64,000 nucleotides of DNA from positions 97,190 through 161,189 of the forward strand of contig CAMDSC010000001.1 in assembly GCA_945907065.1 (NCBI GenBank). The letters run 5' to 3'. Below are positions 1 to 64,000 of the stretch, one piece after another. The stretch's first letter is position 1; each line of letters opens with the position of its first letter. The stretch comes from Chitinophaga pinensis. GTDB taxonomy: Bacteria > Bacteroidota > Bacteroidia > NS11-12g > UBA9320. The position numbers and the translations under genes were made by a program. The notes under the pieces were generated by a model. The model worked only from the letters and a program-made list of their open reading frames with translations, did no database searches and was not told the DNA's origin.

Positions 1-75
1 CCTAATGAAAAGCAAGAGGCCGGCCAACTTGCAGCAAATATGGCTGATATGATTACCGTTTTAAAAATTGAATAA
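1..75 (+). CDS. 3' end of an unidentified CDS entering from upstream (partial)
   Basis: Frame 1 is open from base 1 to TAA at 73-75 (...PNEKQEAGQLAANMADMITVLKIE*). Too short to assign a family. Confidence 0.3.
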   Translation, partial: PNEKQEAGQLAANMADMITVLKIE

Positions 76-80
76 ACCCT

Positions 81-1160
81 ATGAAAGTTAACTATTCAAA
101 AGCAATATTCTGTATTGCAGCCACAGTATTATTTCTTTATTCGTGTAAGGAGGAAGACAAAGAACCAACCCCATCTGGAGCTACACCTTATACTTTAGAA
201 GTACCAAGTTTTTTTAGTCTTCCTATAATTCCTGCTGATAATCCTATGACGGTGGAAGGAGTTGCTTTAGGTAAACGATTATTTTACGATGATGTGTTAA
301 GTGGAAACAATACCCAAAATTGTGGCAGTTGTCATAATCCAACATTTGCATTTACAGATAATGGATTGCAGTTTAGCGTAGGAATTGATAAGAAAGCGGG
401 AGACAGAAACAGCATGCCTTTAATAAATTTAGCATGGGAAAAGGATTTCTTTTGGGATGGAAGGGCAAAAACTTTGGAGGAACAAGCTTTAGGACCTGTA
501 GAAAATCCAATAGAAATGCATGAGTTATGGCCCAATGCTGTTTCTGAACTTATGGCCAATTCTGAATATCCTGCTTTGTTTGAAAAGGCATTTGGAACAA
601 GAGTAATTACTAAGGAATTGGTAGCCAAAGCCATTGCACAATTTGAACGAACTATGATTAGTTCTAATTCAATATTTGATATTGATTATTTTGTTCCATC
701 ACGAACCTTGGATGTGATTAAAAATCCACAAAATGCCATCGAACGTGGAATGAAAATTTTTTACGAACACGGAGATTGCTGGCATTGTCATGGAACTGTT
801 GGTGATTATTTGTTTACTGACCGTGATTTTCACAACAATGGTTTAGATTCAGTATTTACAGATAAAGGCTTAGAAAATGTAACAAAAAATCCAATGGATA
901 GAGGCAAGTTTAAAACGCCGACGTTACGAAATGCAGAATTTTCAGCTCCATATATGCATGATGGCCGTTTTAAGACATTAGAAGAGGTTATTGAGCATTA
1001 CAATAGTGGGGTTAAAAAATCTCCAACCTTAGATCCTAATATGAAGGAGTTGGCAAAAGGATTGAATTTAAGTGCCGGTGATAAACAAGATTTATTACAA
1101 TTTTTATTATCCTTGTCAGACAAAACATTTATTAATAATCCAAAATTTAAAGAACAATAA
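81..1160 (+). CDS. Di-haem cytochrome c peroxidase (CCP/MauG family), lipoprotein
   Basis: 359-aa ORF with a signal peptide ending LYSC. Two CXXCH haem-c motifs (CGSCH and CWHCH) and a PYMHDGRFKTLEEVIEHY tail typical of bacterial CCPs. Confidence 0.9.
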   Translation: MKVNYSKAIFCIAATVLFLYSCKEEDKEPTPSGATPYTLEVPSFFSLPIIPADNPMTVEGVALGKRLFYDDVLSGNNTQNCGSCHNPTFAFTDNGLQFSVGIDKKAGDRNSMPLINLAWEKDFFWDGRAKTLEEQALGPVENPIEMHELWPNAVSELMANSEYPALFEKAFGTRVITKELVAKAIAQFERTMISSNSIFDIDYFVPSRTLDVIKNPQNAIERGMKIFYEHGDCWHCHGTVGDYLFTDRDFHNNGLDSVFTDKGLENVTKNPMDRGKFKTPTLRNAEFSAPYMHDGRFKTLEEVIEHYNSGVKKSPTLDPNMKELAKGLNLSAGDKQDLLQFLLSLSDKTFINNPKFKEQ

Positions 1161-1167
1161 AAATATC

Positions 1168-1497
1168 ATGAAAAAAATAATTTTAAGTTTAGCAATTATT
1201 ATAGCCTTTGTGACTTGTAACAGTATGGCCAACAGCAAAACCGAGTCGTTTAAAGTTTGGGGCAATTGCGGAATGTGTAAAAAAACCATTGAAAAAGCTT
1301 TGGATGCCCAAGGCATAAAAGGCGATTGGAATAAAAAAACAAAAATGATAAAAGTAACTTACGACTCAGCAAAATATACCAATCAGCAGGTGCAGGATGT
1401 AATTTGTGCAGCAGGATATGATACTGAAACATGCAAAGGCGATGATAATGCCTATAATAATTTGCATGAGTGCTGCCAATACGAGCGGAAGAAGTAA
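1168..1497 (+). CDS. Heavy-metal-associated (HMA)-like lipoprotein with a C-terminal Cys pair
   Basis: The in-frame ATG at 1168 gives MKKIILSLAIIIAFVTC (lipoprotein signal). It carries a CGMCKKTIEKAL CxxC metal-binding motif in a ferredoxin-like HMA context and a C-terminal HECCQYERKK. The track ORF start at 1072 overlaps the upstream gene and was rejected. Confidence 0.7.
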   Translation: MKKIILSLAIIIAFVTCNSMANSKTESFKVWGNCGMCKKTIEKALDAQGIKGDWNKKTKMIKVTYDSAKYTNQQVQDVICAAGYDTETCKGDDNAYNNLHECCQYERKK

Positions 1498-1526
1498 TAA
1501 TTCTTTATTGAAAAAATCTTTTTAAA

Positions 1527-1556
1527 AAGAGGGGGTAATATCAACCCCCTTTTTTA
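1527..1556 (+). terminator. Rho-independent terminator
   Basis: AAGAGGGGG (1527-1535), 9-nt loop, CCCCCTTTT, then a T-run. It lies directly after the HMA gene stop. Confidence 0.7.
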
Positions 1557-1641
1557 GTTTTGAAACTTATTACATTATGAAATGCCCATAAGAATAGATT
1601 CACATCAACAAAGAATTAAATAAAGGCATTCCATATGTCAA

Positions 1642-3678
1642 GTGATTAAAAATGAACATAAATTAAATATGAAAAAGGGGATACTTTGGTTTTTAGCTAT
1701 CATTGGCATTATAGCGGCGGGGTTATATTATTGGTTTTATCTAACGCCTGATAAAAATATAAGCGCATTTTATTTAATTCCAAAAAATGCCATGTATGTG
1801 ATAGAAACTACAACGCCCATTGAAAGCTGGAAACGGCTGTCGAAAAGTGATGTCTGGAAATTTTTAAAGAAGCAGGAGTATTTTGGAGAAATAGGGCACA
1901 ATGCCGATTTTTTAGATTCATTGATTAATGATAATTCCACCTTGTTCAGTTTGTTTGGTAATCGGGATTTGCTTATTTCAGCCCATAAAACAAAGGTTAA
2001 AGATTATGATTTTTTGTTTTTAATAAATCTTAAAAAAGGTTCAAAAATCGGATTTGTAGAGGAAACGTTGGAGCAAATACTAAAATCATCAGGACTTAAA
2101 GTCGAAACCAAAGAGTTTAAAAATAAGAGCATTTTGAGTGCTTACAATCGAGCCACCAAGGAAACACTTTACTTTTCAATTGTTCAAAATTATTTATTGT
2201 GTTCTTATACCAACCAACTTATTGAAGGTTCGATAATGGAGGTAGAAGAACCACAGTTGGGCCGGGATGAGAATTTTTTAAACATCTATAAAGAAACCGC
2301 CGAAGATGGATTGTGCAAGTTGTATATCAATTACAAATACCTCAATGATTTTATGCAATGCTACAGCGACCAGCCCAATCCGATGATTAGCGACCTTAGC
2401 AAAACAATGTATTACAGCGGGCTGAAATTAGAAATAGGAGATGATTTTGCAGGATTGGAAGGCTATACCAGTATTAACGATTCGTTGGAATCATACCTTC
2501 AAGCCCTAATGCTTTCAGGCAAAGGTGATATAAAAGCGCATGAAATATTACCAGCCCGAACGGCTATTTATCATTCATTGGGTTTTGAAAGTGGTGTAGA
2601 ATTTTATAAAAATCTGGTAGGGGTGCTGCAAAATGATGAAAGAACTTGGAATGAATTTGAGGCTAACAAAAATAAAATTGAACGATTACTGAAAATTAAC
2701 TTAGAAAGGGATATGCTCAGTTGGGTTGGTGACGAGGTAGCTTATGTTGAAAATGAACCTTCAAAATACACCGAACATTTAGACGATATAATGGTGGTGA
2801 TGAAAGCCAATAGTATTAATTATGCCAAGGAACGCTTGGATTTTATTGCTGATCAGGTAAAGAAGCGTTCACCGGCCAAGTTTAAAAAAGTAGATTATAA
2901 AGATTATACCATTAAATTTTTGGACATCAAAGGTGTGTTTAAAATGTTTTTTGGAAAACTGTTTTCAAAGCTTGAAAAACCATACTACACTGTCGTTGGC
3001 GATTATGTAGTTTTTAGTAATAACCCAAGAACTATCATCAGTTTAATCGAAGATTATGAAACAGGAAACACCTTGGGCAAGGATAAAGTGTTTCAGGATT
3101 TTCTAGATAATTTTAGCAATGAGTCTACTGTGTTTTCTTACATTTCATCCAATCGGGCGTTTCCATTATTTGTTAAAAAATTGGATGCCACAAGCAAAGC
3201 TGGAGTGGCCAAAAACGAAATTTATTTCAGGTCGTTTTCTGACATCGGATTTCAGTTGACAGAAAGGGAAGATAAATTTTTTACCAAAGTGCGTTTGAAT
3301 TTTAATGAATACAAACCGGATACTTTGGGTTCGGACATGGATAGTGCGGCAATGGCCGAAGAAGATGCCTCGATGGTGCTGGATTCGTTGGATGATATTC
3401 AGCGATTTTTGATGGCCAAGTTTGAGCATAATGTAATTCGAGATTATTATGCCAATAGTGATAATTTAAGATTTGAAGCTGAAACCAAGCGTGGAGATTT
3501 ACATGGCCGCTATCGCGAATTTTATGAAACAGGTGAGTTGAAAATTTATGGTCGTTATCGCAAAGGCGAGAAACGTGGTGTTTGGCATTATTACAATAAA
3601 GACGGAACCTTACAACGGAAGGAACGATTTGGAATAATAGGAAAAATGATAGGGAAGTTGGAAGATGAACTTGAATAA
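1642..3678 (+). CDS. Membrane-anchored hypothetical protein with C-terminal MORN-variant (YwqK-type) repeats
   Basis: 678-aa ORF with an N-terminal TM helix (GILWFLAIIGIIAAGLYYWFYL). The C-terminus GRYREFYETGELKIYGRYRKGEKRGVWHYYNKDGTL matches the MORN_2 repeat pattern. The start may instead be ATG 1669. Confidence 0.6.
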   Translation: MIKNEHKLNMKKGILWFLAIIGIIAAGLYYWFYLTPDKNISAFYLIPKNAMYVIETTTPIESWKRLSKSDVWKFLKKQEYFGEIGHNADFLDSLINDNSTLFSLFGNRDLLISAHKTKVKDYDFLFLINLKKGSKIGFVEETLEQILKSSGLKVETKEFKNKSILSAYNRATKETLYFSIVQNYLLCSYTNQLIEGSIMEVEEPQLGRDENFLNIYKETAEDGLCKLYINYKYLNDFMQCYSDQPNPMISDLSKTMYYSGLKLEIGDDFAGLEGYTSINDSLESYLQALMLSGKGDIKAHEILPARTAIYHSLGFESGVEFYKNLVGVLQNDERTWNEFEANKNKIERLLKINLERDMLSWVGDEVAYVENEPSKYTEHLDDIMVVMKANSINYAKERLDFIADQVKKRSPAKFKKVDYKDYTIKFLDIKGVFKMFFGKLFSKLEKPYYTVVGDYVVFSNNPRTIISLIEDYETGNTLGKDKVFQDFLDNFSNESTVFSYISSNRAFPLFVKKLDATSKAGVAKNEIYFRSFSDIGFQLTEREDKFFTKVRLNFNEYKPDTLGSDMDSAAMAEEDASMVLDSLDDIQRFLMAKFEHNVIRDYYANSDNLRFEAETKRGDLHGRYREFYETGELKIYGRYRKGEKRGVWHYYNKDGTLQRKERFGIIGKMIGKLEDELE

Positions 3679-3696
3679 ACCTCAGGTTTATTTTTT
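3675..3696 (+). terminator. Rho-independent terminator between convergent genes
   Basis: ATAAACC-TCA-GGTTTAT followed by TTTTT. It overlaps both stop codons (TAA 3676-3678 on +, TAA 3688-3690 on -). Confidence 0.55.
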
Positions 3697-4875
3697 AGAC
3701 TTTACAGCATCTTCAAATACCGATTGAAGTATCGGTATATATCTACGATAATCAAATTGGGCTTGGGCAACTTGCCTCCCTTTTTGACCAATAGAATTAA
3801 AGGTATCGTAGTTTTTGTAACGGTTTATAATGGCATTTTTTAGTTCTTCTGTATTATCAGGTTCAATAAGGTAGCTATTTACATTATGCTCTAAGTAGTT
3901 TTCAATATCACCTACACGGGTGCAAATAGTTGGAATACCAGTTGCTAAATATTCGCCCAACTTAGTTGGAAACCCAAAATGAGAGTAACTGTGATTGGTT
4001 CGGTTCATCACCAACAAGTCACATTTATAAAGCCATTGCGGAACTTGCTCGTAGGTAATTTGGCCTGATTTTTCAACCTGTCCGTTCAACTTATTTTTTC
4101 TTAGTTCCAGATTTATTTCTCGCTTGTGAGGGTTAAAACCAATCAATTTAAGTTTTAAATCAGGAACATATTCTATGGCATTTTTAAAGCTTTTAATAAT
4201 TCCATAAACGCCGTCTTTTGAGCCAAAGGAACCCAAATAACCAACTGTATAGGATTTTGAATTATTTGAAACTTCTTTAAAACGATTAAAATCTACAATA
4301 ATAGGAATCAAAGTTATTTTGGAAGCAGGCAAATATTGACTGTAATAATCTTTTAGCTTTTCGGAAATAACAATTAAATGGCTGCAAACATATTTAAAAA
4401 TATAAGCATCCAATCGGTCGGCATAGCTAATTATTTTTGGTAAAATATTTTTAGTAGGTACACTTTCATCTAACTCTGTTTTTTCTAGTATTAACGGAAT
4501 CCGCAGGAGTTTAGCTAAAATGTAAATATGACCAAAGAATAGTAATCGCGGGCTGTATAAAAAAATAACGTCAAAGTGTTTTCGTTTTTTTACAAGTAAT
4601 ATTGAAGAGCAAAAAACAGCTTTTGTATACGCTAAAAATCGAATTATTAAATAGGGGCTTCTTAAAACTGAACCACTTAAATAATTGAAATAGATGCCAT
4701 CAAAAAAACCTTTATTTTTTTTATTAATTTTATTGTAATTGAAAATAGTAGAACTTAAAAAAAACAGAAAAACCTGATTGCCGTTTTCTTTTAGTCCATT
4801 GGCTAATGCTCGTAGCCTAGAATTGGCAGCATTTCCTTCCTGAAAATCAATATTTGAAAACCATGCAATTCTCAA
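3688..4875 (-). CDS. Glycosyltransferase family 4 (GT-B fold)
   Basis: 395 aa. The C-terminal half has the E(x7)E-type region FGFPTKLGEYLATGIPTICTRVGDIENYL typical of GT4. It is the last gene of the minus-strand polysaccharide operon. Confidence 0.8.
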   Translation of the reverse strand: MRIAWFSNIDFQEGNAANSRLRALANGLKENGNQVFLFFLSSTIFNYNKINKKNKGFFDGIYFNYLSGSVLRSPYLIIRFLAYTKAVFCSSILLVKKRKHFDVIFLYSPRLLFFGHIYILAKLLRIPLILEKTELDESVPTKNILPKIISYADRLDAYIFKYVCSHLIVISEKLKDYYSQYLPASKITLIPIIVDFNRFKEVSNNSKSYTVGYLGSFGSKDGVYGIIKSFKNAIEYVPDLKLKLIGFNPHKREINLELRKNKLNGQVEKSGQITYEQVPQWLYKCDLLVMNRTNHSYSHFGFPTKLGEYLATGIPTICTRVGDIENYLEHNVNSYLIEPDNTEELKNAIINRYKNYDTFNSIGQKGRQVAQAQFDYRRYIPILQSVFEDAVKSKK

Positions 4876-4876
4876 C

Positions 4877-5905
4877 TTAAATTTTATTCAGATCTCTTAA
4901 TTCGTAGATACGTTCAATAATATCAACTACTTTCAATCCTTCCAGAGCATTGGTATCAATCCGACTTTTACCATTAAGTGTGTCAATCACATTTTGAATT
5001 ACATAATGATGATTGGCGGCACTTCCTTTAAATGGCCCGTAATCATTGGGCGGATTAGTTTCGGGCAATTCAGGCAAAATGTAATCTTTTATATGACAAT
5101 ATTCCACTTCGTTTAGGTATTGGCCGCCAAGCTTGATACTGCCTTTGGAACCCACTGCTGTAATGCTGCTTTCCATATTGGTGTCCCAGCAGGAGGTTGA
5201 AAAATTAATACATCCCATTCCACCGTTTACAAATTCAAAATTTACAACCCCCGTGTCTTCGAACTCGGTTAATTGCTTATGAGTAGCATTTTTAAAGGTG
5301 GCATGAATGTTTTTTATATCACCAAATATCCAATACATAATATCAACAAAATGCGAAAATTGGGTGAACAAAGTTCCGCCATCCATTTTTAACGTTCCTT
5401 TCCAATCACCGGGTTTGTAGTAGCGTTCGTCACGGTTCCAATAGCAATTTACCTGAACCATAATTATTTCACCTAATGATTTATTATCGTAAACTTCTTT
5501 TAACCACTTTGATGGTGGACTGTAGCGATTTTGCTTAACAACAAATACATTTTTTGATTGTTGTAACGATTTAAAAATAACCCTTTCACAATCCGCTTTA
5601 GTTAAACCCATTGGTTTTTCAATAACCACATGCTTGCCATGTTCCAAAGCAAAAAGTGCAATTTCACAATGAAGTCCATTGGGAGCTGCTATATTTATTA
5701 CATCCACATCTGGTTCATTCATAATCATTTCTTTATAATCGGTATAAAAATGTGGATTAAGATTTAATTCATGAAGCTTTGATTCACGAGACGGCAAAAT
5801 GTCGCAACACGCTATAATTTCAGATTCGGGATGCTCGTGTGCAATTTTGGAATGGCGTAAACCAATATGACCCAAACCAACTACAGCAAATTTAATTTTC
5901 TTCAT
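4877..5905 (-). CDS. Gfo/Idh/MocA-family NAD-dependent sugar oxidoreductase (WbpB-like nucleotide-sugar dehydrogenase candidate)
   Basis: 342 aa with an N-terminal Rossmann motif KFAVVGLGHIGLRH and an EKP motif (VVIEKPMGL). Only 1 nt separates it from the downstream GT4 gene. Confidence 0.8.
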   Translation of the reverse strand: MKKIKFAVVGLGHIGLRHSKIAHEHPESEIIACCDILPSRESKLHELNLNPHFYTDYKEMIMNEPDVDVINIAAPNGLHCEIALFALEHGKHVVIEKPMGLTKADCERVIFKSLQQSKNVFVVKQNRYSPPSKWLKEVYDNKSLGEIIMVQVNCYWNRDERYYKPGDWKGTLKMDGGTLFTQFSHFVDIMYWIFGDIKNIHATFKNATHKQLTEFEDTGVVNFEFVNGGMGCINFSTSCWDTNMESSITAVGSKGSIKLGGQYLNEVEYCHIKDYILPELPETNPPNDYGPFKGSAANHHYVIQNVIDTLNGKSRIDTNALEGLKVVDIIERIYELRDLNKI

Positions 5906-6176
5906 TTGATATTTCAGTTCGTTTAAAAATGTAATACTTTAAAATAATGTAGGTACCCGTTAATAATATAAGCACATAAGCTAGATAAATATAGCCTTCA
6001 TATCCTTGTTTTATACAAATAAACATGCCCAAATTTATTATAACCTGAACAATGGTATATAAAAATGAAACCATTAGGTGAGGCAATTTAGTGGCATGCA
6101 CAAGATCCTGAAAAAGATGCATACGGTGAGCTTGAAAAATATTTTGACCTTTCATTAATCGATAAAAAATAGTTAC
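5892..6176 (-). pseudogene. 3' fragment of a WecA/MraY-family (GT4-type) polyprenyl-phosphate sugar-phosphate transferase gene, truncated by IS21
   Basis: The frame is open right up to the IS end at 6177 (VTIFYRLMKGQNIFQAHRMHLFQDLV...). The R-x-x-x-G-x-x-x-F-x-x-x-R-x-H-[LI]-H/F motif followed by two TM helices is the usual C-terminus of this family. About 250 N-terminal residues are missing. Confidence 0.6.
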
Positions 6177-6184
6177 TGGAAAAT

Positions 6185-6322
6185 CCGCTCAAAATGACCC
6201 CTCTTGTTCGGTCTAAATTGACCCCCACTGAAAATGGATGGTTGAATTGAGATTTTCGGTCAAAACTGACCCCCTCCATTCGGTCAAAACTGACCCCCCA
6301 TTTTCGGTTTAAATTGACCCCC
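6185..6322. repeat. Left-end multiple terminal repeats of the IS21 element
   Basis: Five copies of a 19-bp motif TCGGTYWAAAYTGACCCCC at 6185, 6208, 6256, 6280 and 6304. These are probable transposase binding sites, as in IS21 L1-L3. Confidence 0.8.
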
Positions 6323-6407
6323 TGATTTTTCAAAAAATCGAAATTAATACAAAAAATTTGATCCAAAACTGATTGGTTTTCATGCATTGTAATTTTTCTT
6401 GCAATGT

Positions 6408-7991
6408 ATGGCAAACAAACCAATCGACATGAACAAATTAAAACAAATTATTCAACTTAAACAGCAAGGCCATGGTTCGAAGCGCATCAGCTCAATCAGT
6501 GGCGTATCCCGGAATGTAGTAAAGCATTATCTCAAACGACTTGCTGAACTAAATATTCACACGGTGGATTTATTAAAGTTAAATGCAGAGGATCTGCAAC
6601 AATTATTTCAACCCTTTAAACACAAGCAGCTGCCAGATCCAGCCAGACACCTGAGGCTTGAAATCTTATTACCTTCTTTGGATAAGCAACTGCGCAAGCG
6701 TGGTATGACGCTTGAAAAGGTTTATTCTACCTATATTCAAAAAGACCCAATGGGTTATAGCCGAACACAGTTCTACAAATATGTTAGAGAATACCGGCAA
6801 TGCATGACAGGCATTAGTATGCATATTGACCACAAGCCGGGTGATAAGATGTATGTAGATTATACAGGAGAGAAAATGTCAATTATAGATCCCGAAACAG
6901 GCGAAGAAACAAAAGTAGAGGTGTTTGTAGCCATTTTGGGCTTTAGCCAACTGACCTATGTAGAGGCGTCAATGAATCAGAGTCTTTACGGCTTTGTTGA
7001 GTGTTGCAAAAATGCGTTGGAATACTTTGGAGGCACCCCTGCGCTTGTTGTACCAGATAATCTTAAGTCAGCCATAACCCAGAGCAGCAAGTATGAAGCG
7101 GTAATTAATGAAGTCTTTGCCGGTTTTGCGGAGCATTACAACACCAACGTATTGCCTGCACGTCCATACAAACCCAAAGACAAATCTTTGGTAGAGGGTG
7201 CAGTAAAACTTGTTTATCAGAGAGTATTTACGGAAACGGATCAGAAAGTATTCTTTACTCTAGAACAGCTTAATAAGGCAATAAAAGTAGCATTGAACGA
7301 ACATAACAATGCCCCTTTGCGTAAAGCCGAAAGCAGAAGAGAAGTTTTTGAAAATGATGAAAAATCAGTTTTAACACCTCTTCCTATCTTACCCTATTCG
7401 CCCAGTTATGTTAAGCAGTATAAAGTTACTAAAATGGGACATATACCACTTTATGAGGATAAGAAATATTATTCCGTTCCCTATCACTTGATTGGCAAAC
7501 GCGTAAAAGTCACCTATAACGCAACATGGGTCAGAATATATTATACTGACAAGGTAGTAGCAGAACACCAAAGGTGCTACACAAGGGCAACATACATTAC
7601 AAACAAAGAACATCTTGCCTCGAACCATCGCTTTATTACGGAGTGGAATCCTGAATTCTTTATAACTAAGGGTAATGAATTAGATATTGATGTCGGTGTT
7701 TTTCTAGAAAAGCTGATGCAAAGTAAAGGACATCCAGAACAAGGCTATAAGGCTTGTAGCGGCATACTAAACCTGGGGCGAAGGGTTGGAAAAGAAAGGA
7801 TTAAAAACGCCTGCTCTAAGGCTTATAATTTAGGTATATTTACTTATCACATTGTAGAGGAACTACTCAAAAAAGGTATTGAAAAAGATGACCCACATGA
7901 GGACCTGACCATCAGAGCAACACCCAGCCATAAAAATGTAAGAGGAAAGGCTTATTACACTAAATCAGAAACAAATTTAAACAACAAATAA
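6408..7991 (+). CDS. istA: IS21-family transposase IstA
   Basis: About 527 aa from ATG 6408 (the track start 6399 is TTG). It has an N-terminal HTH (GSKRISSISGVSRNVVKHYLKR) and a central DDE integrase-like region. It lies immediately upstream of istB, the classic IS21 layout. Confidence 0.9.
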   Translation: MANKPIDMNKLKQIIQLKQQGHGSKRISSISGVSRNVVKHYLKRLAELNIHTVDLLKLNAEDLQQLFQPFKHKQLPDPARHLRLEILLPSLDKQLRKRGMTLEKVYSTYIQKDPMGYSRTQFYKYVREYRQCMTGISMHIDHKPGDKMYVDYTGEKMSIIDPETGEETKVEVFVAILGFSQLTYVEASMNQSLYGFVECCKNALEYFGGTPALVVPDNLKSAITQSSKYEAVINEVFAGFAEHYNTNVLPARPYKPKDKSLVEGAVKLVYQRVFTETDQKVFFTLEQLNKAIKVALNEHNNAPLRKAESRREVFENDEKSVLTPLPILPYSPSYVKQYKVTKMGHIPLYEDKKYYSVPYHLIGKRVKVTYNATWVRIYYTDKVVAEHQRCYTRATYITNKEHLASNHRFITEWNPEFFITKGNELDIDVGVFLEKLMQSKGHPEQGYKACSGILNLGRRVGKERIKNACSKAYNLGIFTYHIVEELLKKGIEKDDPHEDLTIRATPSHKNVRGKAYYTKSETNLNNK

Positions 7992-7992
7992 A

Positions 7993-8727
7993 ATGAACGA
8001 ACAAACACTAGAAAAAATGAGCAGTATGCGCCTTTATGGTATGCAAAGAAGCTTCCGGCAAGTCGTTGACACGTCACGATTAAATGAATTAACAGCCGAT
8101 GAACTCGTTAGTCAATTGGTAGAAAGTGAATGGGATGACAGACATAATAGGGCTGTTGACCGAAGTCTTAAAAATGCAAGGTTCCGCTACAAGGCATCCA
8201 TTGAAATGATTGATTACTCCATCGACAGGGGCTTAGATCCAAATTTGATAAACAGGTTGGCAGAATGCACCTATCTGGATAATCACCAAAGTCTGATTAT
8301 TACAGGAAGCACAGGAACAGGCAAGAGCTTTATTGCTTCAGCTTTAGGCAACCAAGCCTGCTTAAAGGGCTATAAAGTTCTTTATGCTAACACAACCCGT
8401 CTGCTAAGTCAATTGAAACTCGCAAAGGCGGATGGTTCAAGTTTACAAGAACTAGCCAAAATTGAAAAACAGGATTTGCTAATATTAGACGATTTTGGAA
8501 TACAGCCTTTTGATGCTGCTGGTCGAATGATATTAATGGATATCATTGAAGACAGACATAGTAAGCGGTCCACAATAATTGCAGGTCAGATTCCAATAAG
8601 CGAATGGTATGATATCATTGGAGAAGGAACCTTAGCTGATGCTATTCTTGACCGTATCGTACATGAGGCTCATATGATCGAGTTAAAAGGTGAATCACTT
8701 CGCAGAAAAAAGAAACTTGATTTATAA
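7993..8727 (+). CDS. istB: IS21-family helper ATPase IstB
   Basis: 244 aa with Walker A GSTGTGKS and Walker B LLILDDFG, the IstB/DnaC-like AAA+ pattern. Confidence 0.9.
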   Translation: MNEQTLEKMSSMRLYGMQRSFRQVVDTSRLNELTADELVSQLVESEWDDRHNRAVDRSLKNARFRYKASIEMIDYSIDRGLDPNLINRLAECTYLDNHQSLIITGSTGTGKSFIASALGNQACLKGYKVLYANTTRLLSQLKLAKADGSSLQELAKIEKQDLLILDDFGIQPFDAAGRMILMDIIEDRHSKRSTIIAGQIPISEWYDIIGEGTLADAILDRIVHEAHMIELKGESLRRKKKLDL

Positions 8728-8793
8728 TTTTTTTTAAACTTTTTTTGAATAAAAATCAATCAGTTTTTGGACAACTTTTTTTGTATTAAATCA

Positions 8794-8844
8794 GGGGGTC
8801 AGTTTTGACCGAATAAAGGGGGGCTGATTGGGTGAATTTTTCCA
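8794..8844. repeat. Right-end terminal repeats of the IS21 element
   Basis: GGGGGTCAGTTTTGACCGA (8794-8812) is the exact reverse complement of the left-end motif. A degenerate terminal copy lies at 8818-8834 and the element ends ...TCCA at 8844. Confidence 0.8.
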
Positions 8845-8904
8845 TTTAGCTATGTCCATCGCTAATTTCCATACCGGCATATCTTCAAAACTTATATATT
8901 TCAT
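8845..8904 (-). pseudogene. First 20 codons of a four-helix-bundle (23S rRNA IVS protein family) gene, cut by the IS21 right end
   Basis: The minus strand reads ATG(8904) MKYISFEDMPVWKLAMDIAK and then runs into the IS terminus. F-E-D-x-x-VW-K-x-A is the characteristic N-terminus of this family (compare MAKEYSFEKLTVWQDS at 10310). Confidence 0.6.
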
Positions 8905-8929
8905 TATTCCCTTAACCTTAATTTCAGCC

Positions 8930-9877
8930 TCAACCTTTCCTATACCAATCTATGGTTTTCTTTAAGGCCTCGGTAATGTCTAATTGCTCTTTATAGGCCA
9001 ATAATTTTTTAGCTTTTGTTATATCAGCTAAGCTAAAAAAAATGTCACCTTTTCGGTTCGGGCCATGAGTTGCATCGCTTGTAGCTCCGCTAATTGTTTT
9101 TATCATTTGCCACAAATCGTTTAAACTGGTGGTGTTGCCACAGGCTACATTTACTACTTCGTGTTTTACGAATTCTAAGGGTAGGGTTAAACCGTTGATA
9201 TTGATTTGTACAACATTTTCAACCGGTGTAAAATCACGGGTAATGGTCCCATCACCGTTTATTAAAGGACTTTCATTATTAAGGGCAGCTTTTACAAATA
9301 ATGGAATAACGGCAGCATAAGGTCCTTCAGGGTCTTGTTTGGGGCCAAATACATTAAAATACCGAAATCCGATAAGGGTCATATCGTAGTTTCTGGAATA
9401 GGCTTCGGCATATAACTCATTAGCCATTTTGGTAGCGGCATAAGGTGATAAAACTTTTCCTACCCTGTTTTCTATTTTGGGTGAATCCGTTAAATCCCCG
9501 TAGACTGATGAAGAAGAAGCATAAACAATTCGTTTGATATTATTTTTCCTTGCTGCTTCCAGTATATTTAAAAATCCGTTAACATTCACATCATGCGAAG
9601 TTAAAGGGTCGTTTATACTTCTTGGCACCGAACCCAATGCCGCTTGATGACTAATGGCATCCATTCCTTCACATGCTTTATTGCAATCTTCCGCATTTCG
9701 GATATCTCCTTCCATAAACTGAAATTTAGGGTTGGAGTTAAATTCTGTAAGATTACTCAAATGTCCTGTGGCCAAGTTATCAAGAACCCGAACCAATGAA
9801 ATTCTTTCGTCTTGAAGTAACGCAGCTGTAAGGTTAGAGCCAATAAATCCTGCACCGCCGGTTATTAGTATTTTCAT
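8930..9877 (-). CDS. NAD-dependent nucleotide-sugar epimerase (WbpP/TviC-like UDP-GlcNAc(A) 4-epimerase candidate)
   Basis: 315 aa with MKILITGGAGFIGSNL and an SDR YxxxK motif (SPYAATK). It is paired with a TviB/WbpO-like dehydrogenase upstream. Confidence 0.85.
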   Translation of the reverse strand: MKILITGGAGFIGSNLTAALLQDERISLVRVLDNLATGHLSNLTEFNSNPKFQFMEGDIRNAEDCNKACEGMDAISHQAALGSVPRSINDPLTSHDVNVNGFLNILEAARKNNIKRIVYASSSSVYGDLTDSPKIENRVGKVLSPYAATKMANELYAEAYSRNYDMTLIGFRYFNVFGPKQDPEGPYAAVIPLFVKAALNNESPLINGDGTITRDFTPVENVVQININGLTLPLEFVKHEVVNVACGNTTSLNDLWQMIKTISGATSDATHGPNRKGDIFFSLADITKAKKLLAYKEQLDITEALKKTIDWYRKG

Positions 9878-9881
9878 TTTA

Positions 9882-9957
9882 GGGTTGAGGGTTTTATGGT
9901 TTAGAAGTTTATGGTTTAGAAGTTTATGGTTTAGAAGTTTAGGGTTTAGAGGTGTTT
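9882..9957. repeat. Tandem array of a 15-bp unit GGTTTAGAAGTTTAT (5 units, the outer ones degenerate)
   Basis: Units at 9882, 9898, 9913, 9928 and 9943. The array fills the gap between the epimerase start (9877) and the 4HB gene and runs into its last codons and stop (9939-9941). Confidence 0.9.
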
Positions 9958-10310
9958 AAGCTATTTCTTAAACCGGAAAGTTTTGAGGCAATGCTATCTA
10001 TTAGTTCTCTAATGTTAGCAAGAGTAGCATCGGTAATGTAATTCAAATCTTTAGAAATAATTAGTTGATTTAATAATTCCATCATACTACTGTATGCAAT
10101 TTTATAAAAGTTCGCCTGATCTCGTTTTGTTGTCCTTCCTGAACCTTCTGCAATATTTGAACTAATGGAAATAGAAGCTCGTCTCATTTGATTTGTAAGC
10201 CCAAATACTTCATCAGAAGGAAAAAGTTTTGTTAATTTATAAATCAAGGTTACTAATTTTCTTGAATCTTGCCAAACAGTGAGTTTTTCAAATGAATATT
10301 CTTTTGCCAT
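9939..10310 (-). CDS. Four-helix-bundle protein (TIGR02436 / 23S rRNA intervening-sequence protein family, Avd-like fold)
   Basis: 123 aa. Shows FEKLTVWQDSRKL...QMRRASISISSNIAEGSGRTTKRDQANFYKIAYSSMMEL, the family's signature pattern. Confidence 0.8.
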   Translation of the reverse strand: MAKEYSFEKLTVWQDSRKLVTLIYKLTKLFPSDEVFGLTNQMRRASISISSNIAEGSGRTTKRDQANFYKIAYSSMMELLNQLIISKDLNYITDATLANIRELIDSIASKLSGLRNSLNTSKP

Positions 10311-10325
10311 TGGACCGTTAATTGC

Positions 10326-10462
10326 TTAGGGTTAATGAGTTTAGGGGTTTAGAAGTTTAAGGTTTATCGGTTTTAGAGAGGAGGGAATAAATTAATTTAA
10401 AATTTTGAGTTGAATTATAAACACTAAACCCAATAAACACTAAACCAGATAAACTCTAAACC
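10326..10462. repeat. Inverted pair of arrays of the 15-bp unit, forming a potential long hairpin
   Basis: Direct-orientation units lie at 10326-10380 (for example GGTTTAGAAGTTTAA at 10346-10360). After an AT-rich spacer of about 36 nt come three reverse-complement units ATAAACACTAAACC(C) at 10417, 10432 and 10447. Confidence 0.85.
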
Positions 10463-10465
10463 AAA

Positions 10466-11746
10466 TCAAAGACTCCCGTCAACTAAACTTCTATCCAGTA
10501 ATCCCTTTACATCAAAAATTACATGGTTTGTATTAAGATACTCAAGAATATTTAAATATTTAAACTCATTATGCCCTACTGCCATAATAATAGCATCAAA
10601 TTTACTATGAGCAGGCAATTCTTTGCGGGTGATTAAACCATATTCATGTTTTACTTCTGTCGGCTCTGCCCATGGATCAACAACGGTTAAGTTAACATGG
10701 TAGGTATTTAATTCATTAATGATATCGATAACTTTTGTATTGCGAACATCAGGGCAATTTTCTTTAAAAGTAAATCCTAAAACCAATATTTTAGCATCTT
10801 TTACTTTGATGTCCTTTTTAATCATTAACTTAATAGTTTCATTGGCAACATAGGCTCCCATGCTATCGTTTAATCTTCTTCCGGCCAAAATAATTTCAGG
10901 GTGATACCCAACCTCTTGCGCTTTTTGGGCTAAGTAGTAAGGGTCTACACCTATACAATGTCCACCAACCAAACCCGGTTTAAATTTTAGGAAATTCCAT
11001 TTGGTTCCTGCAGCTTCCAACACGTCATTGGTATTAATTCCCATTAGACTAAAAATTTTTGAAAGTTCATTTACAAACGCGATATTGATATCGCGTTGTG
11101 AATTTTCAATAACCTTGGCGGCTTCAGCTACCTTAATAGATGTGGCTTTGTGAGTTCCAGCAACTATAATAGTGCGGTATAAGTCATCTACTTTTTCTGC
11201 AATTTCGGGGGTTGAACCCGATGTTACTTTTAATATTTTAGTAACAGTATGCTCTTTATCTCCCGGATTAATTCTTTCAGGGGAATATCCTGCGAAGAAA
11301 TCGATGTTAAATTTTAATCCAGAAATTCTTTCTAATACCGGAATGCACTCATCTTCAGTTACCCCTGGATATACAGTTGATTCATATATAACAATATCTC
11401 CTTTTTTTAAAACTTTACCCACTGTTTCACTTGCTTTATACAGGGGAGTTAAGTCAGGGCGATTATTTCTATCAGTTGGTGTGGGAACGGTAACGATGTA
11501 ATAGTTACAATCTTTAATTTCATCCAATCGGGTTGTACATTTAAAACTGCCTATTTCACTTTTATTGGAGAGAACCTCTTTTAAATCTTCATTTTCTATT
11601 TCTAATGTTCTGTCAAACCCACTATTTAATTCATCCACACGTTTTTGATTGATATCAAACCCAACTGTGTGAAATTTTTTCCCAAACTCAATAGCTAAAG
11701 GTAAGCCAACGTAACCTAAGCCTATAATTCCAATTGTTTTGTTCAT
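10466..11746 (-). CDS. Nucleotide-sugar 6-dehydrogenase (TviB/WbpO/CapL-like UDP-GlcNAc/GalNAc dehydrogenase)
   Basis: 426 aa with [14 protein letters not shown] and the catalytic-Cys region [12 protein letters not shown]. Length and motifs match the UDP-glucose/GDP-mannose dehydrogenase family. Confidence 0.9.
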
Positions 11747-12126
11747 TAATTATTTAAAACTATTTTTTGTTCTTGAAAAAGTGATTTTTTAGATTTTGAC
11801 TTTTCATCAGCAGCTTTAATTGTTTTTCCTGATATAAGCATGCTTCCAATATAAGGTAAAAAAAGAGTGCCATTCTCATTTATAGTAATTCCTGTGTTGG
11901 TACTAAATTCATTAACTAATGCCGTATTATTGGAATTGAATTTAAATCCTAATATATCTCCTGCCTGAATTACATGGTCTACAGTATTTTCATGTTTTGC
12001 TAATTCAATATTGGAATATTTGCTGTTAGAGTTGTCTTTCTCTTGGAAATAAATCAATCTTTTGCCACATGAAGAAAATACAATGGCAAATACTATGATG
12101 ACTGATAGTCGAATGGTTTTAGTCAT
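11746..12126 (-). CDS. Short Wza-like polysaccharide export lipoprotein (Poly_export N-domain only, probably truncated)
   Basis: 126 aa with lipobox [16 protein letters not shown]...[21 protein letters not shown] matches the Poly_export motif, but no SLBB domain follows. It overlaps the dehydrogenase start by 1 nt. Confidence 0.55.
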
Positions 12127-12129
12127 TTT

Positions 12130-12630
12130 TTATTTTTTAACGGGCAAAGGTAACACTTTATTTATTGGAACATCAGCCACTAAAGAACAGCCTAGAGATT
12201 CAATTATGATTTTTACTTTATTTTTTCCAATTTTAATAATCTTTCCAATTTGATTCGTCATTGGGCCACTTTGGATTTTAACAGAACTGTTTATTTCAGG
12301 GGTAAATTCCTGAACTTCAATATTTTCATAATTTCCCAAAAAATGCTTTATAATTTCTATTTCTTGGTCTCTTATTACCGCCGGTTGACCAAGCCAATAT
12401 ACAAAGTTTAATACACCTTTTGTTTCTCTCACTTTTGGCTTTTCATCCTCTACAATATGAGCAAAAACATACGACCTGAATAAAGGCTCATCTACCATTT
12501 TTTTTCGGTCGCTCCATTGCTTCATCGTTTTATGAAGCGGTAAGTAGTTTTCTATATTTTGATCAGTTAGCAAGGATGCAACCTTCTTTTCGTTTCGCGA
12601 CAGAACATAAATAGCAAACCATTTTTTCAT
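12130..12630 (-). CDS. UpxY-family (NusG-like) transcription antiterminator
   Basis: 166 aa. The NGN-like N-terminus KKWFAIYVLSRNEKKV...PLFRSYVFAH, the KOW-like C-terminus and its position at the head of a polysaccharide operon match Bacteroides UpxY. Confidence 0.8.
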   Translation of the reverse strand: MKKWFAIYVLSRNEKKVASLLTDQNIENYLPLHKTMKQWSDRKKMVDEPLFRSYVFAHIVEDEKPKVRETKGVLNFVYWLGQPAVIRDQEIEIIKHFLGNYENIEVQEFTPEINSSVKIQSGPMTNQIGKIIKIGKNKVKIIIESLGCSLVADVPINKVLPLPVKK

Positions 12631-12641
12631 TATAAAAGGTA

Positions 12642-12666
12642 AAAGTTTAAAGTAGAAAGTTTAAAG
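12642..12666. repeat. Left arm of a 25-nt inverted repeat (AAAGTTT AAAGTAG AAAGTTT AAAG)
   Basis: Its reverse complement matches 13055-13079 at 24 of 25 positions. It is built from heptad words. Confidence 0.9.
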
Positions 12667-12676
12667 AGATCACTTC

Positions 12677-13036
12677 TCATTTTTTGACAGAAGTTTTTGA
12701 ATAAATACTTCCTAAAATATTCATTAGTTCAAAGGATTCTGACTTAAGTGGTAGCCAATCTGAATTATCATCAGTTATTTCTATAACCAGTCTAATCCAA
12801 TAATTAGATTCACGCATTTCCTTTAATGAGATGCCAACTTTATTAGCAAAGTCTGGTCTCGATACAGCACTTTGTGCCTCTTCATAATTTGCTCCTGAAG
12901 AAGTAGAAGATTTCGTTAATTGGTAATTTATAACATCATATTCTTTACCTTTAGGGAGCTTTCGAATCAACGATATAACATTTACTGCAAACTGAAATAA
13001 CCTTTTTTGTAAATCGTTTTTATCAAAATCTAACAT
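12677..13036 (-). CDS. Four-helix-bundle protein (TIGR02436 / 23S rRNA IVS protein family), divergent second copy
   Basis: 119 aa. Shows YQLTKSSTSSGANYEEAQSAVSRPDFANKVGISLKEMRESNYWIRLV, the family signature (QL.rS.tSigANy.EA...S..DF..K..I..KE..Et.YWl). Confidence 0.8.
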   Translation of the reverse strand: MLDFDKNDLQKRLFQFAVNVISLIRKLPKGKEYDVINYQLTKSSTSSGANYEEAQSAVSRPDFANKVGISLKEMRESNYWIRLVIEITDDNSDWLPLKSESFELMNILGSIYSKTSVKK

Positions 13037-13054
13037 GAAATTATCCTTTTCTTA

Positions 13055-13079
13055 CTTTAAACTTTTTACTTTAAACTTT
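13055..13079. repeat. Right arm of the 25-nt inverted repeat
   Basis: CTTTAAACTTTTTACTTTAAACTTT has one mismatch to the reverse complement of 12642-12666. Confidence 0.9.
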
Positions 13080-13137
13080 ATCCATTTCTTCCAAAGCTTC
13101 GCCACCTCAGTCACAGAGTACTAAGTGCTATTTTTTA

Positions 13138-13161
13138 TGTAAAAAAGCCTTTTTAGGCTTT
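13138..13161 (-). terminator. Weak rho-independent terminator overlapping the regulator stop codon
   Basis: The minus strand reads AAAGCC-TAAAA-GGCTTT followed by TTT. The 6-bp stem is short. Confidence 0.35.
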
Positions 13162-13680
13162 ACTCCAGAGAAGTAAAGAAGGCTCCAATTTATTACTATC
13201 TACAAGTGATTCAACCTCACTTAGTAATTCAATTTTTAGTTTTTTATTAATGGTTTTTTCTACCTTTTGAACCAATTCTTCAAGGTAGTCTTTATCTACA
13301 TTTCCTGAAATTTTAAGCTCGATAGTATCACTGTTTAGCCCACGGGCCAAATTCCCTACCAACCAAACATGGTCAGGTTCACCAAGTTTTGAAACAATGG
13401 AATCAATAATTCTATCAATACCAACATACTTTCTGATAATTGAATTTATTTCAGGGTAAAGTGGATGCTTGGTATTGGCTTTAAAAATTTTTTTGTTGCT
13501 TTCAGAATAGGAATTTAAAAGACCTGATTCTTCAAATTTGTTAAGTTCCAGTCTAATAGAATTGGTGCTTTCTCCAAATTCAGCTTCAAGATTTCTGAGA
13601 TATGCTGTATTGCTGGAGTTCAAAAAGAACTTAAGCAAGAGTTTGATTTTCGTTTTAGAAGATACCAAAGAATCTAGCAT
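13153..13680 (-). CDS. Winged-helix (ArsR-like) DNA-binding protein with an unassigned C-terminal domain
   Basis: 175 aa. The N-terminus KTKIKLLLKFFLNSSNTAYLRNLEAEFGESTNSIRLELNKFEESGLL looks like a wHTH. The C-terminal half is unassigned. Confidence 0.45.
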   Translation of the reverse strand: MLDSLVSSKTKIKLLLKFFLNSSNTAYLRNLEAEFGESTNSIRLELNKFEESGLLNSYSESNKKIFKANTKHPLYPEINSIIRKYVGIDRIIDSIVSKLGEPDHVWLVGNLARGLNSDTIELKISGNVDKDYLEELVQKVEKTINKKLKIELLSEVESLVDSNKLEPSLLLWSKA

Positions 13681-13794
13681 AGTTAAAATTGAGTAGCAAA
13701 ACTACTCATTATCGATTTAAAACCCAAATGTAATAGATTATTTTAAGGTTATTGTTTTGTCAGATTATTACAAAGGTTTAATCAAAACAGAATT

Positions 13795-15435
13795 CTACCT
13801 AACTCCGCCCATCATCTTTTTTAATTGTGGTGAAATAAGTATGAGTATTACACCTGAAATTAATGCTATATAACCAATGCTTTCATAACCACTCGTGTAT
13901 TGCATTAATTTTTGATAATTGGTTGGGTTTTCAATTGAATTATCACCTTTTGCTAAGGTAGCACCGATTAATCCGGCTCCGTATTGTCCATAAGCACTTG
14001 CCAAAAACCATGTTCCCATCATCACTCCATGCAATCGGGTTGGAGATAATTTGGTAACCATAGATAAACCGATAGGAGAGAGGCAAAGTTCACCAAGGGT
14101 TACTATTAAATAAGCAAAAATAAATGTCCATATTGGCGTTATTCCGTTTGGATTAGCAAAAAATTTACTGGAGTAAAATATGAGGAACCCTAGGCCAAGA
14201 AATATAAATCCATATCCAAACTTTACAATCATGTTAGGCTCTTTATTTTTCTTATTTAAATACAACCAAAATAAACCAATAATTGGAGCTAAAAGTACGA
14301 CCCATAAGGCATTGATGGAATTGTTAACTGAAGTCATATTCAATCCATTGCTTTCCACGTTTCCTACGGCAAAAAAGTTTAACGAACCTCCACCTTGTTC
14401 AAAGAACGACCAAAAAACAACTGAGAATAATATTAAAATACCGGCAACTGTTAATTTGCGGCCTTCTTCCTTAGAAGCAGTCCTTATCTGGTATACAATA
14501 TAACCGATGGTGAAAACGGCAGCTAATAAAAATATTAAATCGGTTAAACTCAAAGTAATGGAACCAAGATTAATATCCATTGGATAATATACAAAAAGAA
14601 AGAAAAGGGGTATTAGAAGCAAGGTGGCTGCATGTATCAAGACTCCGCGATTAATACCTGCCACTTTTTTATTTAGTTTTTCGGGATAAGGGACTAAACC
14701 AATTGGGCCCAATGTTTTTTGAGTGAATACAAATAATCCTAAACCAATGAGCATACAAACTCCAGCTAATGCAAAACCTAAAGACCAGCTAATAGATGTG
14801 CCAATATAGGCAATGATTAAACCACTTAATAATGCCCCAATGTTAATACCTGAATAAAATAGTGAAAAACCTGCATCCCTTCTGGGGTCACCTTCCTTAT
14901 ATAAGCTGCCAACCATTGTGGAAATATTGGGTTTGAAAAATCCGTTGCCTACTATAAGGATACTTACTCCGGCATAAAAGGCAAAACTTCCGGGAATAGC
15001 CATTAAAAAAGTTCCTATGGCCATTAATATTCCGCCCCAAAAAATGGAACGGCGAAATCCAAATAATTTATCAGCAAACAAACCGCCAATAAATGCCATG
15101 GCATAAATAAATGCCTGAATGGTTCCGTAGCGTTTATTGCTTATTGCTTCAGCGTCGTCTCTATATTTTTGTTCTGAGGTTCTGATGTAATACTGAGGAT
15201 GTTTTTCATTCAATATTTCAGCATTACTTACTTCAAATTCTTTAACAATTTTGGCCTTTTCGGTGGCATTTACTGAATGATAATCCACCGATAATATTAA
15301 ATGTGAAATATAAAGTCCCAGTAAGGCTCGCATACCATAAAAGGTAAATCGTTCCCACATTTCTATTAAAAATAAATACCAAAGTTGTTTTGGGTATTTG
15401 CCTTTAAAATTTTGAATTTCTTCTACTGTTAGCAT
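13795..15435 (-). CDS. POT/PTR2-family proton-dependent di/tripeptide transporter
   Basis: 546 aa, polytopic. Shows PTR2 signatures EMWERFTFYGMRALL and GGLFADKLFGFRRSI. Confidence 0.9.
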   Translation of the reverse strand: MLTVEEIQNFKGKYPKQLWYLFLIEMWERFTFYGMRALLGLYISHLILSVDYHSVNATEKAKIVKEFEVSNAEILNEKHPQYYIRTSEQKYRDDAEAISNKRYGTIQAFIYAMAFIGGLFADKLFGFRRSIFWGGILMAIGTFLMAIPGSFAFYAGVSILIVGNGFFKPNISTMVGSLYKEGDPRRDAGFSLFYSGINIGALLSGLIIAYIGTSISWSLGFALAGVCMLIGLGLFVFTQKTLGPIGLVPYPEKLNKKVAGINRGVLIHAATLLLIPLFFLFVYYPMDINLGSITLSLTDLIFLLAAVFTIGYIVYQIRTASKEEGRKLTVAGILILFSVVFWSFFEQGGGSLNFFAVGNVESNGLNMTSVNNSINALWVVLLAPIIGLFWLYLNKKNKEPNMIVKFGYGFIFLGLGFLIFYSSKFFANPNGITPIWTFIFAYLIVTLGELCLSPIGLSMVTKLSPTRLHGVMMGTWFLASAYGQYGAGLIGATLAKGDNSIENPTNYQKLMQYTSGYESIGYIALISGVILILISPQLKKMMGGVR

Positions 15436-15457
15436 TTTTTTTATTTAATTTATGTTT

Positions 15458-15490
15458 AAAAAAAATAGCCCCGGCCAAAAACCGAAGCTA
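15458..15490 (-). terminator. Rho-independent terminator
   Basis: The minus-strand RNA reads AGCUUCGG-UUUUUGG-CCGGGGCU (an 8-bp stem with two G-U pairs) followed by eight U. It lies downstream of the 15513-17225 gene. Confidence 0.55.
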
Positions 15491-15512
15491 TATTATTTTT
15501 ATTTTTTAAAAA

Positions 15513-17225
15513 TTATTGAACATTGTTTTCTCTCATTACCCCATTAAGCCATTTTAGCATAAGGAATAAAATTATAGCTGCTGCAGATACCAATGCAAAA
15601 TTTAAATAAAAGAAATTTTCTTTTTGTGGGGTATTTTCCCAAAGGCTTGAGAGCATACCCGATAATTTATTTCCAACAGAAATGGCAAGGAAAAATCCTC
15701 CCATCATTAAGGCCGTAATACGAGGAGGCGAAAGTTTGGATACTAGTGATAAACCCATGGGCGATAAACAAAGTTCGCCAATGGTAATTACACCATATGA
15801 AGCTATAAGCCACATAGAACCTGCTTTCATGCTCAATCCATTAGTGGCCAAAACAGCCCCGACCATTACTAATGCCGACAAGGCAGTAATTACCAAACCG
15901 ATGGCAATTTTGGTTGGGGTACTTGGTTCTTTTTTCCGACGTCTTAAAAAACCGAAAATACCAACAATTAAAGGGGTAAGTACTACTACCCAAAATGGAT
16001 TGATGGATTGGTACAACTCAGTAGAATACAATTTTAAACTTTTACCTTTTTCAGGAATTTGGTCTCCAGGAAGGGTAGAAAAATACTTTCTTGATTTTTC
16101 TAATTGTCCAATTTCATTCGAAAAATCAGCTTTGGCCTTTAATTCTTCTTTGGTAACGCCTGGCATTGCTTTTTCTTCGGCTCTCATAGCGTTTATTGAA
16201 GAATCAAAAGTTGCCTGATTGGATGAAACAATATCATTATTTACCACTACTTGAGCCATTCCTATAGGTTCGGCCAGATTTGAAACACTTTCGGGCATTT
16301 GACGTTCGGTATGATCTTCGGCCCAAACCGTTAAGGCATCGCCATTTTGATGAAAAATGGCAAAGAATAAAATTACACACATAAATACGGCCAATAACGC
16401 TTTTATCGCCCTGCTTTCTTTGGCTTCAGCTTTAAATGCCAAATAAATAAAGAAAGATATTACTGGTAAACAACCAATAATAAAAGCATCGTTTGTATCT
16501 GAACCTAAAAAATTACCGGGAATTAAATAACCTAATATTCCGAATAGAAACATAGGTAATACGGTTAAACCTAAAATCTTACCTGTACCCATATCTCCTT
16601 CCTGAACGGGTCTAATAATATCCACATGACGGATGTGTTTTGAGCCTGAAATAAAAATTATAACACCTATTATCATACCAACACCAGCAGCCGCAAAGGC
16701 ATGTCCCCAGCCATAATTTATGCGCATATAGGCAGCCACAAAGTTGCAAATAAATGCACCGATGTTAATGCCCATATAAAATATATTGTAGCCTGAATCT
16801 TTCTTATCCTTCATATCATCACCACTATAGAGATTACCCACAAGTGTAGAAATATTAGGTTTAAAGAATCCGTTGCCAAGAATTATTAAAAGCAAGGCAA
16901 CATAAAATGTAGAAGTATTATGAACCGAAAGCAAAAAATACCCCGCAGCCATCATTAAACCTCCTGTTATAATTGATTTTCGGTAACCAAATAACCTATC
17001 GGCTAGCAAGCCACCTATAAAAGGAGTTAAATAAACAAGGCCAAGATAAGTGCCATAAATATCTGATTTTTTTAATGGATCAAATCCCATACCGCCATTA
17101 TTCCAGCCATCAAGCATGTAAAGGGAAAAAATTCCAAGCATTAAATAATAGCCAAATCGTTCCCACATCTCAGTTCCAAATAGTACCCATAGTCCTTTTG
17201 GATGTTTACCAGTGTTTTCAGTCAT
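15513..17225 (-). CDS. POT/PTR2-family peptide transporter, paralogue with a long central insert
   Basis: 570 aa. Shows EMWERFGYYLMLGIF and GGLLADRLFGYRKSI. A hydrophilic insert of about 90 aa lies between the TM bundles. Confidence 0.9.
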   Translation of the reverse strand: MTENTGKHPKGLWVLFGTEMWERFGYYLMLGIFSLYMLDGWNNGGMGFDPLKKSDIYGTYLGLVYLTPFIGGLLADRLFGYRKSIITGGLMMAAGYFLLSVHNTSTFYVALLLIILGNGFFKPNISTLVGNLYSGDDMKDKKDSGYNIFYMGINIGAFICNFVAAYMRINYGWGHAFAAAGVGMIIGVIIFISGSKHIRHVDIIRPVQEGDMGTGKILGLTVLPMFLFGILGYLIPGNFLGSDTNDAFIIGCLPVISFFIYLAFKAEAKESRAIKALLAVFMCVILFFAIFHQNGDALTVWAEDHTERQMPESVSNLAEPIGMAQVVVNNDIVSSNQATFDSSINAMRAEEKAMPGVTKEELKAKADFSNEIGQLEKSRKYFSTLPGDQIPEKGKSLKLYSTELYQSINPFWVVVLTPLIVGIFGFLRRRKKEPSTPTKIAIGLVITALSALVMVGAVLATNGLSMKAGSMWLIASYGVITIGELCLSPMGLSLVSKLSPPRITALMMGGFFLAISVGNKLSGMLSSLWENTPQKENFFYLNFALVSAAAIILFLMLKWLNGVMRENNVQ

Positions 17226-17277
17226 ATTTCGTTTTATAAATTTCGTGGCAATTAATAACTTATTTCTGATATAATGA

Positions 17278-19464
17278 TTACAAATTTTCTAAAATGAAAT
17301 TTGTCATTAATGTAAATAAATGCAAACGGGTGTTTCCGCCTGATATACCGTGGCTTTTATTAGGATAATAAGCGGATTGAAACGGTTTGTTTTGTTCTAC
17401 CATTTTTTCCACCATCTCTGCTGAATTTTGAAAATGAACGTTATCGTCTCCAGTTCCATGCACCAAAAGGTATTTTCCTTTTAATTTTTCAACCATATTT
17501 ATTGGGGAGTTGGAATCATATCCTTCGGCATTATTATTTGGCAATTGCATATAGCGTTCAGTATATATATTATCATAAAATCGCCAGTTGGTAACAGGTG
17601 CCACGGCAATGGCAGCTTTAAAAAAATCGGCTCCTTTGGTAATGCAAGTACTGCTCATAAATCCGCCATAACTCCATCCCCAAATACCAATTCGTGAAGC
17701 ATCAATATAACTTTGACTTCCAAAATATTTAGCAGCACTTATTTGATCGTCACTTTCATATTTGCCCAATTGCTTGTAGGTCATTTTTTTAAACTCAGAT
17801 CCTCGGGCTCCTGTTCCACGATTGTCTACACAAGCTACTATATAACCCTTTTCATTGGCCAACATTTGGTGCCACCAATAATTACCTCCACCCCAACTGT
17901 TCAATACCTGCTGTGAACCCGGCCCCCCATATACAAACATTAACAATGGATATTTTTTATTGGGGTCAAAATCTTTAGGTTTAATTATCCAATAGTTTAA
18001 ATTAATATTATTTTCAATAGGTAATTGACCGAATTCAGCTATCGAAATTTTATAATCCAGCATCCTTGTAGTTAATACTTTGTTATCTTCCAAAACTCGT
18101 AATACAGCTCCTGAACCATTGCAAATACTTGTAATAGCCGGAGAATTAATAGTAGATGTGGTATGCAAAAAATAACTAAAATCGGTACTGAAGGCTGCAG
18201 AATGCATTCCCGCTGCTGCTGTTAATTCAATTTTATTTTTACCATCCAAATCACTTCTGTAAATGTGTTTTTCTAGCGATGAATTTTCAAACGATGAATA
18301 GTACACTTGTTTTGTAGCCTCATTATACCCCAAAATATCAGCCACATCCCAACTGCCTTTTGTGGTTTGCATTATTTCAGGGCCTTCTACTTTGTGTAAA
18401 TAAATGTGACGAAACCCATCCCGTTCACTGGTTAGCAACATTAATTCGCCACCGGGTAAAAATTCAAGGTCGTCAGAAATATCAATATAATATTTATCGG
18501 TTTCTTCGTGTGCTACTCTTGTTTTTCCTGATTTTGTGTCGGCTAACAAAATCTCCCATTTATTTTGCAATCGGTTCAATCGTTGGATGGAAAGTAAGGC
18601 GTTGTTCTTGGTCCATTTTATTCTTGGTAAATATTGGTCGTTTTCTGAACCTGTTTCCATTTTCTTTGATTTACCGCCTTTTATGGAGTAAACAAACACA
18701 TCTACTTTTGAATTGGTTTCTCCTGCTTTTGGATATTTAAAGGTTGTAACTCTAGGATATAATCCTTCAAACATGGTCATCGAAAATTCAGGAACATTGG
18801 TTTCATCAAACTTGTAATAGGCGATGGCCGAGCCATCTTCGTTCCACTGAAAACCTGAACTCATACTAAATTCTTCTTCATACACCCAATCTACGGCTCC
18901 GTTAATAATGGAGTTGCGTTTACCATCTTTGGTAATAGTTTTGATTTTGTTGTTTTTAAGGTCTTTTACAAACAAATTATTTTCAAAAACATAAGCAACA
19001 TATTTTCCAGTGGGGTCAAATGTGGGGTACATTATTTTAGAAAAGACTACTTCGGTAATTTCAGAAGTAACAATATCTAAAATATACGTTTTAGCGGCTG
19101 AACTGTGACGGTAAATTTGTTCTGTTTCGTTGGTTAAAATGGCTTGGGTTTCAGTTGAATTAAATTGAAACCCATCAAACTGAAACTCCTTTAAACCGTT
19201 TGCTTTTGCAATTCGGCCATTGTGAATTAAGGTATCCACAGTATTCCCGGTTTCGTAACTATATTTAACCACAAACTGTCCTCCCGTTTTTGTACTCACA
19301 TTTTGGCAATAGGTTTTGCCGTCTTTTAATGGCACAAAACCTGAAACCCCTTTGGCAGCAAAGGTTCTGTTTTTCCAAATATCTTCAAGTGTTATGCTTT
19401 TTTGGGCAAACAGAAATATAGTATTTGCAATAAAAAAAGCTAAAATAGTTAATCTTTTAATCAT
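17278..19464 (-). CDS. Dipeptidyl-peptidase IV (S9B family serine peptidase)
   Basis: 728 aa with a signal peptide and beta-propeller N-half. The nucleophile elbow is GWSYGG, and the GTGDDNVH and HG motifs complete the Ser-Asp-His triad. Confidence 0.9.
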   Translation of the reverse strand: MIKRLTILAFFIANTIFLFAQKSITLEDIWKNRTFAAKGVSGFVPLKDGKTYCQNVSTKTGGQFVVKYSYETGNTVDTLIHNGRIAKANGLKEFQFDGFQFNSTETQAILTNETEQIYRHSSAAKTYILDIVTSEITEVVFSKIMYPTFDPTGKYVAYVFENNLFVKDLKNNKIKTITKDGKRNSIINGAVDWVYEEEFSMSSGFQWNEDGSAIAYYKFDETNVPEFSMTMFEGLYPRVTTFKYPKAGETNSKVDVFVYSIKGGKSKKMETGSENDQYLPRIKWTKNNALLSIQRLNRLQNKWEILLADTKSGKTRVAHEETDKYYIDISDDLEFLPGGELMLLTSERDGFRHIYLHKVEGPEIMQTTKGSWDVADILGYNEATKQVYYSSFENSSLEKHIYRSDLDGKNKIELTAAAGMHSAAFSTDFSYFLHTTSTINSPAITSICNGSGAVLRVLEDNKVLTTRMLDYKISIAEFGQLPIENNINLNYWIIKPKDFDPNKKYPLLMFVYGGPGSQQVLNSWGGGNYWWHQMLANEKGYIVACVDNRGTGARGSEFKKMTYKQLGKYESDDQISAAKYFGSQSYIDASRIGIWGWSYGGFMSSTCITKGADFFKAAIAVAPVTNWRFYDNIYTERYMQLPNNNAEGYDSNSPINMVEKLKGKYLLVHGTGDDNVHFQNSAEMVEKMVEQNKPFQSAYYPNKSHGISGGNTRLHLFTLMTNFILENL

Positions 19465-19629
19465 GGTTCAATATTACTCTTTTTGAAAAATTAGTTGTCA
19501 ATTTTCTATCGATTTTTATTTTATAATGGTAAGTGGAATTTCAAAACTGTTTTCATTTCTAAATGATAATAATCATGTTCAAACAATTCTAAAAAACTAA
19601 TTGGTTTAAGGTAATTTTGCCACTCATTT

Positions 19630-20811
19630 ATGCAACCCTTCGACCTTACATTTTCAAATACCAAAGTTGCTTTTCAGCACATGAGTGATGCTGAAGTTAA
19701 AAAAGCAAAGTTCATTTTCTCAATATTTAATTTTTCGTTTTTGGTAAAGTATGGTCCTGGCCTATCCACTTTTTGTTTAAAGATTGGATTGCCGATAAAG
19801 GGAATTATTAAAAACACGGTTTTCTGGCAGTTTTGTGGTGGCGAAACTATTGATGAATGCGATTATACAGTAAACACTTTATGGAAGAATCGGGTAGGAA
19901 CTATTCTTGATTATTCGGTAGAAGGGCATGAAGATGAAGCTAGTTTTGAAGTAAATGTAAAGGAAATTAAAAGTACCATTTTAAAAGCGAAAGGAAAACC
20001 ACAATATCCGTTTTGTGTATTCAAACCCACCGGTATTGCCAGTGTTACTTTGCTCGAAAAAGTAGATGCCGGCATAAAATTAGATAATGATGAGTTAAAC
20101 GAATTTTATAATACTAAAAAACGATTTGAAACCCTCTGTCAAGTGCCTGCCGATAGTGATATGCGCTTGTTTGTAGATGCTGAACTATCGTGGATGCAAA
20201 AAACAGTGGATACATTAGTTAATGAAATGATGGCCAAACACAATCAGCAAAAGGCTTTGATTTTTAATACCGTTCAATTGTATAAAAAGGATCAGGTAGA
20301 GCTAATGAAAAAATGGATTGCCGAGGCCAGAGAAAAGAAATATTTTGTAGGGTTTAAATTGGTGCGAGGTGCTTATATGGAAAAGGAAGCCGAGCGGGCT
20401 TTGAAAATGGGTTACCCAAATCCTATCAATGATACCAAGGAAGATAGCGATAGGGATTATAATGAAGCCTTAAAATTATGTTTTGATAACTGCGATATTG
20501 TTTCGGTTTGTGCCGGAACGCATAATGAAGAAAGCTCCTTGTATTTAGCTAAACTGATGAACGAAGGAGAAATTGAAAACAATGACTCGAGGTTTTGGTT
20601 TGCACAATTGTTTGGGATGAGTGATACTATAAGTTTCAACCTTGCAGCTAAAGGCTACAATGTGGTTAAATATTTACCTTATGGCCCCATAAAATCGGTA
20701 ATGCCATACCTTGGCCGCCGGGCCAAAGAAAACAGCAGCATGGCCGGACAGATGGGCCGGGAACTGGCTTTGCTGGTTCAGGAATTGAAAAGGCGGAAGT
20801 CTGAGAAATAG
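19630..20811 (+). CDS. Monofunctional proline dehydrogenase
   Basis: 393 aa with the (beta-alpha)8 PRODH pattern: ILDYSVEG, LVRGAYMEKE and the C-terminal YLGRRAKENSS. Confidence 0.8.
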   Translation: MQPFDLTFSNTKVAFQHMSDAEVKKAKFIFSIFNFSFLVKYGPGLSTFCLKIGLPIKGIIKNTVFWQFCGGETIDECDYTVNTLWKNRVGTILDYSVEGHEDEASFEVNVKEIKSTILKAKGKPQYPFCVFKPTGIASVTLLEKVDAGIKLDNDELNEFYNTKKRFETLCQVPADSDMRLFVDAELSWMQKTVDTLVNEMMAKHNQQKALIFNTVQLYKKDQVELMKKWIAEAREKKYFVGFKLVRGAYMEKEAERALKMGYPNPINDTKEDSDRDYNEALKLCFDNCDIVSVCAGTHNEESSLYLAKLMNEGEIENNDSRFWFAQLFGMSDTISFNLAAKGYNVVKYLPYGPIKSVMPYLGRRAKENSSMAGQMGRELALLVQELKRRKSEK

Positions 20812-20825
20812 GGGCAGTTTTACTA

Positions 20826-20848
20826 TTCCAAAGATTCAACCTTTGGAA
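20826..20848 (+). terminator. Hairpin downstream of the proline dehydrogenase gene (possible terminator, no T-tract)
   Basis: TTCCAAAG-ATTCAAC-CTTTGGAA is a perfect 8-bp stem, but it is followed by AAGTAAAG rather than a U-run. Confidence 0.3.
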
Positions 20849-20890
20849 AAGTAAAGCAATCTGCTCGCTATGATATATTAGATTTATTCC

Positions 20891-20924
20891 TTTGAAAACC
20901 TCCACTATAAAACACCTAATTTTG
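20891..20924 (+). promoter_or_regulatory. Candidate Bacteroidota sigma-A promoter (-33 TTTG / -7 TAnnTTTG)
   Basis: TTTG at 20891-20894 and TAATTTTG at 20917-20924 are spaced 22 nt apart. The -7 box lies 19 nt upstream of the TTG start at 20943. Confidence 0.4.
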
Positions 20925-20942
20925 TCTAAACAATGAATACCT

Positions 20943-21659
20943 TTGAAAGAACTCGAAGATTATAAATGGTTTCCTAATCTCTTAAGAAATTTTCAAACTG
21001 ATTTTATAGGCTTTGTGGTCTCAAAGTTTAATGTATATAATAGCCTTGTTGAACATCTTAAAAAACTTTCATTGCCCGAGCAAAGCATGACCGACCTATG
21101 CTCAGGCAGCGGTGAACCGGCCATCAGTATTTTCAAAAAAAGCAATTGTTTTAGAGAGCTTGTCTTAACTGACAAATACCCCAATATTTTGAATACAATG
21201 GATGAAAGGATTTCGTATGAGGCTAAATCAATGGATGTGATGGAAATGGAATATAAGCCTGACAATTGTTACACTATGTTCAATGCCTTTCACCATTTTG
21301 AGGATAAAGACAAATTAGTTATTATTCAAAAAATTCATGAATCTGGTTCGGCTGCTTTTTTTGCAGAGATTCTTAAACCCAATGTGGTTTGTTTGATAAA
21401 AGTTATTTTAACTACAACTCTTGGAACACTTATCTTTACAACATTCATACACCCATTTTCATTCAAGAGATTGCTGTTCACTTATATTATTCCTATAAAT
21501 ATTTTAACCATAACCTTTGATGGTATTGTTTCCGTTTTTAAATCACGCTCAGTAAAACAATATCAAAAATTATTTGAAGTTTTTAATAACGTAAAAGTAC
21601 TCCAACTAACCAAAGGTTTCACTCCAATTGTTTTGATAGAGATTCAACCAACAAAATGA
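20943..21659 (+). CDS. Class I SAM-dependent methyltransferase with a hydrophobic C-terminal membrane region
   Basis: 238 aa from a TTG start; no in-frame ATG lies nearby. SAM motif I is MTDLCSGSGEPA, and the C-terminus LIKVILTTTLGTLIFTTFIHPF...IIPINILTITFDGIV is hydrophobic. It overlaps the next gene by ATGA. Confidence 0.6.
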   Translation: MKELEDYKWFPNLLRNFQTDFIGFVVSKFNVYNSLVEHLKKLSLPEQSMTDLCSGSGEPAISIFKKSNCFRELVLTDKYPNILNTMDERISYEAKSMDVMEMEYKPDNCYTMFNAFHHFEDKDKLVIIQKIHESGSAAFFAEILKPNVVCLIKVILTTTLGTLIFTTFIHPFSFKRLLFTYIIPINILTITFDGIVSVFKSRSVKQYQKLFEVFNNVKVLQLTKGFTPIVLIEIQPTK

Positions 21660-22558
21660 AATTTATCCGAATCCTATGGAAATTTAGTAGGCCACATACC
21701 ATCATTGGCAGCATAATTAGTATTTGTACTTTGTATCTAATTATCTATCGCCAACAGGGGATTTTTAATGTTCAATATTTTATAATGGCTCTACTTATAG
21801 GGGTTTCCTGCAATATTTTTATTGTAGGTATTAATCAAATTGCTGATGTGGAAATTGATAAAATCAACAAACCCGACCTTCCTATTCCTTCTGGTTTATT
21901 AAAAGTTAATCAGGCAAAAGCTATTGTGGGCTTTGCTTTGAGTTATAGTTTAGCTGTGGCATGGCTTGTTTCTCCGTTTCTTCTTTTGATTATTGCTTTG
22001 GCAGGATTTATTGGTTGGGCATATTCCATGCCGCCACTCCACCTAAAAAAACATCACTTGCCTGCTGCCTTGGCTATTGCAACTGTGAGAGGATTATTGC
22101 TTAATGCAGGTGGATTTTTGGTGTTTAATTCTGTAATAAATAACTCATGGGATATGCCCAAAAATGTGCTAATACTTACACTTTTTGTTATTGCGTTCAG
22201 TATTGTCATTGCATGGTTCAAAGATTTGCCAGATATGGCCGGCGATGCCAAATACAATATTAGATCGTTGGCTATTTTATATTCACCCAAAACAACGTTG
22301 CTCCTTGGCAACTTCTTAGTGGGTTCAGCTTATCTTTTTACCATCTATATAAAGTATGGTGATTTTTCTCATTCAGAAATTCCATCCTTCGAAACCCAAA
22401 CGCTTTTTTGGGGACATATCATTCTTTTTATACTTTTTGTTGTCAATGCTTTTTCTGTAAAATTAAATGAACACCAGTCTCTCAAAAAATTCTACCAGCG
22501 TTTTTGGTGGTTCTTTTTTGCAGAGTATATGTTGTATTTGTTGGCGTATATCTGGTAG
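21656..22558 (+). CDS. UbiA-superfamily aromatic prenyltransferase, homogentisate prenyltransferase / chlorophyll synthase-like clade
   Basis: 300 aa, polytopic. Shows WKFSRPHTIIGS near the N-terminus, the first Asp-rich motif NQIADVEIDKINKPDLPIPSG and the second motif FKDLPDMAGD. Confidence 0.75.
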   Translation: MKFIRILWKFSRPHTIIGSIISICTLYLIIYRQQGIFNVQYFIMALLIGVSCNIFIVGINQIADVEIDKINKPDLPIPSGLLKVNQAKAIVGFALSYSLAVAWLVSPFLLLIIALAGFIGWAYSMPPLHLKKHHLPAALAIATVRGLLLNAGGFLVFNSVINNSWDMPKNVLILTLFVIAFSIVIAWFKDLPDMAGDAKYNIRSLAILYSPKTTLLLGNFLVGSAYLFTIYIKYGDFSHSEIPSFETQTLFWGHIILFILFVVNAFSVKLNEHQSLKKFYQRFWWFFFAEYMLYLLAYIW

Positions 22559-22577
22559 AGATGAAAAATTTGAGTCT

Positions 22578-25500
22578 TTATCGTTTTAAAAATAGCGTTC
22601 CCTTAATCATTTTATTGGCTGTCTTTTTAGCTTTGAAGGTAAAATAGTATATATAAATTCCTTCTGGACAAGGCTCTTCCTTAAAGGTTCCATCCCAGCC
22701 ATCTTTATAATTTTTACTATCAAAAACCTTTTCACCCCAGCGGGTAAAAATTGCTAAATGAGAGTTGGACACAGCCGCTGTTTCAAACATGAAAAGGTCA
22801 TTAATTCCATCTCCATTAGGCGAAAATGCTGTAGGTAATTCAAAGGCATCATTATCGGTAACACATATTTTTTGAACGAGGCTGTCTTGGCAATTTCCTT
22901 TATTGGCAATTTTTAATTTTATATAATAATATTCTGATAACCCATCATATAAATGAGAAGGATTGATAGCAGCATTGTAAGGAACTAGTGTGCCATCCCC
23001 AAAATCCCAATAGCCAGTATCAGCACCTGTACTTAAATTAATAATTTGAAGCAATGGGTCGTGACTATTTAGGCACTTTCCATTGGGAGAATATGTGAAA
23101 TAAGCCTGAATAATGGAATAGCCTGGAATATTTACTGTGGTATCATATTTACAACCGGTAAGAGTATTTGTAACATACACTCTATAACTGTTTCCGGCAG
23201 GAGCACTAACTGTAGCTGAAGTTTGAGGCGGAGTAGTATTCCAATTGTATTTGAAAGGCCCCGCTCCGTTCATAGTTAAATTAATATATCCCGGAAATCC
23301 ATAACATTGTTTCGGGCTAGAGGTGCTGGTACTATTCATTGATGGATGCACATAAAGTAACTTTTGCTTGACCACAGAATCACTGCAACCATCTTTTAAA
23401 GTTACCGTATAAAAAATGCTTTTAGTCCCTAAAACAAATATGGATTGTACGTCTGTTTGGCCGCTGCTCCATTGGGTATTGTAATTATTTGAACCACCTT
23501 TGGCTTTAGCAGTAAGTGTAACTGTTGTTCCAACACATACCGAATCTCTATTACTTGTAAAATCAAGTTTTAAAGTGTCGGCAATGGTTATTATTTGTGA
23601 GGTTTGGCTCACACATTTACCGGTTCCAAATTTATAAGTAATAGTATGGCTGCCAGAACCTGCTGCCTTGGGATTAAAAGTGCTTCCTGATATTCCGCGG
23701 CCAATCAATGTTCCGCCAATGGGGGAGAGGTTTAAATTATCAATGGTGTCTTTTAGACAGTAGTAATTTTGCAAACCTAAAAATGAAACTTTCGGTAAAG
23801 GTTTAATCCGTATTTTTATTGTGTCCACACATTTGCCGGGCAATGCAAATAAAATCTTGTTTATTCCTGTATCAGCTAACGCCGGACTAAACATCCCTAA
23901 GGCGCCATTGGAGATTCCCTTACCACTAAAAGTTCCTTTTTTTTCTCCATTATATAATTTAAAAGGATCATCAGCTATGCAAAAAACAGTATCTTTTTGA
24001 ACATTAGCCCTTGGATAAATACGGATTATCAGAGTGTCTTTGCATCCGTGAGCATCCCCAATTATTTGATGAAAGGTTCCTTTACCTGCCAGCTTAGGAC
24101 TAAATTTTTGATAATAAACATTCGTTCCAATAATGGCACTACTTCCTGTGAAATAGACATCCCACGGGTCGTTTTTCACAAAATTATATTGTAAAGGAAA
24201 GGTGGTATCCGTTTCACAACGCCGAACGGTATCAGTATAAAAACGAGTATACCGCAAGTACATTATTTTAACATCTTTGCACCCATTGGGCGAAGTGTAT
24301 GTTAAGTTGGTTTGAGTAAAAGTAGATTTTCCTGGAACTCGAAAAGTGTCAGCATCAAAAATTCCATTTACTTTATCAAAAATTCCTTTACCGCTCCAAA
24401 ATCCTCCAGATGGTAAACCGACAGGTAAAGTTCTTTGGCCTGCATCAGGACAGGCAATTTCATCCCATCGGGCATCCACCCCTTGAATGTTTCGTTTTAA
24501 GGTGTCTTTACAACCATTAATGGTATAAATATAAAGCTTGTTCCCAGCTCCGGCAGTGTTTGGTGAATTAATACCAAGCGTGGCATTATTCACCCCTGGA
24601 CCAGACCATGTCCCGCCTTTTGGAGTAAATTTAAAAGTGTCAGCCGCTACTGATTGGCAAAGCGTGTCTATTTTTTTAATAATAATTCCATCAATATTTA
24701 TAGTTTTGTTAGCTGTGCAGCCATTCCAAGTATAGGTTACTGTAAACGGACCGGCAATGGCCGGAGGTGTAATTAATCCTGCTGAAGTAATATTAGGGCC
24801 ACTCCACGTTCCACCTGCCGGTGAAAAATTGGAAACCATAAAAGGCGCTGCTCCTGGACAAGATGCATTCGGTGATCCAGCATTGATGGCTCTAACCGTA
24901 ACTATTACCATATCGGTGCAATTAGCTAATTTGTAAGTAATATTAAAGGTCCCACTTTTTGATACTCCGGGGTCAAAAGTTCCGTTGGTAGCATTGATAA
25001 TTCCTGTGCCCGACCATGAGCCGCCAGTAGGGGTGGCGCTTAAATTAAATGGTCCGCTGGATTGGCAAACACTGGTGTCTTTTTGAGCCACTGGAGGATC
25101 AACTACTGTAATCAATATAGTATCTCTTCCTGGAACAGAAACACCATCTGTTACTTCCAAAATATAAGTTGTGGTTACCGATGGACAGGGCGATTTCGGC
25201 GGTTTTCCTGTAAGGCCACCACTTAACCAGTTATAGACATATTTTGTGGGGTCACCACCTGTTAGGGTGGCCGTTAATGTAACACATCCGCCTTTGCAAA
25301 CGGTGTCTTTTGTGGTTTTTAAAATAACTCTAATCGGGCAATCAGTAATCTTAAAATTAAGTTTTGCATTTATTTTCCAAATACTATCGCAGGCATCTTT
25401 AAAGGTGCTGTTAAAATCTAAAACGTAGTTTCCGCTTTGATCTAAGCCGGAGGCGAATGTAACATCAAACGTATTCGTTTCATTTTTACCATCGCAATTT

Positions 25501-26132
25501 ACGCCGGTAGCACTTGCAATTGCAGTAGATAAAGTCCCACTCAATTTAAAATTTTGAGCTTTTATCGAATCGCAATTAAATTTTTGGTCAAGTACCACTC
25601 GTATTTTACTTGTGCTGCAAGTGGGATTGGAGATGGGAGTAAAAGTAGGCTGTCGCACTTTTGTTATTTTAGCCCTCCAACTCAGTTCAAAGCCATCACC
25701 GTTTACATATTTATCGGAGTGAAAGTAAAAAGTAATGCAACTGTCGGAACTCGAAATTCCCCCCGAAGGTTTACTGCTGTTATCGTATTTTCTTATTAAA
25801 GTGGCACTGGTATCTTTACCGTTAAAAACTTTCAGAAAATCAGCTTTTGCTTCCACATCAAAATTTCCGGTAAATGTTATATCTATTTTACTGGCCCCAG
25901 TAACGCAAATTGTAAATATAAAATCTTCACCACTGGAATACCATTTGGTGTTTACCGTATTTCCCTCGCTGTCTGTTAATTTGCCACGGCAATCATACAC
26001 CTTGGTGTTACCCATTTTGTAAGTGGTTTGGGCATTTAAATACGAAACCGGAAATAGCAGACATATTACTATCCATCGAGTTAGTTTTACCAACTCGTAT
26101 TTAAAAAGTGAATATTTCTGAGGTTTAATCAA
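22578..26132 (-). CDS. Large secreted T9SS substrate (type B / gliding-motility-associated C-terminal domain) with an N-terminal CUB-like module
   Basis: 1184 aa with a signal peptide ending NAQ. The CUB-like region is YDCRGKLTDSEG...ADFLKVFNG...GFELSWRA. At least six repeats carry P.GG.WSG.GI...G.F.P. The C-terminus FSPNGDGINDLF...FTRWGEKVF...WDGTF...GIYIYYF matches the TIGR04131-type CTD. Confidence 0.85.
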   Translation of the reverse strand: MIKPQKYSLFKYELVKLTRWIVICLLFPVSYLNAQTTYKMGNTKVYDCRGKLTDSEGNTVNTKWYSSGEDFIFTICVTGASKIDITFTGNFDVEAKADFLKVFNGKDTSATLIRKYDNSSKPSGGISSSDSCITFYFHSDKYVNGDGFELSWRAKITKVRQPTFTPISNPTCSTSKIRVVLDQKFNCDSIKAQNFKLSGTLSTAIASATGVNCDGKNETNTFDVTFASGLDQSGNYVLDFNSTFKDACDSIWKINAKLNFKITDCPIRVILKTTKDTVCKGGCVTLTATLTGGDPTKYVYNWLSGGLTGKPPKSPCPSVTTTYILEVTDGVSVPGRDTILITVVDPPVAQKDTSVCQSSGPFNLSATPTGGSWSGTGIINATNGTFDPGVSKSGTFNITYKLANCTDMVIVTVRAINAGSPNASCPGAAPFMVSNFSPAGGTWSGPNITSAGLITPPAIAGPFTVTYTWNGCTANKTINIDGIIIKKIDTLCQSVAADTFKFTPKGGTWSGPGVNNATLGINSPNTAGAGNKLYIYTINGCKDTLKRNIQGVDARWDEIACPDAGQRTLPVGLPSGGFWSGKGIFDKVNGIFDADTFRVPGKSTFTQTNLTYTSPNGCKDVKIMYLRYTRFYTDTVRRCETDTTFPLQYNFVKNDPWDVYFTGSSAIIGTNVYYQKFSPKLAGKGTFHQIIGDAHGCKDTLIIRIYPRANVQKDTVFCIADDPFKLYNGEKKGTFSGKGISNGALGMFSPALADTGINKILFALPGKCVDTIKIRIKPLPKVSFLGLQNYYCLKDTIDNLNLSPIGGTLIGRGISGSTFNPKAAGSGSHTITYKFGTGKCVSQTSQIITIADTLKLDFTSNRDSVCVGTTVTLTAKAKGGSNNYNTQWSSGQTDVQSIFVLGTKSIFYTVTLKDGCSDSVVKQKLLYVHPSMNSTSTSSPKQCYGFPGYINLTMNGAGPFKYNWNTTPPQTSATVSAPAGNSYRVYVTNTLTGCKYDTTVNIPGYSIIQAYFTYSPNGKCLNSHDPLLQIINLSTGADTGYWDFGDGTLVPYNAAINPSHLYDGLSEYYYIKLKIANKGNCQDSLVQKICVTDNDAFELPTAFSPNGDGINDLFMFETAAVSNSHLAIFTRWGEKVFDSKNYKDGWDGTFKEEPCPEGIYIYYFTFKAKKTANKMIKGTLFLKR

Positions 26133-26134
26133 AT

Positions 26135-26596
26135 TTACTTTGTAATGGTTATTACATCCGTTTTTACACTATTACTCCAATTTCCGGCCCTGTCTTTAAG
26201 TCGCAATTCAAAAGTTGTTATTTCACTATCAGCAGTACCTAATAAAAAGGTGTTCTTTATTTGAACCGCGATGGTTCCTTTTACTTTAATATTTGCATTA
26301 GGTGGAGTTAATGGTTTAACAAAATAATAATCAGGTTTACTTAGTCGCTGGTCTTTTATTTGCAAATCATTTAGGTCAGGATTGGTTTCACCAATATCGC
26401 CATCGCCATCAGTGTATTCAATCGTTATAATCAAACTATCTTTAAATTGCTTTAAATTTTTTGAAGAAACCGATACCAGTCTTAATAAAGGATTGGGATT
26501 AGCAACAACTACTTCCTCTTTTTTGCATCCTGAAATAGCAAGAAGTATCAAACTGATAAATAAAATTTGGTGTTTAATTAGTTTTATATTCATCAC
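26135..26596 (-). CDS. Small lipoprotein, function unknown (beta-sandwich-like)
   Basis: 153 aa with lipobox AISGC and a YTDGDGDIGE acidic loop. It lies 2 nt from the T9SS gene and overlaps the upstream gene by 4 nt. Confidence 0.6.
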   Translation of the reverse strand: MMNIKLIKHQILFISLILLAISGCKKEEVVVANPNPLLRLVSVSSKNLKQFKDSLIITIEYTDGDGDIGETNPDLNDLQIKDQRLSKPDYYFVKPLTPPNANIKVKGTIAVQIKNTFLLGTADSEITTFELRLKDRAGNWSNSVKTDVITITK

Positions 26597-27555
26597 TTAA
26601 TACGAATAGCAAAATATTTTTTAAGATTAAACGAAGTGGTGGTTTCAGGTAAATAAACCGCCGGATTGACCTTGTCGGAAGTTTGGGTTCTAAACCAAAT
26701 AACGTCGTTAGAAACAGCACCCAAATTACTTACTTGAAGGGTAATAGTATGCCAATAATCAACCATAGTGCCCAAAACTCCTTTGGCACTGTATGGTGAG
26801 GATTCTGTAGTCATGGTTTGTTCAGTTCCTGTATAATCATTTGGATTTAAGGAGTTATTAAGAGTTGTTGGTCCCAGAAGATTGACGGCTGTTTTATCGT
26901 CAGCAAAGGCTATCATTATTTTTATACTGCTGGTTCCCGGAGGTAATTCCACCGGCTGATAATTAGCATGAGGCAATGGGGTAGAAGAGCCATTGGCAAA
27001 AACAATCATACCTGCTATTTGTGGTTTAAAGTCATTATCCAAAGCACTTTTGCCAAATTGGTCCTTAGCTCCATCCTTTATCCAATTGGTGATATTTTCA
27101 ATATATTGAAGTTTTTTTGTTGGCCAATCACTTCCAGGGTCTGTTGTTAGAGGCATTTGTCCTTGTGAACCTTGAATATAAGTCAATATTCGGTGTAAAA
27201 GCATACTTACATCTGGGTCGCCTGGAACTACACGTTTTACAAACTGTGCATTTTGAGGGTCGGTATTGGTAGCTAATCGGTTTATTAATGAGTTGTAGGA
27301 GCTTTCAATACTTCTAAAATCAGGTTCAAAATTTCCATCATGACAACCACTGTTAGCACAGGTTGGTTTAAAAATATTTTTATGTAAACCCTGAATTGTA
27401 TTAGGATCAATTTTTAAATCAGGCATTATTTCGCCTCGGGTAGTTGTATTCCATGTGTTATAAGGATTGGAACTGTCTGCACCACTATCTTTTTTACATG
27501 AAACATTAAATATGCTGATAAAAGCCAATAGGATATAGAGTTGTTTTTTTATCAT
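26593..27555 (-). CDS. Lipoprotein with a PSCyt-like (planctomycete cytochrome c-like) segment carrying a non-canonical C-x4-CH
   Basis: 320 aa with lipobox NVSC. KPTCANSGCHDGNFEPDFRS...VVPGDPDVSMLLHRI...QMPL parallels the PSCyt pattern C..CH...L....vvpG.p..S.L..r......MP. Confidence 0.55.
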   Translation of the reverse strand: MIKKQLYILLAFISIFNVSCKKDSGADSSNPYNTWNTTTRGEIMPDLKIDPNTIQGLHKNIFKPTCANSGCHDGNFEPDFRSIESSYNSLINRLATNTDPQNAQFVKRVVPGDPDVSMLLHRILTYIQGSQGQMPLTTDPGSDWPTKKLQYIENITNWIKDGAKDQFGKSALDNDFKPQIAGMIVFANGSSTPLPHANYQPVELPPGTSSIKIMIAFADDKTAVNLLGPTTLNNSLNPNDYTGTEQTMTTESSPYSAKGVLGTMVDYWHTITLQVSNLGAVSNDVIWFRTQTSDKVNPAVYLPETTTSFNLKKYFAIRIK

Positions 27556-27558
27556 CTT

Positions 27559-28887
27559 TTAAATTCTTTCAAACAAACTTTTAGCTTGTGAGTCAATTAA
27601 TCCTGCACCTTGTACTTCGCTCTTGTATCCAAGTATTTCAGCTATAGTTAAATTAAAATCCGTTACTTTTCCAATCGGATTAGCTTCATTTCCTACCATT
27701 AAATTTGCTGGAACGTTTGGCCCAACCATACCACCAAAAACTCTCAATGAGTTAGCATCTCCGTGGTCGTATCCATACCAATCATTTGCATCCATTATAG
27801 GGTTATGATCTTTGTTTCTTCCACATTCCGGCACAAAACACATAATAGTTTTACCGCTCATTTCAGGAATTTGAGTTTCAATATAATTCCACAAAAATCC
27901 TAAAGCATGATCGGCTCGGTGCATGGCTTGTATGTAACCGGTAAAGTTGCTGTGGCAGCCATCAATTCCGCTCATATTTACTACCAATAGTTTTGGTTTA
28001 AAAACACGTAAAACCTCTGCAGCATAACCTATTGTAGCTCCATCTCCACCACCTACGGGCGGCATTGGCAATTGACCTGCGGCTTGCCTAACAAAGGTAT
28101 TGGATATAAATTCTTTAATTTTTGTTCTCTCGTCGTCGGTGTTTCTTATTCCTGGCATATCTCCCTTTTTTATGTTAAATGAATTATCTAAAAAATTCTT
28201 CATTTTATACATAGGTTCTAGTTCTTCTTGTGGGTGATAAATTTTAGCATTTTGGAGTGTGGCATAGCCGTCGCTACCGAAGGTGATATTTGGAGCAAAG
28301 AAATTTGCGCCGTATGGCAATCCAAAATCAGGGTGGTTACTTGAATTTAATAAAGGAAGTGAGTTGCCGATTGAATTTCCTATAAACCATGTATCAGTAG
28401 CTTTAAATCCACCAAACCGTCTTGCATATTCAAAAACCGTTGGATTTATCGGTCTTACTTTAAGTCCTTGTCCTGCCACCCCACTGCCTGTTATTAAAGA
28501 GTTTAATCCACCATAATGTCCTCCAGAAATAGCTCGCATTTCAGAAAATATGGTCCCTTGTTTTTGAATGGTTTTGGAAAGTATTTTAGGTATAGGCTGT
28601 GTGCCACCTTCCCCTATTCCATAAGCAATTTTACTGGTTGGTGGTGTTCCTTCCAACATATTATGCAATAGATTTCCTTCAGCAGCAAAATCTTGACTAT
28701 CGGCCAAATAGCGTTGCAATATTGAATCCTGCTGACGCAATCCTCCACCAAATATTACATAAACCACATGTTCAGCCAATGGAGCATTGGTTTTGGCAAA
28801 TAATCTACCCGATGGCAAAAGATAGGGCATAACCAAACTTCCAGCGGTTAGTGTAGCGGCTTTTTTAACAAATTCTCTTCTTTTCAT
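27559..28887 (-). CDS. Tat-signal DUF1501-like (alkaline-phosphatase/sulfatase-fold) protein
   Basis: 442 aa with twin-arginine motif KRREFVKKAATLTAG. VVYVIFGGGLRQQDS near the N-terminus and VPECGRNKDHN...YDHGD...VTDFNLTIAEILGY near the C-terminus follow the DUF1501 layout. Confidence 0.6.
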   Translation of the reverse strand: MKRREFVKKAATLTAGSLVMPYLLPSGRLFAKTNAPLAEHVVYVIFGGGLRQQDSILQRYLADSQDFAAEGNLLHNMLEGTPPTSKIAYGIGEGGTQPIPKILSKTIQKQGTIFSEMRAISGGHYGGLNSLITGSGVAGQGLKVRPINPTVFEYARRFGGFKATDTWFIGNSIGNSLPLLNSSNHPDFGLPYGANFFAPNITFGSDGYATLQNAKIYHPQEELEPMYKMKNFLDNSFNIKKGDMPGIRNTDDERTKIKEFISNTFVRQAAGQLPMPPVGGGDGATIGYAAEVLRVFKPKLLVVNMSGIDGCHSNFTGYIQAMHRADHALGFLWNYIETQIPEMSGKTIMCFVPECGRNKDHNPIMDANDWYGYDHGDANSLRVFGGMVGPNVPANLMVGNEANPIGKVTDFNLTIAEILGYKSEVQGAGLIDSQAKSLFERI

Positions 28888-28893
28888 AATCTA

Positions 28894-29400
28894 TTAATAA
28901 AACATGTATTCATCAGATGCTGAAAAGGAAGAATAAACCAGTTCGGGTCTGAAATTTGGATTTGCTTTGCTCGAATTTATAAAATTTATAAACCACGTTT
29001 TTTCAGCCTCTGTTGGTCTTCTTATGAAAAATCGAATATAAGTGTCCGTCACAAATTTTTCAGTACTATCCAGCATAAATTTTCGGGTTGGGAGTTTTAC
29101 AAAACTGGTGTTCATATAATTACTGATGATAACTTCATTTATTAAAGTTTTATCGCCACAACTTTGAATTACCCTATCGGTTCGTGTTAATTCATTAATT
29201 GACGAAGGTTTTTGAAACAAGTTTGTAGTTAAAATACCGTGAAACTCAATATTGGTTTTATCCTTGTCTTTATTAAGGTTATCACCAAAAGAAGGAGTCT
29301 CAACAACCTCGTAATTTGTAATTAGCTTTTCTTTTTTGCATTGAACAAAAAACAAAACAGCTAAACTGAAAAAGGCGATTTTAAAAATGGGCATATTCAT
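28894..29400 (-). CDS. Lipoprotein, function unknown; C-terminal module paralogous to the upstream gene
   Basis: 168 aa with lipobox FVQC. Shows YIRFFIRRPTEAEKTWF...ASDEYMFY at the C-terminus. Confidence 0.55.
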   Translation of the reverse strand: MNMPIFKIAFFSLAVLFFVQCKKEKLITNYEVVETPSFGDNLNKDKDKTNIEFHGILTTNLFQKPSSINELTRTDRVIQSCGDKTLINEVIISNYMNTSFVKLPTRKFMLDSTEKFVTDTYIRFFIRRPTEAEKTWFINFINSSKANPNFRPELVYSSFSASDEYMFY

Positions 29401-30295
29401 CTGTCATTAATATTAAAGTTTGAACTTTTTGTAGGTCTTTGGTCGAATAATAATCTTGTATTAAATTAAAGCTTTCTTGAGTTGTCGGCTCACGGCCTAT
29501 TAAAGTAAGGTAACACCATTTTATCATGCTTTCATGATATTCAATAGATTGAACCAACATTTGGCAATATTCAGGTTTGTTACCCGCATAGCCGCCAAAC
29601 AAGCTTCCAGCTTTTCCCTTATCAATAATATCATAAGCTATTGCAAATTCGTCACGGGTTGGAAACCTGAACAACATGTTGTCAAAACTTGCATTTACAA
29701 AATTTAAACTATTCATATTTATCACATCATAAATAGGATTGTCGAGCATATAGGCATACATATCACTTATTTTTATTTTGCCCAATTGGTAATTTCGCCT
29801 CGAATTGATAACATTCAAACATCGGTCAATGGTAACCATTGCTGAGAATACACCAATGGAATCTCCAAGTAGCCGTGCTACTTTAAGAGCAAATTTGGCA
29901 TTGCCAATTTGCTGATAAAATTCTTCTTCACCAGCCCCTTCTAGCAAACGAGCCTTTGTTAAATCATAAATTCTTTGATAATATGCCCTCTTGTAGGATG
30001 AATCACCAATAACAAAACCGGTATCGGTCATTAGGCGTGTAATAAGTCGTTTTCGGCTTTCAAAGTTTAGCTTATTAGCTCTTAAGGTATCTACATCTCT
30101 TATTTTTTCAGTATTCAATGGTTCACGACCCAACAAATCAATGTATATCCGGTTAATATAATTTTCAACTTTTACAGTAGATATATCATCATAATTTTTA
30201 GGTTTATTTACACTTACCTCAATTGTTTCTTTCGTTTTGCAGGAAAGAAGCAAGATTGAAAAGGTGAAAACAAAGAATAAGAGTCTTTTTAGCAT
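29381..30295 (-). CDS. Lipoprotein with two LxGREPxxxE modules (DUF1549/DUF1800-like candidate)
   Basis: 304 aa with lipobox LLSC. Shows YIDLLGREPLNTEKI and YLTLIGREPTTQESF, and ends LMTDEYAHF. It is the first gene of the six-gene operon. Confidence 0.55.
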   Translation of the reverse strand: MLKRLLFFVFTFSILLLSCKTKETIEVSVNKPKNYDDISTVKVENYINRIYIDLLGREPLNTEKIRDVDTLRANKLNFESRKRLITRLMTDTGFVIGDSSYKRAYYQRIYDLTKARLLEGAGEEEFYQQIGNAKFALKVARLLGDSIGVFSAMVTIDRCLNVINSRRNYQLGKIKISDMYAYMLDNPIYDVINMNSLNFVNASFDNMLFRFPTRDEFAIAYDIIDKGKAGSLFGGYAGNKPEYCQMLVQSIEYHESMIKWCYLTLIGREPTTQESFNLIQDYYSTKDLQKVQTLILMTDEYAHF

Positions 30296-30511
30296 AATTT
30301 TATTTCACAAGTTTATAAAAAAAAATCATTAAAATGACGATTATTTATTTTTTTAATTCTTTTAGATAGCTTTAAGACGAATTTAAAATTCTTTCTGTGA
30401 CAAGTTGTTTTTATATTAATCGAATTAATTTTCCATTAAGTCAATAAATATTAAATATAAAGATTGTCTTTTACTCAAATTTGGCTTTGGTTTGCCTTCT
30501 CAAATTTTAAT

Positions 30512-32671
30512 ATGAAAAATTTTAAAGAATACGTTTTCTTATCCATTGGTGTATTGTTTTTGTCAGTATCTGTTTTTCTTTCTAATTCGGCCAAGGCTCA
30601 AGATAAAATATTTACCATAGAAGAAGCTGTGCTGGGTGGTGGCGGAAAATTAATTCCTAAAAACTTAGACCAATTGCAGTGGGTGAGTGAATCATCTTAT
30701 TATTCACAAGCAGTTGGAAGCACTATTCAGGTAACGGATGCAAAAACGAATAAAGTTGTTTATACAATTTCAAAAACTGAAGTGGATTTAGCTTTAAAAA
30801 GTTCAGGATTGGATACTTTAAAAAAACTTCCTCGCATAGCCTGGTTAAATTATAATAATTTTAGATTTAACCATGCTAATAAGTTTGTGGCATACGATGT
30901 TGCCAAAAAAATTACCTATAATTTAGTTGATTATGATGCAGCGGAAATGGAGAATGCTGATTTTACATACAATTATAAAAAGGTGGCCTACACCAAAGGC
31001 AATAATTTATACATTAACGATAAGCAAATAACCTTTGATGATAAGCCGGGAATAGTGAATGGTCAAGCGGTTCACCGCAACGAATTTGGAATAGTAAAAG
31101 GAACTTTTTGGAGTAATGATGGGGGGCAATTGGCTTTTTATCATTTGGATGAGCACATGGTGGCCGAGTATCCTATTTATCAATTGAAAACTCGCCCGGC
31201 TGATGCCCGTATGATTCGCTACCCGATAGCAGGAACGCCAAGTCATCATGCTTCAGTTGGTGTTTATAACACCACCACAAATTCTACGGTATTTCTTAAA
31301 ACAGGTGAACCTTTGGAACAATATTTAACCAATATTTCATGGAGTCCTGATAATAAATCGGTATTTGTAGCCATTGTAAATCGTGCACAAGATCACATGC
31401 GGCTTAACCAATATGATGCCGCTACCGGAAACTTTGTAAAAACCTTGTTTGAAGAAACGGATGCAAAATACGTGGAACCACAACATGGTATGACCTTCAT
31501 AAAAACCGACCCTTCCAAATTTATTTGGTGGAGCGAGAGAGATGGTTATAATCATTTGTATTTATATGATGTTTCAGGAAAATTAATCAGTCAACTTACC
31601 AAAGGAAATTGGGTGGTTACGGACTTGAATGGTTTTGATAAATCCGGCAAAACGTTATTTTATACCTCCACAGGATTGAGTCCAACAGAAAGGCATTTAG
31701 TAAGTCTGAATTTAAAAACAAACAAATCATTTCAACTAACCTACAGACCGGGAACACATACCTTATCATTAAGCCCAAACGGCGATTGGTTTATTGATCA
31801 TTTTCAAAATGCGACCACTCCCCGCGAAATAAGGATTATTTCGGCTGATGCAAACAAGGAAACTGTAATCCATTCTGCTCCAAATCCTTTATCAGATTAT
31901 AAATTAGGCGAAATCACCATAGGAACTTTAAAAGCGTCTGATGGTAGCGATTTATACTATCGATTGATAAAACCTGTAAATTTCAATCCAGATGCCAAAT
32001 ATCCTGTGGTGGTTTATTTATACAACGGCCCACATTTGCAATTGGTAAATAATACCTGGCTCGGAGGTGCTAACCTATGGATGCAATACATGTCGCAACA
32101 TGGGTATTATGTTTTTACAATAGACGGAAGAGGTTCTATGAATCGGGGACATGCATTTGAGGCAGCAGTTCACCGTCAGTTGGGAACTTTGGAAATGGAA
32201 GACCAGTTAAAAGGTGTAGAATATTTAAAATCCTTGCCCAATGTTGAAGCTACCAGAATTGGAATTCATGGCTGGAGCTTTGGAGGATTTATGACCACAA
32301 GTATGATGACTCGTAATGCAGGAGTTTATAAAGTAGGTGCAGCCGGCGGACCAGTTATCGACTGGGGGCTGTATGAAATAATGTATACAGAACGCTATAT
32401 GGATACTCCTGAAGAAAACCCTGAAGGGTATAAAAATAATAACCTTCTTAACTATACAAAAAATCTAAAAGGGAAATTATTAATGATTCATGGATGTGAA
32501 GATGATGTGGTGCTTTGGCAACACTCATTGCAATACGTTGAAAAATCCATAAAGGATAATGTTCCTACTCTAGATTATTTTGTTTACCCGCACCATCCTC
32601 ACAATGTATCGGGCAAAGACCGGGTACATTTAATGGACAAAATTTCGAGATACTTTTTTGATAATTTGTAG
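30512..32671 (+). CDS. S9-family prolyl/dipeptidyl peptidase (DPP-IV-like paralogue)
   Basis: ATG 30512 gives MKNFKEYVFLSIGVLFLSVSVFLSNSAKAQ (signal peptide); the track start 30464 is TTG. The nucleophile is GWSFGG, with HGCEDDVV and HPHNV completing the triad. Confidence 0.85.
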   Translation: MKNFKEYVFLSIGVLFLSVSVFLSNSAKAQDKIFTIEEAVLGGGGKLIPKNLDQLQWVSESSYYSQAVGSTIQVTDAKTNKVVYTISKTEVDLALKSSGLDTLKKLPRIAWLNYNNFRFNHANKFVAYDVAKKITYNLVDYDAAEMENADFTYNYKKVAYTKGNNLYINDKQITFDDKPGIVNGQAVHRNEFGIVKGTFWSNDGGQLAFYHLDEHMVAEYPIYQLKTRPADARMIRYPIAGTPSHHASVGVYNTTTNSTVFLKTGEPLEQYLTNISWSPDNKSVFVAIVNRAQDHMRLNQYDAATGNFVKTLFEETDAKYVEPQHGMTFIKTDPSKFIWWSERDGYNHLYLYDVSGKLISQLTKGNWVVTDLNGFDKSGKTLFYTSTGLSPTERHLVSLNLKTNKSFQLTYRPGTHTLSLSPNGDWFIDHFQNATTPREIRIISADANKETVIHSAPNPLSDYKLGEITIGTLKASDGSDLYYRLIKPVNFNPDAKYPVVVYLYNGPHLQLVNNTWLGGANLWMQYMSQHGYYVFTIDGRGSMNRGHAFEAAVHRQLGTLEMEDQLKGVEYLKSLPNVEATRIGIHGWSFGGFMTTSMMTRNAGVYKVGAAGGPVIDWGLYEIMYTERYMDTPEENPEGYKNNNLLNYTKNLKGKLLMIHGCEDDVVLWQHSLQYVEKSIKDNVPTLDYFVYPHHPHNVSGKDRVHLMDKISRYFFDNL

Positions 32672-32674
32672 AAT

Positions 32675-34624
32675 TTAATTAAACAACCTCCAGTTTACCC
32701 CAAATCGAAAGAACCTTGGTGGATTAGGATAGAGCGGTGTGCTATAATACCTGTTGCCGGTTAGTCCTTGATTGATATGCTCAAAACGAATAAATAAATT
32801 CATGGTTTGAACCTGGGCACTCATATAAAAATCAAAGTATGGATAGTTGCCAATTTTGGTGGTGTTTTGCCAAACAAACTGACGAATGTAAGGATTAAAT
32901 GCATCCGCATAATAGCTGCTAAACCAATAGTAATCTACCCCGATACGGGCTAACATATTTTTTTTAAAGAAACGGTTTTCAAAAAACACACCGCCCGAAA
33001 GGGAAAGTTTTGGAAGATGAAAAGTTTGACTTATTTCTTGATAACTCAATCGGTTGTGCCAGTTCATTTTACCAAATTTTAGATTATTGGAAACGAATAC
33101 CTCTAGGTAATTAAAATCAACTCCTTTAGGTGCTGCTTCAAAAAAATAAATATTGTAATTCTGGAAATTAGAAGCTGTAAATCCTGCTTTTAATTGCAAT
33201 GGAATCCATTCCATAGAAGCATCTAAACCATTGCGGTAGGTTGGTTTAAGGGTTTGGTTCCATTTTATAGGCGCTGTAAAACCAAGGGTTTGAAAATAAT
33301 CAGCCACATGGCGTTGGCTGCTAAATTGGGCATTCAGTTTAAATTTATCTTTTATCAAAAGTTTAGCACCGGTTTGCAATAGGTAATCTTTACTGTTGTA
33401 TCCCGCCATAAATATTTGACCATTTCCGTTTAATTCTATTTCTCCAAATTTTGAAGTTAAAGCGGCTATAAGCATTCCATTTAACGAAAGATTATAAAAA
33501 GCCTGCTGACCTGTAAAATTGTTAAACACCCCGTAATTGCTATATTCAGCACCTGCTTTTATAAGGTTACTAAATTGTTTGTAGCTCGTTTTAATAACCA
33601 CTCCTACTGCATTGGTCACTTCTTTCATAACCATCGAATCGTTGATTCCATCTGAAAATATAGTTTGATAATAAGGTGTGTCGGCTGACAGGTCTTTATA
33701 TCTAAATATTGAGCGTGAGGCATGAAACGTATGATAAAAATATCCTTTAGGGGCAAAATCCAAACCCAAAGTGTCTATAGTATTTGAGTCTCTTTTTTGG
33801 GTTATTAAACTGGTTTTGCCAAAACGGTAATACTGTTTTAAAACAATAGCCGGTTGATTAATACTATTGCTAGCATTGGCCAATGGATTTTCAAACACGC
33901 GGCGTTTGCCCGATGTAGTATCAAATGAGAGTGAATTTAATAATCCTCCTGTTTCTCTAATTACATTTTTATTATATGTCACCGCTCCTAAGAGGTAATA
34001 TTTATCAGATTTCGAGCGGTAACTCGAAAATAGTTTCAGGTTATAAATACTTGGAATCTTTACGTTGTAATCGCTACCTTTAACCAATTCAAAAAGGTAA
34101 TTATTGGTTTTCATACGACGGTAATCAATCCCCACATTCCAGCGGTTATTTATATTTTGTGTATGTAAAATATCAATAAATATTAATCCTTTGGCACCTT
34201 GCGAATAATTAAGTTTGGAATAAGGTGTTGGAGCTATAATTATTCGTTCATCACTTCCGGTATGGTTATATAACCAACTGTTCATTCTGTTAAAACCCAA
34301 ATCAAAACCGGTTGTTTTGGTGGTGGTTAAACTTAAAGGTTGACTAGGAGTTCCTATAAGCCCTAAGTCTTGATAAGCTTGGTTTTGTTTGCTGTATGGA
34401 TTGAGTTGATGAAAACCATTTAAGGAAGTATCAAAATCCTGAATATTATTTTTTAAAGATTCAAAATCCTGAATGGAAATGAATAATGGCCGTACCCTTT
34501 TAACAATCTTTTTTGAGGAATCTGATTGCCCCATAACCATTACTGATATGGCTACAAAAAATAGTAATGATAGGGCTTTCGTGATTTTCAAAATGGAATT
34601 GCAAATATATTGCCTCTGCCTCAA
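32675..34624 (-). CDS. Outer-membrane beta-barrel protein (Bacteroidota 'putative porin' type)
   Basis: 649 aa with a signal peptide. It shows alternating aromatic/hydrophilic beta-strand periodicity throughout and the terminal strand FRFGVNWRLFN. Confidence 0.6.
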   Translation of the reverse strand: MRQRQYICNSILKITKALSLLFFVAISVMVMGQSDSSKKIVKRVRPLFISIQDFESLKNNIQDFDTSLNGFHQLNPYSKQNQAYQDLGLIGTPSQPLSLTTTKTTGFDLGFNRMNSWLYNHTGSDERIIIAPTPYSKLNYSQGAKGLIFIDILHTQNINNRWNVGIDYRRMKTNNYLFELVKGSDYNVKIPSIYNLKLFSSYRSKSDKYYLLGAVTYNKNVIRETGGLLNSLSFDTTSGKRRVFENPLANASNSINQPAIVLKQYYRFGKTSLITQKRDSNTIDTLGLDFAPKGYFYHTFHASRSIFRYKDLSADTPYYQTIFSDGINDSMVMKEVTNAVGVVIKTSYKQFSNLIKAGAEYSNYGVFNNFTGQQAFYNLSLNGMLIAALTSKFGEIELNGNGQIFMAGYNSKDYLLQTGAKLLIKDKFKLNAQFSSQRHVADYFQTLGFTAPIKWNQTLKPTYRNGLDASMEWIPLQLKAGFTASNFQNYNIYFFEAAPKGVDFNYLEVFVSNNLKFGKMNWHNRLSYQEISQTFHLPKLSLSGGVFFENRFFKKNMLARIGVDYYWFSSYYADAFNPYIRQFVWQNTTKIGNYPYFDFYMSAQVQTMNLFIRFEHINQGLTGNRYYSTPLYPNPPRFFRFGVNWRLFN

Positions 34625-34649
34625 TAACTAAATTCTTATTTTCGCAGTA

Positions 34650-35690
34650 GTGTATGATTATATAATAATTGGTGGTGGATTGGCTGGCTCAACTTTGGCT
34701 TACAGACTTCTAAAGCAGGGAGCAAAGGTGATGGTGATAGATGAACCTTCCCGAAATATTTCATCTACAGTGGCAGCAGGTATTTTTAATCCGATAACCG
34801 GCAAACGAACCGCTTTGACTTGGAAAGCCAATGAAATGTTTGACGAACTTCATGCATTTTATCCCAAACTTGAGGTTGAAATGGGAGAGCATTTCTTTTA
34901 TCCCTTACCTTTTTATAAGCTTTTTGACAGTATTTTTGATCAAAATGAATGGCTGAACAAGCAGCAGGAATCAGGGTTTAATCAATTTATAGAACATGAA
35001 ATTCAATTCTTAAATAATGAACGGGTTGATAATCCGTTTGGGGCTTTGCAAATTGAAAAAGCAGGTCGTTTGGATACAAAAGCATTTCTTAAAGCTTTAC
35101 AAAATTGGTTGCTTTCACAAAATGCCATTTCATTTCAAAATTTTGATTACACCAATGTTGAGGTAACTAATGAAATTATTAAATATAATGATTTAAAATC
35201 TCAAGCCCTAATATTTTGTGATGGCTCCAATTCATTGGCTAATCCGTTTTTTAATTATTTGCCACACAAGCCCGTTCATGGCGAAATACTGGAAGTTGAA
35301 ATTCCTAATTTTTATGAAGACAGGGTTATTAATAAAGGCGTTTTTGTGTTGCCTACGGCAAATCAAAAATATTTGGTAGGCTCTACTTACAACTGGGATT
35401 TAACCGAACCAGTAACCACATCTGCAGGAAGGGAAGAAATAGAAACAAAGCTTAAAGAAATGGTGAAAACGGAATTTAAAACAACCGGTCACTGGGCTGG
35501 TATTCGTCCATCCACTAAAGATCGCAGGGCTTATTTAGGTCAGCATCCCTCCTATAAAAACCTTTTTATTTTTGGAGGATTTGGAAGCAAAGGCGTTTCG
35601 TTAATTCCCTATTTATCAAAAGTGTTTACCAATTATTTGTTGAATGATGCTGAATTACCAAAGGAAGTGGATATTTGCAGGGTTAGGTAA
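34650..35690 (+). CDS. FAD-dependent oxidoreductase (DAO family)
   Basis: 346 aa from a GTG start. The dinucleotide fold is YDYIIIGGGLAGSTLAYRL, and the C-terminus has HWAGIRPSTKDRR and GFGSKG. Confidence 0.75.
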   Translation: MYDYIIIGGGLAGSTLAYRLLKQGAKVMVIDEPSRNISSTVAAGIFNPITGKRTALTWKANEMFDELHAFYPKLEVEMGEHFFYPLPFYKLFDSIFDQNEWLNKQQESGFNQFIEHEIQFLNNERVDNPFGALQIEKAGRLDTKAFLKALQNWLLSQNAISFQNFDYTNVEVTNEIIKYNDLKSQALIFCDGSNSLANPFFNYLPHKPVHGEILEVEIPNFYEDRVINKGVFVLPTANQKYLVGSTYNWDLTEPVTTSAGREEIETKLKEMVKTEFKTTGHWAGIRPSTKDRRAYLGQHPSYKNLFIFGGFGSKGVSLIPYLSKVFTNYLLNDAELPKEVDICRVR

Positions 35691-35738
35691 TTACCAGTAT
35701 TCAAATTCTATGGTTTGTAATATTCAACATTAAAACCG

Positions 35739-36104
35739 ATGAAAAAAATACTTATTATTTTTTCATTGCTATTCTTAGGGTGCAAGGATGATCCCCCTAA
35801 ACCATGGGTATTGCCGCCTCAATGGGCACTGAAATTTGGTTTTAAAAATGATTTGATTTTAAAGAAAATTTGTGGTGATTCTAATTTGATATTTGATGAC
35901 AGTTTATTTTCTTATTCAGAAAATGGAAAAGAAAAATTCTTCAAAGGTTGGATAAGTAAAAACCTGCAAAATGATTCTTTTCCATTTATTGTTAGCCAAG
36001 TTACTGATATAGTTTTCCTTTCTGCTAATGACCAAATTACTACTTTTTATTTGCATTTACCTTTTCAAAAAGTTGATACAATTTATAGTGAATATAAGGG
36101 ATAG
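35739..36104 (+). CDS. Small lipoprotein, function unknown (possibly frameshifted; see findings)
   Basis: 121 aa with lipobox FLGC. A plausible C-terminal extension continues in another frame to 36222. Confidence 0.5.
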   Translation: MKKILIIFSLLFLGCKDDPPKPWVLPPQWALKFGFKNDLILKKICGDSNLIFDDSLFSYSENGKEKFFKGWISKNLQNDSFPFIVSQVTDIVFLSANDQITTFYLHLPFQKVDTIYSEYKG

Positions 36105-36285
36105 GAAAGGTCCTAATAGCTGTTCATGCAGTATGCCCCTAAAAGAACTAAAACTTAATGGTAAACCTTTCACTCGCAAAACGGATTATGATATCAACGG
36201 AATTTATATTTTTGATAGGTAAGATTTAATAATAGATAGGCTGTTTAAAATTCCAAGCAATTAGTTTCTTAAAACTTGCTTTACT

Positions 36286-38133
36286 TTGCAGTCTGTGCCG
36301 CACCGCCTCAAATCCATCCTCAAATACTTCGTCTATTGGCTGCTTTTTTTCCAAGTAGGAAGATTGGTATTCTTTGGTATTACTAAAACTTCTGCCTCCC
36401 AATTCAGTCTTAAAGTTTTAGCGCAATCGATGTTGCATGGCATTTGGCTGGATGCTTCCATCGCAGGATATTTCACACTTTTTTTATGCCTCATGCTTTT
36501 GGGTGGACTGTTTGCACCGAAAATGTTTAGTACTATTTTTAAAGGTTTTCAATGGGCGATTTTGGCTGTAAGTTGTATAGCAATAATCAGCAATGCAGTT
36601 TTGTATTTATATTGGGCCTCCCCTTTAGATTATAATGCTTTAAAATATTTGGAAACGCCAAAAGAGGCAGCAGCTTCCATTAATTGGTTGTATATGATTT
36701 TGCCAATTGCAATTGGGGTAGGTTTATACTGGATTTTTAATTATTTATACCTTCAGTTAAAGTTGCACCAAATGCATGAAAAACCTGTTGGCAACACCTC
36801 GTATGTGTTTCAAGTTGTAATGATTCTGTTTTTTTGTGGCTTTTTAATTATTCCTATTCGAGGCGGCATTGGAATTGTTCCGGTTAATTTAAGTAAGGTA
36901 TATTTTCATAAGGAAATTTACCCCAATCAGGCGGCTTATAATCCAGTGTGGAATGTTCTGTATTCTTTTGCTGAATCGGGTTCTGAAAATAACTATTCGT
37001 TTATGAAGGATGAATTAGCTACTGAAAAATTTAACTCACTTTTTCAAATAAATAATTCAATAAAAGGAAATGAAAGCTTTTTAAAAACAGCCCAACCCAA
37101 TGTGGTTGTGATTGTTTTAGAAAGTTATTTGGCCAAACTGGTGGATTTGAAATACAAAGGCGAAGAAGTGATTCCAAATTTTAATGCTTTAACAAAATCC
37201 GGCATTTATTTTTCAAACCTTTATGCTAGCGGTGATAGAAGTGACAAAGGGTTGGTATCTATTTTTAGCGGCTATCCTGCCATGCCCAAGTCAGCCATTG
37301 TTCAGTTTCCCGATAAATTTTCAAAGCTTCCTTCCATTTTCAAAGATGTTGCAGCTGCAGACTACTCTACCTCTTTTTACTATGGAGGAAATCTGGATTT
37401 TGCCAATCTTCGGTCGTATTTTATTTCGGCAGGAGTTCAAAAAATCGTTTCGGATAAAGACCTTTCTTCTCTTTACAAACGTGGTAAGTGGGGAGTTCAC
37501 GACGAATTTATGCTGGCGCAATACGCCGATGAGTTGCAAAAAATGAAGCAACCGTTTTTTTCAGGATTGTTTACCCTTAGCAATCACGAGCCTTTTGATT
37601 TGCCGGGCTATTATTATTTTGGTAAACAGAACGGGGATGAGGAATATATGAGTGCCGCCCGATATACCGATGAATGTTTGGGTAAATTTCTAAAAGCTTT
37701 AAAAAAATCAAACCTTTGGAAAAATACTCTGATTGTGATGGTAGCCGATCACGGTGTAAACCGATTGGGAATAACCGAAATGCAAGTAGCAGATAAATTT
37801 CATATACCAATGGTGTGGACCGGTGGGGTGATTGAAACACCGCAAACGGTTTCAAAAATTTGCTCTCAAACGGATATTCCGTTGTTAATCCTTAATCAGT
37901 GTTGTATTAAACCTAGTCAACCTTACAAATATTCCAATGATATTGAAAAGAAAGGATCCAAGCCATTTGCTATGTATTTTTTTAATGATGGTTTTGGACT
38001 GGTAAGACAAAATTGCACTTCCATATTTGATAATGTAACTTTAAAATATTGGACAAATTCGTGTGACGAATATTCAAACGGGGTTTATGGAAAAGCATAT
38101 TTACAGCTGTTAAGTAAAGATTTCACAAAGTAA
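36286..38133 (+). CDS. LTA-synthase-family sulfatase-fold membrane protein (phosphoglycerol/phosphoethanolamine transferase-like)
   Basis: 615 aa with five N-terminal TM helices and an extracytoplasmic sulfatase domain (VVVIVLESY, SGDRSDKG, SNHEPF, ADHG). The TTG start is uncertain. Confidence 0.8.
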   Translation: MQSVPHRLKSILKYFVYWLLFFQVGRLVFFGITKTSASQFSLKVLAQSMLHGIWLDASIAGYFTLFLCLMLLGGLFAPKMFSTIFKGFQWAILAVSCIAIISNAVLYLYWASPLDYNALKYLETPKEAAASINWLYMILPIAIGVGLYWIFNYLYLQLKLHQMHEKPVGNTSYVFQVVMILFFCGFLIIPIRGGIGIVPVNLSKVYFHKEIYPNQAAYNPVWNVLYSFAESGSENNYSFMKDELATEKFNSLFQINNSIKGNESFLKTAQPNVVVIVLESYLAKLVDLKYKGEEVIPNFNALTKSGIYFSNLYASGDRSDKGLVSIFSGYPAMPKSAIVQFPDKFSKLPSIFKDVAAADYSTSFYYGGNLDFANLRSYFISAGVQKIVSDKDLSSLYKRGKWGVHDEFMLAQYADELQKMKQPFFSGLFTLSNHEPFDLPGYYYFGKQNGDEEYMSAARYTDECLGKFLKALKKSNLWKNTLIVMVADHGVNRLGITEMQVADKFHIPMVWTGGVIETPQTVSKICSQTDIPLLILNQCCIKPSQPYKYSNDIEKKGSKPFAMYFFNDGFGLVRQNCTSIFDNVTLKYWTNSCDEYSNGVYGKAYLQLLSKDFTK

Positions 38134-39665
38134 TGCCTCAGAATTTAGAATTATATATAACCCCCGAACAAGCAGACGATGATGAAAAAATAAAGGCAGT
38201 TGTTAAAAATATAGTGGGTAAAAATATCGGGCATATTCAAAAAATTAAACAATCCATTGATGCTCGCCGAACCCCAATAATGATAAGGCTTGTGCTAGAT
38301 GTGTACGCCGCAGATGAAATATTTGAATCTTTACTTTGGAAACCTGATTTTCCAAAGACTCGCAAAAAAAAATCAGCAGTTATTGTAGGTTTTGGTCCAG
38401 CAGGAATGTTTGCCGCTTTGAGGCTATTAGAAAGAGGTATTCAGCCAATTATAATTGAACGGGGAAAACCGGTAAGAGAACGAAGACGGGATTTGGCTAT
38501 GCTTAATCGCGACGGAATTGTAAATCCTGAATCGAATTATTGTTTTGGCGAAGGAGGGGCAGGAACCTATAGCGATGGAAAGCTTTATACCCGAAGTAAA
38601 AAGCGCGGTGACATCCGCAAAGTGTTGGAAATATTTGTAGCTCATGGTGCTGATGAACGCATTTTGTATGAAGCCCATCCGCATATTGGTACCAATAAAC
38701 TTCCGCATATTGTGGAAGCCATAAGGCAAACCATTATTGACATAGGCGGTGAAGTTTATTTCAATGAAAAACTGACCGATATTATAATAAAAGATAATGC
38801 TGTTAAAGCAGTAGTATTGGCCTCCGGCAAAGAAATAGCAACCGATGAAATTATATTAGCAACAGGACATTCAGCCCGCGATATATTTGAATTATTGCAT
38901 AAAAAACAAATAGCCATTGAAGCCAAATCCTTTGCTTTAGGTGTTAGAATTGAACATCCTCAAAAACTCATTGATTCGGTTCAATACCATTGTGAAACCC
39001 GCAGTGAGTATTTGCCACCTGCCAGTTACAGCTTGGTGGAACAAGCCAATGGCCGCGGGGTGTTTTCGTTTTGCATGTGTCCGGGGGGGATTATAGCTCC
39101 GGCTGCCACTTCACCCGGCGAAATTGTAGTAAACGGTTGGTCGCCATCGCGGCGAAACGGAAAGTTTGCCAACTCGGGAATGGTAGTGGCGGTGAATGAA
39201 TTCGATTGGCAAAAGTTTAAGGAATACGGCCCCTTAGCCGCCATGAAATATCAGGAAGAAATAGAGCAAAAAGCCTTTAAGGCGATTAATAAAAACCTAA
39301 CCGCTCCAGCTCAACGGCTCATAGATTTTATTAATAAAAAAGTAAGTACCACCCTGCCTGAGTGTTCCTACATACCGGGAGTGGAAGCCACGAGTTTGGA
39401 TGATATTTTACCCAATGAAATTACCAAATCATTGCGGCAAGGCTTGCAGCAAATGGGCCGAAAAATGAAAGGCTATTTAACGCCTGAAGCCATATTGGTA
39501 GGAGTGGAGAGCAGAACTTCATCCCCTGTAAAAATCCCCAGAGATAAAGAAACTTTTCAACACCCGGATATTAAAGGCTTGTTTCCCTGTGGAGAAGGAG
39601 CTGGTTTTGCTGGAGGAATTGTTTCAGCGGCTTTGGATGGGATGGCTTGTGCGGAGAGGATATGA
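38133..39665 (+). CDS. NAD(P)/FAD-dependent oxidoreductase (COG2509-type uncharacterised dehydrogenase)
   Basis: 510 aa with AVIVGFGPAGMFAALRL and the C-terminal CGEGAGFAGGIVSAALDG. Confidence 0.75.
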   Translation: MPQNLELYITPEQADDDEKIKAVVKNIVGKNIGHIQKIKQSIDARRTPIMIRLVLDVYAADEIFESLLWKPDFPKTRKKKSAVIVGFGPAGMFAALRLLERGIQPIIIERGKPVRERRRDLAMLNRDGIVNPESNYCFGEGGAGTYSDGKLYTRSKKRGDIRKVLEIFVAHGADERILYEAHPHIGTNKLPHIVEAIRQTIIDIGGEVYFNEKLTDIIIKDNAVKAVVLASGKEIATDEIILATGHSARDIFELLHKKQIAIEAKSFALGVRIEHPQKLIDSVQYHCETRSEYLPPASYSLVEQANGRGVFSFCMCPGGIIAPAATSPGEIVVNGWSPSRRNGKFANSGMVVAVNEFDWQKFKEYGPLAAMKYQEEIEQKAFKAINKNLTAPAQRLIDFINKKVSTTLPECSYIPGVEATSLDDILPNEITKSLRQGLQQMGRKMKGYLTPEAILVGVESRTSSPVKIPRDKETFQHPDIKGLFPCGEGAGFAGGIVSAALDGMACAERI

Positions 39666-39742
39666 GCCTTTGTCACAAAAAGGAAGGAAACATCTTTTAT
39701 ACTCAAAGATCCCTTGTTCTTCAAGAGGACAATTAACGAAAT

Positions 39743-40144
39743 TTATAAATAAACAATAGATTGCGAAATAGGGCAAACCTTAATAAGCATGGCATACACC
39801 CCGCAATATTTTTCGGTAGATAATTGAACGGCACGTTCTATTTTAGGTTGGTTTTCTTTGGCTGTTTTAATTCTAAATTCCATATGAATATGGCTGTAAA
39901 CCGAAGGAACGTCATCCGTTAAATCTCCAGTGGTTTTAATACTGAAGTCGGAAAATTCCACTTTCATTTTTTCTAAAATAGGCACCACATCAAATCCTGA
40001 GCAAATAGCCAATGAGTTTAAAATAATAGCTTTTGGTCGAGGCCCTGTGTTTCCATCCTTGCCATCAAAACGAATGGTATGTCCATCAATAAGCGCATCA
40101 AAGGCCAATTCATCCATATGATAAGATTCAGTGATATGCTGCAT
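39743..40144 (-). CDS. OsmC/Ohr-family peroxiredoxin-like protein
   Basis: 133 aa with the two conserved Cys contexts (LNSLAICSG and EKYCGVYAML) typical of the OsmC family. Confidence 0.7.
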   Translation of the reverse strand: MQHITESYHMDELAFDALIDGHTIRFDGKDGNTGPRPKAIILNSLAICSGFDVVPILEKMKVEFSDFSIKTTGDLTDDVPSVYSHIHMEFRIKTAKENQPKIERAVQLSTEKYCGVYAMLIKVCPISQSIVYL

Positions 40145-40147
40145 TAT

Positions 40148-40378
40148 TTAATGATGATTTTTCTTTTTAGATTTGGCATGAAAAGGGCTGGCATGATATT
40201 TTCGAGTGCTATATCCAAATATGCCATAGATTGGACAGAAATTTATTAATCCTGTAACCAAAATGATAACACCTATAATTCCTAACCAAATTACTTGGGT
40301 AAATACAGCAATTAAACTCAATGACAATCCTAATGTTATGCGGATTAATTTGTCTGCTTGACTTATATTTGATTTCAT
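40148..40378 (-). CDS. DUF2892 (YgaP-like two-TM) membrane protein
   Basis: The internal ATG at 40378 gives MKSNISQADKLIRITLGLSL...GLINFCPIYGIFG, the DUF2892 pattern. The longer track ORF would overlap the upstream gene. Confidence 0.6.
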   Translation of the reverse strand: MKSNISQADKLIRITLGLSLSLIAVFTQVIWLGIIGVIILVTGLINFCPIYGIFGYSTRKYHASPFHAKSKKKNHH

Positions 40379-40395
40379 ATATTTATAGATAAGTT

Positions 40396-40680
40396 TTAAT
40401 TTTCTTGTGGATTGAGTCTTCCAATGGCGCAACTTACATAACTTTTAGCTTTTGTAAGCAATGAATTCGAATCACCTACTTCTGGGTAACCAATGGAAGC
40501 TAATTTTTGAGCTATTTCCTGATGAGAAATAATATGGTCATCGTATTTAACGGTAATGTTAAAATGGTCATTATCTACCGATACATCATTTACACCAAGG
40601 AGCGAAGCTATAGAGTTTTTGATAGTGGATGCACACCCTTTGCATTTTAAGTTTTCAATTAATATGGACTCGGTTTTCAT
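40396..40680 (-). CDS. Heavy-metal-associated domain protein (CopZ-like)
   Basis: 94 aa. NLKCKGCASTIKNSI carries a CxxC motif in a beta-alpha-beta-beta-alpha-beta-sized protein. Confidence 0.7.
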   Translation of the reverse strand: MKTESILIENLKCKGCASTIKNSIASLLGVNDVSVDNDHFNITVKYDDHIISHQEIAQKLASIGYPEVGDSNSLLTKAKSYVSCAIGRLNPQEN

Positions 40681-40757
40681 TGTAAAATTTTAATAAGCAA
40701 ATTTATGTTGAGACGTATAATTAAAATATGAGATTGGTCATATAGAAAGGAAAAAAA

Positions 40758-41120
40758 TTAATGATTAACACCAGTAAAAAGTTTTGGTAAAAATATAATT
40801 ATTCCAATTATTGAGGCAGCAATACTTATTATTAAAACTGAACCCGCAGATAAATCTTTTATGATTTTAATTTTAGGATTTAGGTTGGGTTCTACCAAAT
40901 TACACAGATGTTCAATTGCAGTATTAAAGGCTTCGGCGGCTAATACCAATCCTATTCCAAAAAGTATGGTAATCCATTCATTTCCAGAAATCTTTAACCA
41001 AAATCCTAATCCAATTACCATAAGCGCTATAGCACTTTGAATTTTTGCATTTCTCTCAAAACGAAACAAATAGGAAATGCCTTGAATAGCATAAGAAAGA
41101 GATTTTAAGAATTGTTTCAT
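40758..41120 (-). CDS. dgkA: Diacylglycerol/undecaprenol kinase
   Basis: 120 aa with three TM helices. Shows FRFERNAKIQ and the AEAFNTAIE motif. Confidence 0.8.
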   Translation of the reverse strand: MKQFLKSLSYAIQGISYLFRFERNAKIQSAIALMVIGLGFWLKISGNEWITILFGIGLVLAAEAFNTAIEHLCNLVEPNLNPKIKIIKDLSAGSVLIISIAASIIGIIIFLPKLFTGVNH

Positions 41121-41252
41121 AGCAACAAAAATAAGGTGTAGCCAGTTTAAACTTACACAAAGCCGTCAGTTTATCTGTAAAGATTTGAAACTCCTCAATA
41201 AATAAATTGTTTTCTACACAAAATGGTATCTATTTTGCGTTATCAATTTTAA

Positions 41253-42539
41253 ATGCAAAAACTAAGTATCTTATTCCTTTTTAGTATTCCATGGTTACTT
41301 CAAGCTCAGGATTTGGGTGTTGATGATCCAATTATTTATAAAAATCAAATTTTTGACCCTCTTGTGGAAACAGTTTTGCTCAACAAATCCAGTGAATTGA
41401 CAGATCCCGTGCCTATGATAAATCTGAATTCAGGCGAGCAATTGCAATTAACATTTGATATGCTAAATCCTACCAACGAGTTTTTGCAGTTTACAATGAT
41501 TCATTGTAATTCGAATTGGGAACCTAGTAATATGACCCAAAATGAATACCTCGCTGGAAATTATCAAAGCAACATTACCGATTATAAATTTAGTACTAAT
41601 ACGTATCAAAAATATGTAAGTTATAAATGTGTATTTCCTTCGCAGGATGTTTCATTTACCCGTTCTGGAAATTATATTTTAAAGGTTTACCGAAATTTTG
41701 ATATCGAAGAGTTACTGCTGGTAAGGCGTTTCATGGTATTAGACCCAAAAGTAATTGTTACTGCCAAAGTAAATAGTGCCACAGATGTTCGTTATAGGTT
41801 TGCCAAACAAGAGGTAGATTTTTGGGTAGATTTTAAAAATTACTTTATTCCCAATCCATATATTGATGTTAAAGCATCTGTTTTGCAAAATTATAATTGG
41901 AGTACAGCCATCACAAATCTAAAACCCAATTTTGTTGGTAATGGTCAATTGACTTATAATTATGAAGAAGGAAATCTTTTTGGTGGTGGTAATGAATTTA
42001 GATTTTTCGATATTCGTTCACTTCGATTTTTTAGCATGAATGTAGCTGAAAAATATATTGACTCTATGAAAAACGCGGTATTAAAACCTGAACAAACTCG
42101 GGCTCATTTGGCATATTATAATCAGTTTGATTACAACGGCCGCAGGGCAATTTCAAATAAGGACGGTAATAAAATAGTTGAAGATGGCGATTACGCTTTG
42201 GTTCATTTTTATCTAAAAGCCGACCACGAACTAAGTCCCAACGGAGTATATGTTTTTGGTGAGTTTACCGATTGGCAGATGAATGAAAAGTATAGGTTAG
42301 AATATTATCCTGAAAAAGGTTGTTATTTTAAAACCATGAAATTAAAGCAGAGTTATTATAACTATGAATATGTAACTCCAGCCGATGATGGAAAAACTCC
42401 TGAACATACATTTACTGAAGGAGATCATTATGAAACCGAAAACGACTATGATATTTTTCTTTATCATAAAAACCAGCAATATGGTTATGATGAATTAATC
42501 GGGTATTTGCACATGAATACGAATACTAATCAACGATAA
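41253..42539 (+). CDS. Secreted hypothetical protein (DUF5103 / T9SS plug-protein-like candidate)
   Basis: 428 aa with a signal peptide ending LQAQ. The size and N-terminal pattern resemble my recollection of DUF5103, but this is unverified. Confidence 0.35.
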   Translation: MQKLSILFLFSIPWLLQAQDLGVDDPIIYKNQIFDPLVETVLLNKSSELTDPVPMINLNSGEQLQLTFDMLNPTNEFLQFTMIHCNSNWEPSNMTQNEYLAGNYQSNITDYKFSTNTYQKYVSYKCVFPSQDVSFTRSGNYILKVYRNFDIEELLLVRRFMVLDPKVIVTAKVNSATDVRYRFAKQEVDFWVDFKNYFIPNPYIDVKASVLQNYNWSTAITNLKPNFVGNGQLTYNYEEGNLFGGGNEFRFFDIRSLRFFSMNVAEKYIDSMKNAVLKPEQTRAHLAYYNQFDYNGRRAISNKDGNKIVEDGDYALVHFYLKADHELSPNGVYVFGEFTDWQMNEKYRLEYYPEKGCYFKTMKLKQSYYNYEYVTPADDGKTPEHTFTEGDHYETENDYDIFLYHKNQQYGYDELIGYLHMNTNTNQR

Positions 42540-42544
42540 TTACA

Positions 42545-42581
42545 AATGGTTAGTGGTTAATTGTTAATGATGAATTAAAAG
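42545..42581. repeat. Heptad-word array AATGGTT AGTGGTT AATTGTT AATGATG AATTAAA
   Basis: Period-7 near-repeats lie directly after the stop of the 41253-42539 gene. The gene's last codons (NTNTNQR) are themselves repetitive. Confidence 0.6.
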
Positions 42582-42626
42582 AATAAGTTTAACATTTCTC
42601 AAATCATTCTTAATTTCGACAATTAA

Positions 42627-43721
42627 TTGGAACTTCAATATCAAATAGCTTTAACCCTTGTTGATGGCGTGGGTCCGGTAATTGCCAAAAATTTGATAAG
42701 CTATTGCGGAAGTGCTTCCGCTGTTTTTAAGGCAAAAAAATCAACCCTTATAAAAATTCCGGAAATAGGGGAAGTAACGGCTAAAGCAGTTTTGGCGTTT
42801 ACTGATTTTCAAAAGGCGGAAGATGAATTGAAATTTATAGAGAAACATAAAATTAAAACCTTTTTTTATGCTTCTGCTGATTATCCGTATCGGTTAAAAA
42901 GTACTTCCGATTGTCCGGTAGTTCTTTATCAATTGGGCAATGCCGATTTGAATGCTGATAAAATAATTGGAATTGTGGGAACTCGAAAACCAACCGAATA
43001 TGGAAAGCAATTTTGTGAAAAATTATTAGAAGATTTAAACGGAACGGGAATAACTGTAATCAGCGGAATGGCTTATGGAATAGATGTGTGTGCTCATAAA
43101 GCTGCTTTAAAAAATCAATTGCCTACTGTAGGAGTTTTGGCACATGGGTTAGATCGATTGTATCCAGCCGACCATAAAAAACATGTGCAGCCAATGATAG
43201 ATGGAAAAGGTGGTTTGATTACTGAATTTTTATCAGGTACCATTCCAGACCGTGAAAATTTTCCTAAAAGAAATAGAATAGTAGCCGGCTTGTGTGATGC
43301 CTTAATTGTAGTGGAAACTGCCCATCGAGGCGGTTCAATGATTACAGCAGAACTGGCTTGGCAGTACGATAGAACTTTAATGGCCCTGCCAGGAAGAAGC
43401 AATGATGAAAAATCTACTGGTTGCAATTTTTTAATAAAAACCAATAAGGCTGAAATGATTGAAAATTCTCTCGATTTGGTTCGCTCGTTGGGTTGGGATA
43501 CAGCTTCAAAATTACCACCATCTCAGCGATTGTTGCCTATTGACTTGTCGCCGGAAGAAACGTTATTGTGGAATTTATTTAAAGAAAAACCATTGATGGA
43601 AATAGATGAGATAATTGGTGTTTCTAATTTTAGCAGCAGTCAAGCCGCTTTAACTTTACTGGATTTGGAATTTAAAGGCTTGATAAAAACTTTGCCTGGA
43701 AAACGGTTTCAATTGTTATGA
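42627..43721 (+). CDS. dprA: DNA-processing protein DprA (Smf)
   Basis: 364 aa. Shows IVGTRKPTEYG, SGMAYGIDVCAHKAAL and GGSMITA motifs, with a C-terminal winged-helix tail. Confidence 0.85.
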   Translation: MELQYQIALTLVDGVGPVIAKNLISYCGSASAVFKAKKSTLIKIPEIGEVTAKAVLAFTDFQKAEDELKFIEKHKIKTFFYASADYPYRLKSTSDCPVVLYQLGNADLNADKIIGIVGTRKPTEYGKQFCEKLLEDLNGTGITVISGMAYGIDVCAHKAALKNQLPTVGVLAHGLDRLYPADHKKHVQPMIDGKGGLITEFLSGTIPDRENFPKRNRIVAGLCDALIVVETAHRGGSMITAELAWQYDRTLMALPGRSNDEKSTGCNFLIKTNKAEMIENSLDLVRSLGWDTASKLPPSQRLLPIDLSPEETLLWNLFKEKPLMEIDEIIGVSNFSSSQAALTLLDLEFKGLIKTLPGKRFQLL

Positions 43722-44926
43722 TTCCTGAAAAGTTTCTCAATATAAAACTATCCCACTTTGATTATTTACTTCCGGAGGAACGCATAGCGCAAAATCCTTT
43801 GGAAAAACGCGATCAATCTAAATTACTAGTTTATCAAAAGGGTGAAATAACGAACCATGTATTTAATGAAATACCTGAATTATTACCGGTCAATAGTCAA
43901 TTGGTTTTAAATAATGCTAAAGTAATTCCAGCTCGGTTGAGTTTTTATAGAGCTACTGGAGCCAAAATTGAGGTATTTCTTTTGGAACCCGAAAGTCCTT
44001 TTACCCAAATGGAATTGGCTTTAAGAGTTACAGGTAAGTGTATTTGGCAATGCATGATTGGAAATTTAAAGCGTTGGAAGGACGATGAAATTTTAACATT
44101 AAAATTAAACGATTTGGTATTAAATGCCAAGCTATTTTCAAGAGAGAAACAATTGGTAGAACTGAGTTGGGAAGGAAATTTACCTTTTAGTACAATTCTT
44201 GATTTGGCAGGGAAAACGCCTTTGCCACCTTACATAAAACGAGATGCAGAAATTTCTGATTTAAGTTCATATCAAACGGTTTTTGCAAAACAAGAAGGAG
44301 CCGTAGCTGCTCCTACAGCAGGGCTTCATTTTTCGGAAGAGGTATTGGAAAAGCTTAAAAAAAGGCAAATTGAAACTACGGAAGTTACACTTTATGTAGG
44401 GGCTGGAACTTTTGCCCCTGTAAATGTAGAAACTATGGTAGATCATGAAATGCATGCCGAAATGATTTCGGTGACGGCAGAAACTATTGAAGAACTTTTA
44501 GAAGATAAAATAAGAGTGGCGGTGGGTACAACTTCTTTAAGAACCTTAGAAAGTTTGTATTGGATGGGGGTTAAAATTAAGAAGAACGAAAAGGAGCCTT
44601 TAACAATTGAAAAATTATATCCATATCAGTTTTCACAACTTTCGTTAACTTGGAATGAGTCAATGCGAGAACTAAAAAAGTATATGATAAAAACTAACCT
44701 GAAAGTAATTACCGCAAAAACAGCTATTATGATTATGCCGGGATATAAGTTTACCTCCGTAAAAGCCTTGATAACTAATTTTCATTATCCCAATACTACA
44801 CTCATTATGTTGGTAACCGCCTTTATTGGGGATGATTGGCAAAAGGTTTATAAAAATGCTTTGGATAATGATTATCGCTTTTTGAGTTATGGCGATAGTA
44901 GCCTGTTATGGCTAAATCAAATTTAA
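43718..44926 (+). CDS. queA: S-adenosylmethionine:tRNA ribosyltransferase-isomerase
   Basis: 402 aa. Shows FDYLLPEERIAQNPLEKRDQSKLLV, PLPPYIKR, AAPTAGLHF and GTTSLRTLES. Confidence 0.9.
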   Translation: MIPEKFLNIKLSHFDYLLPEERIAQNPLEKRDQSKLLVYQKGEITNHVFNEIPELLPVNSQLVLNNAKVIPARLSFYRATGAKIEVFLLEPESPFTQMELALRVTGKCIWQCMIGNLKRWKDDEILTLKLNDLVLNAKLFSREKQLVELSWEGNLPFSTILDLAGKTPLPPYIKRDAEISDLSSYQTVFAKQEGAVAAPTAGLHFSEEVLEKLKKRQIETTEVTLYVGAGTFAPVNVETMVDHEMHAEMISVTAETIEELLEDKIRVAVGTTSLRTLESLYWMGVKIKKNEKEPLTIEKLYPYQFSQLSLTWNESMRELKKYMIKTNLKVITAKTAIMIMPGYKFTSVKALITNFHYPNTTLIMLVTAFIGDDWQKVYKNALDNDYRFLSYGDSSLLWLNQI

Positions 44927-45744
44927 TTTAACACACTTACTTTCTCTCTTTTCAAAATTTGATTGTCAGTGTCAATCAATTCTGCTAAATAAATTCCTTT
45001 GCTTAATCTGGAAATATTAATTGAAGAATTGGTAACAGGAAACTCAAAATTTTGTCCTGTAGCCGAAATTAATCTCACTTTGGCCAGTTTATCTTTGGCC
45101 TTATCTGTAAAATTCAAACTTCCGTTTGTAGGATTTGGATATACAGAAATTAGTGAATTGTTTAAAGTTTTCATAACTGAACCAGGTTTAGAAAACTTTA
45201 GATTATCAATTATAGCATATTCACCGGCTACACCACCTACATTGAAATAGCTAATTCTTAAAGTATAATATTTAGGAATTTGACCTGTATTAAATGAAAT
45301 AGCCATATTTCCTGCTGAATAGGTACTATTATTGCCCGATGATGTCCAATTAAAATCTCTTAAATCTTTTTTCTTGGAATCTTTAAAATAGATTTCTAGG
45401 TAAAGTCCATTGAATTGAGAAGTGATATTATTATAAATCTTATAATCAAAAGTAAGATTTCCTGGAGTGGAGGTAATAGAATCTTCTCTTGAAATATATG
45501 AACTGATTACGCCACCGGCATAAGATATCGTCCCAATTTGAATGGCATAACTACCAACACTTGGTATGGATACTTTTTTTACACTGTTGGTAACAAGTCC
45601 TACCGAATCGCACTGCCAGCCAATTGGCGCAAGTTTGGTATATCTTGTAGCCCAGTCTTCAAAACTTGAATTAGTAATTAATGGTTGTGCAAATGATAAA
45701 ATGGTGTTAAAAATAACAGTTAAAAGGAGTAGTGTTTTTTTCAT
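44923..45744 (-). CDS. Secreted protein with a T9SS type A C-terminal sorting domain
   Basis: 273 aa with a signal peptide. The C-terminus ISVYPNPTNGSLNF...LSKGIYLAELID...KVSVLN matches the Por secretion tail. Confidence 0.8.
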   Translation of the reverse strand: MKKTLLLLTVIFNTILSFAQPLITNSSFEDWATRYTKLAPIGWQCDSVGLVTNSVKKVSIPSVGSYAIQIGTISYAGGVISSYISREDSITSTPGNLTFDYKIYNNITSQFNGLYLEIYFKDSKKKDLRDFNWTSSGNNSTYSAGNMAISFNTGQIPKYYTLRISYFNVGGVAGEYAIIDNLKFSKPGSVMKTLNNSLISVYPNPTNGSLNFTDKAKDKLAKVRLISATGQNFEFPVTNSSINISRLSKGIYLAELIDTDNQILKREKVSVLN

Positions 45745-45802
45745 AGTTCTCGGTTTTTATGAATTTCAAATGTATTGTTTAATTAATAATCTGAAAGTCA
45801 TT

Positions 45803-46942
45803 TTATTTTGAGGAAACGCTTAATCCTTTTGAACTGTAACGTCTTCCTTTCCAAACGGATTGGATTGGCAAAAAATAGAAGAGCGAAGTAATAAGGGTCA
45901 TAAAAATTAAATACAATTCGTACCCAATATAAAACGTACTGATATCTTTAAATTTTAATTTTGCTTTTGATACCAGAACCACTATATATAAGGATTGTAA
46001 AGCAAATTTTAAAGTCCATAATTTTAAAGCTAATACTATGTTGAAATACCCAAATACAAGTAATGCCGGAATAAATAATCCATAAATGACCAACAATAGT
46101 TTCCAGTTTAAAGGTAATTCATTAGCACCCATCAGCCAGCGTTTTCGTTGGTGCATTATTTCTTTAAAAGATGAAACATAAGTTGCTAATCCTAATGTTT
46201 CAGGAGTTAAAAGATTGCGCCATTTCCATCCTCGTGAAGTTACTTCCTTAAATAATTTATAATCTTCTGTAATCGAGAAATCAATATTTTCATAACCACC
46301 GGTTTTCCAATATGCCTCAGCCCTAACCGCCATATTATTTCCAACGGAAGTACACGAAACTCCAACATTGGCAAAGGATTTAATATATCCCATAAAATGG
46401 AGCCAATCCACACTTTGAAGATTGGCAGCCCAGCTACCACCTTGGCAAGTTGTAGTTCCCGATGCAATACCCACTTCGGGAGTAAAGCTACTTAAAAGTG
46501 ATTTTATCCAACCTTTTGGAACGGCCACATCGCTATCGGTTATAAAATAAAATTCTCCGCTGGCTTTATGAGCTAAATGTCCCAAGACATTTGCTTTTCC
46601 CAAAGCTTTTCCCAGATTAGTTTCAATATCAAAAAGTTTAAAATTGGGTTTGTCGATTATGAATTTTTCAACCCGTTGTTTTGTGGAATCTTCAGAGGCA
46701 TCATTCCCTATCAAAATTTCAAGCTTTTCTAAAGGATAATCCAGTTGCGAAAATGCTTGGAGGCATCTTTCAATAGTTTTGGCTTCATTTCGCGCAGCCA
46801 ATAAAATGGAAACTTTAGGCCACTCTTCAAATTTTTGTATTGGTTTTTTGTTGGGTAAAAATTGAGCGATTAAACTAAAAATTTGAATGCTAAAAAAAAT
46901 GCCAACTATTCCCCAACATAGTATTTGAAGAATTAATCCCAT
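45803..46942 (-). CDS. Processive family-2 glycosyltransferase (membrane-embedded, Q-R-x-R-W type)
   Basis: 379 aa with the GT-A core LLAARNEA, GNDASED and TDSDV. It has an HQRKRW motif and flanking TM helices. Confidence 0.8.
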   Translation of the reverse strand: MGLILQILCWGIVGIFFSIQIFSLIAQFLPNKKPIQKFEEWPKVSILLAARNEAKTIERCLQAFSQLDYPLEKLEILIGNDASEDSTKQRVEKFIIDKPNFKLFDIETNLGKALGKANVLGHLAHKASGEFYFITDSDVAVPKGWIKSLLSSFTPEVGIASGTTTCQGGSWAANLQSVDWLHFMGYIKSFANVGVSCTSVGNNMAVRAEAYWKTGGYENIDFSITEDYKLFKEVTSRGWKWRNLLTPETLGLATYVSSFKEIMHQRKRWLMGANELPLNWKLLLVIYGLFIPALLVFGYFNIVLALKLWTLKFALQSLYIVVLVSKAKLKFKDISTFYIGYELYLIFMTLITSLFYFLPIQSVWKGRRYSSKGLSVSSK

Positions 46943-46945
46943 GTT

Positions 46946-47554
46946 TTAAATTAACAAACTTTTAAAATTGTTTTCACTCAAAAACTGAAGGTATTTTGGT
47001 AATAAAAATTCAAGATTTTTTTTAGCTTTAGCACTGTCATGAAACACAATGATGTCACCCTTCTGCGTTAGTTTGGTCAATTGCCCTAATTTCATTGTTA
47101 CATCCAGTTTTGGGTTCCAATCCTCGGCCAGTAAACTCCACATAATAATTTCGTATTGTTTTTTTAAATGACTTACCTGTGATGATTTTAAATGGCCGTG
47201 TGGCGGTCTGAAAAGTTTGCTATCCACCAATTCGGCACATTTTTCCGTATTTTTAAAATAGGTTTTATTGTCGGTTTGAAATCCTCTTAGATGATTAAAC
47301 GTGTGATTCCCGGTTTTGTGGCCACGTTCTAATATTTCCTTATAGGTTTCAGGATATTTCCTCACATTATCACCTATGCAAAAAAAGGTTGCTTTAAACC
47401 CAAATTTGTCCAACTCATCCATTACGTATTTTGTAATTTCGGGATGCGGGCCATCATCAAATGTAAGGTAAACTAAATTATCCGCAACCTGTTTATCCCA
47501 AGTTAACGATGGGTATAGCCATTTTAATAGTTGAGGGGTTCGGGTTGGGAGCAA
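46946..47554 (-). CDS. Polysaccharide deacetylase (NodB homology domain, CE4)
   Basis: 202 aa. Shows LTFDDGP, GNHTFNH and LFRPPHG motifs. Confidence 0.85.
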   Translation of the reverse strand: MLPTRTPQLLKWLYPSLTWDKQVADNLVYLTFDDGPHPEITKYVMDELDKFGFKATFFCIGDNVRKYPETYKEILERGHKTGNHTFNHLRGFQTDNKTYFKNTEKCAELVDSKLFRPPHGHLKSSQVSHLKKQYEIIMWSLLAEDWNPKLDVTMKLGQLTKLTQKGDIIVFHDSAKAKKNLEFLLPKYLQFLSENNFKSLLI

Positions 47555-47577
47555 GGTAAGTACGCTATTTTAGCAAA

Positions 47578-47631
47578 GAGGCACCGAGAACATAGAGTTT
47601 TATTAAGATTCTCTTTTTTTCTCGGTGCCTC
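47578..47631 (-). terminator. Long hairpin 3' of recA (probable terminator or RNA-stability element)
   Basis: A perfect 13-bp stem GAGGCACCGAGAA / TTCTCGGTGCCTC with a 28-nt loop lies 22 nt beyond the recA stop. Only a weak U tail follows on the minus strand. Confidence 0.5.
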
Positions 47632-47652
47632 AGTGTTAATGTTATTTTAAAG

Positions 47653-48678
47653 TTATGCCGATGGAGCAGGAGCTGCAACAGTTGGTTTTACTTTTTCTCT
47701 GATTTTAGCTTCTATTTCATCAGCCATTTCAGGGTTATCAAGTAAAAGTTGTTTCACCGCATCACGGCCTTGACCAAGTTTGGTGCCGTTGTAACTGTAC
47801 CATGAACCACTTTTTTGAACAATTTCTAGGTCAACTCCGATATCCACTATTTCACCAACTTTAGAAATTCCTTCACCAAACATAATATCAAACTCAACCA
47901 TACGGAACGGTGGAGCAACTTTATTTTTTGCAACTTTCACTTTCACACGGTTCCCTGTGGCATCCAAACCTTCCTTAATTTGGTTCATCCGGCGAATATC
48001 CAAACGAACAGATGCATAAAATTTTAAAGCATTACCACCGGTGGTGGTTTCAGGATTACCGAACATAACTCCAATTTTTTCACGCAATTGGTTAATAAAA
48101 ATACAAATGCAGCCTGTTTTATTGATAGTTCCGGTAAGCTTGCGCAATGCTTGACTCATTAATCGGGCTTGCAATCCCATTTTACTATCACCCATATCTC
48201 CTTCAATTTCAGCTTTAGGAACCAAAGCAGCTACGGAGTCGATTACGATAACATCAATAGCCCCTGAACGGATTAAATTATCCGCTATTTCTAAAGCTTG
48301 TTCCCCGTCATCCGGTTGTGAAATAAGCATTTCAGCGGTGTTAATACCTATTTTTTCTGCATATGATTTATCAAAAGCATGTTCCGCATCAATAAATGCT
48401 GCGATGCCTCCTTTTTTCTGGGCTTCGGCTATGCAATGCATGGCCAAAGTGGTTTTACCACTACTCTCAGGGCCGTATATTTCAATAACCCTTCCTTTTG
48501 GAAAACCGCCAACACCCAGTGCCATATCTAACCCCAGTGAACCGGTGGATATAACTTCCATAGCACCAATACTGGCATCGTCCATTTTCATAACAATGCC
48601 TTTGCCATAGCTTTTCTCTAGTTTATCAATGGTTAATTTTAATACTTTTAATTTTTCTAATTGTTCATTTTGGCTCAT
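47653..48678 (-). CDS. recA: Recombinase RecA
   Basis: 341 aa. Shows [11 protein letters not shown] (Walker A), [19 protein letters not shown] and [10 protein letters not shown]. Confidence 0.97.
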
Positions 48679-48759
48679 GCTTCAAAAATAATAATTAGCT
48701 ATTTAACGTAATTTATTATTTGCAGTTTAATATCCACAATTTGCACTCCCTACTTATTT

Positions 48760-50673
48760 TTGCAGGGCTTGAAAATCAATTCGTCTTTTGTAAATACTCC
48801 GGCAATACTTTTATTGCGAAGATTGGCTTGGGCTTTACTAATTCTAATGGTCGCCAGAATCACCTTTTGGTTTTTTAATGCCAATCAATTTGTATTCCCC
48901 GGATTTTTTAAAGCTTTTGAAATCCTGTTTTGGGGAGCTTATTTTGATGTAATCACACTTTTTTATTGCTTCTCGCCATTTATTCTCATCCATATAATTC
49001 CGGGAAAGTGGTTTTATAACCCTAAAATTCAAGCTGGATTAAAGTTCTTTTTCATTGGTATTATTTTTATACTTTTCACACTGACATGCATTGATGCTGG
49101 CTATTTTCCTTTTTCAAAATCTAGGTTAAATATTACTTTATTTAAAATGGCCGGTGAAGAGGAAATTAGTATTCTTCAGTATATTTTAGATTATTGGTGG
49201 TTTGTTCCTGTAATTCTGGTAATGGTTTATTTAGCCTGGAGATTCTACCCATTAGCTAAATCCCAAACGCAGCTAAAGTGGTATTTTCAAATACCTTTAA
49301 ATATTTTAGTTTTAGGCTTTTTAGTTCTCACCATTCGTGGTGGATTTCGGTTAAAACCTTTGCGAAGTATTGATACCGCTTTATTTGTGCCAGCTTCACA
49401 TTCGCAATTATCCATAAGTACTGGGTTTAATATCTTAGAATCTTTTACAGGTGAAACCATTGAAATACCCAAGTATTTTACTAAAAATGAATTTAATAGA
49501 ATACTTAGAAATGATTATCGCTACCCATCGCAAACTTATGTGAAAAAGAAAAATATCGTTATTGTTATCCTCGAAAGTTTTGGCAAAGAATACACATTTC
49601 CTGAAACAGATAAAGCTATTTCATATTCTCCTTTTTTGCAAAAATTGGCAAAATATTCTACTTTTTATAACAGGGCTTATAGTAATGGAACCCGAAGTGT
49701 TGACGCTATTCCTGCTATTTTGGAAGGAGTTCCCAAACTTACAAAATCAGATTTTATGTATAGCAATTACATTCATAATATCACCCCAGGTTTTCCTTTT
49801 TATTTAAAAAAAGAAGGTTACGAATGTGCTTTTTACCACGGAGGAAAAAATGGCACTTTGGGGTTTGAAGCTTTCTTGAAATCACGGGGCTGGAACTACT
49901 ATGGGAAGGACCAATATCAAGGAAAATCTGCTGATTTTGACGGGCAATGGGGAATTTATGATGGTCCTTATTTGCAATATGTAGCAAAACAACTGAACCA
50001 AACGAAACAACCATTTGTGGCTTCAGTGTTTACACTTAACAGTCACCATCCTTACACTTTGCCAAAAGAGTACAAAGACAGTTTTAATAATATTAAAAAA
50101 CCCATACATCAAACCATACGCTATACCGACCAATGCTTAAAAGCTTTTTTTGAATCTATCAAAGATGAACCATGGTTTAACGAAACGATATTTATAATAA
50201 CTGCTGATCACAGCAGTGAAAATTTTACGAAGCGTTATCAAAGTAAAGATGGGCGGTATGAAGTTCCACTTATAGTGTTTGAACCGGAAAAGGTTTCACC
50301 AACGTGGAGTAAAATTTTGAACAAGGATACAATAGATTATGCTAAACCCTATGTGCGATATAATGAGGTTTCGCAAAAAATTATACAGCATATTGACATC
50401 ATTCCATTGGCATTGGAAAGGGCAGGATATAAAGGTAAGATATTTACTTTGGGAAGTTATTTTGAACCCGATCAAAATGAATATGCTTTTCAAAATGAAG
50501 AAGGAAATTATCAGTTAATTTACGGAAAGGGAATTTTGATTTTTGACGGTATAAGATTCAAGATTGTTTCTAAAAATTTTAATGAAGAAAATCCACAATT
50601 TGTTCCTGAAACGCTGCTGAAAGGTAAGATACAGGATTATAATTATAGGATGATTAATAATAAATTTTTTTAA
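48760..50673 (+). CDS. LTA-synthase-family sulfatase-fold membrane protein, second paralogue
   Basis: 637 aa with an N-terminal TM bundle and a sulfatase domain (IVIVILESFG, NGTRSVDA, NSHHPY, ADHSS). The TTG start sits inside a TATTTTTG box, so the true start is uncertain. Confidence 0.8.
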   Translation: MQGLKINSSFVNTPAILLLRRLAWALLILMVARITFWFFNANQFVFPGFFKAFEILFWGAYFDVITLFYCFSPFILIHIIPGKWFYNPKIQAGLKFFFIGIIFILFTLTCIDAGYFPFSKSRLNITLFKMAGEEEISILQYILDYWWFVPVILVMVYLAWRFYPLAKSQTQLKWYFQIPLNILVLGFLVLTIRGGFRLKPLRSIDTALFVPASHSQLSISTGFNILESFTGETIEIPKYFTKNEFNRILRNDYRYPSQTYVKKKNIVIVILESFGKEYTFPETDKAISYSPFLQKLAKYSTFYNRAYSNGTRSVDAIPAILEGVPKLTKSDFMYSNYIHNITPGFPFYLKKEGYECAFYHGGKNGTLGFEAFLKSRGWNYYGKDQYQGKSADFDGQWGIYDGPYLQYVAKQLNQTKQPFVASVFTLNSHHPYTLPKEYKDSFNNIKKPIHQTIRYTDQCLKAFFESIKDEPWFNETIFIITADHSSENFTKRYQSKDGRYEVPLIVFEPEKVSPTWSKILNKDTIDYAKPYVRYNEVSQKIIQHIDIIPLALERAGYKGKIFTLGSYFEPDQNEYAFQNEEGNYQLIYGKGILIFDGIRFKIVSKNFNEENPQFVPETLLKGKIQDYNYRMINNKFF

Positions 50674-50720
50674 AACCATTACCTAAGTTTTAAACCGTGG
50701 GCTATAAACACATTACTTAA

Positions 50721-51227
50721 TTGATCAATTTAACAAAAAAAATAAAAATAGGCCAGCGGGTTTTCTTAGCCCCAAATGCTACAGCTATTGGAAAAGCTAC
50801 TCTAGGTGACGATGTCTCCGTTTGGTTTGGGGCAGTGATAAGAGCTGATAATGATAAGATAACTATTGGTAATAGAACCAATATTCAGGATAATACAGTG
50901 CTGCATGTGGATGAAGGTTTTCCGGTTATTATTGGTCATGATTGTATTGTTGGTCATTTGGCAATAGTTCATGGAGCTACTTTAGGAAACTATGTGATGG
51001 TAGGAATGCACAGCACCATTATGAATGGAGCCGAAATTGGAGATTTTTGTATCATCGGGGCTAATTCTTTAATAACTGCAGGTGCCAAAATTCCGCCGTA
51101 TTCATTGGTAATGGGAGCACCGGCTAAGGTGATAAAACAATTGAACGAAGAGCAAATAGAGGCTATAAAACAAAATGCAGAACGCTATGTGAAATTGAAA
51201 GATGAGTATCTATTATCCTTGCTTTAA
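50721..51227 (+). CDS. Gamma-class carbonic anhydrase-like / hexapeptide-repeat protein
   Basis: 168 aa from a TTG start with left-handed beta-helix repeats. VWFGAVIRADNDKITIG and VLHVDEG carry the His ligands. Confidence 0.8.
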   Translation: MINLTKKIKIGQRVFLAPNATAIGKATLGDDVSVWFGAVIRADNDKITIGNRTNIQDNTVLHVDEGFPVIIGHDCIVGHLAIVHGATLGNYVMVGMHSTIMNGAEIGDFCIIGANSLITAGAKIPPYSLVMGAPAKVIKQLNEEQIEAIKQNAERYVKLKDEYLLSLL

Positions 51228-51271
51228 AGCAACGGCAATAGATGAATAGATGTATTTTTGCACTAAATATC

Positions 51272-52093
51272 ATGACAAAACAAGAAACCCTTAATAAAAT
51301 TTTAAACCCACAAGAAAATAAAAACACATTTTTTATTTTGGCCGGGCCATGTGCTATAGAAGGCGAACAAATGGCGATGGATATTGCCGGGAGGATTTTG
51401 GAAATTACTACCAAACTTGGAATTCCTTACGTTTTTAAAGGTTCATATCGCAAAGCCAATAGAACAAGTCTCACTTCGTTTACAGGAATTGGAGACGAAA
51501 AAGCTTTAGAAATTTTGGCCAAAGTAGGAGCTACCTATAATATTCCTACTGTTACCGATATTCATGAAAGTCACGAAGCAGCAATGGCAGCAAAGTATGT
51601 GGATGTTTTGCAAATTCCAGCATTTCTTTTCAGACAAACGGATTTGTTGGTTGCGGCTGCCAAAACAGGCAAAGTAATAAATATTAAAAAAGGCCAGTTT
51701 GCAGCAGCATCAGCCATGAAATTTGCGATGCAAAAAGTTTTGGATAGTGGAAATAATCAAGTGATTTTAACCGACCGTGGCAATATGTTTGGCTACGGCG
51801 ATTTGATAGTAGACTACAGAAATATCCCTGAAATGCAGGCCATGAGAGTACCTGTGGTGATGGATATAACCCACAGTTTGCAGCAACCTAATCAGGGCAG
51901 TGGTGTAACGGGCGGTAAACCCGAATTAATTGAAACGATAGCCAAAGCCGCTATTGCTGTAGGGGCAGACGGACTTTTTGTAGAAACGCATCCAGATCCT
52001 TCTGAAGCCAAAAGTGATGGAGCCAATATGTTGAAATTAGATTTGCTGGAACCTTTACTGGAAAAGTTGCTGAGGATTAAGCAAGTGATTTAA
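51272..52093 (+). CDS. kdsA: 3-deoxy-8-phosphooctulonate synthase
   Basis: ATG 51272 gives MTKQETLNKIL...FFILAGPCAIE. Also shows FKGSYRKANRTS, LQIPAFLFRQTDL and VMDITHSLQ. Confidence 0.9.
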   Translation: MTKQETLNKILNPQENKNTFFILAGPCAIEGEQMAMDIAGRILEITTKLGIPYVFKGSYRKANRTSLTSFTGIGDEKALEILAKVGATYNIPTVTDIHESHEAAMAAKYVDVLQIPAFLFRQTDLLVAAAKTGKVINIKKGQFAAASAMKFAMQKVLDSGNNQVILTDRGNMFGYGDLIVDYRNIPEMQAMRVPVVMDITHSLQQPNQGSGVTGGKPELIETIAKAAIAVGADGLFVETHPDPSEAKSDGANMLKLDLLEPLLEKLLRIKQVI

Positions 52094-52102
52094 AAATAGA
52101 AA

Positions 52103-52837
52103 ATGAAATATAAAATTTTAAGCTTTCTGATTTTAAGTTTTATTTTTCAAATAAAAGTTTATGGACAAGCCAAGCATGGATCGAAAGGCGAAGAAGGAAT
52201 GCCGCCAAATGGTTATGAAAAAATGAGTATAAATGGTATTAAAATTAACAAGAATACACTTGAAAGACTTCAATTCAAAACAAAAAGAAATGCCGAACCA
52301 TTAAAATTTTATCAATGGAAAGATAGTATTATTGATACTACTAATTATGGGTATTGGGATACAATTTCTTATGGTATTGTTTTTAAAAATATTGAAGGAA
52401 TATGGGCACGAGGAATTCAAGATCAATATGCTTCAGGTATAGATGGTGATAGCCTCTATATTTATCTAACCAATTTACGAGTCGATACTCTTAAAAATTC
52501 ACTTTATGATATTGCCATTATTAAGGCTGTAACTCAATTTGATGTTCTTAAAAAAGTAGGTACAAATTCAAAAAATCAAGATATAAGCAATGAACAAATT
52601 TTAAAAAACTTAAAATTGTGGAACGAGGAGAATCACTTTGAAATAATTGCGATTGATAAAAACCGAATTGAAGTTTCTTTGCATAAACCATATTGGCAAA
52701 AGCAATGGGATGTTGAAAAATTCGTAAATCAACTTTATGAATTATGGCCTGAAGTGGTTGATTCATCATATGGTTCAAAGCAAAAGATGGTTGATTATTT
52801 AATATCCCACAAAAATTTTGTTTTAAAATTCGATTAA
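52103..52837 (+). CDS. Secreted hypothetical protein (DUF4253-like C-terminus, tentative)
   Basis: 244 aa with a signal peptide. The C-terminal LYELWPEVVDSSYGSKQKMVDYL...FVLKFD resembles my recollection of the DUF4253 pattern. Confidence 0.4.
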   Translation: MKYKILSFLILSFIFQIKVYGQAKHGSKGEEGMPPNGYEKMSINGIKINKNTLERLQFKTKRNAEPLKFYQWKDSIIDTTNYGYWDTISYGIVFKNIEGIWARGIQDQYASGIDGDSLYIYLTNLRVDTLKNSLYDIAIIKAVTQFDVLKKVGTNSKNQDISNEQILKNLKLWNEENHFEIIAIDKNRIEVSLHKPYWQKQWDVEKFVNQLYELWPEVVDSSYGSKQKMVDYLISHKNFVLKFD

Positions 52838-52957
52838 CATATTAAAGATTAAAATAAAGAATTTTGTTCCATGAAAGCTATGATAGAAAAATGTTTAAAG
52901 AAAAATAAGTTGTTGCTTTAGTGGGATTGATTCAATTGATGGTAAAATAATTAATTA

Positions 52958-53302
52958 CTATCTCTTTTCTAAGATGGAGATATCAATCGCATTTCCGCAA
53001 TTGGCGTTAGATTTTGAATATTTTAATTTTACATATATCGGAAATTCTGAACTATCACTGATACCGGTGTTTGGAGGCATTTGTCCTATATTAAAAAATT
53101 CAGCAGAATATGGTTTTGGGTCGTTACTAAAGGTAATCATTAGCCCTCCGCAGCAAGCACATTTTCTATAATCAACACCCGTTATTATTCCATCAGTTAA
53201 AGTTGAAGTGGTGGTTGGTTTGTCGCAATCGGGCGAATTGCATTTCGTCATAAACAAAACCAGTAGAATATAAATAAACAGACTTGATTTTAAAGTTTTC
53301 AT
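52958..53302 (-). CDS. Small Cys-rich lipoprotein, function unknown
   Basis: 114 aa with MTKC as lipobox. Contains DCDK, a RKCACCGG cluster and NANCG. Confidence 0.5.
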   Translation of the reverse strand: MKTLKSSLFIYILLVLFMTKCNSPDCDKPTTTSTLTDGIITGVDYRKCACCGGLMITFSNDPKPYSAEFFNIGQMPPNTGISDSSEFPIYVKLKYSKSNANCGNAIDISILEKR

Positions 53303-53389
53303 TAGTGTAATTCTTTTAAAGATAAGATGATTTTAATATCAACTTGGTTGCACACCTTAAATGATTTTTTATTTGGATATTGTTCAATT

Positions 53390-53427
53390 TTAATAATTCA
53401 CCATTCACCATTAATAATTAACCATTC
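53390..53427. repeat. Heptad-word array (TAATAAT TCACCAT TCACCAT TAATAAT TAACCAT)
   Basis: Period-7 near-repeats lie about 45 nt upstream of dapD. On the opposite strand it reads AATGGTT AATTATT AATGGTG AATGGTG AATTATT. Confidence 0.6.
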
Positions 53428-53474
53428 TTTGTTGTTTATAGTCTCAAATTGTTGGAAGTTTGCACCATAAATTT

Positions 53475-54290
53475 ATGGAACATTTACAAAAATCTATTGA
53501 GCAAGCTTGGGATAACCGCGAGTTATTAAAGGAAACAGCAGTTCAGGCTGATATTCGTGTAGTAATAGAACTTTTAGATAAAGGAAAACTTCGTGTAGCC
53601 GAGCCAACTTCGGATGGCTGGAAGGTGAACGATTGGGTAAAGAAAGCCGTAATTTTATATTTCCCTATCCAAAAAATGGAAACCTCACATGCCGGCCCAA
53701 TGGAGTTTCATGATAAAATGCCTTTAAAAAATCATTATGCCGAGTTAGGAATTCGTGTGGTTCCTCAAGCTGTGGCCAGACACGGAGCCTATATAGCTTC
53801 GGGCGTTATTTTAATGCCTAGTTATGTAAATATTGGAGCTTATGTGGATAGCGGAACGATGGTGGATACATGGGCTACTGTAGGCAGTTGTGCTCAAATA
53901 GGAAAGCATGTTCACTTAAGTGGTGGGGTAGGAATTGGTGGGGTTTTAGAACCTGTTCAGGCGGCACCAGTAATTATTGAAGATGGTTGTTTTATTGGTT
54001 CAAGATGCATTGTTGTTGAAGGTGTAAGAGTTGGAAAAGAAGCCGTTTTAGGAGCTGGAGTTACTTTGACTTTAAGTACTAAAATTATTGATGTAACAGG
54101 TGCCGAACCAAAAGAATACCGAGGTTATGTACCAGAAAGAAGTGTAGTAATTCCCGGAACTCAAATGAAACAATTTGCAGCCGGTGAATATGGTGTTCCA
54201 TGCGCTTTAATCATAGGGCAGCGCAAAGCTAGTACGGATTTAAAAACTTCGCTAAACGATGCATTACGTGAACATAATGTGGCTGTGTAA
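53475..54290 (+). CDS. dapD: 2,3,4,5-tetrahydropyridine-2,6-dicarboxylate N-succinyltransferase
   Basis: ATG 53475 gives MEHLQKSIEQAWDNRELL. The hexapeptide-repeat C-half runs GAYVDSGTMVDTWATVGSCAQIGKHVHLSGGVGIGGVLEP. Confidence 0.9.
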   Translation: MEHLQKSIEQAWDNRELLKETAVQADIRVVIELLDKGKLRVAEPTSDGWKVNDWVKKAVILYFPIQKMETSHAGPMEFHDKMPLKNHYAELGIRVVPQAVARHGAYIASGVILMPSYVNIGAYVDSGTMVDTWATVGSCAQIGKHVHLSGGVGIGGVLEPVQAAPVIIEDGCFIGSRCIVVEGVRVGKEAVLGAGVTLTLSTKIIDVTGAEPKEYRGYVPERSVVIPGTQMKQFAAGEYGVPCALIIGQRKASTDLKTSLNDALREHNVAV

Positions 54291-54327
54291 TTAATTACGA
54301 ATTAAGAATTAGGAATCAGGGATTTCT
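54291..54327. repeat. Heptad-word array AATTACG AATTAAG AATTAGG AATCAGG
   Basis: It starts directly after the dapD stop. The AATNNNN words lie in the opposite orientation to the array at 53390-53427. Confidence 0.6.
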
Positions 54328-54356
54328 AGACCAATTACTAAATAACTATCTATTCA

Positions 54357-55475
54357 TTGACTTCAAATATAAAAATAGGTTTTGATGCCAAGCGACTTTT
54401 TCTTAACAAGTCAGGACTAGGAAATTATAGCAGATGGTTGGTAAATGGGTTAGCAAAGCAGTTTCCAGAAAATGAATATCATCTTTACACTACTAATGTT
54501 TCTGATGTTCAAAAGGATTTTATAGGAGAAAATATTAAAACACATTTACCACCTAATTTATTTAAAAGTTTTTGGCGAAGTAAAGGAATAAAGAAAGATT
54601 TATTAAAAGATGGGATACAAGTATATCACGGTTTGAGTAATGAGTTACCTATTGGCATTGAAGCCACCCGAATAAAAACTGTGGTTACCATTCATGATTT
54701 AATTTTTAAGGTACATCCTGAATATTACAACCCAATTGACCGGGCTATTTATGACCGAAAGTTTAGAAGTGCTTGCGAACGAACAGACAAAATAGTAGCT
54801 ATTAGTAACCATACCAAAGAGTGTATTATTGAATACTATAAAATTGATGCTGATAAAATTGAAGTCATTTATTTAGATTCATCAGAGCAATTTCATCACC
54901 CTGCTGATAATGAAAAGGTAGAAGATGTGAAACAAAAATTTGGATTAACAAAGCCTTTCTTTTTGAATGTCGGAGCCATTGGTGGAAGAAAAAATCAATT
55001 GAGGCTGGTGGAAGCTTTTGCCTCAATATCAAAGGATGTGGAGCATGATTTAGTATTAGTTGGCAAGCCTGGAAAGGATTCCGAAGCCATAAAATCATTA
55101 ATAACTAAAAATAATCTTTTTGATAGGGTAAAACATCTGTCAGCAGTAAATGATGATGAATTGTTTAATTTATATCACGCCAGCTATGCCACAGTTTATC
55201 CTTCATTATATGAAGGTTTTGGAATTCCGATAATTGAAAGTTATCGCTGTGGTAAACCGGTTCTAACATCAAAAGGAAGTTCATTAGAGGAAGTTGCAGG
55301 CCATTCAGGATTGTTTTGTAATCCTGAAAATATTGAAGAAATGGCTTCTATGCTCATTAAATTGACGGACCAAAATACTTACCAACATTTAAAAGATTCA
55401 ATTTCTAAAGAATTAGATCGTTTTGATCCAAATAAGTCTATAAAAAAGTATATAGATATCTATAGAAATCATTAG
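54357..55475 (+). CDS. Glycosyltransferase family 4
   Basis: 372 aa from a TTG start. Shows YPSLYEGFGIPIIESYRCGKPVLTSKGSSLEEVAG, the GT4 EX7E region. Confidence 0.8.
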   Translation: MTSNIKIGFDAKRLFLNKSGLGNYSRWLVNGLAKQFPENEYHLYTTNVSDVQKDFIGENIKTHLPPNLFKSFWRSKGIKKDLLKDGIQVYHGLSNELPIGIEATRIKTVVTIHDLIFKVHPEYYNPIDRAIYDRKFRSACERTDKIVAISNHTKECIIEYYKIDADKIEVIYLDSSEQFHHPADNEKVEDVKQKFGLTKPFFLNVGAIGGRKNQLRLVEAFASISKDVEHDLVLVGKPGKDSEAIKSLITKNNLFDRVKHLSAVNDDELFNLYHASYATVYPSLYEGFGIPIIESYRCGKPVLTSKGSSLEEVAGHSGLFCNPENIEEMASMLIKLTDQNTYQHLKDSISKELDRFDPNKSIKKYIDIYRNH

Positions 55476-55620
55476 ATTGAATAGCAAGATATTATTTGTA
55501 ATGATTCTAAATAAAATATCTTGTAAAATATTTATTCACGAGCTACTATTAGACACAAAATAGAAATATTTTTGCGCCTTATCATAATATTGCAACTAAT
55601 ATACACAAAACCCTATAAGG

Positions 55621-57390
55621 ATGCATAAAACATTATCCGGAAAACTCAAAAAATTACTTTTTTTTACGTCGGCATTTTTGCTTTTTAATTTGGTAAATGC
55701 TGCCGCGATTAAAGAAAGTATTTCAGGTAAAGCAGTTGACGATGCTACAATTGCCGCAGGTAAAACCCTTTTTGAAGGGAAATGTCAAAGTTGCCATGCA
55801 CTTAACAACAAATTAGTAGGACCTGCCTTAAAGGATGTTCACAAACGTAGATCTTACGAATGGTTAACTAAATGGATTAGAAACAACGAATCTCTTAGAA
55901 AAAGTGGAGATAAGGATGCTATTGACGTTTTTGAAAAAAACAATAAATTGGTTATGACCAGTTTTACTGACCTTAAAGATGATGAATTGGCATCACTTAT
56001 TATGTATATTGAAGATGCTAGTGCAGGAGGTGGAGCTGCTGTAGGTTCTGCTGCAACTGCAACAGCAGAATCAACACCTTTAGATCAAAATGTGGTTAGT
56101 AAGGTTAACTGGGTTTTGATACTATTATTTGTATTGGTTGCAATCATATTATTTATGATTGTAAAAATTTTAGATCAGGTATCTTTAATTCGAGGTAAAG
56201 ATGTAATTAAATGGAACAGCGTAAATGCTATTATATGCTTAGTATTTATGATAGTTGGGTTTATTGCATGTGCTTGGGAATTTTATGTTCATGGAAAATT
56301 AGTATTGCCCGAAGCCGCTACAGAGCATGGAAGAAAATTAGATCAGATGTTTGATATTACTTTGTTTTTTACAGGTATTGTATTTGTAATTACAGAGTTT
56401 TTATTATTCTGGTTTGCTTATAAATACAGAGGACGTAAAGGAAATAAAGCTTTTTACTATTCACATAACAATAAAATTGAAGCAATTTGGACTCTTATTC
56501 CTGCAATAGTTTTAACAGTTCTTGTAATTGGAGGTTTAAAAACTTGGAATGGAATTACCAATAATCCAGAACGAGATAAATTTAATGTTGAAATATTTGG
56601 GTATCAATTTGGCTGGACAGCCCGTTATCCTGGCGATGATGGCAAACTTGGAAAGTCTAATTGGAACTTAATTTCAAATGATAATTTGTTAGGAGTAGCT
56701 ATAAAAGATAGGGCTGAGCAATTAATTCCTGTTTTGGAACAAGATATTAAAGATTTGGAACTTCTGAAAAAGGGCTTACCACATAAATTAGATGAATTAA
56801 AGACTACATTAGGTGGATTGGTAGATGAAGAAAGAAAAATACATAGCGATAAAATAGCCGAAATAGAAGACGGTACCGCATTGTCAGACCTTGAAAAAAC
56901 AATTACAAATCGTAAGATTCAAATTAATAGAATAAAGGTTTCGTTAGAAAATGAAAATGCAAAAGCATTTTATGACAATACAGGATTGGATGATATTATA
57001 GTAAATAATGAAATACATATTCCAGTAAATAAAACTGTAACCTTTAAATTTCGTGGAAGAGATGTTATTCACTCAGCTTATATTCCAATGTTCCGCAGTC
57101 AAATTAATGTAGTTCCTGGGCTAAATACTGAAGTGGTTTTTAAAGCTATTGAAACTACCAAAGACAAGAAGGAAAAACTTAAAAAACCGGATTTTGAATA
57201 TTGGCTTATTTGTGCAAAAATTTGTGGTGCAGCCCATTTTAATATGAAACTTAAAATAGTAGTCGATACTGAGGCTGATTACAATAAATGGATAAAAAGT
57301 CAGGCAGGAGCATTTACTAAGCAGACTGAAGCCCCTGCAGATAAAGAAATTCAAAAAGATTCAACTCAAAAATCAGTAGTTATTAATTAA
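55621..57390 (+). CDS. ctaC: Cytochrome c oxidase subunit II with an N-terminal cytochrome c domain and an internal insertion
   Basis: 589 aa. Has haem-c CQSCH with a downstream Met. The CuA ligands are DVIHSAYIP and CAKICGAAHFNM. About 110 aa of charged, helical sequence interrupts the cupredoxin domain. Confidence 0.9.
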   Translation: MHKTLSGKLKKLLFFTSAFLLFNLVNAAAIKESISGKAVDDATIAAGKTLFEGKCQSCHALNNKLVGPALKDVHKRRSYEWLTKWIRNNESLRKSGDKDAIDVFEKNNKLVMTSFTDLKDDELASLIMYIEDASAGGGAAVGSAATATAESTPLDQNVVSKVNWVLILLFVLVAIILFMIVKILDQVSLIRGKDVIKWNSVNAIICLVFMIVGFIACAWEFYVHGKLVLPEAATEHGRKLDQMFDITLFFTGIVFVITEFLLFWFAYKYRGRKGNKAFYYSHNNKIEAIWTLIPAIVLTVLVIGGLKTWNGITNNPERDKFNVEIFGYQFGWTARYPGDDGKLGKSNWNLISNDNLLGVAIKDRAEQLIPVLEQDIKDLELLKKGLPHKLDELKTTLGGLVDEERKIHSDKIAEIEDGTALSDLEKTITNRKIQINRIKVSLENENAKAFYDNTGLDDIIVNNEIHIPVNKTVTFKFRGRDVIHSAYIPMFRSQINVVPGLNTEVVFKAIETTKDKKEKLKKPDFEYWLICAKICGAAHFNMKLKIVVDTEADYNKWIKSQAGAFTKQTEAPADKEIQKDSTQKSVVIN

Positions 57391-57399
57391 AAAGAAAGC

Positions 57400-59301
57400 A
57401 TGAGCCAAACAGCAACACATAACGCACAAGGTCATGATGATCATGGTCATCACAAAGAAAACTTTATAACAAAGTATGTTTTCTCCCAGGACCATAAAAT
57501 GATTTCTAAGCAATTCCTTATTACAGGTATAATAATGGGATGTTTTGGAATGATAATGTCAATATTATTCCGTTTACAATTGGCTTGGCCAGATTCAAGT
57601 TTCCCAATTTTAGAAACTTTATTAGGAAGTAAATGGGCTCCGGGAGGAAAATTAGATTCTTCTTTTTACATGGGGCTAGTTACAATACATGGTACAATAA
57701 TGGTATTCTTCGTATTGACAGCCGGATTAAGCGGAACATTTAGTAATTTATTAATTCCTTTACAAGTAGGTGCAAGAGATATGGCTTCACCATTTATGAA
57801 TATGCTTTCATACTGGTTCTTCTTTGCTTCATCGGTAGTTTTAACTGCGAGTGTATTTATCGAATCAGGTCCTGCAGCAGCTGGATGGACTGTTTATCCT
57901 CCATTAAGCGCCTTACCAAAAGCAATGCCAGGTTCAGGATTAGGAATGACTATGTGGCTTATTTCAATGGTTTTATTTATCGGTTCCGCTTTGTTAGGAG
58001 GTATTAATTATATCACCACTGTATTGAACATGAGAACTAAAGGAATGTCTATGAACAGAATGCCTCTTACAATTTGGGCCTTCTTTTTTACTGCTATTCT
58101 GGGTTTACTATCATTCCCCGTATTATTAGGAGGTTCATTACTTTTGGTTTTTGACAGAAGTTTTGGTACTAGTTTTTACTTAAGTGATATATTTTTAAAT
58201 GGAGAAGGTGCTTTAGCTAATAGCGGAGGAAGCCCGATACTTTTTCAGCATTTATTTTGGTTCTTAGGTCACCCGGAGGTTTATATCATTATTCTACCAG
58301 CATTGGGTATTACATCTGAGATAATAGCGGTTAATGCTCGTAAACCTATTTTTGGATATACTGCAATGGTTATTTCAATAATAGGTATTGCATTTCTTTC
58401 TTTTATCGTTTGGGGTCATCACATGTTTATAACTGGAATGAATCCATTATTAGGATTGGTATTTATGGTATTTACATTAATAATTGCTGTCCCATCTGCG
58501 GTAAAAACCTTTAACTATTTGGCAACACTATGGAGAGGTAATATACAGTTTACTCCAGGTATGTTGTTTGCTATTGGTTTAGTATCTTTCTTTATCAGTG
58601 GTGGTTTAACAGGTATTTTTCTTGGTAATGCTGCAATTGATATTCAGTTACACGATACTTATTTTGTAGTAGCTCACTTCCACCTTGTTATGGGTTGTGC
58701 TGCAATATTTGGTATGATGGCAGGTATTTATCATTGGTATCCGCGTTTATATGGAAGGACAATGAATAAAACACTTGGTTATATGCACTTTTGGTTAACT
58801 TTTGTTTCTGCTTATATGGTATTTTTCCCTATGCATTTTATTGGATTAGCTGGTGTGCCTCGTCGTTATTATCAATTTTCTGTTTTACCTGAATTTGGAG
58901 TATGGGATGATGTAAACGTATTAATAACAATGGCAGCTATTTTAGGTGCTGCCGCACAACTTTTATTCTTGTATAATTTCTTTAGTAGTATTTTCTTTGG
59001 TAAAAAATCAGAACAAAATCCTTGGAAATCAAATACACTAGAGTGGACAGCTCCTATTGAAGAGAGGTTACATGGCAATTGGCCAGGTGCTATTCCAACA
59101 GTTCATCGTTGGCCTTATGACTATAGTAAACCAGGTTATGAAGATGATTTTATTCCTCAAACAGTGCCTGATGATGGAAACGAAGAAGAACTTGCACATC
59201 AACATACTACTGCCCCAATAATTCCTGAAAGTACTGATAAGTCTGAAGTTGTACATTTTTCAGCTTTGCTTTCAAAATGGTTTGGATTTAAAAATTTATA
59301 A
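57400..59301 (+). CDS. ctaD: Cytochrome c oxidase subunit I
   Basis: 633 aa with 12 or more TM helices. Shows LFWFLGHPEVYIIILPALG, WGHHMF and VAHFHLVM motifs. Confidence 0.97.
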   Translation: MSQTATHNAQGHDDHGHHKENFITKYVFSQDHKMISKQFLITGIIMGCFGMIMSILFRLQLAWPDSSFPILETLLGSKWAPGGKLDSSFYMGLVTIHGTIMVFFVLTAGLSGTFSNLLIPLQVGARDMASPFMNMLSYWFFFASSVVLTASVFIESGPAAAGWTVYPPLSALPKAMPGSGLGMTMWLISMVLFIGSALLGGINYITTVLNMRTKGMSMNRMPLTIWAFFFTAILGLLSFPVLLGGSLLLVFDRSFGTSFYLSDIFLNGEGALANSGGSPILFQHLFWFLGHPEVYIIILPALGITSEIIAVNARKPIFGYTAMVISIIGIAFLSFIVWGHHMFITGMNPLLGLVFMVFTLIIAVPSAVKTFNYLATLWRGNIQFTPGMLFAIGLVSFFISGGLTGIFLGNAAIDIQLHDTYFVVAHFHLVMGCAAIFGMMAGIYHWYPRLYGRTMNKTLGYMHFWLTFVSAYMVFFPMHFIGLAGVPRRYYQFSVLPEFGVWDDVNVLITMAAILGAAAQLLFLYNFFSSIFFGKKSEQNPWKSNTLEWTAPIEERLHGNWPGAIPTVHRWPYDYSKPGYEDDFIPQTVPDDGNEEELAHQHTTAPIIPESTDKSEVVHFSALLSKWFGFKNL

Positions 59302-59325
59302 AAGTTGGTTTCCAACGAAAGGATA

Positions 59326-60219
59326 ATGATAAAGACAATAACCGCAGATAATTCGTTTAACTTAAGAGCTAAATTGTTTGATTACGGCCAATTGGTAAAG
59401 ATGCGTTTGACGTTTACTGTAGTGTTATCAGCTGTTTTGGGCTATTTAATAGCATTTCAAAACGGAGTTGATTTTCAAGCAATACTTGCATTAACAATTG
59501 GTGGATTTTTGGTAGTTGGTTCAGCAAATGGAATTAATCAAATTATTGAAAAGGATTTTGATAACAAAATGCTTCGAACCAATAACAGACCTTTAGCTAC
59601 TGATAGAATGTCTGTTACTGAAGCTGTAATATTTTGCATTATAACTGGAGTTACTGGTGTAGCTATTTTAGGCAACTATCTAAATCAACTTAGTGCTATT
59701 TTAGGTATAATATCTTTGATTTCGTATGCATTCCTTTATACCCCCCTAAAACGGTATTCATCTTTTGCTGTATTTGTTGGAGCTTTTCCAGGTGCAATAC
59801 CACCATTATTAGGTTGGGTTGCAGCAAGAGGAACTTTGGATATGGGAGGACTTACACTTTTTGCTTTGCAATTTATTTGGCAATTTCCTCATTTTTGGGC
59901 TATTGCATGGATATTAGATGATGATTATAAACGGGCAGGATATAATTTATTACCGTCCAAAGACGGACGAAATAAAAAATCAGCTCTTTTAACTGTTTTA
60001 TATACTTTGGCTTTAATTCCAATCTCAGCAGTTCCATTTTTTATAGGTATTTCAGGAAGTATTTCTCTTTCAATTGCAATTGTATGTGGAATATTACTTT
60101 CTATTCAGGCAATAAAACTTTTTCATTCATGCGAAATTAAAGAAGCAAAAAGATTAATGTTTTATTCTATAATTTATAACCCGGTTGTCTTATTGGCATT
60201 TTTTATTGATAAAGTATGA
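59326..60219 (+). CDS. cyoE: Haem o synthase (protohaem IX farnesyltransferase)
   Basis: ATG 59326 (the track start 59305 is TTG). A UbiA-type protein with NQIIEKDFDNKMLRTNNRPL and YTPLKR, located inside the oxidase cluster. Confidence 0.9.
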   Translation: MIKTITADNSFNLRAKLFDYGQLVKMRLTFTVVLSAVLGYLIAFQNGVDFQAILALTIGGFLVVGSANGINQIIEKDFDNKMLRTNNRPLATDRMSVTEAVIFCIITGVTGVAILGNYLNQLSAILGIISLISYAFLYTPLKRYSSFAVFVGAFPGAIPPLLGWVAARGTLDMGGLTLFALQFIWQFPHFWAIAWILDDDYKRAGYNLLPSKDGRNKKSALLTVLYTLALIPISAVPFFIGISGSISLSIAIVCGILLSIQAIKLFHSCEIKEAKRLMFYSIIYNPVVLLAFFIDKV

Positions 60220-60809
60220 TAGCAGCTAAGGAAAGAGAATACGAATTTGATACTAAAAGAGTGAACCCAAAAATGTTTGCTATGTGGCTATTAATTGTTG
60301 CCATTGTAATGTTATTTGCAGGGTTAACAAGTGCTTATATTGTAAGAATGGGTGAAGGTAATTGGTATAAATTTGACCTACCAATTCAGTTTTTATATAG
60401 TACCATTGTTATAATTGGCAGCAGTTTCACAATGTGGTGGGCTTATCGTTCAGCTAAAAATGATGAAATAAATCAGGTTAAAATTGGTTTAATAACAACA
60501 TTTATTCTTGCTCTTGGTTTTTGTTATCTTCAGTTTTTAGGATGGAAATCTATGAACGCAATGGATTTATTTTTTGCTGATGATATTCATGGCGATAAGG
60601 TTTCAGCATCATTTATATATGCACTTTCAGGATTACACCTTGCGCATATGCTTGGCGGTGTATTATTCCTTTTTATTCAAATAGTCAGAGCCTTTAGGCA
60701 CCGGATTCATAAGAAAAATCTATTATCAACAAATATGTGTAATACTTATTGGCACTTTGTTGGTATACTTTGGGTTTATTTATTTTTATTTTTTTATTTT
60801 GCACACTGA
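60216..60809 (+). CDS. Cytochrome c oxidase subunit III-family protein (short form)
   Basis: 197 aa with five TM helices. Shows GLHLAHMLGGVLFL and YWHFVGILWVYLF. Confidence 0.8.
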   Translation: MIAAKEREYEFDTKRVNPKMFAMWLLIVAIVMLFAGLTSAYIVRMGEGNWYKFDLPIQFLYSTIVIIGSSFTMWWAYRSAKNDEINQVKIGLITTFILALGFCYLQFLGWKSMNAMDLFFADDIHGDKVSASFIYALSGLHLAHMLGGVLFLFIQIVRAFRHRIHKKNLLSTNMCNTYWHFVGILWVYLFLFFYFAH

Positions 60810-60816
60810 AAATAAC

Positions 60817-61587
60817 ATGTCAACAGATACTTCAGCTACAGTTTCAACTACCAAAACATGGTCAGGCGGACGTTCGCCTTACAACGTAAGTTATGGCAAA
60901 TTAATGATGTGGATTTTTCTCCTATCTGATGCCTTTACCTTTTCTTCATTATTAATAGGCTATGGAGCCGTTAGATTTAGTTATCCAGTTCCCCCACCTT
61001 TGGTAGAAAAATTAGCTCCTATGTCCGATCTTACTCAAAAGTATGGCCACAATTTTGTAGAAAAAATGCAGGAAATTGGTGCTTTCGATGAAAGTCATTG
61101 GCCAGCACCAGAATTGGTTTTTAATCACTTTCCTTTTCTTCATGGTATGCATTTACCATTAATGTTTGTTAGTTTAATGACATTTATTCTTATTTTTAGT
61201 TCTGTAACAATGGTTCTGGCTGTTGAAGCTGGGCATCGAATGGATAAGAAAAAGGTAGGAATTTACATGTTTTATACAATACTTGGAGGACTTGCATTCT
61301 TAGGTTGTCAAGCATGGGAATGGACTCAATTTATAACTGAAGGAGCTACTTTATCTCACAATCCTTTTGGACCAGCTCACTTTGCCGCCCTTTTCTTTAT
61401 TGTAACTGGCTTTCACGGTTTTCACGTATTTAGTGGAGTAGTATTTAATTTTTTAATATATGTGAATACTAAACGAGGCATGTATGAAAAGCGTGGCCAT
61501 TATGAAATGGTAGAAAAAGTAGGATTATACTGGCATTTTGTAGATTTAGTATGGGTGTTTGTATTTACATTCTTTTATTTGATTTAA
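60817..61587 (+). CDS. ctaE: Cytochrome c oxidase subunit III
   Basis: ATG 60817 gives MSTDTSATV. Shows GFHGFHVFSGV and YWHFVDLVWVFVF. The track start 60757 overlaps the previous gene. Confidence 0.85.
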   Translation: MSTDTSATVSTTKTWSGGRSPYNVSYGKLMMWIFLLSDAFTFSSLLIGYGAVRFSYPVPPPLVEKLAPMSDLTQKYGHNFVEKMQEIGAFDESHWPAPELVFNHFPFLHGMHLPLMFVSLMTFILIFSSVTMVLAVEAGHRMDKKKVGIYMFYTILGGLAFLGCQAWEWTQFITEGATLSHNPFGPAHFAALFFIVTGFHGFHVFSGVVFNFLIYVNTKRGMYEKRGHYEMVEKVGLYWHFVDLVWVFVFTFFYLI

Positions 61588-61629
61588 TATTTTATAATAT
61601 CATAAAAACAATTTATCAATTCAATTTAT

Positions 61630-61965
61630 ATGCATAACGATAACTCAAACGAATACATTCCAGAAACATACATCCCTCATGTAGAAAGTAATGGAACAAA
61701 GGAAATTTGGAGAACTTTAATAATTCTTTCAATTCTTACTGTAGTTGATATTGTACTTTATTTCTCTATGCCTCCGCTTGGCGGATTTAGAAATATTACA
61801 TTTATATTTTTAGGAATTGTAAAGGCTTATTATATAGTAGCTTCATTCATGCACATGAAACATGAAAAGGTTGACCTTGCTGCATGTATAATAGTTCCTT
61901 TTCTCCTTGTTATAGGCTTAGTGGCTGGTCTCCTCTCTGAAGGAAGTTTCTGGCTAGCTAATTAA
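61630..61965 (+). CDS. Cytochrome c oxidase subunit IV-family small membrane protein
   Basis: 111 aa with three TM helices. Contains a KAYYIVASFMHMKHE motif and sits after subunit III. Confidence 0.7.
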   Translation: MHNDNSNEYIPETYIPHVESNGTKEIWRTLIILSILTVVDIVLYFSMPPLGGFRNITFIFLGIVKAYYIVASFMHMKHEKVDLAACIIVPFLLVIGLVAGLLSEGSFWLAN

Positions 61966-62609
61966 TGAAACGATTTTTTAAAATCTTCATTGTTGGTATC
62001 ATTCTTATTGGCCCTTTAGTTTGGGGATTGCTTTGGAAATATAGTAAAACATCTTACAAAAAGCTTCCTTTAATGGGTAGTGTAGAAATGACTGGAGATA
62101 CTACTCCATGGTTAATTCCTGATTTTTCATTTATAGACCAAAATGGCGATTCGGTAACGCAAAAAGATTTTAACGGATCCATTTATGTAGCTAATTTCTT
62201 TTTCGCCACATGCCCTGATGTTTGTCCCAGGATGAATAGAAATTTGCATTTGGTTTATGAAAAATTTAAGAAGGAACCCAAAGTTAAATTTATATCTCAT
62301 ACCGTACATCCGGAACATGACACCATAAAAGTATTATATGAATATGCTAAAAAACTACAGGTAGATAATCAAAAGTGGCATTTTGTAACTGGTAGAAAAA
62401 AGGAAATTTATAGGTTGGCCGCGGAAAGTTATAAGGCTATAGCTGTTGAAGGAAATAAGCCAGCTAAATTTATTCATAGCGATAAATTAATTTTAGTAGA
62501 CAAGGAAAAACATATTCGCGGAATATATGACTCTCAGGATTTTAGTGATGTATTGCGTTTAGAAGATGATATAATAATTGTTTTAAAAGAATATCATGAT
62601 AAAAAGTAA
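61965..62609 (+). CDS. SCO1/SenC copper chaperone (thioredoxin fold)
   Basis: 214 aa with an N-terminal TM anchor. The copper site is FFFATCPDVCP (CxxxC) plus a downstream His. Confidence 0.85.
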   Translation: MKRFFKIFIVGIILIGPLVWGLLWKYSKTSYKKLPLMGSVEMTGDTTPWLIPDFSFIDQNGDSVTQKDFNGSIYVANFFFATCPDVCPRMNRNLHLVYEKFKKEPKVKFISHTVHPEHDTIKVLYEYAKKLQVDNQKWHFVTGRKKEIYRLAAESYKAIAVEGNKPAKFIHSDKLILVDKEKHIRGIYDSQDFSDVLRLEDDIIIVLKEYHDKK

Positions 62610-63141
62610 CGAACGCACTATATTTAGAATTGTTTTTGCAATCTCCATATTGGTTTTTCTTTTAGTAATTGTATTGAATAAAAAAATTATTCCAGTACCA
62701 GATACTATTCCATCTTTTGCTTATTCATTGCCAAAACTCAATGCGTTCATTAATGGAACTTGTTTCATTTTGCTGCTTATTTCATTTTATTTTGTAAAGA
62801 GTAAACAATATAAAATGCACCAAAAAATTAATGTTGTAGCCTTTTTTCTATCGGCATTATTTCTTATCTCTTACGTTACCTATCATTATTTAGTGCCAGA
62901 AACAAAATATGGTGGCGATGGAATACTTAAATCAATCTATTATTTTATTTTAATAACCCATATAATTTTAGCCGCTATTGTGCTACCACTTGTTCTTCTA
63001 TCTTTTTATTATGGGTTAGATGATAATAGAGTAAAACATCGAAAAATAGTGAAATGGAGTTTTCCAATTTGGGTTTATGTTACATTTACAGGTGTTTTAG
63101 TTTATTTATTGCTTTCCCCTTATTATAATTTCCCTATATAG
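62596..63141 (+). CDS. DUF420 membrane protein (CtaM-like oxidase accessory factor)
   Basis: 181 aa with four or five TM helices. It lies in the oxidase cluster and overlaps SCO by 14 nt. Confidence 0.65.
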   Translation: MIKSNERTIFRIVFAISILVFLLVIVLNKKIIPVPDTIPSFAYSLPKLNAFINGTCFILLLISFYFVKSKQYKMHQKINVVAFFLSALFLISYVTYHYLVPETKYGGDGILKSIYYFILITHIILAAIVLPLVLLSFYYGLDDNRVKHRKIVKWSFPIWVYVTFTGVLVYLLLSPYYNFPI

Positions 63142-63144
63142 AAA

Positions 63145-63879
63145 TTGAAAAGTTTAATACAAAGGATACTTCAAACTTTACTAGGTTTTGAACTTTACCT
63201 TTATTTTTTTTCTCAGTATAAAATAAAAACATTAAAGTGGGACAAGGGAGAAAAAGACTTCTTTTATTTTTTGGATTTGATACCAAAAAATGCACATGTT
63301 TTAGATTTGGGAGCAAATATTGGAATAATGACTTTTCATTTAAGCAAGCGAGTAATTGAAGGTAAAGTGTTTGCCTTTGAACCAATTCCATGGAATGCAA
63401 ATACGCTTCGAAAAATTATAACACATCATCATCTAAGTAATGTTATGCTTCAGGAAATAGCATTAGGAAATAATTTTGAACCTTTACGAATGGTTATTCC
63501 TGTGGTGAATGGAGTTAAAAAGCAAGGCTTGTGCCACGTTATTTCACCAGATATAACAGAGTTTAATGATGGAATAATTGTAGAAGTAGAACAAAAAACT
63601 ATTGATTCATTGCTAACTATATTTCCCGAAAAAATTTCAGCAATAAAAATTGATGTAGAAAATTTTGAATTTAATGTATTTAATGGTGCAGAGGAATTGA
63701 TAATCAAAGATCGCCCAATTATATATTGTGAACTTTGGGATAATCAAAATCGAAGTAATTGTTTCCATTTTTTTGAAACTAATAATTACAACGTTATGGT
63801 ATTCCTTAACAAAAACCTTGTTAACTTTGACCCTAGCATTCATACTACTCAAAATTTTATCTTTACTCCTAAAAATTAA
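63145..63879 (+). CDS. FkbM-family SAM-dependent methyltransferase
   Basis: 244 aa from a TTG start. Shows VLDLGANIGIMT, FAFEP and IKIDVENFE motifs. Confidence 0.7.
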   Translation: MKSLIQRILQTLLGFELYLYFFSQYKIKTLKWDKGEKDFFYFLDLIPKNAHVLDLGANIGIMTFHLSKRVIEGKVFAFEPIPWNANTLRKIITHHHLSNVMLQEIALGNNFEPLRMVIPVVNGVKKQGLCHVISPDITEFNDGIIVEVEQKTIDSLLTIFPEKISAIKIDVENFEFNVFNGAEELIIKDRPIIYCELWDNQNRSNCFHFFETNNYNVMVFLNKNLVNFDPSIHTTQNFIFTPKN

Positions 63880-63884
63880 TAACC

Positions 63885-64000
63885 ATGCGCAATATAATAA
63901 TTGTACTTTTTATTTTAATATTTTTAGTTCCTAATTCAAAAGCTCAATGTCCAATGTGCAAAACCTCAATAGAAAGTGCTATGAAAGACAAGAATAACAC
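63885..64000 (+). CDS. 5' end of a secreted protein with an immediate CPMCK...IE..A motif (partial, runs off the window)
   Basis: ATG 63885 gives MRNIIIVLFILIFLVPNSKAQ followed by CPMCKTSIESAMKDKNN. The frame is open to the window end and is absent from the ORF track because no stop is reached. Confidence 0.45.
   Translation, partial: MRNIIIVLFILIFLVPNSKAQCPMCKTSIESAMKDKNN

Follow-up and report, generated by a model that had tools for sequence, protein, structure and literature searches.

What are three loci for four-helix-bundle (4HB) proteins (A, B and C) within one UpxY-type polysaccharide operon? The operon lies on the minus strand of a 64-kb stretch of DNA (the window) from an AT-rich genome (~34% GC). 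As read from ORF calls and HMMs, its gene order is a 175-aa gene, A, upxY, wza' (truncated, 126 aa), a TviB-like dehydrogenase gene, B, a TviC-like epimerase gene and a shortened C running into an IS21-family element (istA/istB) (Table 1). The initial annotation of this DNA had given the same arrangement (regulator, 4HB, upxY-wza'-dehydrogenase, 4HB, epimerase, 4HB'::IS21), including the complete minus-strand ORFs at 12677-13036 and 9939-10310. Terminal 24-nt repeats of the IS21 element were located at 6255-6323. When the three sequences were run by phmmer against every six-frame ORF fragment of the 64 kb, no fourth family member was detected. Within 8700-13800, Rfam matched no rRNA and no other family, and at E<=0.01 no PADLOC model of anti-phage defence matched A, B or the intact orthologue of C.

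Table 1 Features of the three 4HB loci and their host genes, in window coordinates.
Feature	Position	Strand	Basis or remark
Cassette A, whole inserted unit, 452 bp	12625..13076	-	filled window vs empty L179; boundary ambiguous by <=3 A residues
Cassette A 5' arm, AAAG-type 7-nt units	13045..13087	-	inverted repeat I1, tandem repeat 13052-13080, MFE stem
Cassette A ORF, 119-aa 4HB protein	12677..13036	-	TIGR02436 5.9e-20, PF05635 6.1e-13
Cassette A 3' arm, CTTTAAAC / CTTTCTA / CTTTTAC units	12634..12668	-	repeats, MFE stem
upxY, host gene, target of cassette A	12130..12630	-	NF033644 131.6 bits, cut-off 100
TviB-like dehydrogenase, host gene 5' of cassette B	10466-11746	-	
Cassette B distal 5' array, GGTTTAG-type, 16-nt period x 3.1	10417..10469	-	repeat search; pairing in MFE and centroid folds
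Cassette B proximal array, CTAAACC-type	10326..10376	-	direct-repeat families D1, D2; inverted repeat I4
Cassette B ORF, 123-aa 4HB protein	9939..10310	-	TIGR02436 7.6e-35, PF05635 2.2e-36
Cassette B 3' array, CTTCTAAACCATAAA x ~4 (15 nt x 3.9)	9878..9950	-	tandem repeats, fold
TviC-like epimerase, host gene 3' of cassette B	8930-9877	-	
Cassette C 5' arm, GGTTGAGG CTGAAATTAAGGTTAAGGG	8909..8935	-	contains epimerase stop codon
Cassette C ORF stump, first 20 codons of 127-aa 4HB gene	8845..8904	-	identical to L012 2445-2504
IS21-family element truncating cassette C	6175..8844	+	left end approximate; right end = point of divergence from L012
istA	6399-7991	+	Pfam rve/Mu-transpos_C_2
istB	7993-8727	+	Pfam IstB_IS21 2.8e-65

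Family membership of the three loci

HMM searches placed both complete ORFs above the curated cut-offs of TIGR02436 (24 bits) and PF05635 (33.8 bits), in keeping with the family assignment of the initial annotation; copy A scored 71.5 and 49.4 bits, respectively, and copy B 119.4 and 124.8 bits. The third member had been claimed on a 20-codon stump at 8845-8904, which reads MKYISFEDMPVWKLAMDIAK (8904->8845). It proved to be the start of a gene cut by IS21: in contig L012, a related one, the same epimerase is followed by an intact 127-aa PF05635 gene whose first 20 codons match the stump at every base, and the identity to the window ends where the IS21 end begins. The 20-aa product is too short to be scored alone, and its placement in the family was made through this identity to the N-terminus of the L012 orthologue (PF05635, 112.7 bits, E 1.2e-32). 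The similarity between A and B was barely detectable (phmmer E ~0.09), so that, as had been claimed from their high divergence, they are not recent duplicates. Structural database matches were found to PDB 2RLD for A (1.1e-15) and PDB 2GSC (XCC0516) for B (7.8e-24), both entries containing five chains; judged by these matches, both copies have sequence relatives with a solved pentameric four-helix-bundle structure.

The homologous fold and pentameric barrel are shared with the accessory protein Avd of diversity-generating retroelements (DGRs), which binds structured RNA immediately beside its own gene through contacts of all five protomers (bioRxiv 10.1101/2023.10.23.563531). Copy B matched the PHROG 'Avd protein of DGR' (1.9e-8); however, it remained below the cut-offs of the Avd-specific models NF033474 (17.9 bits vs 80) and PF22296 (21.6 bits vs 40), and copy A had no match to either. 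No reverse transcriptase was present among the nine largest ORFs in 6.4-13.7 kb (Pfam scan), and no TR/VR pair adjoins the cassettes, the arms described below being the only nearby repeats. On these scores and these absences, the window copies were rejected as DGR components.

Complementary arms and the insertion at upxY

All three loci are bracketed by complementary arrays of 7-8-nt or 14-16-nt units (the C arms pair in the L012 orthologue), and predicted stems of at least about 30 bp enclose the complete ORFs A and B. Repeat searches and predicted folds thus agree with the earlier statement that the complete copies are flanked by stem-forming repeats, and both folds were better than those of shuffled controls. 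For A, the minus-strand fold reached -100.2 kcal/mol (z -3.29, 1/100 shuffles as good), with a terminal stem around the ORF; inverted repeat I1 has 33-nt arms (12634-12666 and 13055-13087) that are 88% complementary. For B, in the gap from the dehydrogenase stop to the epimerase start, the corresponding values were -111.5 kcal/mol and z -3.50 (0/20 shuffles as good), again with a terminal stem enclosing the ORF. The distal 5' array of B begins 3 nt past the dehydrogenase stop codon and pairs, in the MFE and centroid folds, with the 3' array, which overlaps the last ORF codons and ends at the epimerase ATG. The proximal array has the same sense as the 3' array, with the distal array of opposite sense, and is an alternative partner of the latter (duplex energy -34.3 kcal/mol). 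Cassette B has three arrays, not two, which would allow two alternative pairings. Related metagenome contigs differ in the number of 15-nt units in its 3' array (2 or 3). In the intact L012 orthologue, the C 5' arm has a CCTCAACC/CCTTAACC 3' array as its pairing partner (E -47.2, z -4.8). Elsewhere in the 64-kb window no arrays of the arm repeat units were found, only scattered single one-mismatch matches outside the cassettes.

The empty slot A of contig L179 reads ...GAAGAAATGGATAAAAAATGGTTTGCT, whereas the filled slot in the window reads ...GAAGAAATGGATAAA[GTTTAAAG...TTTTATAATGAAA]AAATGGTTTGCT (cassette within brackets). The UpxY N-termini are MKKW in the window, MDKKW in L179 and MEKKW in L187, where the slot is likewise empty. 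By this alignment, cassette A interrupts the ancestral upxY within codons 2-3, and the present ATG (12628-12630), 4 nt beyond the end of the 3' arm, comes from the 3' end of the cassette. Pairing of the 5' arm reaches into host-derived ATGGATAAA at 13077-13085, a remnant of the ancestral upxY start. The initial annotation had this copy in the leader ahead of upxY; the upstream position stands, but the insertion lies not merely in a leader but inside the first codons of the ancestral gene. The junctions share at most AAA, and no clear target-site duplication was found at this slot (at most 3 A residues). A hint of microhomology comes from the two insertion sites inspected, where host DNA looks like an arm unit: GGATAAA at upxY and AAGGTTAAG at the epimerase end.

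The same architecture recurs beyond the window. Flanks complementary to each other at z<-3 were observed in 65 (39%) of 167 family members from many phyla versus 1% of 135 control ORFs taken at the same loci (Mann-Whitney p=9.4e-22), and strong periodicity of an arm, with 7 as the usual period, in 43/167 versus 3/135. Measured from the ORF, the arms begin 0-36 nt upstream of the ATG and 0-17 nt downstream of the stop, and they are recognizable within 100 nt in only about half of the members. The gene upstream was co-oriented in 128 of 134 cases, with median spacers of 59 and 68 nt. Neighbors are diverse, including sugar-nucleotide enzymes, efflux pumps, Sdh and ABC transporters, and in cas operons members of the family have been described in the position from cmr3 to cmr2 (PMC3936711). 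Duplex energies did not differ between the sense and antisense strands; therefore, the pairing carries no G.U signature of selection at the RNA level over the DNA level.

Gain, loss and decay of the arm-ORF-arm unit

Compared between genomes, it is the unit of arm, ORF and arm that is gained, lost, duplicated and inverted. Presence/absence differences with boundaries at the repeat arms, for which a search of related loci had been recommended, were found at slot A, empty in L179 (UpxY 92% identical), L182 and L187, and at slot C, empty in L002. UpxY makes contig L179 the nearest relative, but the upstream gene does not, so that the empty site there may stem from secondary loss or allele replacement and not represent the ancestral state. 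Whole arm-ORF-arm units are duplicated in L165 (433 bp, 97.7% identity) and L073 (426 bp, 99.3% identity), the only near-identical cassette pairs found, and the duplication boundaries match the arm ends; no target duplication was evident at the L165 copies. Related cassettes with shared arm units occur in differing gene contexts, and one cassette is inverted between identical neighbors (L103 vs L108). Exact-protein look-ups in a public assembly collection turned up neither A nor B in a second, near-identical copy, and the contigs carrying them all display this same locus; it is therefore other genomes, and not the present one, that show recent mobility. No enzyme for mobility was found.

Across these contigs the number of arm units drifts and the two arms remain complementary, while the ORF often decays after insertion. 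Broken ORFs comprise an in-frame TAG (L123/L180), an internal insertion (L132/L181), a frameshift (L183) and internal deletions (L002); in L180, L181 and L183 the arms are still complementary. Cassette A has been kept at one site in four species, in which the adjacent 175-aa protein is 75-93% identical to that of the window, even with a dead ORF, and given this retention its stem could have been co-opted by the host. The upxY orthologues have their start codon, either ATG or TTG, within the last arm unit or abutting it. Taken with the arms found across phyla, the duplicated units and the ORF decay support the earlier idea of IVS-like cassettes and extend it to the family.

Nature of the cassettes

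We consider it probable that each locus holds a small, transposase-less and essentially selfish cassette (5' arm, 4HB ORF, 3' arm), truncated in the third, that belongs to the same class of elements as the ORF-bearing IVSs of 23S rRNA genes but resides in an mRNA operon. Such a cassette would measure ~0.43-0.6 kb, seems to lack its own promoter, and would carry arms in which units of 7-8 nt, or double units of 14-16 nt, form complementary arrays. The insertions are co-directional with the operon and at gene boundaries: A in the upxY start, B in the dehydrogenase/epimerase gap and C at the epimerase stop. The cassettes would be co-transcribed with the operon, and on the polycistronic RNA the arms, as the predicted folds suggest, may pair into a stem of at least 30 bp with the ORF looped out. 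By analogy with rRNA IVSs, this stem, in principle of sufficient length, may be cut by RNase III, and the insertion would thereby be tolerated. Permissive sites may be operons with termination-resistant RNA polymerase, i.e. rrn and UpxY/RfaH-type polysaccharide operons, and the conserved pentameric protein would serve spread or maintenance of the element, not polysaccharide synthesis. RNase III processing, any interplay with UpxY antitermination, binding of the protein to the arms and the mechanism of transposition are thus what we infer, rather than observe, for these loci.

ORF-bearing IVSs are known from 23S/16S rRNA genes of Leptospira, Coxiella burnetii and CPR bacteria (PMC4990558, PMC11270868); the Coxiella one, 428 nt long, has a terminal stem of 28 bp, is excised by RNase III and carries an S23p ORF in decay (PMC4990558). 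The cassettes have in common with them an ORF of the same family (S23p/PF05635), terminal complementary sequences forming a long stem around it (predicted for the cassettes), sense-orientation insertion in a transcribed unit, sporadic occurrence, reductive ORF evolution and size, cassette A (452 bp) and the duplicated units (426-433 bp) lying near the Coxiella length. In contrast to IVSs, which lie inside a 16S/23S rRNA helix, the cassettes lie in spacers or at the ends of protein-coding genes of a polysaccharide operon, three divergent copies occur in one operon, and RNase III excision, demonstrated for the IVSs, is an analogy here. The arms of the cassettes are tandem 7-8-nt repeat arrays. 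We found no published description of such cassettes outside rRNA genes.

Other small elements resemble them in part. Hairpin-forming MITEs (Neisseria Correia, enterobacterial ERIC) are small elements without a transposase whose ends are inverted repeats; they occur in operon spacers and fold into mRNA hairpins, and RNase III cleaves those of the Correia type. The cassettes likewise have inverted-repeat ends (30-50 nt) in units of 430-600 bp whose sole ORF encodes the 4HB protein. However, MITEs have no ORF, many near-identical copies with conserved common ends and defined target duplications, whereas the window cassettes have a conserved ORF family, differ from one another in ORFs and in their internally tandem-repetitive arms, and leave no clear target duplication. 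Integron cassettes are similar in having a single promoterless, co-directional ORF with imperfect palindromic borders that needs upstream transcription, and several unrelated ones can stack in one transcription unit. The 4HB cassettes differ from these in lacking an integrase and attI/attC core sites (no tyrosine recombinase was found among ORFs of 6-16 kb), in being interspersed among housekeeping operon genes with no array, and in always encoding the same protein family. Cyanobacterial STRRs are tandem heptanucleotide arrays, intergenic in operons and able to pair into hairpins, as the cassette arms are; in the literature searched none is documented as linked to 4HB genes, and the resemblance is only a lead. 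PMC2670836 makes mention of STRRs.

Three other accounts were weighed against the selfish cassette. It is improbable that the arms, with or without the 4HB protein, form a domesticated cis-regulatory device of the polysaccharide operon, in which the stem would hide or expose the downstream start (upxY, epimerase) or set segmental mRNA stability, with the protein as an RNA-binding autoregulator. Such a role would suit the closeness of the last arm unit to the start codons of upxY and its orthologues, the complementary arms kept beside broken ORFs, the retention of A at one site across four species, the attenuator-like alternative pairings of B and the binding of the Avd pentamer to a stem-loop beside its own gene (bioRxiv 10.1101/2023.10.23.563531). 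Against it, L179 manages with neither cassette nor substitute structure, the more distant L182 and L187 likewise have no cassette, like cassettes occur in unrelated operons (efflux, Sdh, cas), the ORFs decay, and whole units duplicate to new sites.

An invertible or recombining DNA segment, with the arms as recombination sites and flipping of the cassette as a source of operon phase variation, is very unlikely: A and B keep a single orientation throughout ~20 contigs of related metagenome populations, genes for a site-specific recombinase are absent from the vicinity (which has only istA/istB of IS21), the arm sequences differ between cassettes and so provide no common recombinase site, and the upxY start codon, being outside the arm, would not be moved by inversion. 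The cassette flipped between L103 and L108 and the strand-symmetric pairing energy would fit such a segment, as would the position of cassette A, since Bacteroides capsule loci carry invertible promoters upstream of upxY genes. Finally, ordinary small accessory genes beside simple intergenic repeats, with ORF and repeats unlinked, might be expected from the high divergence of A and B, the absence of a recent copy of either from this genome and the proneness of AT-rich DNA to simple repeats. This account is already contradicted by the family-wide complementarity (p=9e-22), the periodicity and the duplication boundaries, in addition to the presence of arms at all three slots and the lack of such arrays elsewhere in the 64 kb, and we give it almost no weight.

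Beyond the selfish-cassette reading of this operon, a broader proposal is offered tentatively, as one that we ourselves hold to be rather unlikely. Free-standing 4HB genes may be the signature of an unrecognized, phylum-spanning class of transposase-less mobile cassettes, with the pentamer as their own mobility or maintenance factor and rRNA IVSs merely the members noticed first. Each protomer of the ring would recognize one heptamer arm unit, on RNA or single-stranded DNA, much as the Avd pentamer does on the stem-loop beside its gene. Spread might proceed by microhomology-guided template switching from arm units to look-alike targets, or by reverse transcription with the enzyme supplied in trans. 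If the latter route holds, the cassettes would be evolutionary kin or ancestors of the DGR Avd module; and if the proposal is correct, antitermination-protected units, namely rrn and UpxY/RfaH-type polysaccharide operons, would be safe havens for such cassettes.

Four-helix-bundle genes and their arms in the operon

The proteins encoded by the two complete ORFs of the polysaccharide operon, A and B, are members of the four-helix-bundle (4HB) family. Solved structural relatives were 2RLD for A (1.1e-15) and 2GSC for B (7.8e-24), each entry holding five chains. Kinship between A and B was barely recognisable (phmmer E ~0.09), in agreement with the initial annotation, which had described them as highly divergent and had placed three family members in successive gaps of the operon. 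The gene order was as described. In L012, a related metagenome contig, an intact 127-aa PF05635 gene (E 1.2e-32) follows the same epimerase; the stump of cassette C is identical to its first 20 codons, and the match stops at the start of the IS21 end. Judged by this match, the stump is a genuine 4HB gene start. Comparison with six-frame ORF fragments using phmmer detected no further 4HB members in the 64 kb.

Features of the polysaccharide operon and its 4HB cassettes
Feature	Coordinates	Strand	Remarks
175-aa gene	13153-13680	minus	no Pfam match
18-nt motif	13096-13113	minus	TGACTGAGnnGGCGAAGC
Cassette A arms	12634-12666, 13055-13087		33 nt each, 88% complementary
ORF A	12677-13036	minus	above TIGR02436 and PF05635 curated cut-offs
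upxY	12130-12630	minus	NF033644, 131.6 bits
Truncated wza	11746-12126	minus	126 aa
Nucleotide-sugar dehydrogenase	10466-11746	minus	TviB-like
Cassette B distal array	10417-10469	minus	GGTTTAG-type, directly past the dehydrogenase stop
Cassette B proximal array	10326-10376	minus	CTAAACC-type, ahead of the ORF
ORF B	9939-10310	minus	above TIGR02436 and PF05635 curated cut-offs
Cassette B 3' array	9878-9950	minus	longer, CTAAACC-type, last ORF codons to epimerase ATG
Epimerase	8930-9877	minus	TviC-like
Stump 5' arm	8909-8935	minus	GGTTGAGG/GGTTAAGG units
Cassette C stump	8904->8845	minus	20-codon ORF start
IS21 istA	6399-7991
IS21 istB	7993-8727
IS21 24-nt terminal repeats	6255-6323		multiple; related copies near 8790-8825
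87-aa ORF	5892-6155		abutted by IS21

Repeat arrays able to form long stems had been noted around both complete copies, and such arms were found. Those of cassette A consist of AAAG/CTTT-type 7-nt units, cassette B comprises three arrays, and the intact L012 copy has a 3' array of CCTCAACC/CCTTAACC (duplex z -4.8) matching the 5' arm of the stump. No arrays of arm units were present elsewhere in the 64-kb window. The predicted folds reached -100.2 kcal/mol for cassette A (z -3.29) and -111.5 kcal/mol for cassette B (z -3.50), both more stable than shuffled controls, with a terminal stem of ~30 bp or more enclosing each ORF. The initial annotation of these genes and repeats was thus confirmed in all details. 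An Rfam scan of 8700-13800 (E<=1) gave only two chance-level hits.

Within 10326-10469 (minus strand), the distal array of cassette B has two alternative predicted partners: pairing with the proximal array gives a local hairpin upstream of the ORF, and pairing with the 3' array encloses the ORF. Recombination between the proximal and 3' arrays, which are direct repeats, would delete the ORF, leaving a bare hairpin.

Several neighbouring features were recorded. Pfam and NCBIfam gave no hit for the 175-aa "regulator", yet the PADLOC candidate defence model PDC-M05A did (E 1.6e-17); in dozens of Bacteroidota the orthologues of this gene adjoin upxY or genes for a dehydrogenase or an epimerase. 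The stop of the short wza-like export gene overlaps the dehydrogenase start; because in related contigs (L003, L005 and L123) Wza has 242 aa and an 812-aa gene comes next, the window wza locus is recombined or degenerate. The ORF abutted by IS21 (insertion region 5892-8844) is an apparent C-terminal fragment of a membrane protein, and since the element also truncates cassette C, its insertion apparently came with a deletion in the polysaccharide locus. In L012 (3759-5793), an epimerase/dehydratase gene is split into ORFs of 113 and 212 aa and a NeuB gene into ORFs of 110 and 210 aa, which may reflect frameshifts, misassembly or additional interruptions; the third cassette of this contig is followed by a RhuM-family gene.

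Complementary arms across the family

We surveyed 160 loci encoding relatives of A or B in species-representative genomes of Bacteroidota, Ignavibacteriota, Verrucomicrobiota, Planctomycetota, Patescibacteria and other phyla. Complementarity was scored as the RNA duplex energy of the 100 nt upstream against the 100 nt downstream, expressed as z against mononucleotide shuffles. Among 167 family genes, 39% had z<-3 and 28% z<-4, compared to 1% of 135 control ORFs from the same loci (median z -2.4 vs -0.05; Mann-Whitney p 9.4e-22). The best-scoring cases were all complementary tandem arrays, among them GGCGAAAG/CTTTCGCC, TTGATTTG/CAAATCAA and GTATTTC/GAAATAC, and armed cassettes were found in isolate genomes and MAGs alike. 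Candidate cultivable carriers of such cassettes are Marinifilum flexuosum DSM 21950 (L128), Labilibaculum spp. (L122, L124, L149), Carboxylicivirga fragile (L116) and Mariniflexile sp. HMF6888 (L050). Strong arm periodicity was seen in 43/167 family members and 3/135 controls, the commonest period being 7, followed by 14 and 8.

The arms begin 0-36 nt ahead of the ATG and 0-17 nt past the stop. With spacers as short as 59 and 68 nt (medians), they essentially fill the intergenic gaps. The upstream neighbour was co-oriented in 128/134 cases (96%), and both neighbours were co-oriented in 78%, compared to 63% of control triplets. The 5' flanks were G-rich and C-poor and the 3' flanks the reverse; the polarity of the arms, purine-rich 5' and pyrimidine-rich 3', is identical on both strands and therefore uninformative on ORF orientation. 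Sense and antisense duplex energies, compared in search of G.U pairs and RNA-level selection, did not differ; because both strands pair equally well, the comparison does not distinguish RNA-level from DNA-level function.

A Pfam scan of 140 neighbouring proteins identified sugar-nucleotide epimerases/dehydratases as the largest class (14/140), followed by HlyD/TolC efflux components, RmlC, succinate dehydrogenase subunits and ABC transporters. At least two family members occurred together in 16/155 loci of ~7 kb. An earlier survey reported 18 4HB-family genes in cas operons, one position being that between cmr3 and cmr2 (PMC3936711).

In a Prolixibacteraceae subclade of cassette-A relatives (L103-L112), a conserved leader ~40 nt ahead of the 4HB ATG has its own small inverted repeat, TTGGTTTTCTAAGTTATTTTCCGTAACTTATTAGGAAAACT, and a common GGGACTCC/GGAGTCCC pair lies just inside the heptamer arrays. 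Conserved non-coding parts besides the arms are thus present in some cassettes.

Gain, loss and rearrangement of the cassettes

For slot A, the insertion site at the upxY start, orthologues of the 175-aa gene were fetched and the sequence after each was mapped. The locus closest to the window by UpxY (L179, 92% identical) has only 76 nt between the 175-aa gene and upxY (...GAAGAAATGGATAAAAAATGGTTTGCT), and its UpxY begins MDKKW. The flanks are the same in the window, where an insert of 452 bp follows ATGGATAAA; the end of this insert (...TTTTATAATG) provides the present upxY start (MKKW). Slot A is also empty in L187, where the start reads ATGGAAAAGAAATGG, and in L182. Since none of these three empty sites has a hairpin or arms, the arms came with the insert, and insertion into a pre-existing hairpin was rejected for this slot. 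Measured by the upstream gene, the closest relative is L180 (93% vs 90%), and the empty site of L179 may reflect secondary loss or allele replacement. Slot C, at the epimerase end, is empty in L002 (...AAAGGTTAAG), so that the proposed comparison of related genomes revealed presence/absence differences at two slots. A look-up with the dehydrogenase protein returned only the same arrangement, with no empty slot B allele. A further candidate for an empty slot A, L013, in which the slot showed no called gene, was discarded as uninformative, its gap being a run of N in the scaffold.

No target duplication was found beyond a 3-nt ambiguity. Host sequence similar to an arm unit lies at both insertion sites examined (GGATAAA at slot A, AAGGTTAAG at slot C), which hints at insertion guided by microhomology, two cases being only an anecdote.

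The 18-nt motif TGACTGAGnnGGCGAAGC is conserved beside 175-aa gene orthologues across distantly related Bacteroidota (also in L179-L183, L187, L215, L225, L228, L230, L240, L242, L252 and L253), mostly 30-100 nt past the stop of that gene and twice ahead of its start. It is not part of the cassette, because it occurs at filled and empty sites alike; it had no Rfam match and might serve UpxY-type loci as an operator or as a motif in the leader RNA.

Orthologues of the window cassettes show decay of the ORF. The relative of A in L180/L123 has 94% protein identity, yet it contains an in-frame TAG; L181/L132 has an internal insertion of ~49 nt and L183 a frameshift, and at slot B the L002/L004 orthologue, its arms shrunken, no longer contains the region of the conserved GSGR motif. 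Despite changed units, the arms of L180, L181 and L183 are still complementary (z -2.7, -4.4 and -5.4). Cassette A has been kept at upxY in four species, and this leaves room for host co-option of its stem. Recent duplications were found in L165 (426-858 matching 2534-2966, 433 bp, 97.7%) and L073 (2017-2442 matching 3965-4390, 426 bp, 99.3%), with identity bounded by the arm ends on both sides, and one cassette is flipped between the same two neighbours in L103 vs L108. Arm k-mer similarity grows with protein identity even across unrelated gene contexts (Jaccard 0.05 for pairs of >=60% identity vs 0.02 below 45%, p ~1e-100; the up-against-down control was flat), and Prolixibacteraceae cassettes with common units and leader sequence occupy at least three gene contexts. 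Arm length also differs within a population: in related contigs the 15-nt unit of the cassette B 3' array is present 2 or 3 times, and several of these contigs break there. These comparisons showed the cassette to be a discrete unit, bounded by complementary arms and sense-inserted at gene boundaries. Its gain, loss, duplication and inversion all involve the whole unit, the ORF is decay-prone, and it has no recognisable recombinase.

The Patescibacteria MAG contig JAQUPS010000019 (L073, 1900-6500) holds four cassettes in ~4.5 kb, alternating with short genes whose starts resemble type IV pilin signal sequences. GTATTTC/GAAATAC arms are common to three of them, whose proteins are 87-99% identical; an in-frame stop interrupts one copy, and an additional arm-like repeat without an ORF lies at ~5087-5125.

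Relation to known elements and proposed working

To our knowledge, the large S23p/4HB family, present in many phyla, is known only as the ORF in some rRNA IVSs and, in DGRs, as Avd, the partner of the reverse transcriptase. The window proteins are not DGR Avd: their scores fall short of the Avd-specific cut-offs, and neither a reverse transcriptase nor a TR/VR pair is nearby. ORF-bearing rRNA IVSs have the same architecture, and the cassettes differ from them in location, lying outside rRNA genes. Hairpin-forming MITEs and integron cassettes resemble them in lifestyle, but the window cassettes lack the ends that define these elements, as well as an integrase, and show no clear target duplication. 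The 4HB proteins had no PADLOC match, and the openly searchable full-text literature yielded no paper linking the family to flanking arms outside rRNA genes.

Antitermination is established for rrn operons and for NusG paralogues, and hairpin inserts may be tolerated in rrn and UpxY-type operons through a common termination-resistant transcription. The cassette would have no promoter of its own and would be read through from the host operon, which is consistent with the 96% upstream co-orientation, the short spacers and a terminator-like hairpin, read from the sequence, directly 3' of the 175-aa gene (AAGCC-TAAAA-GGCTTTTTT). A sigma-70/terminator consensus scan, which gave fewer promoter-like sites than shuffles, was uninformative here, since its consensus does not cover Bacteroidota-type promoters. 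On the RNA, the arms would pair and the stem would be cut by RNase III, as in the ORF-bearing IVS of Coxiella (428 nt, 28-bp terminal stem, decaying ORF), for which cleavage by this enzyme is experimental (PMC4990558).

The 4HB protein may be a factor needed for the spread of the element, because it is conserved across phyla yet decays after fixation. Homing endonuclease genes follow the same pattern. Avd is a pentameric barrel, all five protomers of which grip a stem-loop encoded beside its own gene (bioRxiv 10.1101/2023.10.23.563531); by analogy with this homologue, a 4HB ring that reads the tandem heptamers of the arms is a reasonable guess.

If the gene and its heptamer arms form a mobile unit in ordinary operons, this would give an annotation rule for many "hypothetical" mini-genes and odd flanking repeats, and would account for 4HB genes inside cas, capsule, efflux and respiratory operons. 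It would also draw attention to one origin of RNA processing sites within operons, and of broken assemblies and variable repeat numbers at polysaccharide loci. The protein would gain a concrete testable activity, binding its own periodic arms, and rRNA IVSs would become a special case of a general element, making their long-unexplained origin and spread testable.

Follow-up and report, generated by a model that had tools for sequence, protein, structure and literature searches.

The small gene directly upstream of upxY is tightly bracketed by an inverted repeat. The two 25-mers, AAAGTTTAAAGTAGAAAGTTTAAAG (12642-12666) and CTTTAAACTTTTTACTTTAAACTTT (13055-13079), were reverse complements at 24/25 positions, with the single mismatch originally predicted. 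An inverted-repeat search yielded longer arms of 33 nt (12634-12666 and 13055-13087; 88% complementary, 388 nt between them), and the cassette so delimited, 12634-13087, measured 454 nt in total. The 360-bp ORF between the arms also lay as had been described, with 18 nt from the end of the 5' arm to the ATG of the four-helix-bundle (4HB) gene and 10 nt on the other side of the ORF. The features of the cassette and its host gene, in the direction of the genes, were as follows:

13055-13087, minus strand: 5' arm as read along the gene, composed of arrayed 7-nt words (AAATGGATAAAGTTTAAAGTAAAAAGTTTAAAG), with the 24/25 core at 13055-13079
12677-13036, minus strand: 4HB gene of 119 aa, in the loop (PF05635 23S_rRNA_IVP, E = 6e-13; TIGR02436, E = 6e-20)
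12634-12666, minus strand: 3' arm as read along the gene (CTTTAAACTTTCTACTTTAAACTTTTACCTTTT), with the core at 12642-12666 and its end 3 nt before the upxY start codon
12130-12630, minus strand: upxY, a NusG-paralog antiterminator gene, the host gene directly downstream of the cassette (NF033644, 131.6 bits against a cutoff of 100)

Within the window, by which we mean the whole 64-kb stretch of DNA analysed, this was the sole inverted repeat of 25 nt with at most one mismatch and less than 1 kb of spacing, and it was also the longest; 150 simulations with a second-order Markov model of the window produced no comparable repeat. The heptad build claimed for both arms was borne out by TRF, which found a period of 7/14 in each, and the arms have the form described by MacGregor 2015, namely tandem 7-nt words in intergenic DNA leading toward a start codon. 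The 9-mer AGTTTAAAG occurred three times forward and twice in reverse in the window, and four of these five occurrences fell inside the arms. The long stem proposed around the 388-nt loop was recovered as a prediction: RNAfold of 12620-13100 (minus strand) closed it in both the MFE and the centroid structure, with z = -2.7 and none of 100 shuffles equally stable, and the duplex of the two arms alone was calculated at -26.3 kcal/mol. Terminal inverted repeats with a predicted stem of at least 20 bp close the element.

In a profile comparison the 119-aa protein matched PDB 2RLD, an entry that contains five chains and whose protein is uncharacterized. The ORF of the cassette, a PF05635 member in the loop, is read in the sense of the host transcript, on the same strand as upxY. 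The cassette does not sit in a 23S rRNA helix: it is flanked by a 175-aa ORF and upxY, and Rfam gave no family at the gathering threshold over the 64-kb window and only chance-level matches around the cassettes. PADLOC matched neither of the two 4HB proteins of the window to a defence-system model. A sigma-70 promoter and terminator scan of 12500-13800 gave nothing useful, Bacteroidota promoters lying outside the models of that scan. The window also carries an IS21-type element at 6190-8727, which is separate from the cassette.

Three loci (L036, L049 and L064) were syntenic with the window, sharing the POT transporters, the 175-aa ORF, the cassette and upxY at about 78% DNA identity. Among these loci the words had changed on both sides of the gene at once: AAAGTTT/AAACTTT in the window corresponded to AAAGGTT/AACCTTT in L049, and the arms of L036 stood in a shifted register and matched at 19/20 positions. 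Judged from these relatives, the arms stay complementary while their sequence changes. Two of the relatives, both metagenome-assembled genomes, had broken ORFs. That of L036 carried a nonsense codon at position 15, which as a lone nonsense codon should be read with caution, and was otherwise 95% identical, with complementary arms kept; that of L049 carried a frameshifting 49-nt insert, and its arms still matched at 26/32 positions. Complementary arms beside broken ORFs suggest that the stem may be retained for the sake of the host once the insert is present. The broken ORFs of L036 and L049 resemble Coxiella S23p, which has undergone reductive evolution.

The bracket was then followed across the gene family. 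Relatives of the 119-aa protein numbered about 2000 at E ≤ 1e-5, many of them 65-80% identical, and 80 genomic loci were taken from Bacteroidales, Prolixibacteraceae, Marinifilaceae, Flavobacteriia, Saprospiraceae and Ignavibacteria/Melioribacter, of which 67 were usable. Cultured carriers of the cassette included Marinifilum flexuosum DSM 21950 (L040), Labilibaculum euxinus A4 (L035), Carboxylicivirga fragile N1Y90 (L028) and Ancylomarina salipaludis SHSM-M15 (L039). RNAduplex energies of the 130-nt flanks were uninformative, since any purine-/pyrimidine-rich pair came to about -35 kcal/mol even when shuffled; arms were therefore compared by ungapped match score, and a bracket was called at a score of at least 12. 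Inverted arrays of 7-nt words surrounded the gene in 56/67 homologous loci of Bacteroidota and Ignavibacteriota, with a median arm of 32 nt. The upstream words included AAAGGTT, AAAGGAT, AAAGGCG, AAAGGCT, AAATGAT and CAAGGAA, and the downstream array consisted of the reverse-complement words.

The words varied from locus to locus and matched inside each locus. Arm complementarity was greater within than between loci (p = 7e-13), and identical words were present on both arms in 46/58 loci versus 24% of cross-locus pairs. The original prediction was to be given up if the arm sequence proved to be a common word with no preferential pairing; the words are indeed common, yet in the eight loci with two cassettes the own arms scored a mean of 14.0 versus 8.3 for swapped arms (p = 1.6e-4), so the match is more than the product of words shared throughout a genome. 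Some cassettes had poorly matched arms (L040, L030). Among canonical-type 4HB cassettes the ungapped arm score lay above all shuffles in 8/15, these scores being low because arrays of unequal period need gapped pairing. The 5' arm was purine-rich in 55/56 loci, with a median C content of zero, and the 3' side was pyrimidine-rich; because an inverted repeat reads alike on both strands, this purine-first polarity represents a real constraint. The median dN/dS of the 4HB ORF was 0.10 over 69 pairs, a value by which the ORF is clearly functional across the family and under strong purifying selection in most lineages. The bracket is conserved and covaries across the gene family, and it marks where a discrete unit begins and ends.

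Copies of the unit were also compared with one another. Those at least 88% identical were mostly found in orthologous contexts, and several pairs of 80-88% identity were found in unrelated contexts. The pairs L054/L060, L011/L012 and L016/L017 were 80-88% identical over the whole span of the unit, both arrays included, with unrelated flanks. Homology that runs exactly from array to array between unrelated flanks indicates that the cassette has moved as a discrete unit; on this comparison it stands as a bounded unit at unrelated sites. Its presence among related genomes was sporadic, as seen both in this unit-limited homology and in 19 empty sites before upxY that are described below. No target-site duplication was found at the junctions of the three paralogous pairs, and no transposase, integrase or recombinase was found in or beside the cassette by domain search or among neighbouring genes; by either mark, transposase or target-site duplication, the unit does not qualify as an insertion sequence or MITE. 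No relative of this 4HB subfamily was found among IMG/VR viral contigs. Recent transposition was considered and rejected: one protein occurred on 24 contigs, always in the order yebC-like gene, 4HB gene, beta-lactamase-family gene, and identical proteins in a single genomic context give no sign of recent movement. Within one natural population the 5' array held two or three copies of AAGGTTA beside an identical protein, which indicates that the arrays change by whole 7-nt words.

The setting of the cassettes was not random with respect to transcription. The upstream neighbour was co-oriented in 63/65 loci (97%) versus a background of 84% (p = 0.0013), and the downstream neighbour was co-oriented in only 37/63, which is below background (p = 1e-6). 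The cassettes therefore follow a gene from which transcription can reach them, in many cases as the last member of a unit, and the cassette depends on an upstream co-oriented gene. About one third of the neighbours were nucleotide-sugar or polysaccharide genes, and the remainder were diverse. In five Marinifilaceae loci the cassette stood immediately ahead of the RNase P RNA gene (four by Rfam; L038 through its near-identity to L035).

A short motif was found on the upstream side of the cassette of the window and was invariant in the three syntenic loci:

13092-13115, minus strand: 24-nt motif T-GTGACTGAGGT-GGCGAAGCT-TTG, 4 nt upstream of the 5' arm

The consensus was T-GTGACTGA-NNN-GGCGAAGCT-N-T-R, and the oligo on the non-template strand was TGTGACTGAGGTGGCGAAGCTTTG. 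A scan of metagenomes with the pattern GTGACTGANNNGGCGAAGCT matched at least 120 stretches with 25-72% G+C. Among the matches listed, a T was present at -1 in 112/116 and at +21 in 104/116; neither position belonged to the search pattern, and the conservation of these flanking T's therefore indicates that the matches are homologous. In at least 19 loci a UpxY-type gene began 0-150 nt after the motif, often abutting it, and these loci represent empty sites. A 4HB cassette followed the motif in the window and in L036, L049, L064, L133, L162, L102 and L151, with different subfamilies and different words, and a looser form of the motif stood ahead of the cassette in L013, L047, L008 and L054. The motif marks the upstream side of the insertion site of the cassette. 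Its 3' half is similar to the ops element of RfaH and contains GCGAAGC, which is known as a stable DNA mini-hairpin. The motif is a putative loading or pause site of UpxY-type antiterminators. The element that UpxY-type antiterminators of different phyla recognize has long been sought, and the motif could define it.

The explanation that we favour, with slightly more confidence than doubt, is that the locus belongs to a family of ~0.45-kb cassettes that would be transcribed with the host operon, pair their arms, and be cut by RNase III as are the intervening sequences (IVS) of rRNA. By this model, 12634-13087 would be one copy of the family in the leader of a polysaccharide operon, placed between the ops-like motif and the start codon of upxY. 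The cassette would have no room for a promoter of its own and would be transcribed by read-through from the host operon. In the transcript the arms would pair as a 25-33-bp duplex, looping the ORF out and rejoining the flanking host RNA. A perfect duplex of at least 20 bp is, by established enzymology, a substrate of RNase III; the predicted duplex would be long enough, and its cleavage would release an RNA of ~0.4 kb with the ORF. Excision of the cassette RNA by RNase III is plausible by analogy with the rRNA case. With only 3 nt between the 3' arm and the upxY ATG, the paired arms would mask the start of upxY for as long as the stem is neither cut nor melted, and cleavage would free that start for translation. 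The stem is A-U-rich and its 388-nt loop is perhaps under translation, so the stem may form only part of the time. An insert of this kind would bear on capsule and O-antigen regulation in two ways: a structured segment of 450 nt lies between the probable UpxY loading site and upxY, and the start region of upxY lies inside the predicted stem.

Several further observations bear on the RNA-level model, some for and some against it. The purine-first polarity fits it if, as a speculation, a C-free arm that is made first gives Rho little to bind and the C-rich arm enters the duplex once it is made. Mismatches in the arms showed no excess of G.U over A.C (32 versus 32), and RNAduplex energies of sense and antisense flanks did not differ (p = 0.21); the mismatch spectra therefore do not separate selection on RNA from selection on DNA. 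The strong purifying selection on the ORF counts against the favoured explanation, because a purely selfish, inert insert would not need selection. Cassettes with poorly matched arms count against it too, and arrays that occur on their own speak against a purely RNA-level view.

The closest known system is the ORF-bearing IVS of 23S rRNA, found in Leptospira, Coxiella burnetii, Brucella and Xanthomonas and as PF05635 insertions in CPR rRNA genes, which carries the same protein family in its loop. The IVS of Coxiella is 428-444 nt long and has a 28-bp stem with one mismatch and a bulge and the S23p ORF in the loop, and it is cut in mid-stem by RNase III (PMC4990558). The cassette is alike in size (454 nt versus 428-444 nt), in a stem of ~25-30 bp with one or two defects and in a sense ORF. 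ORF-bearing IVS are sporadic, with an ORF that is reductive in some lineages, as are the cassettes (PMC4990558; 10.1101/2024.02.27.582315), and IVS lacking an ORF have a parallel in array hairpins lacking the 4HB gene. The likeness to ORF-bearing 23S IVS drawn in the original prediction thus held for the stem, the size, the PF05635 ORF and its sense orientation and failed for the host, which is not rRNA. The IVS sits in helix 9, 25 or 45 of 23S rRNA, whereas the cassette sits in operon leaders, in intercistronic spacers or at the flank of RNase P RNA. The arms of the cassettes are tandem arrays of 7-nt words with a fixed purine-then-pyrimidine polarity, in most lineages strong purifying selection acts on the cassette ORF, and RNase III cleavage, demonstrated for the rRNA IVS, is inferred for the cassette. 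By analogy, the cassette probably works like an ORF-bearing rRNA IVS, set apart by its location outside rRNA; its arms are word arrays. The logic being the same, the IVS would count as those members of a wider family of cassettes that reside in rRNA.

A different account, possible and in our judgement rather unlikely, is that the arms act on DNA, either as terminal inverted repeats for some enzyme or as portable homology for recombination into array-bearing spacers; their complementarity would then come from common descent and arm exchange, and RNA pairing would be incidental. The precise start and end of paralog homology at the arrays would be expected of such arms, and the joint switch of words in the syntenic loci is what concerted evolution would give. 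Mismatches free of strand asymmetry and the change of an array by a whole unit beside an identical protein (2 versus 3 AAGGTTA) also agree with it, and like-worded arrays and ORF-less hairpins in other spacers could be landing sites or remnants. Such hairpins were found at L054 1140-1345, L076 4686-4768 and L063 7590-7843. Against a DNA-only role, the searches described above found no transposase, integrase or recombinase in or beside the cassette, no target-site duplication at the junctions and no viral-contig relatives, and identical proteins occurred in one context only. The purine-rich arm first (55/56) and the 97% upstream co-orientation are unexpected for a signal read in DNA alone. An RNA stem is, moreover, compatible with the same observations, the rRNA intervening sequences being both mobile and processed. 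All the data can be reconciled with arms that take part in movement or recombination at the DNA level, and such a role could coexist with the RNA stem.

The arrays might instead be single-stranded heptamer-spacer signals that bind a protein, such as ribosomal protein S1, a cold-shock protein or a 4HB pentamer, and so set the translation or stability of the flanking genes, the arms matching merely through the vocabulary of one genome. Avd, a relative of the 4HB protein, binds nucleic acid and a reverse transcriptase, and the purifying selection on the 4HB protein would likewise agree with a binding role. Arrays were found well beyond the cassettes: 239 were counted in the 545 kb of taken loci versus 5 in shuffles, and 88 of the 239 were not adjacent to a 4HB gene. 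Leaders with the ops-like motif often carried tandem arrays of 6-8 nt and no 4HB gene, and short, C-poor heptad arrays were present in two further operon spacers of the window (42541-42570 and 54291-54320). Arrays that stand alone or in other operon spacers indicate that arrays may act without pairing. Intergenic tandem heptamers before start codons are documented, with a post-transcriptional role proposed for them (PMC4679880). These direct repeats (TAACTGA and related words) occur in Beggiatoaceae, Cyanobacteria and some Bacteroidetes; they are intergenic, mostly in one orientation just before start codons and variable in copy number, and their function is unknown (PMC4679880). They are tandem 7-nt words like those of the cassette arms but differ in being direct repeats (with one inverted case) of other words, and no link to PF05635 and no paired arms are described for them (PMC4679880). 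What makes this account very unlikely is the behaviour of the arms. They fit their own partner and not the neighbouring cassette of the window (own-arm score of 23 for the first cassette, versus 7-9 against the arms of the second), the 24/25 match is far above word sharing, and, as the 55/56 polarity shows, the 3' array is always the reverse complement and never a direct copy. The related idea that heptads supply stop codons in all three frames was tried and found no support (16/56 observed versus 12.5 expected). That the repeat is an accident of A+T-rich, low-complexity intergenic DNA, as the 34.7% G+C of the window and the simple sequence of the arms might suggest, has virtually no chance of being correct and is excluded by the empty simulations (0/150) and by conservation of the repeat in syntenic loci and dozens of unrelated ones.

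Other mobile systems were also compared with the cassette. In REP/REPIN systems with a RAYT, a gene lies between inverted short repeats that also occur solo or as hairpins in other spacers, and the cassette is analogous in this respect. RAYTs are transposases of the IS200/IS605 type and have no homology to the 4HB protein, for which we know of no catalytic activity; in contrast to REPINs, several 4HB cassettes with different words can share one genome. A broader proposal, which we hold to be quite unlikely, is that 4HB cassettes and heptad arrays form one self-propagating system, with the arrays as non-autonomous members and the 4HB pentamer acting in trans on the array hairpin, in spread or in RNA processing, as RAYT does for REPINs. 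The rRNA IVS would then be the subset that landed in rRNA, and the preference for rRNA, RNase P RNA and UpxY operons would reflect a need for Rho-protected transcription units.

MITEs and integron cassettes are likewise small, promoter-less units with inverted repeats or a folding recombination site, co-oriented in host transcription units; the 4HB cassette differs in having no target-site duplication, no nearby integrase and word-array repeats on both sides of the ORF. Avd and bAvd of diversity-generating retroelements share a related four-helix-bundle fold and family. The window does not carry such an Avd component: matches to the Avd-type models came from the second 4HB protein only and were far below cutoff (NF033474, 17.9 versus 80 bits; PF22296, 21.6 versus 40), and no reverse transcriptase was found among the neighbours, which were upxY, the 175-aa ORF, UDP-glucose dehydrogenase and epimerase. 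No pair of template and variable repeats was noticed in passing. On the Avd scores, the missing transposase and duplication and the negative PADLOC search, identification of the cassette as a diversity-generating retroelement, an insertion sequence, a MITE or a known defence system was rejected.

Few small 'hypothetical' proteins are commoner in Bacteroidota and Cyanobacteria than those of PF05635, which recent papers still call uncharacterized (10.1101/2024.02.27.582315). In the literature covered, which was a limited part, no paper connected heptamer arrays or flanking inverted repeats with PF05635 genes located outside rRNA. If PF05635 genes generally travel as stem-bracketed cassettes, the rRNA IVS would be one habitat of a broader class of transcript-riding elements, and there would be a testable handle on the spread of IVS, the role of PF05635 proteins and the purpose of intergenic heptamer arrays.

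A second, looser cassette spans 9878-10465 of the window, and its 4HB gene lies between a UDP-glucose dehydrogenase gene and an epimerase gene. Its features were as follows:

10417-10465, minus strand: 5' array (TTGGTTTAGTGTTTAT x3), starting directly behind the UDP-glucose dehydrogenase stop codon
10326-10378, minus strand: internal array, made of complementary CTAAACC-type words, that separates the 5' array from the ORF
9939-10310, minus strand: second 4HB gene, 123 aa (PF05635, E = 2e-36; TIGR02436, E = 8e-35)
9878-9950, minus strand: 3' array (CTTCTAAACCATAAA x4), which overlaps the end of the ORF and stops 1 nt before the epimerase start codon

The MFE fold paired 9878-9950 with 10417-10465 in a bulged helix. 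This bulged pairing and the weak ungapped score of the second cassette (9.5) result from the different periods of the two arrays (15 versus 16). The internal array at 10326-10378 is an alternative pairing partner of the 5' array.

Between the four-helix-bundle cassette (the gene and its flanking inverted arrays of 7-nt words) and its upstream neighbour lies a 24-nt motif on the same strand as upxY. The features of this polysaccharide locus are listed below in window coordinates.

Features around the first cassette and in the same polysaccharide locus
13153-13680, minus strand: gene for a 175-aa protein, upstream of the cassette, matching PADLOC candidate family PDC-M05A
13092-13115, minus strand: 24-nt motif T-GTGACTGA-NNN-GGCGAAGCT-N-T-R, also conserved in L081-L200 (loci from the motif scan)
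11746-12126: fragment (126 aa) of a Wza-like Poly_export protein, flanked by upxY and the dehydrogenase gene
9878-10465: second four-helix-bundle cassette
6190-8727: IS21-type element

The 24-nt motif was conserved across metagenomes of 25-72% G+C, with at least 120 matches, and a gene for UpxY or another NusG paralog very often lay directly after it or just ahead of it. The 3' half resembles the ops element of RfaH and contains the known mini-hairpin GCGAAGC; no Rfam model matched the motif. The motif is probably the site at which UpxY-type antiterminators are recruited or pausing occurs. The 175-aa protein upstream had no match in Pfam and matched PDC-M05A with an E value of 1.6e-17. Its homologues were often neighbours of upxY and the ops-like motif in metagenome loci (e.g., L099, L129, L158, and L185).

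The gap between upxY and the dehydrogenase gene held only the Poly_export fragment in the window, while the syntenic loci L036 and L049 carried approximately 2.9 kb extra at this spot, with ORFs of 250 and 824 aa. The window's locus appears to have lost wzc entirely and wza for the most part. The second cassette fits exactly from the stop codon of the UDP-glucose dehydrogenase gene to the start of the epimerase gene; its arrays are of the GGTTTAG/CTAAACC type with unequal periods, and an additional internal complementary array could permit alternative pairings. The IS21-type element encodes an IstA-like transposase of 530 aa (rve, Mu-transposase C) together with an IstB of 244 aa (PF01695, E 3e-65). 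Ahead of the element are four or five copies of CGGTCAAAACTGACCCCC that look like the multiple terminal repeats of IS21.

Within one natural population (L201-L210), in which protein and context were the same throughout, the 5' array contained either two or three copies of AAGGTTA, a copy-number polymorphism of one word. The four-helix-bundle ORF of L049 was broken by a 49-nt insert (4222-4270) carrying its own short inverted repeat.

Arrays were also present without a four-helix-bundle gene, including two in the window, and a G+C-rich hairpin recurred close to cassettes as well as in the loops of array hairpins that lack an ORF.

Arrays without the gene, and the G+C-rich hairpin
Window 42541-42570: short C-poor array of 7-nt words (ATGGTTA GTGGTTA ATTGTTA), spacer of co-oriented genes
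Window 54291-54320: short C-poor array of 7-nt words (AATTACG AATTAAG AATTAGG AATCAGG), spacer of co-oriented genes
L054 1190-1225, also upstream of the L054 cassette, and L116: CCCCTCC(N)GGAGGGG followed by TTAGGGGTGGG

The two window arrays begin at the upstream stop codon or right behind it and fill their spacers. The G+C-rich hairpin may be a further intergenic repeat in these genomes.

In five Marinifilaceae loci (L035, L038, L040, L041, and L052), the RNase P RNA gene was located immediately downstream of the cassette on the same strand, as confirmed by Rfam in L035, L040, L041, and L052; in L040, this gene itself lies between a (CTCCTTT)n and an (AAAGTAT)n array. A subtype encoding 122-128-aa proteins (L003, L007, L009-L012, L014-L017, L019, L021, L022, and L025) displayed a conserved pair, GGGGACTCC / GGAGTCCCC, at the inner stem end and a conserved leader of approximately 90 nt within the loop (TTGGTTTTCTAAGTTATTTTCCGTAACTTATTAGGAAAACT-ATG), which may be an internal promoter. 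In L037, the Acido-Lenti-1 RNA motif occurred twice (5834-5878 and 6251-6295; 40.1 bits versus a gathering score of 37), within a repeated segment bordered by AAGGTTAAAGG arrays and adjoining a cassette.

Follow-up and report, generated by a model that had tools for sequence, protein, structure and literature searches.

On the minus strand of the window, the whole 64-kb stretch of DNA that was analysed, six closely packed genes (g1 to g6) encode four lipoproteins, a protein with a twin-arginine signal and a large protein with a T9SS type B domain. The genes are given as in the ORF list, together with an AT-rich region that was assigned by position only:

29381-30295, minus strand: g1, lipoprotein, 304 aa
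28894-29400, minus strand: g2, lipoprotein, 168 aa
27559-28887, minus strand: g3, twin-arginine-signal protein, 442 aa
26593-27555, minus strand: g4, lipoprotein with PSCyt1-like domain, 320 aa
26135-26596, minus strand: g5, lipoprotein with acidic loop, 153 aa
22578-26132, minus strand: g6, CUB plus T9SS type B protein, 1184 aa
30296-30463, no strand: AT-rich intergenic region, 168 nt, presumed promoter

The spacings from g1 to g6 are -20, +6, +3, -4 and +2 nt, just as the original prediction had stated, and the motifs it named for the six proteins can be read in the sequence, the g2 module being similar to and not literally LxGREP. These spacings were computed on maximal ORFs, in which g5 starts with GTG and g6 with TTG; when the g5 start is moved to the next ATG, the g4/g5 spacing becomes -1 instead of -4. 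The region 30296-30463 separates g1 from a divergent DPP-IV gene and is presumed from its position to be a promoter region. It contains no exact match to TAnnTTTG, shuffled sequences score as well as its sigma-70-type matches, and shuffled sequence was equally good in the terminator scan of the cassette.

Conservation of the gene set

As judged from comparative sequence data, g1-g6 are a real, conserved operon-like cassette of uncultured Bacteroidota. The arrangement lies far beyond chance: the same order is kept in 71 of 86 related loci while 13 others are cut by contig ends, and the gene neighbourhood, suggested earlier as a check, is conserved to this extent. Most loci share both the -20 overlap of g1 with g2 and the -4 overlaps, and wherever flanks were inspected the neighbouring genes varied from locus to locus. 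Beside the cassette, there is no conservation of SusC/SusD, glycoside hydrolase or Pho genes, and searches of curated Pfam/NCBIfam enzyme families with g1-g6 gave no match. The lipobox cysteine is invariant in all four lipoprotein families. Conservation is highest for g3, with 56-98% identity to the window protein as compared to 29-95% for the other five.

The portable core consists of g1-g4, mostly accompanied by g5. Both g5 and g6 are absent in two of the 86 loci. In a locus from a Myxococcales MAG (L098), counterparts of g1 to g5 follow each other as in the window and with -4 overlaps, g6 is lacking, and the g5-like gene carries YKDGNGDLG. The core also occurs without g6 in the Bacteroidota loci L103, L014, L034 and L088; L103 has g1-g5, and L088 has only g1, g2, g3 and the N-terminal domain of g4. 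In relation to the core, g6 is a Bacteroidota add-on, which the majority of Bacteroidota carriers have and others lack.

The encoded proteins

From its sequence, g1 is predicted to comprise three helical LLGRxPxxxE modules of the phycobilisome-linker/DUF4214 type, namely IDLLGREPLNTE, LTLIGREPTTQE and a degenerate third copy (NMLFRFPTRDE). Across the 27 homologues, in which the lipobox residue Cys19 is invariant, sub-threshold Pfam matches were obtained to DUF4214 (17 members), PBS_linker_poly (16 members, best 8.4e-9), PSCyt2 (13 members, best 1.3e-4) and PSD1 (four members), and the family profile matches the REP domains of ApcE in the PDB (E 6.8e-6). A single clear module is present in g2 (FFIRRPTEAE in the window protein, FFVRxPTEAEK as family pattern), along with a conserved C-terminal SDEYxFY and the invariant lipobox residue Cys21; weak matches to DUF4214 were found in 16 of 26 family members (best 1.7e-5). 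When the two families were compared by hhalign, a probability of 74% resulted over the module. The sub-threshold matches of g1 and g2 centre on the short LLGRxPxxxE helical module common to phycobilisome linkers and DUF4214, and both proteins probably serve as scaffold or docking subunits. In locus L087, the gene directly upstream of a g3-like one encodes a 1153-aa PKD protein whose C-terminus carries a fused g2-like domain. An assignment of g1 and g2 to DUF1549/DUF1553 was rejected: the core motifs of both are absent, and comparison with profiles of real DUF1549/DUF1553 proteins gave probabilities of only 12% and 0.5%. A DUF1800 signal did not appear either.

The N-terminus of g3, MKRREFVKK, is a twin-arginine motif. 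Its 980 homologues are all unnamed and without Pfam domains, and 474 species-level genomes encode a relative. The AlphaFold2 model of g3 (pLDDT 77.5, pTM 0.83) has the predicted fold of the alkaline-phosphatase superfamily, with sulfatases, alkaline phosphatase and LtaS/YejM on top of the Foldseek matches (E 2e-7 to 1e-5, TM ~0.4). Near-universal residues are GGxR51xxE, H124, D309, H312, D326, E354-(C/H)355-G-R357 and H375, and g3 thereby keeps the putative ligands of one metal site (D309, H312, H375) as well as the E354-(C/H)355 pair of a second one. Essentially the whole family has lost both the classical Asp that follows strand 1 and the Ser/Thr nucleophile, and g3 may therefore not be a hydrolase at all. 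Its earlier description as a Tat protein with DUF1501 layout holds with regard to the Tat signal, the fold and a collinear alignment with nine annotated DUF1501 proteins (395 columns, E 1.4e-4, probability 53%, hhalign). However, not a single family member reaches even E = 10 in a Pfam DUF1501 search, and the invariant Ser and Asp of DUF1501 (GGPSQLDxFD) are exchanged for Arg and Leu. Distant g3 relatives, most of which have RR motifs, match Sulfatase (5.9e-10), Phosphodiest (3.5e-10) and Metalloenzyme (1.8e-10), with DUF1501 scoring worse, and NPP-like DGxR and TxTxPxH motifs occur in P0248 and P0252, two members at the edge of the family that also lie above the Phosphodiest threshold. Sequence-level matches of g3 itself to PF01663, PF00884 or PF01676 were not found.

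In g4, an N-terminal helical domain with C66-x4-C71-H72 (CANSGCHDG) and M134-P135 precedes a C-terminal Ig-like beta-sandwich. C-x4-CH-DG-x-FEP with MP downstream occurs in 120 of 120 orthologues; the cysteine spacing is x4 in Bacteroidota versus x6 in the Myxococcales homologue. With its N-terminal helix, C-x4-CH, Met-Pro 62 residues further on and long C-terminal helix, the domain appears to be organised like a small class-I c-type cytochrome and to be distantly related to PSCyt1, and g4 probably binds haem. The PSCyt-like segment noticed previously was recovered at the profile level by hhalign with PF07635 (PSCyt1) proteins (80% probability, E 1.3e-5, residues 107-166) but not in Pfam itself, where g4 matched no model, PSCyt1 included. 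Confidence of the AlphaFold2 model (pLDDT 84.6) is low exactly at residues 67-75, and Foldseek matched the beta-sandwich only and no cytochrome. A CCP_MauG di-haem peroxidase is encoded at 81-1160 of the window, and the organism therefore makes c-type cytochromes. The profile-profile probabilities are modest for g3 versus DUF1501 as well as for g4 versus PSCyt1. The small lipoprotein g5 has the loop YTDGDGDIGE (family pattern Y-x-D-G-D-G-D-L-G, DxDxDG type), which may bind Ca2+; C24 (lipobox), D63, G66, D67, G69 and D74 are invariant. Relatives of g5 were not found in Pfam or the PDB.

The prediction of g6 as a CUB-plus-repeat protein with a T9SS type B CTD was borne out. Besides a signal peptide and Cys-rich Ig-like/SprB-like repeats, it contains a CUB domain (residues 48-151, 4.4e-8, 33.9 bits with a cut-off of 21.4), a PKD domain (residues 1012-1077, 1.8e-4) and a type B C-terminal domain (residues 1098-1184) that matches CHU_C (2.7e-20, 72.7 bits) and TIGR04131 (5e-15, 55.4 bits). 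While the proposed HMM searches thus gave CUB, CHU_C and PKD in g6, the models for DUF1501, DUF1549, DUF1553, DUF1800 and PSCyt1 were not passed. Orthologues of g6 hold the same position in 71 loci. In six loci (L102, L072, L077, L080, L083, L084) a PorP_SprF gene directly follows g6, which fits the SprB/SprF-type model of a T9SS type B CTD surface protein anchored by an adjacent PorP-like protein (PMC9143113). In the 64-kb window, a PorP/SprF gene neither adjoins g6 nor lies elsewhere. The suggested linkage of the lipoprotein set to a T9SS surface protein occurs in 71 loci and is lineage-specific, as Myxococcales and some Bacteroidota have the core without g6.

Proposed function and alternative readings

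As the best available guess, we propose a periplasmic metalloenzyme/cytochrome complex that is tethered to the outer membrane and coupled here to a surface binding protein. On the cell surface, g6 would bind a particle or polymer, and a membrane-tethered scaffold of g1, g2, g4 and g5, its anchoring in the outer membrane being an assumption, would hold g3 in the periplasm. An anionic group resembling a phospho- or sulfo-ester would be bound or cleaved at the metal centre of g3, and the haem of g4 could supply or remove electrons or sense the redox state. We infer physical interaction, lipoprotein topology and co-transcription of g1-g6. Together with this mechanism, the proposal that g1-g6 are inherited together as a unit and build a cell-envelope complex is put forward tentatively, at somewhat less than an even chance. 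That g6 is dispensable for the core weakens the picture of capture followed by processing.

Alternatively, g6 might be a SprB-like mobile or static adhesin which g1-g5 mature, load or anchor, with g3 as a non-catalytic binding subunit similar to the periplasmic domain of YejM/PbgA. The type B CTD and SprB-like Cys-rich repeats of g6, its translational coupling to g5 conserved in 71 loci, the PorP/SprF gene after it in six loci and, for g3, the lack of a classical nucleophile and the YejM and LtaS domains among the Foldseek matches agree with this role. It is nevertheless rather unlikely, given that g1-g5 exist without g6 in the Myxococcales MAG, whose phylum is not known to have a T9SS, that the four Bacteroidota loci named above lack g6 as well, and that top conservation and retained metal ligands of g3 are unexpected for a mere chaperone. 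A similarly low probability is assigned to a periplasmic redox module separate from g6, in which the g4 cytochrome and the g3 metal centre would exchange electrons and a small soluble substrate would be oxidised or reduced, with g1, g2 and g5 as membrane tether. The invariant C-x4-CH...MP of g4, multi-haem or PSCyt1 proteins adjoining distant g3-like genes (L099, L100) and the c-type cytochrome genes of canonical DUF1501 loci point in this direction, as does Tat export, which is typical of cofactor-containing redox enzymes, an argument made for DUF1501 (PMC3542564). On the other hand, haem attachment to g4 is itself a prediction, a redox cofactor-binding motif was not recognised in g3, and no cytochrome gene was called in the 17-kb stretch with the g3-like gene of L087. 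Furthermore, redox chemistry is not known from the alkaline-phosphatase superfamily.

Even less probable is that g3 is a common phosphatase, phosphodiesterase or sulfatase for nutrient scavenging, of Pho-regulon or polysaccharide-utilisation type, which the lipoproteins would assist. This reading could account for the fold matches of g3 to sulfatases, NPP and alkaline phosphatase, for the NPP-like P0248 and P0252 that pass the Phosphodiest threshold and for the glycoside hydrolases near canonical DUF1501 loci, but conflicts with the replacement of metal-binding Asp and nucleophile throughout essentially the whole g3 family, with flanks that differ per locus and hold no conserved SusC/SusD, glycoside hydrolase or Pho genes, and with the unmatched curated enzyme families. 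That unrelated hypothetical genes or over-called ORFs lie side by side by chance, with which the uninformative promoter and terminator scans would be compatible, is virtually inconceivable and is ruled out by the conservation data: order and spacing are the same in 71 of 86 loci at 30-60% identity, amid different flanks where inspected, and many residues are invariant in every one of the protein families.

Comparison with known systems

The YxxLLGRxPxxxE...SxEY pattern of phycobilisome linker REP (PF00427) and DUF4214 (PF13946) domains is also found in the g1/g2 modules, whereas the window proteins stay under the Pfam cut-offs (20.3 versus 28.7 bits). Unlike phycobilisome linkers, g1 and g2 are lipoproteins from a non-photosynthetic member of the Bacteroidota, and a phycobiliprotein partner is absent among the annotated genes of the window and the related loci examined. 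With PF01663, PF00884 and PF01676 enzymes, g3 shares the fold and, in the same order, the DxxH, (D/E)(H/C)G and DH metal-ligand motifs, and edge members of its family pass these Pfam models. It differs in that Gly replaces the Asp after strand 1, the position of the Thr/Ser/formylglycine nucleophile is unconserved and the invariant GGxRxxE stands for DGxR. Likewise, g6 recalls SprB/SprF-type pairs (PMC9143113) in its SprB-like repeats and its type B CTD (TIGR04131/CHU_C), with PorP_SprF immediately following in six related loci, but the window lacks PorP/SprF, and the N-terminal CUB domain and the five coupled upstream genes of g6 set it apart from SprB.

Taken as a whole, g1-g6 look like a distant, small, split-up relative of PSCyt1-PSCyt2(DUF1549)-PSD1(DUF1553) plus DUF1501 modules, which occur in Planctomycetota, Verrucomicrobiota, some Bacteroidota and Gammaproteobacteria (PMC3542564; L089, L091-L097). 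The function of the pairing of DUF1501 with PSCyt1/PSCyt2/PSD1 proteins is unknown (PMC3542564; PMC5615132), as the original prediction had said. In canonical DUF1501 loci, a large LLGR-module/PSCyt protein is encoded directly upstream, with c-type cytochrome genes nearby. With regard to the idea that this large partner is split into separate lipoproteins here, g4 matches PSCyt1 at the profile level only, and g1 and g2 are not DUF1549, DUF1553 or DUF1800 proteins. No cassette protein passes the respective Pfam models; g3 lacks the invariant Ser65 and Asp71 of DUF1501; g4 has C-x4-CH instead of CxxCH and lies downstream of g3 and not at the N-terminus of a large partner; the CxxCHDHKxDP (DUF1549) and NRxW...DFG...HPxLLDWLA (DUF1553) cores are missing from g1 and g2; four small lipoproteins take the place of one 800-1100-aa protein; and g5 and g6 are without counterpart. 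In both systems, however, genes are tightly coupled, a Tat-signal protein of the alkaline-phosphatase superfamily is encoded directly downstream of an LLGRxPxxE-module protein, and a PSCyt1-type Cys...CH...MP domain is present within the cluster, g3 being collinear with DUF1501 and g4 matching PSCyt1 at the 80% probability given above.

Organisation and distribution of the six-gene cassette

The cassette consists of six closely packed ORFs on the minus strand (22578-30295), which are present exactly at the positions and with the spacings described in the original prediction.

29381-30295, minus strand: g1, ORF of 304 aa, lipoprotein with LLGR modules
28894-29400, minus strand: g2, ORF of 168 aa, lipoprotein with an LLGR module
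27559-28887, minus strand: g3, ORF of 442 aa, protein with a twin-arginine (Tat) signal
26593-27555, minus strand: g4, ORF of 320 aa, lipoprotein with a C-x4-CH motif
26135-26596, minus strand: g5, ORF of 153 aa, lipoprotein with an acidic loop
22578-26132, minus strand: g6, ORF of 1184 aa, CUB/T9SS protein

The spacings from g1 to g6 are -20, +6, +3, -4 and +2 nt. At the 5' end a 168-nt AT-rich spacer separates the cassette from a divergent DPP-IV gene, and a convergent gene of the UbiA family marks the 3' boundary. Scans for Sigma-70 promoters, terminators and the Bacteroidota -7 motif performed no better than chance, and a PADLOC scan for defence systems returned nothing relevant.

The neighbourhood is conserved: the full g1-g6 set is kept in order and orientation in 71 of 86 related loci, another 13 are incomplete from contig ends only, and in two (L014 and L034) g1-g4 are followed by unrelated genes in place of g5 and g6. 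The 20-nt overlap of g1 and g2 and the 4-nt overlaps recur among the related loci, the genes flanking the cassette being different at each locus inspected. This six-gene arrangement exceeds chance. The best conserved of the six proteins is g3, with 56-98% identity to the window protein as compared with 29-95% for the other five. Each locus examined carries one copy. The carriers, uncultured Bacteroidota species from fresh water and the sea, number in the hundreds, and no cultured host was found among the cassette loci seen. In a scan with one genome per species, g3 relatives occurred in 474 genomes, the best 80 of which are all Bacteroidota-labelled MAGs. Several cassette-bearing lake MAGs (L007, L021, L029) bear the label 'Chitinophaga pinensis' though uncultured; this may be a placeholder, and the taxon names attached to these records are not reliable. 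L014 and L034 are close relatives; after g4, L014 has a tandem pair of genes for a 200-aa lipoprotein (L014:3937-5417), and the unrelated genes of L034 lie at 6906-7652.

Around the cassette in the window lie two DPP-IV/S9 peptidase genes and genes for a POT-family peptide transporter and proline dehydrogenase (15513-20811 and 30464-32671). This peptide and proline catabolism neighbourhood is absent from the other loci inspected (L001, L003, L005). A gene for an outer-membrane protein of the Porin_10 family is located at 32675-34624.

The Tat-exported protein g3 and its relation to DUF1501

The N-terminus of g3, MKRREFVKK, is a twin-arginine signal in which R3 is invariant in the alignment of g3 homologues; RR or RK is found in most of the wide family, and the Pfam TAT_signal model matches two members weakly. 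A sequence search retrieved 980 unnamed homologues, and the named ones among the matches listed are all termed 'hypothetical protein', save one labelled as twin-arginine signal domain-containing. PDB sequence searches with g3 and with its profile gave nothing significant. The AlphaFold2 model (pLDDT 77.5, pTM 0.83) places g3 in the alkaline-phosphatase superfamily, because Foldseek matches it to sulfatases, alkaline phosphatases, phosphonate monoester hydrolases and LtaS/YejM domains (E 2e-7 to 1e-5, TM ~0.4). An exhaustive profile search led to 823 representative clusters, and most of the distant relatives have an RR signal and attain the thresholds of Sulfatase, Phosphodiest or Metalloenzyme. 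The window contains a second gene of this superfamily, of the classical type (36286-38133), encoding a 615-aa protein with a long N-terminal region and a C-terminal Sulfatase-family domain (residues 271-531) that looks like an LtaS/phosphoethanolamine-transferase-type membrane enzyme.

The DUF1501-like identity originally proposed for g3 was only partly sustained: Tat signal and fold agree with it and a profile alignment is collinear at modest probability, but the Pfam model fails and two characteristic residues are replaced. Neither Pfam (at E <= 10) nor NCBIfam provided a family match, DUF1501 included, for g3 or 31 homologues, and sub-threshold DUF1501 matches were restricted to two distant g3 relatives (14.7 and 17.1 bits; the gathering threshold of PF07394 is 27 bits). 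The reference set was nine proteins annotated as DUF1501 and encoded on plasmids of Haliscomenobacter, Chondrinema, Singulisphaera, Catenovulum and Saccharobesus. With hhalign they align collinearly with the g3 family over 395 columns (E 1.4e-4) at a modest probability of 53%, and the motifs GGvRQQe/GGPSQld, GHY/NH, VDgCH/WDxH, PECGRN/GEFGRT and yDH/RDH (g3/DUF1501) are paired. The alignment of all nine was required, a single DUF1501 sequence giving no match with the g3 profile. The Ser and Asp that are invariant in the nine references (GGPSQLDxFD) are absent from g3, where R51 and L57 are the aligned residues; R51 persists in 46 of the 47 wide-family g3 proteins aligned. Near-universal in that 47-sequence alignment are GGxRxxE, H124, PTxFEYxR, D309, H312, D326, (E/D)354-(C/H)355-G-R357 and H375; the edge members P0248 and P0252 have NPP-like DGxR and TxTxPxH instead.

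Judged by the active sites of NPP and alkaline phosphatases, one of the two metal sites appears intact in g3 (D309, H312, H375). Of the second site presumably the (D/E)(H/C) pair alone is kept, and both the Asp that follows strand 1 and the nucleophile seem to have been lost. Since g3 combines one apparently intact metal site with the loss of these two residues, its sequence argues for a separate family beside DUF1501 and not for membership in it.

Residues 21-31 of g3 (PYILPSGRLFA) lie within or directly after the Tat signal and are conserved in 110 of 120 homologues; the distant protein of locus L088 keeps a counterpart, LPFILPSGRLFAAT. A signal peptide that is cleaved off would not usually be conserved to this degree, and the segment might serve as an anchor that stays in place or as a peptide for docking. 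The 997-aa protein P0226, an apparent fusion that joins multi-haem motifs to an LLGR module and a g3-like domain, was excluded from the evidence, since it has the look of a high-GC sequence mistranslated through a frameshift.

The lipoproteins and the PSCyt question

All members of the g1, g2, g4 and g5 families possess a signal peptide with a lipobox, the Cys of which is invariant and in most cases precedes K-K-(D/E). Compared with the acidic signal for surface export of lipoproteins, the C-K-K-(D/E) sequence shows no clear match, and no localisation is proposed on this basis.

Invariant in the g4 family are the motif P-x-C-x4-C-H-D-G-x-F-E-P-x-F-R and M134-P135. The exact C-x4-CH with MP downstream is present in 120 of 120 orthologues listed, most of them without any further Cys besides that of the lipobox. 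Because C-x4-CH is invariant and MP follows 62 residues later, covalent attachment of haem at the Cys motif is predicted, and the His-to-Met distance of 62 residues together with the terminal helices of the model would fit a class-I cytochrome c. The AlphaFold2 model (pLDDT 84.6) consists of a C-terminal Ig-like sandwich and a helical N-domain; the sole low-confidence stretch of the N-domain is the Cys motif, and this, too, would fit haem attachment. Foldseek matched the C-terminal beta-sandwich and found nothing for the N-domain. The spacing C-x6-CH in the homologue from a Myxococcales MAG (L098) calls for caution with the cytochrome reading. A di-haem cytochrome c peroxidase (CCP_MauG) is encoded at 81-1160 of the window, and c-type cytochrome maturation is therefore available in the organism.

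A PSCyt-like segment had been predicted for g4. An hhalign comparison of the g4 family with 28 PF07635 (PSCyt1) proteins gave 80% probability (E 1.3e-5, 54 columns); none of 27 g4 members matched the Pfam model at E <= 10, and C-x4-CH takes the place of CxxCH. The PF07635 proteins had been retrieved with a consensus sequence that was validated by its matches to genuine PSCyt1. The aligned region spans VPG..S.L..R...MP...I..WI..GA, and with full-length PSCyt proteins the probability was 50%. A g4 profile search yielded orthologues alone and no PSCyt1 relative among the best 120 matches listed, and nothing significant in the PDB.

Three LLGRxPxxxE-type modules are present in g1 and one clear copy in g2. 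The motifs quoted in the original prediction all occur in the sequence, but FFIRRPTEAE of g2 is merely similar to LxGREP. Among the profiles searched against the PDB, that of g1 was the sole one with a match, to REP domains of ApcE, which links the phycobilisome core to the membrane (E 6.8e-6); the g2 profile gave nothing significant. Sub-threshold Pfam matches in the g1 family concern DUF4214 (17/27), PBS_linker_poly (16/27, best E 8.4e-9), PSCyt2 (13/27) and PSD1 (4/27), and in the g2 family DUF4214 (16/26) and PSD1 (1/26). The window g1 itself reaches 20.3 and 13 bits for phycobilisome linker and DUF4214 (thresholds 28.7 and 23.2).

The proposal that g1 and g2 represent a large DUF1549/DUF1553 partner in split form found no support. 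For PSCyt2/DUF1549 (PF07583, threshold 29.8 bits) g1 scores 14.6 bits, the 13 sub-threshold members match solely in the N-terminal LLGR-type module, and the CxxCHDHKxDP core is absent from g1, whose only conserved Cys is that of the lipobox. Matches of both families to PSD1/DUF1553 (PF07587) are weak, below threshold and without the NRxW...DFG...HPxLLDWLA core. Real PSCyt/DUF1549/DUF1553 proteins do have an LLGR-like module near the C-terminus and a related one opening the DUF1549 region. Since neither g1 nor g2 contains anything equivalent to their conserved cores, and the hhalign probabilities against them were 12% for g1 and 0.5% for g2, these lipoproteins appear to share a building block with such proteins and are not demonstrably split versions of them. 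DUF1800 (PF08811), named in the original prediction as an alternative component of such partners, was matched by no member of the g1, g2, g4 or g5 families at E <= 10. The g5 family is characterized by an invariant YxDGDGDLG loop, and Pfam and a PDB profile search detected no relatives outside it.

Surface protein, portable core and proposed kinship with PSCyt/DUF1501 modules

Assignment of g6 as a CUB protein with a T9SS type B CTD was confirmed above curated thresholds: the CTD (residues 1098-1184) scores 55.4 bits with TIGR04131 (cut-off 35) and 72.7 bits with CHU_C PF13585 (cut-off 27), the CUB domain (PF00431, residues 48-151) 33.9 bits (cut-off 21.4), and a PKD domain likewise exceeds its curated threshold. 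A PDB sequence search with g6 gave nothing significant. By tblastn no PorP/SprF-like gene was found in the window; in six loci such a gene directly follows the g6 orthologue, forming a seven-gene cassette, in agreement with how a published model has type B cargo anchored (PMC9143113). The window also holds a gene for a T9SS plug protein (41253-42539), and a T9SS therefore exists in the organism.

PorP_SprF genes and loci with distant or incomplete cassettes
L102:14666-15685: PorP_SprF (PF11751) gene directly after g6
L072, L077, L080, L083, L084, at about 13300-14250: PorP_SprF gene directly after g6
L098 (Myxococcales MAG, GC 70%): g1- to g5-like genes in the same order with -4 overlaps, without g6
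L103 (Bacteroidota-like): g1-g5, without g6
L088 (GC 33%): g1, g2 and g3; g4 reduced to the Cys-motif domain
L087:4529-7990 (GC 71%): 1153-aa PKD-repeat protein with several C-terminal LLGR modules and a fused g2-like domain ending SQEYLYY
L099:8282-11644 and L100:4569-7931 (GC 60-61%): 1120-aa protein after a distant g3-like gene
L100:8820-11458: PSCyt1-TPR protein, next after the 1120-aa protein

The fusion in L087 is encoded 10 nt upstream of a gene for a g3-like Tat protein and resembles the canonical layout in which the large partner precedes DUF1501, the small lipoproteins being fused. The 1120-aa proteins show faint matches to multi-haem cytochrome c7/c3 and LVIVD. Because of the gene contents of L098, L103, L088, L087, L099 and L100, the portable unit appears to comprise one or more LLGR-module proteins together with a g3-like Tat protein, in most cases joined by a c-type-cytochrome-like protein, with g5 common, and g6 appears to be a Bacteroidota-specific addition. 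In two long contigs (L089:8001-12673 and L090:8001-12044) canonical PSCyt1/PSCyt2/PSD1 genes are broken into several short ORFs; these are probably assembly frameshift errors and not a natural split. The DUF1501 protein of L089 matches the plasmid proteins over just 78% of its length.

The data show a conserved cassette, export signals, the fold and retained metal ligands of g3 and the type B CTD of g6; haem binding by g4, the complex and its periplasmic site, and any chemistry are inferred. The favoured reading, at slightly less than an even chance, is that the g1-g5 proteins form a periplasmic complex tethered to a membrane. In it g3 would bind or cleave an anionic ester-like group, aided by the putative g4 haem, and in this lineage the complex would be functionally linked to whatever the surface protein g6 binds. 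Three less likely rival explanations have to be weighed. An adhesin-accessory role would agree with the presence of g6 in the 71 complete loci and sits poorly with the loci that carry the core without g6. A purely periplasmic redox module would draw on the putative cytochrome g4. An ordinary phosphatase or sulfatase would suit the fold of g3 and sits poorly with the loss of the nucleophile.

We regard it as unlikely that g1-g4, usually with g5, constitute an undescribed envelope machine of Bacteroidota and Myxococcota, in which a nucleophile-less metalloprotein of alkaline-phosphatase fold and a C-x4-CH cytochrome would perform redox-assisted chemistry new to the superfamily; this would be a minimal modular form of PSCyt/DUF1501, wired in Bacteroidota to a T9SS surface protein in order to act on surface-captured material.

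Overall, the original observation is confirmed and its interpretation partly supported: the cassette is best described as probable kin of the PSCyt/DUF1501-type envelope modules, which are known but uncharacterised. These modules, in which a large PSCyt1-PSCyt2-PSD1 protein is paired with a Tat-exported DUF1501 partner, occur in multiple copies in sequenced PVC genomes, are found often in some Verrucomicrobia MAGs from fresh water and lie close to sulfatase and glycoside hydrolase genes; as originally noted, their function is stated as unknown in the literature (PMC3542564, PMC5615132). No curated family includes any of the g1-g5 proteins, and from the cassette at least five conserved families can be delimited that lack a Pfam or NCBIfam model. 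It offers a compact, dissectable way into a long-standing unknown, the remote homologies being of modest strength. If the relationship holds, its parts are separately testable, and what is learned could carry over to the large proteins in which they are fused. Its type B cargo, instead of standing alone with PorP, appears coupled to a putative periplasmic module. Compared with the PSCyt/DUF1501 modules the cassette is much smaller, with a separate gene for the enzyme-like protein, for the domain that may bind a single haem and for each of three small lipoproteins.
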